Origin: an uncultured virus (IMG/VR IMGVR_UViG_2882234885_000002)
Lineage: Duplodnaviria; Heunggongvirae; Uroviricota; Caudoviricetes
IMG/VR virus record: IMGVR_UViG_2882234885_000002
Length of the DNA: 20,000 bases
Reading direction: 5' to 3' (one strand)
Of this stretch, positions 1-20,000 are shown one piece after another. Under the pieces are notes generated by a model, which was not told the origin of the DNA, ran no database searches, and worked only from the letters and a program-made list of their open reading frames with translations. Positions within the stretch are counted from its first letter, which is position 1. Every line of letters starts with the position of its first letter. The position numbers and the translations under genes are program-made.

Positions 1-375
1 GGCGGCAGCCTGTTGCCAGGAACAGAGCATCTCGTGCAGCCGGGTGGCATCCTTGTTCTTGTACACATCGACCTTCAAGCAGACTTCTCCATCCATCTCG
101 CTAATCTTGAGCCCGTAGTTATCCTCCAGGGTAAACAGGGTATGCATGAGCCCCACATAGGAGTCTATGTCCGGGACGGAGAGGGCATGGGGCGAGACAT
201 CCAGTACCTGGGCCAGGGCAGCAGTCAGGTCGGCCTTAGGGGTTCTTGATCCTGTCTCGTACTGTGCCAGGCGCACATCGGCGGACTTCTCCGGAAAGCC
301 CAGCGCCATACCGAGATATTTCTGCGTCATCCCCCGCAGAAGACGGAAAAAGTGAATCCGTTCGCCAATCGCCAT
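1..375 (-). CDS. XRE/HTH_3-family transcriptional repressor of the integrative element (3' end runs off the window)
   Basis: Not in the ORF track. Manual minus-strand translation from ATG at 375 gives MAIGERIHFFRLLRGMTQKYLGMALGFPEKSADVRLAQYETGSRTPKADL..., a typical XRE HTH, divergent from xis/int. Confidence 0.9.
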   Translation of the reverse strand, partial: MAIGERIHFFRLLRGMTQKYLGMALGFPEKSADVRLAQYETGSRTPKADLTAALAQVLDVSPHALSVPDIDSYVGLMHTLFTLEDNYGLKISEMDGEVCLKVDVYKNKDATRLHEMLCSWQQAAA

Positions 376-410
376 ATCATCAACTCCAATCGTTGGTTGT
401 CCTTAGAAAA

Positions 411-538
411 AGCGTAGCAGAAATGCTTAGGAAAGTCAAGAGAATCCTAAATAATTTTATTTAATTTATTTTGCGTACTCCAATTGACATAAGCTATTAT
501 GCTTAGTATAATAGCAATAGACTAAGCATATCAGCTTA
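411..538. promoter_or_regulatory. Divergent promoter region with three putative repressor operators (TAAGC-N6-GCTTA)
   Basis: Rightward TTGACA(484-489)-17bp-TATAAT(507-512). Leftward TTGACT(439-434)-17bp-TACGCT(416-411). Palindromes TAAGC-N6-GCTTA at 490-505 and 523-538, with a variant GTAGC-N6-GCTTA at 414-429. Confidence 0.75.
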
Positions 539-677
539 AAACTAATAAATAAAAAGCAACTGCCGCAATTCCTGGTTGCATATCCGGGAAAAAAGTGGCG
601 GACGAAAGTAAGGAGGCATTTATGGAACACAACATCCAGCCGAAACATCCATCAGCGAGGAAAGGAAGGTATTTTCA

Positions 678-872
678 ATGCAGGCACAGAACTTCATGCG
701 CGTGGAGGAAGTGGCCCAGGAGCTGGGCATCTCCAAGTCCCACGCCTATAAGGTGATCCACAAGCTCAACGCCGAACTCCGGGACAAGGGCTATCTGACC
801 ATCTCCGGGCGGGTCAACCGGAACTTTTTCATGGAGAAGTTTTGCTACGGCAAGACGGGAAAGGAGGGCTAA
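678..872 (+). CDS. Excisionase-like small HTH DNA-binding protein
   Basis: 64 aa, FMRVEEVAQELGISKSHAYKVI HTH, purine-rich RBS upstream, directly upstream of the integrase. Confidence 0.8.
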   Translation: MQAQNFMRVEEVAQELGISKSHAYKVIHKLNAELRDKGYLTISGRVNRNFFMEKFCYGKTGKEG

Positions 873-874
873 TC

Positions 875-1948
875 ATGGCAGTCTACAAGGAAGAAAAAAG
901 CAACACCTGGCGGGCAGTCTACCGCTACACCGACTGGAACGGCGAGCGCAAGCAGACCCAGAAGCGGGGCTTCAAGACCAAGCGGGAGGCGCAGGCCTGG
1001 GAGCGGGAACAGCTCAACAAGACCAGCGCCGACCTGGATATGACCTTTAAGAGCTTCGTGGATCTCTACACAGCGGATATGAAAACCCGGCTTAAGGAAA
1101 ACACCTGGGCCACCAAGGATCATATCATCCGTACCAAGCTGCTGCCCTACTTCGGCAAGCTCAAAATGTGCAACATCACCGCCCAGCAGATCATCACCTG
1201 GCAGAACGAGATGCTAAACCACAAGGACGAGAACGGCAAGCCCTATTCGCCGGTATACCTGAAAACAGTCCATAACCAGCTCAGTGCTATCTTCAACCAT
1301 GCGGTTCGGTACTACAACCTCCGGGAAAATCCCTGCAAGAAGGCAGGCAGCATGGGCAAAAAGAAAAACCGGGAGATGATGTTCTGGACCAAGGAGCAGT
1401 ACCAGAAATTTGCCGAGGTGATGATGGACAAGCCGCTGTCCTTCTACGCCTTTGAGATGCTCTACTGGTGCGGTATCCGAGAAGGGGAGCTGCTGGCCCT
1501 GACCCCAGCGGACTTTGACTTTGAGAAGCGCACCGTGTCCATCAACAAGTCTTACCAGAGGCTAAACGGCCAGGATCTGATTACCACTCCCAAAACCGAA
1601 AAGAGTAATCGGGTTATTACCATGCCGCAGTTTCTGGCCGAGGAAATCCAGGATTACATCAAGATGCTTTACGGCATCGGGCCGGACGACCGGATGTTCA
1701 CCGTCACCAAGAGCTATCTCCACCGGGAGATGGACCGAGGAGCCAAAGAAGCCGGGATACCGCGTATCAGAATCCACGATATTCGTCACAGCGCGGTGTC
1801 ACTTCTGATCGACATGGGATTCTCCGCCACGGCCATTGCGGACCGGGTGGGCCACGAGAGCATCGACATTACTTACAACTACGCGCACCTGTTTCCGTCC
1901 AAGCAGGCGGAAATGGCAGAGAAACTGAACATGGAAAGGGGCAATTAA
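875..1948 (+). CDS. int: Tyrosine recombinase/integrase with N-terminal arm-binding domain
   Basis: Start MAVYKEEK after RBS GGAGG. Arm domain KRGFKTKREA. Catalytic motifs GIREGELLAL (R), TPKT (K), HDIRH, VGH and ITYNYAH (Y). Confidence 0.95.
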   Translation: MAVYKEEKSNTWRAVYRYTDWNGERKQTQKRGFKTKREAQAWEREQLNKTSADLDMTFKSFVDLYTADMKTRLKENTWATKDHIIRTKLLPYFGKLKMCNITAQQIITWQNEMLNHKDENGKPYSPVYLKTVHNQLSAIFNHAVRYYNLRENPCKKAGSMGKKKNREMMFWTKEQYQKFAEVMMDKPLSFYAFEMLYWCGIREGELLALTPADFDFEKRTVSINKSYQRLNGQDLITTPKTEKSNRVITMPQFLAEEIQDYIKMLYGIGPDDRMFTVTKSYLHREMDRGAKEAGIPRIRIHDIRHSAVSLLIDMGFSATAIADRVGHESIDITYNYAHLFPSKQAEMAEKLNMERGN

Positions 1949-1950
1949 AA

Positions 1951-2286
1951 ATGTCGGCAAAGAATTTGGACAAGCACAACCGTTGGAGGAACAAGACCGT
2001 GGCCTTTCGGGTCTCCCCGGAGGAGGACGCCCAGATCGAGACGGCGGTCAAGCTCACCGGACTGACCAAGCAGGATTATATCATCCAGCGGCTGCTGTGC
2101 CGGGATGTGGTGGTCCAGGGCAACCCCAGGGTCTACAAGGCGCTGCGGGACCAGCTAGCTGCTGTGCTGGACGAGCTGCGCCGGATCGAGGTTGGGCATG
2201 GCGTGAATGACGAACTGCTGGACACCATCCGGATAATCGCTACCATTATGAACGGGATGCAGGAGGACTTTGCCTATGACCGATGA
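1951..2286 (+). CDS. Ribbon-helix-helix mobilization accessory protein (MobC-like)
   Basis: KTVAFRVSPEEDAQIETAVKLTGLTKQDYI fits an RHH pattern; tightly coupled to int and the next gene. Confidence 0.7.
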   Translation: MSAKNLDKHNRWRNKTVAFRVSPEEDAQIETAVKLTGLTKQDYIIQRLLCRDVVVQGNPRVYKALRDQLAAVLDELRRIEVGHGVNDELLDTIRIIATIMNGMQEDFAYDR

Positions 2287-3451
2287 GAAAAAGAAAATGA
2301 CCGCCCATGGCTCATCTGTTGGCGCAGATGATGGGCAGTCAATCTCTCAAAATTCCAAGATCACTATACCAGACCCAGACGAAAAAAGCAATTCCCCCGA
2401 AAGAGATTTGGAGGAACTTTACCGGAAGATGCGCCGCATGAGCGACCCGGCATACCTGCATACTGTGACCCTGGACGAACTGATGGACAATGTGTTCGAG
2501 GGCAAGTCTGCGGTGATTGAGAACCTGCTCTACACAGGAGCGTACATCCTTGCCGGAGCGCCGAAAATCGGAAAGTCCTTCCTGGTGGCGCAGATCGCTC
2601 ACCATGTCAGCACCGGGCAGGACTTGTGGGAATACAAAGTACACCAGGGGACCGTTCTCTATCTGGCGCTGGAGGATGATGAGAGCCGTTTGCAGCGCCG
2701 GATGTTCCGTATGTTTGGCGTGGAGGGGACAAGCTCCCTCCACTTTGCCACCAGTGCCAAAATGATTGGCAGCGGCCTGGATGAACAGCTGGAAAAGTTC
2801 GTCCGGGAACACAGCGATACTAAACTCATTATTGTGGATACCCTGCAAAAGGTCCGGGAGACGGCGAGTGACAGTTACAGCTATTCCAGCGACTATGAGG
2901 TGATCGGCAAGCTGAAACAATTTGCAGATCGGTATAGTGTCTGCGTCCTGATCGTCCACCACACCAGAAAGCAGCCTGCAGGAGACAGCTTTGAGATGAT
3001 TTCCGGTACCACAGGCCTGCTGGGCTGTGCGGATGGAGCGCTCCTGATGCAGAAAGAAAAGCGGACGGATAGTAAAGCCACTCTGGAGGTGGTAGGCAGA
3101 GACCAGCCCGATCAGCTGCTGTATCTCGGCAAGGATCAGGAGAGCTTAATTTGGAGCCTTGACCATGCGGAGAATGAGCTTTGGAAACAGCCTCCGGACC
3201 CCGTGCTGGAAGCCGTGGCGAAGATTGTATCTGCTGAAAACCTGGAATGGGAAGGGAGTCCTACCGAGCTGGCCCAGGCGATTCAGGCGGATATGGCGGT
3301 GAATCGGCTTACGAAGCATCTGAATGTAAATGCCAGCCGCCTGCTGGAAGAACATCAGGTGAAATATGAAAACAAAACCAAACACGCCGGACGGCGCATC
3401 CAGCTGACTTACATGGTGGTGGAAGCACCTGCGTTTGAAGTAATCAAGTAA
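2276..3451 (+). CDS. AAA_25/RepA-like helicase ATPase, probable replication protein of the element
   Basis: Walker A GAPKIGKS, VLYLALED, Walker B LIIVDTLQ, LIVHHTRK, SGTTGL. ATG at 2276 after AGGAGG. Confidence 0.88.
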   Translation: MTDEKKKMTAHGSSVGADDGQSISQNSKITIPDPDEKSNSPERDLEELYRKMRRMSDPAYLHTVTLDELMDNVFEGKSAVIENLLYTGAYILAGAPKIGKSFLVAQIAHHVSTGQDLWEYKVHQGTVLYLALEDDESRLQRRMFRMFGVEGTSSLHFATSAKMIGSGLDEQLEKFVREHSDTKLIIVDTLQKVRETASDSYSYSSDYEVIGKLKQFADRYSVCVLIVHHTRKQPAGDSFEMISGTTGLLGCADGALLMQKEKRTDSKATLEVVGRDQPDQLLYLGKDQESLIWSLDHAENELWKQPPDPVLEAVAKIVSAENLEWEGSPTELAQAIQADMAVNRLTKHLNVNASRLLEEHQVKYENKTKHAGRRIQLTYMVVEAPAFEVIK

Positions 3452-3453
3452 AG

Positions 3454-3528
3454 CGCGACGCTCGCAACGGTCGCAACGGTGTTTTGAGGGGTACTCCCAG
3501 CACCGTTGCGACCGTCGCCATCGTCGCG
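3454..3528. repeat. 28-bp imperfect inverted repeat built of 9-bp units (candidate iterons/origin)
   Basis: Left arm cgcgacgct-cgcaacggt-cgcaacggt-g (3454-3481) matches the reverse complement of 3501-3528 with 3 mismatches. Confidence 0.65.
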
Positions 3529-3758
3529 GAAAGGAAAAGCCGGGGTGGTATTTTGCCACCCCATCTTCAAGGAGGGTGCCCCATTTTAGGGCACTCTAAA
3601 AGCACCATATCATGTCGCATTTCACGACACCCTTGCCTCCGAAACAGGGCACCGGGTATAGAATAAAAAAGCGTTCGCAGAATGCGCAGCCACAGAATGA
3701 AATTCTGTGTTCAGAAGGGGCTTGGGGGCGCTGCCCTCAACAAGCAGACGGCAGGAAA

Positions 3759-3853
3759 TGTGAGTGTGTATTAACACTCGCATTGCTTGCCGGATTTGTG
3801 TGTGGCTATCCACACGCATTGCTTGCCTCGTTTGCCTCGTTTGCCTCGTTTGC
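3759..3853 (+). other. Candidate MOB_V-type oriT: two tandem hairpins followed by a 9-bp tandem repeat
   Basis: tgtgagtgt-gtatta-acactcgca and tgtgtgtgg-ctat-ccacacgca, each followed by ttgcttgcc, then (ttgcctcgt)x3. AGTGTG-TATTAAC resembles the pMV158-family nick region. Confidence 0.5.
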
Positions 3854-3978
3854 AAAAAGGCCAAAACAGCTGCTGTTCCGGGGAAAAGTCAACGGTACAA
3901 GCATCAAAAGTTTCCTGATATAAAAAGCATGATAAAACGACAGTTCCCACCGTGAACAGTTGAGATAAAGAATTTAGA

Positions 3979-6783
3979 TTAAGTAAAAAATCCATATCCC
4001 GCCCGTAGGTTGCACAGACTGTACCCGGAAAGGGTTGTTCCCGGATTGTATGGTCCATAAGATCCCCCATTCCATGAGCGGCACCTCTCCGGTATGAACG
4101 CAGCCGGAGTGCCGGGCAGATAGAGGAAGAACTCATTTCCACCGTCTAGTCCATACGGGATGGAAGCCACATAGCGGATATCACCCTCCATCCACTCCTC
4201 ATCCACAGGGTGGCCGGTGGTCATCTCTAAATCTGTGAGGGTGAGGGACCAGGTGTGGTCGTCCAGCGGGGTGAACATAGAGAAGGCCCCCCGGAACCGG
4301 CACAGATAGATGGTGTTGTCTCCCATATCGCTGTCCTGGTACTCACCGGAGAAGGTGCCGTCGGGGAATAGGGCCAGCTCGGTGCTCCAGGCCCCCGCTC
4401 CGCTGGCGAAGCTGAAACTTATCCCCTCTGCCGGAATGGGCAGGGCCTCCTCCTCCGGGGGGAAGTTTCCTCGGGCTTCCAGGCCCATCAGCCGGGGTAC
4501 TCCGTAACCGAGATCCGAGCCGTGGGACGTGAACTTATATCGGCGGCGGATGTCCGGCTGGTTGGAGGTGTATTCCGTCTCCACTACCTGTCCCGTGCTC
4601 TCCACCTCCAAGGTGGCGAAGAACAGACCGGAGTATGTCAGACGCTCTTCCTGGTCGTCCCAGAGGAAGTAGGCATAGTTAACATTGTGGGAGAAGGTGC
4701 TGTTGACCAACAGGCCCAGATCGGCTGAGCCATCGCCGTTCAGATCCCGTAGGTCGGGAGCGCCAGGCACCTTGTTTGCGCCGGTGAGGCGATAGAGCCC
4801 CTCAAAGGAGTGTATCCCGTCCTCCCACACATTTCCTGCCGTAATGGTCTGGAGAAGACAGTCGCTATCCCATACCTTCACCTGCCGCACCAGAACGGTG
4901 TTTTCCAAATCGTCTATGGGTGCTTCATCGAACTCCAGGGTGATCGTTCGGCCATCAGCCAGTGGGAGTGGGTAGGTGGTGTTCTCCGTTCCCAGTCCCA
5001 ACTCCTGATTGGATCCCACGTGCCATTCCACCACCTGAGTCATCCGTCTTTCCCCATGGTCAAAGGTCAGCCGGGCGGTGAGCCACAGATCCACCTCCAT
5101 ATCCGACCGGGCAGTCAGGAGATAGTCGGCCTCCCCTGTATAATCCCGGCTGTAGACACTCAGCAGATAGTTCCCGTTGGCTGGGGTGAGGGAGATGATC
5201 TGCCATGGAATGGTGCCAATTTGGCCGCCTTGGCTCAATTCCTCCAGCCAGGCACGGGTCTGTCCATACACCCCGCCAGGGAGCTCCTGCTCCGGTGCAG
5301 ACCAGCCGTGGATATCCTCGTGGTAAACCCACCGGGGCGTCTCTGTCCCGATGGTAACGTCAGTGTTTCTGTCCAGCAGCTCCAGCCCAGAGGCCGACAT
5401 GAGGCCCAGATGATCCCGCCAGAAGGAGTCGTAATCAGCTTGCGCTTTGGAACCCTGCATCCGAACATCCCCATAGACTGGCCAGAACCAGGAGAGCTGC
5501 TCTCCATCCAGTCCCACTACACCGGCCTCCCCGGACACCGAGCCCTGATCCATACGGTTGAAGGTGTATAGCAGGTAGGCGTTCCCGTTTTGCTGGAAGG
5601 CTGCTGCATGGGGCGCACCTCCCTGACCAGTTCGGATATAGGCCGGGCCGGTCAGCACTCCGGTGTCATCCTCCAGGACGCCGATGGCGAGATAGACGGC
5701 ATTTGTGTTCCGGAAGGAGGCGGCACCCAGGGTATAGCCATTCTGACTGTAGGCGTAGAGCAATTCCGAGGCTGTCTCCCCCAAGGCGAAGTCCATCTGG
5801 GCGGAAACCTCTTGGTACAAAACTCCCAGCAAAGCCTGCTCCCGCAAACTGGCAGGGGTGGTGAAGCCGCCCTCCGGCTCGCCGCCGTCAAAGAACCACT
5901 GCCTCCACAGGGGAGGGTTCAGATTCAAGCACTCCGCCGCCGGAACCAGAGGCTGGAGCCCTGTCACCGCATATTGGTCATAGCGGGCAAAGGAGCCACC
6001 GGACCAAATGTACAGGCTGTCCGCACCGCTGATGGTGTCCTGCACAGTATCGTCCCGGTCGTCCACCCGGGCGGTGAGGTAGAAAACCGGTTGGCCGTTC
6101 TCTCCCATGCGAAAGCCCTCCAGAGCCTGGTTTTGAATGCAGATATTGGTATCGGGATACTCCTCCACCAGGCCGGGGTCATACTGGTCTGCCAGGGCTT
6201 GACACATACCCTCCTCCGTCTGCCCGGCCAGCGCCAAGGCCTGGTTCAGGGTGATCTGGGTCCCTTTCTCCTTGTCATAGACCAGGGAGGCGATGTGGCC
6301 GGTGTTCAGGTCGGTATGATACTCATCCCGGAGGAAAATCAGATTGAGGTAGCGGTCTGTCTCCGTGGGGTAGAGTAAACAGCGGTTTTCCATATTCATC
6401 AGGTCGGAGCCGGCCGTTCTACCCTCCAACACAGGCTGATAAAAAGCCTTGAGCTCCGCCAGCGCCTGGTTGATGGCAGTCACACCCTCGTTGCTCTGGG
6501 CTCCGTCGGGCATGGTCAGGACGGGAATTTCGATGTAATTGCCGTTGACATCGTAATACTGGGTGTCCATCACAAGGGAGGGAGACGGCTCCTGCCTCTG
6601 GCAGGACACCAAGTAAAAGCAGCAGAAGAGCGTGACCAGGGTGGAGAGAACGAACAGCCACCGGCCGGGGTGCTTGCGCCCACCGTCAAAGATGTTGCGC
6701 ATCCGCTCCTTATTCTCCCGCACGGTGCCGGAGAATCGGGTGGTAAAAGGAGAGCGGGGCGGATAGGGGATGTTTGTATTCAT
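3979..6783 (-). CDS. Large multidomain membrane-anchored/lipoprotein with an M56-C-terminus-like leader (putative sensor subunit 2)
   Basis: 934-aa ORF with RBS AAGGAGG. Leader SPFTTRFSGTVRENKERMRNIFDGGRKHPGRW, then a hydrophobic helix ending LVSC. Acidic extracellular domains with a DLNGDGSADL motif. Confidence 0.85.
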   Translation of the reverse strand: MNTNIPYPPRSPFTTRFSGTVRENKERMRNIFDGGRKHPGRWLFVLSTLVTLFCCFYLVSCQRQEPSPSLVMDTQYYDVNGNYIEIPVLTMPDGAQSNEGVTAINQALAELKAFYQPVLEGRTAGSDLMNMENRCLLYPTETDRYLNLIFLRDEYHTDLNTGHIASLVYDKEKGTQITLNQALALAGQTEEGMCQALADQYDPGLVEEYPDTNICIQNQALEGFRMGENGQPVFYLTARVDDRDDTVQDTISGADSLYIWSGGSFARYDQYAVTGLQPLVPAAECLNLNPPLWRQWFFDGGEPEGGFTTPASLREQALLGVLYQEVSAQMDFALGETASELLYAYSQNGYTLGAASFRNTNAVYLAIGVLEDDTGVLTGPAYIRTGQGGAPHAAAFQQNGNAYLLYTFNRMDQGSVSGEAGVVGLDGEQLSWFWPVYGDVRMQGSKAQADYDSFWRDHLGLMSASGLELLDRNTDVTIGTETPRWVYHEDIHGWSAPEQELPGGVYGQTRAWLEELSQGGQIGTIPWQIISLTPANGNYLLSVYSRDYTGEADYLLTARSDMEVDLWLTARLTFDHGERRMTQVVEWHVGSNQELGLGTENTTYPLPLADGRTITLEFDEAPIDDLENTVLVRQVKVWDSDCLLQTITAGNVWEDGIHSFEGLYRLTGANKVPGAPDLRDLNGDGSADLGLLVNSTFSHNVNYAYFLWDDQEERLTYSGLFFATLEVESTGQVVETEYTSNQPDIRRRYKFTSHGSDLGYGVPRLMGLEARGNFPPEEEALPIPAEGISFSFASGAGAWSTELALFPDGTFSGEYQDSDMGDNTIYLCRFRGAFSMFTPLDDHTWSLTLTDLEMTTGHPVDEEWMEGDIRYVASIPYGLDGGNEFFLYLPGTPAAFIPERCRSWNGGSYGPYNPGTTLSGYSLCNLRAGYGFFT

Positions 6784-6847
6784 GGGAACCTCCTTCGAAA
6801 AAATGGCGTAGAGCGCTAAACGGCGGCGTTACTTCATTACCTTTGGG

Positions 6848-8647
6848 TCAATCCGTCTGTCCCATCCAGACCAACTGGCCTCGTGCGTTAAAGGTATAGG
6901 CATGAGTCCCCTCGTCGAAGCGCTGCTCGATCAACTGCTCTTGCTCCTTGTCTACGGTCAGGTTTCCTTCCAGGGAGAAGGCATATCGGAACTGCTGGGC
7001 AGTCGGATCCCACAGGTACCAGGCGTGTGCGTCGTAATGGGTAGTATCGCAGGGAAGCCCCAGGTCATCCGAGCCGTCGAAGTTGACATCCCGTATGTCC
7101 GCATCATGTATCGTGGTCTCCGCCGAAAAGCCATGGGGATAGTAATGTTCAACCGGAATGGCGGTCTGGCTCCGGGTATCGGCATCAAAGACATACGGAT
7201 CTGGCAGCGGAAAACTGGGGGTAATCGTCTGAATTAAGGTGTCACCGTCAAAAATCTCTACCCGGTCGTAATAGAGGTAAGAGTAGTCATTCTCTGTGAC
7301 CTGGGAGACCGGCCCTGACAGCAGGATGGTCAGCTCCCGGCCGTCAGACAGGGTCAACCAGCTTGTGTAAGAAAAGCGGTTGTCCTGCTCCCACACAAAG
7401 GCCATTCCATTCCAGGACAAGATACCATAGCGCGTGTGCCATTTGTCCGGATACATGGCTGGAATCTGCAGGGTTTGAAGACCGTCCGGTCGGCTGTGAA
7501 GGGAAGCGCCAAAAACCAAATCACTATCCGGGGCGAGATTATCCGAGGCGTTTTCTCCGGTAACAAGCCGGGCTTTCTCATTCAGAGCACCGTCTTTCGC
7601 CTCCAGCACGAAATAACTGGCCACGCCATAGTTGGAGGTGCGGTCGGCAAGAATGAGGACAATGGACTGGCGTTCCGGGGAGGTAAGATGGGCAGGCAGT
7701 ATGTCCGGATACCCGGTGAGGTTACACGTCCATGTCAAAATCTCTCCGGTGCCCAGGGTAGCTTCTACCACGGTGAGAGGCCCCTGCTCGCTGTCGTAGT
7801 CAAAGGATGTGACGATGACAGAATCATCCTGTTTTCCTTGCCCGTCCAGACTGAGCTTCTCGTAAAAGGCCGAGTAGGTTCCGAAGGGAATGGTCGTACT
7901 CAAAGGCGTTCCTTCTTCTTCGTTCTCATCAGGGGCGGTGAGTATAATATCACCGCTGTTGGCTTCGTCCAGCAGCAGGGACAGAGGGACGGTTTCCTCC
8001 TGCCCGGTAACGGCGGAGATAGTCACCGTCCTATCCTCCGGGTGGAAGGTCAGGTGTACCAGGCGCCAAGGCTCTCCTTCCAGACCAAACCGATTGGCTG
8101 CTGCCTGGTCCAGACGCTGAAAACGCACCGAACCATCAGGCCACCGGCGCCAGACACTCAGTCCGCCATTCACGGCATCGTATTGCAGCAGCTCCAGCTG
8201 CCCGTCTCCATCTAAATCTAGGTGAAAAATTTCGCCGGAAGCATCTGCTAGTTCCAGCATAGTCCCGTCGGAGAGTTGAGCCTGATAGGTATACCAGTGG
8301 ATGCCCTCCTCAGTCACCGTATGGATGACAGTCCCGTGAAAGCCAAGCAGATTGGAGAAAGGGATGGTTTCCTCACCAGGCTCAGTCAGGGTGAAGACAG
8401 GGGCGCCATCCTCCGGTCGAGCCGAGGATGCGGGGTCATCTTGCTGCTCTTCCTCCGACGCCTGGCAGGATACCAGATAGAAGCAGCAAAAAAGCATGAC
8501 AAGGATGGACAGGAAGAACAACCATCGGCCAGGACGCTTGTTCCCGCCATCAAAGATATTGCGCAGCCGCTCCCGATTCTCTTGGGCGGTTCCGGTGAAA
8601 CAGGTGGTAAAGGGAGAGCGAAGAGTTACGCTGGAGGTGCGCTTCAT
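6848..8647 (-). CDS. Multidomain membrane-anchored/lipoprotein with an M56-C-terminus-like leader (putative sensor subunit 1)
   Basis: 599-aa ORF with RBS AAAGGA. Leader SPFTTCFTGTAQENRERLRNIFDGGNKRPGRW, then a hydrophobic helix ending LVSC. DLDGDGQLEL and DVNFDGSDDL motifs. Confidence 0.85.
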   Translation of the reverse strand: MKRTSSVTLRSPFTTCFTGTAQENRERLRNIFDGGNKRPGRWLFFLSILVMLFCCFYLVSCQASEEEQQDDPASSARPEDGAPVFTLTEPGEETIPFSNLLGFHGTVIHTVTEEGIHWYTYQAQLSDGTMLELADASGEIFHLDLDGDGQLELLQYDAVNGGLSVWRRWPDGSVRFQRLDQAAANRFGLEGEPWRLVHLTFHPEDRTVTISAVTGQEETVPLSLLLDEANSGDIILTAPDENEEEGTPLSTTIPFGTYSAFYEKLSLDGQGKQDDSVIVTSFDYDSEQGPLTVVEATLGTGEILTWTCNLTGYPDILPAHLTSPERQSIVLILADRTSNYGVASYFVLEAKDGALNEKARLVTGENASDNLAPDSDLVFGASLHSRPDGLQTLQIPAMYPDKWHTRYGILSWNGMAFVWEQDNRFSYTSWLTLSDGRELTILLSGPVSQVTENDYSYLYYDRVEIFDGDTLIQTITPSFPLPDPYVFDADTRSQTAIPVEHYYPHGFSAETTIHDADIRDVNFDGSDDLGLPCDTTHYDAHAWYLWDPTAQQFRYAFSLEGNLTVDKEQEQLIEQRFDEGTHAYTFNARGQLVWMGQTD

Positions 8648-8716
8648 GGAGGATTGTCCTTTCTTTGTTGAGATAGAGCTAAATAAAGGTAAAATAAGAT
8701 CATGGCGAGAAATATC

Positions 8717-9640
8717 TTAAATCCGTTTCGAGGAACGGGTGGTCAGTGCCTCCAAGGTATCCAACACGGTGCGACCATAAACCACCCGTCCCGCCTGTCC
8801 ACGGTTCTGAAGTACTGCATCATCGCAGGCCAGCTCCAAATCATACTCCACCCGACGTACCATCCACCACATAAGGGGGTTGAACCAGTGGACGGCGTTG
8901 GCCAGCAGGGCCAGGGCTTTCCGCCACACGTCCCGGCGTCGGTAGTGAGTCAATTCATGATCTAAAGTCAGCTCCAATGCCTCTCCTTGCGGTCCCTCTT
9001 GGGGAAGGAGAAGCAGGGGGCGGAGCAGACCACACAGCATGGGGGAAGTCAGACCGGGACAACGCATCAGTGCGGGGCGGCGATGTAGCCGCAGTCGGTT
9101 CCCTGCAGTGTTGAAGGCCAGTACTGTCTCCGGATCCGTTACAGGAACGGCCCAGCGCCTGAGCCAGCGGCAAAAACGCAGATGGGCTACCGAGTGACGT
9201 ACCAGAAGGACGGCGATCCCTGTCAACCAAAGTCCCAACAATAGGGTAGGAATTGGAAAAAATGTTCCAACTGGCTCAGATTCTTGTACAGAGGATTGGG
9301 AAGGAACTCTGTCCGTCGGGTGAGAGGTACCGCCATCTGCCTGTCCGCCGTTGACTTGGAGGTCAGGCCGTCTCTCTCCGGTTTCCAAAGGTGGCCGGTC
9401 TGGCACAGTATGACCAGAGGGAATTTGCAGGTATATCAGAGCGGAAGGTGTTTGTACGGGGATTGGAAGAGAGAATACGGGGATGGGCAGAACCATCAGA
9501 AGGCACAAAATACCCCAGGCCCGGCAGCGCCAGCGGGCAGCGTACCGTTTCCGGCTCATTCGCCCGGCCAAAGTCAGCAACAGCACAGCCACCCCGCCCC
9601 CCAGGGACAGAGTACCTAAGCGGGTGAGAAAGTCAGTCAT
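8717..9640 (-). CDS. BlaR1/MecR1-type M56 zinc metalloprotease, protease module only
   Basis: N-terminal TM helices, SPML, HELTHYRRRD (HExxH), HWFNPLMW, ELACD, YGRTVL. Ends at 307 aa with no final TM or sensor domain. Overlaps the blaI stop. Confidence 0.92.
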   Translation of the reverse strand: MTDFLTRLGTLSLGGGVAVLLLTLAGRMSRKRYAARWRCRAWGILCLLMVLPIPVFSLPIPVQTPSALIYLQIPSGHTVPDRPPLETGERRPDLQVNGGQADGGTSHPTDRVPSQSSVQESEPVGTFFPIPTLLLGLWLTGIAVLLVRHSVAHLRFCRWLRRWAVPVTDPETVLAFNTAGNRLRLHRRPALMRCPGLTSPMLCGLLRPLLLLPQEGPQGEALELTLDHELTHYRRRDVWRKALALLANAVHWFNPLMWWMVRRVEYDLELACDDAVLQNRGQAGRVVYGRTVLDTLEALTTRSSKRI

Positions 9641-10007
9641 CCTTCTTTCCTCCCTCTAACTGCTCCAGAAGGGTGCGCAGTTCATCCAGTTCCTGCCGAT
9701 CCAGACCATCCCTGGCCAGCGCGGCTACAAAGTTCCGAGGTGTGCCATACAGTCGCTTCAGCACTGTCCGGCTATCAAAGGATAGATATTCCTCCCGGGA
9801 GACCAGCGGCGTGTATAAGTTGCTTTTTCCATCCCGTTGGACGGTTACAAAGCCCTTCTCCACTAGCCGGGTTAGATAAGTGTTGATGGTATTACGGGAC
9901 CACTGAAAGGAAAGCAGTGCGTGATCCAGGGCCGAACGGGGAATATCTCGGCCGAGAGACCAGAGGGCCTTCATTACTTCCAGTTCTGTGTCAGGCAGTC
10001 GTTTCAT
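9633..10007 (-). CDS. blaI: BlaI/MecI/CopY-family transcriptional repressor
   Basis: LPDTELEVMKALW, WSRNTINTYLTRLVEKGFV, YTPLVSREEY; RBS AAAGGAG. Confidence 0.93.
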   Translation of the reverse strand: MKRLPDTELEVMKALWSLGRDIPRSALDHALLSFQWSRNTINTYLTRLVEKGFVTVQRDGKSNLYTPLVSREEYLSFDSRTVLKRLYGTPRNFVAALARDGLDRQELDELRTLLEQLEGGKKDD

Positions 10008-10025
10008 ATCGTTCTCCTTTGATTT

Positions 10026-10078
10026 ACTTCAAATGTAGTCATCTGATTTATACTACACCATAAGGTAATTGCAGTCAA
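10026..10078 (-). promoter_or_regulatory. Sigma-A promoter and BlaI/MecI-type operator of the blaI operon
   Basis: Minus strand TTGACT(10078-10073)-17bp-TAGTAT(10055-10050). ACTACATTTGAAGT (10039-10026) is one mismatch from the MecI-type dyad ACTACA-NN-TGTAGT. Confidence 0.75.
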
Positions 10079-10532
10079 GTTACAGTGCAGTAACAACCAT
10101 CTTTTCAAGCATTCAGCTAAAATAATATTTCCTATGCGTCATCCGGTGGGAGAGTACAGTAGTACGGGTAGCGTTTGATGTACAATCAAGCACATATACT
10201 GGAGTACAGTAGCCACACAACTGGTTTCGTAGAAAGGGGTCCATAATGTCACTGTAGATATAATGGAATAGTTTTCCCTCTTTTGTACTTGCGTTTCTTG
10301 TGGATTAGTAATATAGTAATAAAGAAAATATTTGCTCTCTGTATGGCAACACCATGGCAACAAAAAATCAGATAGCCTCTACTATCTGAATAATGAAAAG
10401 AATGGTAATAATCTGAGCCAAATCCCATAAGCAAATTTGTTTAAAAAACTTCTGGCAGGAGCGAGTGGGAATGAAGCACAAACCTCAAGAAAGCCTTATT
10501 TTAAGCCATTTTCAGAGGTTGTGCCGGTGGGC

Positions 10533-10551
10533 TGATACTATTTTGATACTA
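10533..10551 (+). repeat. TGATACTATTTTGATACTA copy 1 (integrase arm-site-like tandem repeat)
   Basis: Two TGATACTA units; an identical 19-mer occurs at 12495-12513. Confidence 0.6.
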
Positions 10552-10729
10552 TAAAGCAGCCACTTATCATTACAGAGAGACATGAAAATGCCTTCTGGGA
10601 AACGGCAAGTTTTCCAGAGGGCTATTTTATTGCAAATTTTATATGTAAGAATTATTAGAATAGAAAATTTTTACTTCTTCAACAAAACTTTGCATGAGCA
10701 AAAAAGCTTCTTTAGCTTCTTTAAGTTTA

Positions 10730-11409
10730 GGCAAAAGTGAAGAAGGGGAACTTGCAAAGGAAATCTTGATTGAATTTATGAAAGATTTTCAGAAACGGAA
10801 TCCATACTGGAAGAAAAATGTGCAGAGTTTCGGGGCGAATTAGGGCAGATACAGGGGCAAATAACCCTTGCTGGAGCTGAGATGGAGCAATTACAGGAAG
10901 ATACCAAAGAAGCCAGAGAGGAAGCTCTAAAAGCGGAAAAACAGGCAGATAAGCAACAAAAACGGCTCAAGGAACTTGCCCCGGCTGTGAAGAACATAGA
11001 GCGGTTGGCAGCGGATTTCTCCGCCGACCCGGAGGAGATTTTGCCGGAGCCGGGAACACTGGAAACAGGCAGGGCCTACCGGGAGAAAAAGGCCAAGCCC
11101 CTGCTGGCTCAAATCGTCAAGGTGCTGCGCTCCCTGTATCTGGCCTATGTGGAGCTGCGGGGGAAATTTGAGCGCCTGCAAGGGGACTATGGCCGGGTGA
11201 GGGAGAGCAACGCTCGCCTGTCTGATCGCTTGCAGGAGGCCAAGCTGGAGAACAAGGCCCTGCGGCAAGTGTCCGCAGACTACGAGCGAGTCAAGCGGGT
11301 CTTTGGCCCGGAACAGGTGAAGGCGGCAGTACAGGCCGACAAACAGCGGGAACAGGTAGAGAAAGGCCGCAAGCGGCCCCGGCGCACCCTTGACCGGGGA
11401 GGGCGGTAA
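10730..11409 (+). pseudogene. Remnant of a Mob/Pre (MOB_V) relaxase: short internal fragment joined out of frame to the coiled-coil C-terminus
   Basis: 10733-10807 reads KSEEGELAKEILIEFMKDFQKRNPY, the segment that precedes the HUH motif in Mob_Pre proteins. A different frame from 10807 reads LEEKCAEF...LPEPGTLETGRAYREKKAKPL...DYERVKRVFG. No N-terminus or HUH motif. Confidence 0.7.
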
Positions 11410-11426
11410 ACGGGAACTTTTTTGAC

Positions 11427-11456
11427 GGGCAGGGGCGGAAAATCCCGCCCCTGCCC
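11427..11456. terminator. GC-rich hairpin, probable terminator between convergent genes
   Basis: gggcaggggcgg-aaaatc-ccgcccctgccc, perfect 12-bp stem. Confidence 0.55.
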
Positions 11457-11605
11457 TTGCCTTTTGGGGCGGCAGTCGGTATAATGGTTTGTATAAATTT
11501 CTGCGCCGTTTTGGTGCAACAGGGAACTTGTGTTGTGTGATTGAGTCCCTTTAGGTCGCATTGAAAAAATATAAACTTAGGTGCCTCTGTTAGATAATAA
11601 ATGCT

Positions 11606-11953
11606 TTATTCATTATTGCACTCTATTCGTTTATAAATGGAACCATCCCATGCGGCATACACTGCTATATACTCATAATCTGGATATTCACTAATCATAT
11701 ATAGCTTCTTTGCATTGTCAGTTTTACATATTAAAACATCAGAAATCGTGTAATTCTCACCGCTTGCTACTGAAACATAACCATATTTATCTCCGTTTAA
11801 GATAATATAGTCTCCTTGCTCTGTAGCGGTATTTTTATGTCCGAGATTATGTGTGTAATGCAGATGGCCAATATATACAACTACGGCCACAATTAAAAAA
11901 GCTAACACATATCTCCATTGTCTCATATTAAATTTACTTTGTACTCTTTTCAT
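11606..11953 (-). CDS. Hypothetical protein with a single N-terminal TM/signal anchor
   Basis: 115-aa low-GC ORF, hydrophobic YVLAFLIVAVVVYI, purine-rich upstream RBS (GAGGAG/AGAGAAG). Confidence 0.65.
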   Translation of the reverse strand: MKRVQSKFNMRQWRYVLAFLIVAVVVYIGHLHYTHNLGHKNTATEQGDYIILNGDKYGYVSVASGENYTISDVLICKTDNAKKLYMISEYPDYEYIAVYAAWDGSIYKRIECNNE

Positions 11954-12132
11954 CTTCTCTTACTCCTCATGAATTGTTCTCATAATACCATAATTCCGAG
12001 AACATGAAAAGAGATGATTTTGCAGACTGAAATTAGACTTATTTGGTATTATTAAATTGCCGCGATCTCAGTTTGACAAACACATAAATTCTTTAATAAC
12101 AAGGGTGAGTGGGAGAATTGATAGCGGCGAGG

Positions 12133-12287
12133 GTAGCAACCCCAGCCGGGGCCGTCAATGGTCAAGATGAACGGCGCACAAGTGCGCCGCCATTGACCGC
12201 CTCGCCCGGTCTTGCTGAACGGTAATCAAGGCGGGCAAGCCCCAATGGTGCTTGCCCGCCCCCTTTGGATTTTGGGAGGGTGCGGTT
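12133..12287 (+). repeat. Structured ~150-bp dispersed repeat, copy 1
   Basis: gtagcaa...gtcaatgg...cggcgca..tgcgccgccattgac...cccggtcttgct..cggt.atcaaggcgg.caagcccca..ggtgcttgcccg...gattttggg...gtgcgg, shared with 13677-13821. Confidence 0.8.
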
Positions 12288-12494
12288 GTCGAAATGCGTC
12301 CCACCGTGCGATTGATTTCCCGGCGGACACCGCCCGCCGCTCCTCCTCTCCCCAGGGAGCGTAAACGCTCCCTGGGGGTGGTCGAAATATGGCTCAAATT
12401 GAGCCATATTTCGACGGAAACTCCCATCAATTTGAGGGGAGTTTTGATAAAGGCCCGTTTGCGGCCCGAAACCCTTGCAATTTCAAGGTTTTTG

Positions 12495-12513
12495 TGATAC
12501 TATTTTGATACTA
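12495..12513 (+). repeat. TGATACTATTTTGATACTA copy 2 (integrase arm-site-like tandem repeat)
   Basis: Identical to 10533-10551; preceded by the dyad aaacccttg-caattt-caaggtttt. Confidence 0.6.
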
Positions 12514-12633
12514 AAAATGCGAACTGCCCCAAATAAGCAAGCGAAACATTAACATATTTGCGAAAGCTTTTCCTGCAAAACCACCTCAAATACACCCCCA
12601 TATATTTGAATTTGCCGAGTGGGATTTTTTGTG

Positions 12634-13584
12634 ATGCCTAATAGACGCTCGATTATTATTGATGGACAGAAAATTACTTTAGACGCAACGGAACTGCCAA
12701 TGGGCCTTCAAATCATGAAAGATTTGACACCAATCGCAGTTTTGAAATGCTTAAAAAAACTGGAACTGCCCTGCAACTTAATCTCCGATTTAACACCGCT
12801 GGCAGAATTAAAACAACTATCTAATCTTGACCTTGCGATGAACCGAATTACAGATTTGACGCCGCTTTCAAATCTGACGCAACTAAAAAAACTACTTCTA
12901 AGTAAAAATCAAATCATAGACCTGACGCCGCTGTCCAACTTAACACAACTAAAGGTCTTGTGTTTAGGAGAAAATCAATGTGTTGACTTGTCACCATTAA
13001 AAGATTTGAAATTGCTGGCGTTTCTGGATTTGAGTTATAATCCAATTACGGACATATCACCTTTAGCGGCTCTCTCTCGAATCGTGAACTTACGACTATC
13101 AAACATCCAGATTACAGATATTTCTTTTCTTGCAAATATGAAACAATTGCGCAGCTTATACCTTAGCGGATGTCAAATTGTCACTCTATCACCCTTGGCT
13201 GGCCTAACACGGTTAGAGTGGCTGGACTTGAGTGATAACTGTATTTCAAATTTGGCACCCTTGGCAGGATTACTGCGATTAAGTACACTGTATCTGAACC
13301 ACAACCAAATCACAGACCTATCGTCCTTGACAGGTTTGCCAAAATTGTTTGAACTGCATCTGGAACACAATGGAGTCACAGATTTGACGCCGTTGACCAG
13401 TTTGACTTGGCTACACAGGTTGTATCTAGAGGGCAATCCTGTCAGCGACCTAACGCCATTGATTAATATGCCAATGCTGAGGGAACTAATTATACTAGAT
13501 TGCCCAATTCAAAAACGCAGCCTTGCGGCTTTCCGAAAGGCGCGGCCGGATTGCTATATTGAAATAAGACATAAACGCAAATAG
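12634..13584 (+). CDS. Internalin-type leucine-rich repeat protein (about 12 x 22-aa LRR), no signal peptide
   Basis: Repeats such as LTPLSNLTQLKKLLLSKNQIID; C-terminal cap FRKARPDCYI. Start uncertain (12619 GTG or 12634 ATG). Confidence 0.88.
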   Translation: MPNRRSIIIDGQKITLDATELPMGLQIMKDLTPIAVLKCLKKLELPCNLISDLTPLAELKQLSNLDLAMNRITDLTPLSNLTQLKKLLLSKNQIIDLTPLSNLTQLKVLCLGENQCVDLSPLKDLKLLAFLDLSYNPITDISPLAALSRIVNLRLSNIQITDISFLANMKQLRSLYLSGCQIVTLSPLAGLTRLEWLDLSDNCISNLAPLAGLLRLSTLYLNHNQITDLSSLTGLPKLFELHLEHNGVTDLTPLTSLTWLHRLYLEGNPVSDLTPLINMPMLRELIILDCPIQKRSLAAFRKARPDCYIEIRHKRK

Positions 13585-13676
13585 CAGTGGGGCCATTATA
13601 TTTCCCTTATATCGAGTTAATTTAACTGCGCCTTCTTGGTATAATGCGTACTTGCCAACTTCAATCAGTTGGAAAG

Positions 13677-13821
13677 GTAGCAAACCCGGGCGGGGCAGTC
13701 AATGGCGGCGCATTTCATGCGCCGCCATTGACTGCCCCGCCCGGTCTTGCTCGACGGTCATCAAGGCGGACAAGCCCCAGGGGTGCTTGCCCGACTCCTT
13801 TGATTTTGGGTGGGGTGCGGT
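13677..13821 (+). repeat. Structured dispersed repeat, copy 2 (35-bp stem hairpin plus a second hairpin)
   Basis: 13679-13751 has 35-nt arms with 2 mismatches and a ttc loop; homologous to 12133-12287. Confidence 0.8.
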
Positions 13822-13898
13822 GGTTATGGTTTGAGGACTTGATTGAAGAGCGTGTTCTTGACTTAGGATATTTTTATTCATGAAATAAGGAGTTTGGA

Positions 13899-14720
13899 AT
13901 GAAAATAAAAAGTCTCAGAATTAAAAATTCTCGTGGATATTGTGGCGAAATATCAGTAAATTTTGGTGAATTCACTGCATTTGTTGGAAAAAAACGATAT
14001 TGGAAAGTCTAGTATTATGGATGCCTTAGATATATTTTTTAATGACGGAAAAGGTGTTGTAAAACTGGACAGAGAGGACGTAAACGTTGGCGCACAAGCA
14101 AATCAGGAGAATGAAATAAATATCGCAGTTTGCTTTTCGGAACTCCCAGATAGGATTGTTATTGACGCAACAAATGAAACTACACTTTTAGGCGAACATC
14201 TCTTAAATGCGGATGGTCTACTTGAAATTATAAAAAAATACCCAAATGGCGGAAGCGCAAGGTATTTATCAGAGCCTTTCATCTAACAAATCCAGATTGT
14301 GCCGACTTACTCTTAAAAAAAAGATAATGAATTACGCCGGATAATAGATACAAAGCAAATCCCCTGTGCTGATAAAACGAGAAACGCTGTGATGCGATCC
14401 GCTATATGGCAATATTATAATGAAGGCTTAAAAATGTCAGTCATCGATATTGACGTTACAAAGGAAAATACCAAATCCATTTGGGAAAAATTGCAAAAAT
14501 ATTTACCGCTATACTCTTTGTTCCAATCAGATAGAAAGAATAGTGATGGCGATAGTGTGAAGTACAAGACCTTCTCAAGGAAGCTGTGAAAGAAATACTT
14601 CCAGATGAAGAATTGCAGCGGATATTAGATGGTGTAGCTACAACTGTTGAAGGGAAATTGAAAGAAGTTTCCACTCGTACATTGGAAAAACTTAAGGAAA
14701 TAAGTCCTGATATTGCCAAT
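13899..14720 (+). pseudogene. OLD/AAA_15-type ABC ATPase (defence-associated nuclease family), multiply frameshifted and 3'-truncated
   Basis: RBS AAGGAG. MKIKSLRIKNSRGY...TAFVG / KNDIGKSSIMDALDIFF is a Walker A broken at an A7 run (~13990). Further shifts near 14260, 14320 and 14556. Ends abruptly at ...EISPDIAN. Confidence 0.8.
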
Positions 14721-14721
14721 G

Positions 14722-14880
14722 CTGGCGGACCCGGACGCCTACGGCGCGGAGCGTGTGGCCCTCTACAACGTGAGCTTCGACGACCTGACCCTGGCCGACT
14801 GGGAGGCCAAGAGCGTGGGCAAGGTGGAGGCCCCCTTCACCTTCACCGACTTCGAGTATCTGGACATGGTAACGGTCTGA
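14722..14880 (+). pseudogene. C-terminal fragment of an XkdM-like phage tail tube protein
   Basis: LADPDAYGAERVALYNVSFDDLTLADWEAKSVGKVEAPFTFTDFEYLDMVTV*; the 5' part is missing. Confidence 0.85.
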
Positions 14881-14914
14881 GGGAAATGAAAAAGCCGCCC
14901 CAAAAGGGCGGCGA

Positions 14915-14943
14915 TTGACAAAACGCGGCGCGGCAGGTAAAAT
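14915..14943 (+). promoter_or_regulatory. Consensus sigma-A promoter for the small toxin-like ORF
   Basis: TTGACA(14915-14920)-17bp-TAAAAT(14938-14943), just after the hairpin gccgccc-caaaa-gggcggc. Confidence 0.8.
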
Positions 14944-15005
14944 GATGGCGGCGCTGTTGTAACATGGCGGTCAGCCACTTCCCTGAGAAGGGAGGTGATG
15001 CGATT

Positions 15006-15089
15006 GTGGGGCACCGAGGAAAGCAGTTTCTGAGGGTTTGCGTGTGTTTGGCTGTTTTGGCCTACATACTCTCCATAAAAGCGTGTTAA
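15006..15089 (+). CDS. 27-aa hydrophobic peptide, putative type I toxin
   Basis: GTG start, MGHRGKQFLRVCVCLAVLAYILSIKAC*. SD GGAGG (14991-14995) lies inside the hairpin acttccct-gaga-agggaggt. Confidence 0.7.
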   Translation: MGHRGKQFLRVCVCLAVLAYILSIKAC

Positions 15090-15206
15090 CCGCCCGGCGG
15101 CCACCGAGCGGTTAACGGGTTTTACCTGTTAAGCGGTTTTTGGGGCTGACCGTCGTACAACAGCGCCCTTCTACCGTCATTATACCAAACGCCTCCGTTT
15201 TGTCAA
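15085..15206 (-). ncRNA. Putative antisense antitoxin RNA with its promoter (3' end uncertain)
   Basis: Minus-strand TTGACA(15206-15201)-16bp-TATAAT(15184-15179), convergent with the peptide transcript; no credible ORF. Confidence 0.55.
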
Positions 15207-15255
15207 GCATGACAGGACGGGGGCGCTTTTTTGCGCCCCGGAAAGGAAACCGGAT

Positions 15256-15633
15256 ATGAGTAAACTGTTGGATATTTTGCTGCGGCCAGAGCTGCCCAAT
15301 GTGGCAAAGGAGCTGCCTGAGTGCAAAGTAAAGGTCAAGCGCCTGTCCCGGCTGGCGGGGGAGGACGTGGTGTTCACCCTCCGGGCCCTGCCCTACGGGC
15401 GGGTGCAGGAGATCAAGGAGCTCAAGGAGGACGCCGCGCTGTCCATCCTGCTCTCCGGGCTCGTGGACCCGGACCCCAAGGCGTCCGAGCTGAAGGAGCG
15501 GTATGGAGGAGCCACCCCGGCGGAGACGCTGAAGGCCCTGCTGCTGCCCGGTGAGATCGAGGATCTGTCCCGGGAGGTGGAGCGCCTGTCCGGCTACCGG
15601 GGGGAGACCATCCAGAAGCTAAAAAACGTCTGA
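15256..15633 (+). CDS. XkdN-like phage tail assembly chaperone (G protein)
   Basis: RBS AAAGGA, ...LLLPGEIEDLSREVERLSGY...IQKLKNV; lies between tail tube and tape measure. Confidence 0.85.
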   Translation: MSKLLDILLRPELPNVAKELPECKVKVKRLSRLAGEDVVFTLRALPYGRVQEIKELKEDAALSILLSGLVDPDPKASELKERYGGATPAETLKALLLPGEIEDLSREVERLSGYRGETIQKLKNV

Positions 15634-15791
15634 GGGACGGCGGCGACCCGGATCTGGAGCTGATGTTCTATCTGTTCCGGGAGGGGAAGCCCTTCGACCC
15701 GGCGGCGGTGTACCGCCTGACCGCCGGGGAGAAGGACCTCCTCTGGGCGCTGGCGTCCTACGAGAGCGAGATAAGGCAAAAAAGGACATGA
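15621..15791 (+). CDS. -1 frameshift extension (T part) of the tail assembly chaperone
   Basis: Slippery A-AAA-AAC at 15621-15627. The -1 frame stays open to TGA at 15789-15791: RLRDGGDPDLELMFYLFREG...YRLTAGEKDLLWALASYESE. Confidence 0.75.
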   Translation, partial: KKRLRDGGDPDLELMFYLFREGKPFDPAAVYRLTAGEKDLLWALASYESEIRQKRT

Positions 15792-15822
15792 AAAAGCCCC
15801 GCCGTGCGGGCGGGGCGCTGGG

Positions 15823-15921
15823 TCACAAAATGGAGATGAGCATCGGAAGGCCTAGGAGAGTGAGAATAATCATCGTGACGATCAACACGATCTTAAAGCT
15901 TTTTTCGGATTCGTCGTCCAT
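15823..15921 (-). CDS. 32-aa single-TM membrane peptide (moron)
   Basis: MDDESEKSFKIVLIVTMIILTLLGLPMLISIL*; RBS AAGGAGA; own promoter TTGACT(15972-15967)-16bp-TATAAT(15950-15945); downstream hairpin gccccgcc-gtgcg-ggcggggc preceded by an A-run. Confidence 0.7.
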   Translation of the reverse strand: MDDESEKSFKIVLIVTMIILTLLGLPMLISIL

Positions 15922-15986
15922 TAGGATCTCTCCTTTTTTATTTTATTATACAACGCTCCAAACGAAAGTCAAGTGAGGTGAGCAAT

Positions 15987-17099
15987 ATGCCGGAGGCGTC
16001 TATCGTCATTACGGCCCAGGACCGCTACTCCAGCGCGGTCAAGAGCATGGCGTCCGTGACCAAGAGCTTTTCCAAGGACGCCGAGCAGATGGAGAAAACC
16101 CTCAGGAATCTCCAGAAAAACAAATACGACCTGAAGGTCAAGACCGATGAGGCCCGTTCCGAGCTGAAGGCGCTGGAGAAGCAGTACGCCGCCACGGGGG
16201 ATGAGGCGGACCGGCTCAAGGTGGAGCTGGCGCAGGCCAAATTCACCACGGCGCAGCAGAACCTTGCCCTGGTCACGAAGGGGGCGGCGGCGGCCCAGCG
16301 GCAGATGGAGAAAACGGGCGGAGCCTGGAGGAAGATGGAGACCACGGTGGGCGGCTCCTCCGGGATGAAGGGAATCGTCAGCGCCGTGGCGTCGATGGGG
16401 GCGGGGCAGATGCTGTCCCAGGCCGCGCAGCAGATCGGGAACACCCTCATTGGGAGCGCGTTCACATCGTCTGCCGGGACGGTGGTTTCCTCGATCTTGT
16501 CCGGCGCGGCTTCCGGCGCGGGCATCGGGGCCATGACCGGGACGACCTTCGGAACCGCCATTGGCGCGGCCATTGGCGGCGCGACGGGTCTGGCCACCGG
16601 CGCGTCCCAGGTGTTTTCCAAGAAGGACGACGCCTTCAAGAGCTATGTGCAGGCCGCCGTAGAGGGACAGATCTCCCAGCGGGAGAGCGACATTGCCTCA
16701 GGGTCCTCCATTGCCGCCGGGCGGGAGACTGACCTGGTTTCCTTCTCCACCATGTTCAAAAGCGAGGATACGGCAAAAAAGTATCTGGGCGACCTGGTGG
16801 AGATGGCCAACACCACGCCGTTCCTCTATGACGATCTGACCGCCATGTCCAAGACCCTGGCTACTTACGGCTACACGGCGGACAGCATCCTCCCGGTGCT
16901 GCGGACGGTGGGCGACACCGGCGCGGCCCTGGGAATGTCCACCGGCGACATGACCATGGTGTCCACCGCGCTGGGGCGCATGAAGTCCAGCGACAAGACC
17001 ACCCTGGAATACCTCAATATCCTCAACGACCGGGGCGTGGGCGCGGTGGGGATGCTCTCCGACGCCTACGGGGTGGACCAGGGGACCATGTACGACATG
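15987..17099 (+). pseudogene. Tape measure protein, N-terminal ~370 aa only
   Basis: MPEASIVITAQDRYS, Ala/Gly-rich helical region, tape-measure motif LVEMANTTPF...LGRMKSS...YLNILNDRG. Reading then continues in frame into unrelated sequence to 17360. Confidence 0.8.
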
Positions 17100-17885
17100 T
17101 TTCTGTTCTCCCTGGCCGATCAGCCGAAGTACGGCGTGAAATACTGGGACCACCAGAACGGTGGGGCGATGCTCCGGGGGAAGTGGGAGTACGAGAAGTA
17201 CAACTATCCCGGCATCTGCATCGACAGGGACGGGCGACTGACGGGCGACTCACCACCGGCGGCAAGAGTGACGCGGTGTGGGACTACGCCGCCTGCGCCA
17301 ATGCTGGTTACATCGGCGGCAAGCGGGGCGCTGTCACCCCATATCCCCGCAACGGCCTGACCTACACCGGCCTGATGCCCACCGGGGACGTGGTGACCCT
17401 CCTGGCGACCAAAGACACGCCCATGACCGGCGACGAGGCCATGGAGGCGCTCCACAATGCCGGGTGTGTGGACATCCTGCGGTGGGACGGCTCTTATCAC
17501 GAGGCGGGGTTTGCGCTGGACCTGGCGCGGCGAATGGAGAAGGTCCTGACCCGCTGCGGCATTGAGGTCACGCTGACCCGGAAGGATAGGTACACGCTCA
17601 CCGGCGGTCATCGTGGAGCACGGCTTCCACACCAACCGGGAGGACACGGCGCTCCTGAAGGACAGCGCTTACCGGGAGAAGCTGACGGAAGCCGAGTGCA
17701 GGGGCATCTGCGACTACCTGGTCGTGGCGTACAAGACTGTGCCGGTGGAGGAGGTGCCCTGGTATCAGGAGGACCAGAAGTGGGCCGTGGCCCGGGGGAT
17801 CACGACCGACGGGAGCAGACCCACGGAAGCGGCCACACGGGCGGAGGTTTGGGCCATGCTGAGACGAAGGGAGGGAAAGTGGTGA
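17100..17885 (+). pseudogene. Fragmented endolysin: phosphodiester-glycosidase-like, Amidase_3 and SLH-like pieces
   Basis: ...AGCVDILRWDGS (NAGPA-like), YHEAGFALDLARRMEKVL...VTLTR and PAVIVEHGFHTN (Amidase_3), PWYQEDQKWAVARGI...RPTEAATRAEVWAML (SLH-like). Frames are discontinuous. Confidence 0.7.
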
Positions 17886-17886
17886 T

Positions 17887-18308
17887 ATGGATCTCAAGGC
17901 GTGGGTAGCGGCGTGCTGCGCGGCCCTTACCGCCATCTGGGGCTGGTTCGGATGGATCATCGTGGCGTGGATATTGTTCATGACAATCGACTACATCACG
18001 GGTTCCGGAGCGGCAATCAAGAGCGGCGAATGGTCGTCTCAGAAGGCAAGAAAGGGTATCTGGCACAAGGCCGGGTGCATCGCCGCCGTGGTGATGGCCG
18101 GTATCCTAGCCAATCTGCCCAGCGTGACCCTTCCTTTTCCTTACACTGTGTTCCTCTGCCCCCTGGTGGTGTTCTGATACATCCTCACCGAGGCGGGCAG
18201 CTCGTGGAGAATGTGGGAGCCATGGGCGCATCGGTGCCCGAGTGGCTCAAGAAGGCTATCGCGGCATTGCAGGATAAGGTGGATGAGACGGCTGGGAAAA
18301 CGGAATAG
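17887..18308 (+). pseudogene. Phage holin (toxin secretion/phage lysis family) with an internal stop and a frameshift
   Basis: IDYITGSGAAIKSGEWSSQKARKGIWHK. TGA at 18175-18177 where Trp is expected, then YILTEAGS / VENVGAMGASVPEWLKKAI in another frame. Confidence 0.85.
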
Positions 18309-18318
18309 GTCAAGCACT

Positions 18319-18360
18319 GCCCCCATCACCTGTAAAAGAGTGGTGGGGGCGTCGTTTTTT
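18319..18360 (+). terminator. Rho-independent terminator after the holin
   Basis: gcccccatcac...gtggtgggggc followed by gtcgtttttt. Confidence 0.65.
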
Positions 18361-18424
18361 GTTAGCATTTTCGTTAGCATTTTTGATTCAAAAACGCTAA
18401 TTTATGTTCTTAAAATTTGTAGTC

Positions 18425-19768
18425 GATAAAGTACAATAAGTTTCGCAAAAACAAAAAGACATGGTTTGCAGATCTCTGGTAGAATGAAGTTGCGACACAC
18501 CATTCTGAAAGGAGACAGCAAACCATGTCCGAGAAGATTGTACAGCTAAACGAGGAAGTAATCAAGGGGCAGCTCAAGGAGCTGGTTCGAGGCAGCGTAG
18601 AGGAAACTCTCAACGAGCTGCTGGAAGCCGAGGCGGAGAAACTGACCCAGGCGGCCCGGTACGAGCGTAGTGAGCAGCGCCAGGGCTACCGCAGCGGGCA
18701 CTACAACCGCAACCTCACCACCACTTCCGGGAACGTTACCCTCAAGGTACCCAAACTCAAGGGAATCTCCTTTGAGACTGCTATCATTGATCGGTATCGC
18801 CGTCGTGAAAGCAGTGTGGAAGAGGCGCTCATTGAGATGTACCTGGCAGGTGTATCCGTCCGGCGCGTGGAGGACATTACAGAAGCTCTGTGGGGCAGCA
18901 AGGTCTCTCCCTCCACCATCAGCGAGCTAAACAAGAAAGCGTATGTCCATATTGAAGATTGGCGCAATCGCCCTTTGCAAGGTGGACGGTACCCGTATGT
19001 CTACGTAGATGGCATCTACGTGCGCCGAAACTGGGGCGGAGAGTTTGAAAATGTAGCCATTCTGGTAGCCATTGCGGTGAACGAGGATGGCTACCGCGAG
19101 GTTCTTGGTGCAGCCGAGGGCATGAAAGAAGACAAGGGCAGCTGGATTAGTTTCTTTCAATGGCTGCGTGGCCGTGGGCTGGACGGAGTCAAACTGGTGG
19201 TTGGAGACAAGTGCCTTGGCATGCTGGAAGCCGTGGGAGAAGTGTTCCCCGAAGCAAAGTACCAGCGTTGCACCGTCCACTTTTACCGCAATGTGTTCTC
19301 TGTAACGCCTCGCTCCAAGGTGTGGCTGGTGGCAAGATGCTCAAGGCGATCCATGCGCAGGAGAGCAAAAGAGCCACCAGAGAAAAGGCTAAGGCTGTGG
19401 TGGAGGAACTCCATTCCATGAAACTGAAGGAAGCTGCCAAGAAGGTAGAGGATGGTATAGAAAAGACTCTTACCTACTGCAATTTTCCCAGCGAACACTG
19501 GACTCGCATCCGCACCAACAATGTCATTGAGAGGCTGAACCGGGAGATCCGCCGCCGCACCCGTGTGGTGAGCAGTTTCCCGGACGGTAACTCTGCTCTG
19601 ATGCTGGTCTGTGCCCGGTTGCGCCATGTGGCCGGCACCCAGTGGGGCAACAAAAAGTACATGAATATGAAGCACCTGGAGGCTGCCGTTGAGGACGCCT
19701 CCATTGCTGGCTGACTTCATTCACTCCAGAGGCTGCAAACCAATTTGCGCAAAACTGTTGACACTGCC
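18425..19768 (+). mobile_element. IS256-family insertion sequence
   Basis: Left end GATAAAGTACAATAAGTTTCGCAAA, right end TTTGCGCAAAACTGTTGACACTGCC (imperfect IRs). Subterminal ggtttgcag..tctgg / ccaga.gctgcaaacc. Confidence 0.8.
18525..19714 (+). pseudogene. IS256-family (Mutator-like) transposase with a single frameshift near 19333
   Basis: GYRSGHYNR, MYLAGVSVRRV, YVYVDG, QRCTVHFYRN. The second frame reads KMLKAIHAQE...IRTNNVIERLNREIRRRTRVV. Confidence 0.92.
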
Positions 19769-19878
19769 TGGAAGAAACAGCGGGAGGTTGAACAACAGAA
19801 ACAGGCATAACACAAAGCGGGAACAACTCAATGGTGCTCCCGCCTTAATATCAATTATTTCACTTTGGGACAACTTGG

Positions 19879-20000
19879 GGCTGTTGACAAAGCCCACCTG
19901 CCGCGGAAAATATGATATAATGAGAAAAAGAGCGGAGAGGGGGATGGGAATGCAACTGAAACTGCACATGGTAACGATAGAAGATTTGGTCCCAGAGGGA
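19879..20000 (+). mobile_element. Left end and transposase N-terminus of a probable IS1182-family element (truncated by the window edge)
   Basis: Terminal-IR-like GGCTGTTGACAAA at 19879; ORF from 19944 reads MGMQLKLHMVTIEDLVPEG. Confidence 0.6.

Follow-up and report, generated by a model that had tools for sequence, protein, structure and literature searches.

Judged by homology, the window, a stretch of 20,000 nucleotides from an uncultured Caudoviricetes virus, encodes a BlaR1-like receptor that is split into separate chains. BlaR1 and MecR1 are the textbook example of membrane-protease signaling by cutting of a repressor. Here, a blaI gene, a gene for a short M56 protease, and two further genes (here named A and B) form one predicted operon on the minus strand (Table 1), and both downstream products begin with a leader resembling the segment that the protease lacks. 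A previous sequence-only reading had pointed out this arrangement, and every feature it described is present at the place given. With a rough probability of 0.65, we take the locus for a true and conserved form of the BlaR1/BlaI switch that is made of several chains, with leaders that dock on the protease.

Table 1. Features of the split receptor locus
Feature	Position (nt)	Strand	Description
blaI	9633-10007	minus	BlaI/MecI-type winged-helix repressor, 124 aa
Short M56 protease	8717-9640	minus	307 aa, C-terminal end ...YGRTVLDTLEALTTRSSKRI
Spacer M56/gene A	8648-8716	minus	69 nt, AT-rich, contains RBS AAAGGA
Gene A	6848-8647	minus	599 aa
Leader of gene A, aa 1-61	8465-8647	minus	Cleavage-loop homologue SPFTTC16-F17, α9-like helix (R27), membrane helix, L-V-S-C61
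Outer domain of gene A	6848-8464	minus	β-rich, DxDxDG-type loops, XAC2610-like module
XAC2610-like module in gene A, aa 518-594	6866-7096	minus	NF047539 match
Gene B	3979-6783	minus	934 aa
Leader of gene B, aa 1-61	6601-6783	minus	SPFTTR16-F17, R27, membrane helix, L-V-S-C61; RBS GAAGGAGG upstream
Outer domain of gene B, ~870 aa	3979-6600	minus	Without Pfam family; weak XAC2610-like stretch
Weak XAC2610-like stretch in gene B, aa 678-753	4525-4752	minus	NF047539 below cut-off
Promoter-like site TTGACT-17-TAGTAT	10078-10050	minus	Promoter scan; within region 10034..10094
Dyad GTTACnGCnCTGTAAC	10079-10094	minus	Candidate BlaI operator
Dyad TGTAGT-N12-ACTACA	10034-10057	minus	Candidate BlaI operator
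Two terminator-like hairpins, 3' of gene B	3861-3953	minus	Probable operon end, weak

The blaI gene overlaps the start of the M56 gene by 8 nt, and translational coupling of repressor and protease is predicted from this overlap. Genes A and B each have a ribosome-binding site of their own, as had been proposed, with AAAGGA located 9 nt upstream of the ATG of gene A and GAAGGAGG upstream of that of gene B. The hairpins 3' of gene B probably mark the end of the operon; the number of terminator-like hairpins is near chance (8 found versus 5.6 expected), which makes them weak evidence for a terminator. Two dyads upstream of blaI were read off a three-way alignment of the upstream regions and are unchanged in the orthologous regions of two Pseudoflavonifractor loci (mean column identity, 84%), and an inverted-repeat finder at seed 6 returned no inverted repeats upstream of blaI. 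Both dyads are candidate BlaI operators. The system is carried on a mobile element, and its host is a gut bacterium.

The blaI product matches PF03965 (Penicillinase_R) at 7.8e-25, and MecI (1OKR; 1.8e-9) is its best solved relative. An x-[F/L]-[V/L]-A-[A/S]-L motif is conserved in it close to where the cleavage helix of MecI maps, in an ambiguous register: relative to N101-F102 of MecI, the phmmer alignment is offset by ~5 residues, and the P1 residue differs among loci. The short M56 protein was identified by PF05569 (Peptidase_M56) at 1.6e-38 with coverage of profile positions 4 to 272 of 296 only. As read previously, it contains the motifs HExxH and ELACD and stops at YGRTVLDTLEALTTRSSKRI, ~19 residues past the YG motif, and is without a cleavage loop, helix α9, the last membrane helix, and an Arg294 equivalent. 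Besides membrane helices, it has a gluzincin core formed by H228, E229, H232, E269, D273, and Y288. In an alignment of 15 short M56 proteins, H228, E229, H232, and E269 are invariant, as is D273, the putative pairing partner of the leader Arg (15/15). An AF2 model (mean pLDDT, 81.8) was used for a fold search, and all top six PDB matches (ranks 1 to 6) are BlaR1 chains. Scores of the NCBIfam models lie under their cut-offs, with 96.9 bits versus 400 for blaR1_generic (positions 92 to 272 of 585 only) and 23.1 and 10.7 bits versus 1200 for the MecR1 and BlaR1 models, respectively.

In one-piece M56 proteins, the protease core is followed by the autocleavage loop, helix α9, and the last membrane helix, and profile alignments indicate that the leaders of ~61 aa are homologous to this segment. 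Over 56 residues, the two leaders share 77% identity, in line with the close similarity over ~60 aa noticed before, while the outer parts differ and share a single stretch of ~150 residues at 29%. The proposal that the leaders represent the missing C-terminal segment was borne out by a profile of the M56 family whose C-terminal columns were built from one-piece proteins only: the leaders match positions ~296 to 353 (E = 7.6e-9 for A and 2.4e-6 for B), and the short M56 of the window covers positions 1 to 298 of the same profile. In a one-piece M56 paralogue encoded by this genome, the homologous segment is internal, and 17 split leaders can be aligned almost gaplessly with 7 such segments taken from one-piece M56 proteins. 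Detection depended on profiles, since a phmmer search of the PDB with the one-piece paralogue gave no match; a Pfam search did not pick up the leaders, and a word-based search with the leader alone returned only the two proteins of the window. The profile search matches BlaR1 (8EXP) at E = 1.4e-20. In this alignment, S283-F284 of BlaR1 corresponds to C16-F17 in gene A and R16-F17 in gene B, with F17 as the hydrophobic P1' residue, and Arg294 corresponds to R27 of the leaders, an Arg that is invariant in 27/27 leaders. AF2 predicts helices at residues 21 to 33 and 41 to 59 of the gene A leader. The roles of S283-F284 and Arg294 are those given in the accessible text on S. aureus BlaR1, according to which Arg294 completes the active site via pairing with Asp246 (PMC9834060).

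The earlier suggestion that the receptor is genetically "pre-cleaved" is inexact with regard to the autoproteolysis site. Aligned to S. aureus BlaR1, the chain break is located ~16 residues upstream of the self-cleavage bond, and the leaders hold both the loop and the Arg294 equivalent. Because the scissile bond maps to C16-F17 or R16-F17, each sensor chain appears to have kept its putative cleavage loop whole, on the P side as well.

In our preferred reading, the 307-aa protein would be a membrane-embedded zinc protease core, and each downstream protein would be a single-pass chain with a cytoplasmic N terminus and a variable outer domain, so that one protease and one repressor would be common to two different outer domains. 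The leader loop would rest in the active site like a substrate, with C16-F17 or R16-F17 as the scissile equivalent, and the amphipathic α9 would complete the active site through pairing of R27 with D273 of the protease. A sensor chain that docks its leader would thus both complete and occupy the active site, and a change in the outer domain would shift this arrangement, upon which BlaI would be cut and the operon de-repressed. Sequence comparison shows the homology, the place of the break, the conservation, the recurrence, and the locus-specific leaders; docking, trans-completion, BlaI cleavage, and the signal are inferred, as is the convergence of several signals on one BlaI that the earlier reading proposed.

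A strain-specific pseudogenization, a misassembly, or read-through of the TAA to give a one-piece protein is a most improbable explanation of the split. The M56 stop (8717-8719) is indeed in frame with the ATG of gene A, 23 codons apart. In the Pseudoflavonifractor orthologue, however, M56 and gene A are in different frames, which identifies the shared frame as a coincidence and rules out a read-through or fusion of M56 and gene A. Gene B lies in a different frame with no protease gene of its own ahead of it, and the separate ribosome-binding sites of A and B likewise speak against read-through. Furthermore, all parts are under purifying selection, with dN/dS values of 0.06 to 0.24 at dS of 0.8 to 1.3 for the four genes compared to the Pseudoflavonifractor orthologues (0.06 for blaI and 0.23 to 0.24 for gene B). 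Metagenomic contigs that span the whole locus, from pig gut and from a digester, differ by 14 and 7 substitutions, respectively, have no indels, and keep the stop; the M56/A spacer shows one substitution and is otherwise unchanged in independent metagenome contigs. Contigs of one pig metatranscriptome fall on all four genes at ≥99% identity (25/30 bins), which indicates presence in an RNA library and is no proof of transcription, and none of these RNA contigs bridges the M56/A or blaI/M56 junction by ≥31 letters.

Recurrence of the same architecture also argues against a local accident. A single-protein search for related loci yielded the two Pseudoflavonifractor loci only. A genome search for arrays of blaI, short M56, and leader genes, as recommended in the earlier reading, revealed the combination in 15/18 mapped loci and in 2 further loci, i.e., in 17 loci, with one to three leader genes per protease, four elsewhere, and unrelated outer domains. 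Short M56 frames are present in 16/301 genomes of the family. If close homologues were always single fused ORFs, the split would have to be regarded as specific to one strain; the 12 closest M56 relatives of the window protease are all short frames, and the best 120 relatives of the gene A outer domain are all stand-alone proteins of 578 to 604 aa without M56. Mapped on a tree with 58 M56 domains, the short form requires 3 changes versus 18.6 in shuffles, and the window protease falls into an all-short clade of 11 with a support of 100. We found no description of a split BlaR1-like design of this kind in the literature.

The leader itself is widespread. Stand-alone leaders were found at 10/29 loci sampled across the class, and at least 1995 representative protein clusters match the leader profile at E ≤ 0.001; the best 150 of these 1995 matches all start at residues 1 to 11. 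No M56 domain was found on any of 79 leader proteins scanned. One leader-like match (G365) covers profile positions 17 to 57 only in a genome without an M56 match and was left out of the counts.

Leaders track the locus and not the outer domain. Leaders of one locus are 73% identical at the median (20 pairs, 9 loci), compared with 32% for leaders of different loci (229 pairs), and outer domains inside one locus are ≤31% identical. This bears on the view, which we consider quite improbable, that genes A and B are BlaI-regulated cargo whose leaders, a relic left by an ancient gene fission, no longer make contact with a protease that acts alone, like sensor-less BlaR homologues. Homologues of this kind, devoid of a sensing domain, are described and studied according to the available part of the CenIR preprint (10.64898/2026.04.08.717257). 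Orphan leader arrays, which also count against the multi-chain switch, exist as well, as the earlier reading had anticipated: in one genome (G031; 89% complete), four leader genes stand in tandem, all 10 M56 matches are full length, and the search turned up no short M56. A relic, however, would hardly be expected to keep an Arg in every leader or to stay so similar within a locus while the attached domains diverge, and the short protease is without the Arg294 equivalent that BlaR1 needs. In addition, 5/5 real short M56 genes in a sample of 101 genomes adjoin a leader gene; a sixth apparent case (G029) proved to be a contig-end truncation and no split.

The outer domains of A and B differ from those of classical β-lactam receptors. 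A Pfam search found neither PF00905 nor any other family in A or B, so that a transpeptidase-like SxxK sensor domain is absent, and no β-lactamase is encoded at the locus, both in agreement with the previous reading. Among 14 flanking ORFs scanned, there is no cognate hydrolase gene. What similarity there is suggests a resemblance to the peptidoglycan-hydrolase inhibitor XAC2610. The model NF047539 (XAC2610_fam) matches gene A at E = 4.5e-9 (36.7 bits versus a cut-off of 35) and gene B at 1.1e-4 (22.6 bits, under the cut-off). The best fold match of gene A is 4qtq_A (Z 8.3; rmsd 3.2; 140 residues), in a part where the model is weak (pLDDT about 50 to 70) and with a Z of about 8 being close to what unmatched models usually reach at best. 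Over its length, the AF2 model of gene A has a mean pLDDT of 54 and is good at aa 80 to 230 only. Foldseek gave generic propeller matches only, and at TM 0.17 to 0.23 and rmsd >20, we make no claim of a propeller fold for that part of gene A. XAC2610-like modules are present in 10/79 leader proteins and DUF4825 in 3/29. On account of the XAC2610-like modules, the signal may conceivably be a peptidoglycan hydrolase.

XAC2610 of the X-Tfi system (PDB 4QTQ), the nearest named relative of the outer module, confers immunity to the lysozyme-like effector XAC2609. Like XAC2610, the gene A module has acidic, Ca-loop-like DxDxDG motifs in addition to scoring over the NCBIfam cut-off; unlike XAC2610, it forms a single part of a far larger protein that has an M56-type leader.

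XAC2610 also has a lipoprotein box (PMC10933484), and a lipobox-like motif is present in the leaders. This raises a possible, though rather unlikely, explanation in which the leaders are long type II signal peptides: Lgt would lipidate Cys61, Lsp would cut before it, and the outer domains would be lipid-anchored lipoproteins, i.e., immunity-like cargo and not sensors. The freed membrane peptide of ~60 residues would then meet the protease as a cofactor, pseudo-substrate, or inhibitor, and the switch would report its own lipoprotein production or processing with no outside ligand. Set against the lipobox [LVI][ASTVI][GAS]C, both A and B read L-V-S-C61. Their lipobox-like L-x-[SA]-C fails a stricter core pattern at position -4 only (Tyr), a pattern that 27/34 distinct split leaders match, and a Cys occupies the aligned column in ≥90% of 27 leaders. 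The genome of the window encodes Lgt (PF01790 at 6.7e-78) and Lsp (PF01252 at 1.4e-38), and acidic low-complexity tethers follow the leader Cys in the chains. A protein of Flavonifractor plautii whose outer domain is 65% identical has a degenerate leader that lost the Arg helix and the M56-like motif and kept the membrane helix and LSSC, which implies that the outer domain can exist uncoupled.

On the other hand, the same lipobox-like motif past the last helix occurs in 11/32 one-piece M56 proteins and is thus compatible with an intact receptor. By the usual rules for lipoproteins, the lipobox Cys is expected at about residue 15 to 35; residue 61 is far later than that. The reading also leaves the diversity of outer domains inside a locus unexplained. 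For the multi-chain switch that we favor, a motif directly past the membrane helix implies that the outer domain may be cut from its leader, which would break the covalent signal path. An unlikely combination of both views is that the leaders are lipoprotein signal peptide and missing catalytic segment at once: the Lsp-released membrane peptide with loop and Arg would load onto the short M56, and BlaI cleavage would report the flux or processing of XAC2610-like lipoproteins. If true, one gene would serve as sensor, effector, and protease cofactor in a self-tuning envelope-immunity circuit on a mobile element.

Among characterized systems, S. aureus BlaR1/BlaI (8EXP-8EXT; PMC9834060) is closest to the multi-chain switch. 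In both, a BlaI-type repressor adjoins an M56 gluzincin membrane protease of matching fold with HExxH...E, Asp246, and Tyr261 or their equivalents, and an x-Phe loop is followed by the helix with Arg294 or its equivalent, the last membrane helix, and the outer domain. The peptidase site directly past the last helix of BlaR1, which is one for signal peptidase I (G331-Q332; PMC9834060), has a putative counterpart in the lipobox-like site here. Unlike BlaR1, the chain is broken, with loop, α9 Arg, last helix, and sensor on two separate proteins, and penicillin-binding domain and β-lactamase are lacking. MecR1/MecI belongs to the same family and follows the same logic, and it differs in the same respects. 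C. difficile CenIR and mycobacterial BlaR, whose M56 proteins have no transpeptidase domain, are also M56-BlaI pairs that sense non-β-lactams (10.64898/2026.04.08.717257). These M56 proteins have diverse or unannotated C-terminal domains, including M23 and DUF4825, the latter also present on the 3/29 leader proteins mentioned above, but they are one-piece proteins, and the available text of that preprint contains none of the words split, truncated, autocleavage, lipoprotein, and trans.

The locus resembles a familiar antibiotic sensor in a modular form with more than one sensor. For BlaR1, the roles of the autocleavage loop, the swapped α9 with Arg294, and sensor shedding are still debated (PMC9834060). 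The split system offers a natural dissection of BlaR1, in which evolution moved these elements off the protease core onto exchangeable chains; with the elements on separate chains, trans-completion, sensor competition, and the role of the cleavage loop become testable by simple co-expression. Moreover, the 1995 or more protein clusters that share one N-terminal putative docking module are nearly all without an annotated domain, and the leader thereby provides a functional handle on a large set of dark-matter surface proteins in gut Clostridia. The combination of several sensor chains with a single protease and repressor on a mobile element could also serve as a chassis for engineered sensors.

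The four genes of the operon, blaI, the gene for the short M56 protease and genes A and B, are consecutive on the minus strand of the window (see table), with an operon GC content of 0.55-0.60. The start of the M56 gene overlaps blaI by 8 nt, an AT-rich spacer of 69 nt containing AAAGGA lies upstream of gene A, and GAAGGAGG is found upstream of gene B. The dyads GTTACnGCnCTGTAAC and TGTAGT-N12-ACTACA lie around the promoter-like site and are identical in two orthologous upstream regions. Every detail that the sequence-only reading had observed at this locus was reproduced.

Features of the four-gene operon in the window
Feature	Position	Strand	Description
blaI	9633-10007	minus	124 aa; Pfam Penicillinase_R, 7.8e-25
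M56 protease gene	8717-9640	minus	307 aa; Pfam Peptidase_M56, 1.6e-38, profile positions 4-272 of 296 only
Gene A	6848-8647	minus	599 aa; no Pfam family
Gene B	3979-6783	minus	934 aa; no Pfam family
Promoter-like site	10078-10050	minus	TTGACT-17-TAGTAT; promoter scan
Terminator-like hairpins	3953-3937 and 3881-3861		3' of gene B

The first ~61 residues of the gene A and gene B products, here called leaders, are 77% identical, and beyond them the two proteins have only one ~150-residue stretch in common (29% identity). In a one-piece M56 paralogue of the same genome, the YG motif is followed by a segment with similarity to the leaders (E = 2e-4 in a search of that genome), and 17 stand-alone leaders from related genomes gave a near-gapless alignment with seven internal segments of one-piece M56 proteins. 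Six one-piece and four short sequences went into an M56 profile, whose C-terminal columns are derived from the one-piece proteins only. Short proteases cover positions 1 to ~298 of this profile and leaders positions ~296-353, with E values of 7.6e-9 (A) and 2.4e-6 (B) in a small search. The profile coverage and the alignment with internal segments thus bear out the proposal that the leaders are the absent C-terminal segment of M56.

The M56 profile also matches Staphylococcus aureus BlaR1 (structure 8EXP; E = 1.4e-20), and the alignment places BlaR1 S283|F284 on a conserved x|F and Arg294 on the sole invariant arginine of the segment. According to PMC9834060, BlaR1 cleaves itself in cis at Ser283/Phe284, and its residues 271-289 occupy the active site in a substrate-like manner. 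In the same paper, Arg294 sits on helix alpha9, which is swapped in from the other protomer; this arginine is salt-bridged to Asp246 and directed toward Phe284. In the alignment, C16|F17 of A and R16|F17 of B take the place of the scissile bond, and Arg294 corresponds to R27 in both leaders, with D273 of the short protease as its partner. All 27 stand-alone leaders compared carry R27, and D273 is invariant in 15 of 15 short proteases. The receptor had been described as genetically "pre-cleaved," a view that did not hold, since the gene break lies ~16 residues ahead of the bond equivalent to the BlaR1 self-cleavage site. Judged from these alignments, the predicted sensor chains retain the entire cleavage loop and an active-site residue that is absent from the short protease. 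Modeled alone, the short protease gave a confident fold (mean pLDDT of 81.8); its six best PDB matches (E = 3e-6 to 8e-5) were all BlaR1 chains, followed by Ste24 (E = 0.05).

The four-gene set is not a broken gene. It is also present in Pseudoflavonifractor intestinihominis and P. capillosus ATCC 29799, and dN/dS against the Pseudoflavonifractor orthologues was 0.06 for blaI, 0.21 to 0.23 for M56, 0.18 to 0.19 for A, and 0.23 to 0.24 for B (dS of 0.8 to 1.3). The M56 gene and gene A share a reading frame in the window, which is a coincidence, since the frames of the orthologues differ. Metagenome contigs from pig gut and an anaerobic digester contain the full 6.25 kb; they differ from the window by 14 and 7 substitutions, respectively, have no indels, and keep the stop codon. 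Close homologues might all have been fused; yet the 12 M56 sequences nearest to the window protease in 301 genomes of its family (39 to 71% identity) are all open frames of 289 to 411 aa, and one-piece M56 proteins appear only from ~41% identity down. Of the 301 genomes, 16 have short M56 frames (15 were fetched and checked, and the sixteenth was checked in its mapped locus). A quick maximum-likelihood tree covered 24 short and 34 one-piece M56 domains (58 in all); it was midpoint rooted, and its rows were picked by similarity to the window protease and by leader searches. On this tree the short state required 3 changes versus 18.6 when shuffled, and the window protease fell within an all-short clade of 11 with a support of 100. 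All of the 120 top-ranking proteins among 323 relatives of the outer domain of A are 578 to 604 aa long, and M56 was found in none of them. The leader is retained in four of five fetched relatives of gene A and degenerate in the fifth, from Flavonifractor plautii. This protein (P0007; 65% identity in the outer domain) is without the cleavage-loop and Arg-helix motif, keeps a membrane helix and an LSSC motif, and may have turned from a sensor chain into an ordinary lipoprotein. A further M56 gene in the window's genome (G000:C19:93909-94753) was matched in two frames meeting at profile position 125; unlike the clean split of the studied operon, this reflects a frameshift in the gene or an error in sequencing.

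The arrangement also recurs elsewhere. Using three home-made profiles for locus mapping, we found BlaI, a short M56 protein, and one to three leader genes together in 15 of 18 loci and in two further loci mapped later. In three loci (L039, L096, and L098, in genomes G199, G023, and G096), a leader gene stands between BlaI and the short M56 gene; L039 and L096 carry additional leader genes past the short M56 gene, and an ordinary lipoprotein gene intervenes in L039. In a sample of 101 genomes, all five real short M56 genes adjoin a leader gene, and these short forms are a minority among the 150 M56 matches listed; a sixth apparent case was rejected as a contig end. Across the class, a profile of the segment matched in 44 of 399 genomes, and the 29 loci fetched comprised 10 with stand-alone leaders, 18 with one-piece proteins, and 1 interrupted by a contig end. 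Stand-alone leaders span seven or eight coded families, including the window's own. A profile of 27 stand-alone leaders, searched against 1.84 billion representative proteins, gave 1,995 matches at E ≤ 0.001 (505 at E ≤ 1e-10); in every one of the best 150 of the 1,995, the match begins at residue 1 to 11, in a ranking biased toward stand-alone leaders because the profile was built from them. Among 79 matched proteins of at least 300 aa that were scanned, none contains M56, 75 are without any Pfam family, and 10 carry an XAC2610-like module; of 29 leader proteins from the loci, three carry DUF4825 and one DUF4362. We put the probability of a genuine, old, and widespread split at about 95%. In genome G031, four leader genes lie in tandem downstream of a TetR-like gene (L037; G031:C34:2000-16000), their leaders 82 to 96% identical and the attached outer domains unrelated. 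Neither BlaI nor a short M56 gene was found within ~24 kb, and all 10 M56 matches in this genome (89% complete) are full length.

Full-text searches of the literature on BlaR1/BlaI/M56 receptors turned up no account of a BlaR1-type receptor that is split. The CenIR preprint (10.64898/2026.04.08.717257) shows that most M56 proteins are without a penicillin-binding domain and lists DUF4825 and M23 architectures; the words split, truncated, autocleavage, lipoprotein, and trans are absent from its main text.

Eighteen sequencing runs contain at least half of the sampled words of the stretch, and all runs with the stretch belong to 11 studies, which sampled bovine gut, pig gut, and other gut material as well as one digester. 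One pig metatranscriptome yielded contigs of at least 99% identity over all four genes (25 of 30 bins); no gene junction was bridged by the required margin in these contigs, which may stem from DNA carry-over. Genes for a tyrosine integrase, a NikA-like protein, and an AAA_25/DnaB_C-like ATPase (842-3451, plus strand) adjoin the operon, and in P. capillosus this module lies on the operon's other side (L045:2-2325; ~71% nucleotide identity). The switch seems to be carried by an integrative or mobilisable element. Elsewhere in the window are an AT-rich region (10000-15000; GC of 0.38 to 0.48) that contains a leucine-rich-repeat protein (12619-13584; LRR_4, 1.5e-48), phage tail remnants with an XkdN-like tail assembly chaperone, a tape measure protein (TMP_3), and a holin-like ORF (15256-18308), and a Mutator/IS256-family transposase (18525-19714) in two overlapping frames (18525-19421 and 19160-19714), due to a frameshift or programmed slippage.

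The membrane helix of the leaders is followed by L-V-S-C61, whose lipobox-like character the sequence-only reading had missed. The cysteine column is occupied in at least 90% of 27 leaders, and the core lipoprotein pattern is present in 27 of 34 distinct stand-alone leaders and in 11 of 32 one-piece segments; leaders A and B miss it solely through Tyr at position -4. These features would fit the main rival explanation, that the leaders are lipoprotein signal peptides, which we consider unlikely. Whereas the studied leaders are lipobox-like at this place, BlaR1 has a type I signal-peptidase site after its last helix (G331|Q332), where, according to PMC9834060, cutting sheds the sensor and plays a role in turnover. 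Given the motif, the Lgt and Lsp genes in the window's genome, and the BlaR1 peptidase site at the same place, the outer domains may be lipid anchored and may even be severed from their leaders.

An NCBIfam XAC2610-related module was detected near the C terminus of A (36.7 bits; cutoff of 35) and scored 22.6 bits in B, below the same cutoff. The model of A is weak overall (mean pLDDT of 54), and for its poorly modeled residues 423-599 the best structural match was 4qtq_A, the Xanthomonas immunity protein XAC2610 (Z of 8.3, rmsd of 3.2, 140 residues); Tsi1 was also among the matches (Z of 5.3). This tentative fold match agrees with the family match, and Foldseek returned only generic propeller matches for the model. 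PMC10933484 presents XAC2610 as a lipobox-bearing protein that inhibits a lysozyme-like effector, with a Ca2+ loop and the same topology as Tsi1 and PliI. Peptidoglycan hydrolases are therefore a reasonable but unproven candidate for the ligand class.

Leaders within a locus have a median identity of 73% (20 pairs, 9 loci), versus a median of 32% and a maximum of 55% between loci (229 pairs), and no two outer domains of one locus exceed 31% identity, most of them being unrelated. Such locus-specific leaders are expected if every chain has to fit the one protease of its locus; recent leader duplication or gene conversion would yield the same pattern. Homology to BlaR1 and the conservation patterns make it probable that sensor chains work with the protease in trans: in this best-supported mechanism, the leader of each chain would dock onto the shared short protease and complete its active site, and the docked chain would gate the cleavage of BlaI.
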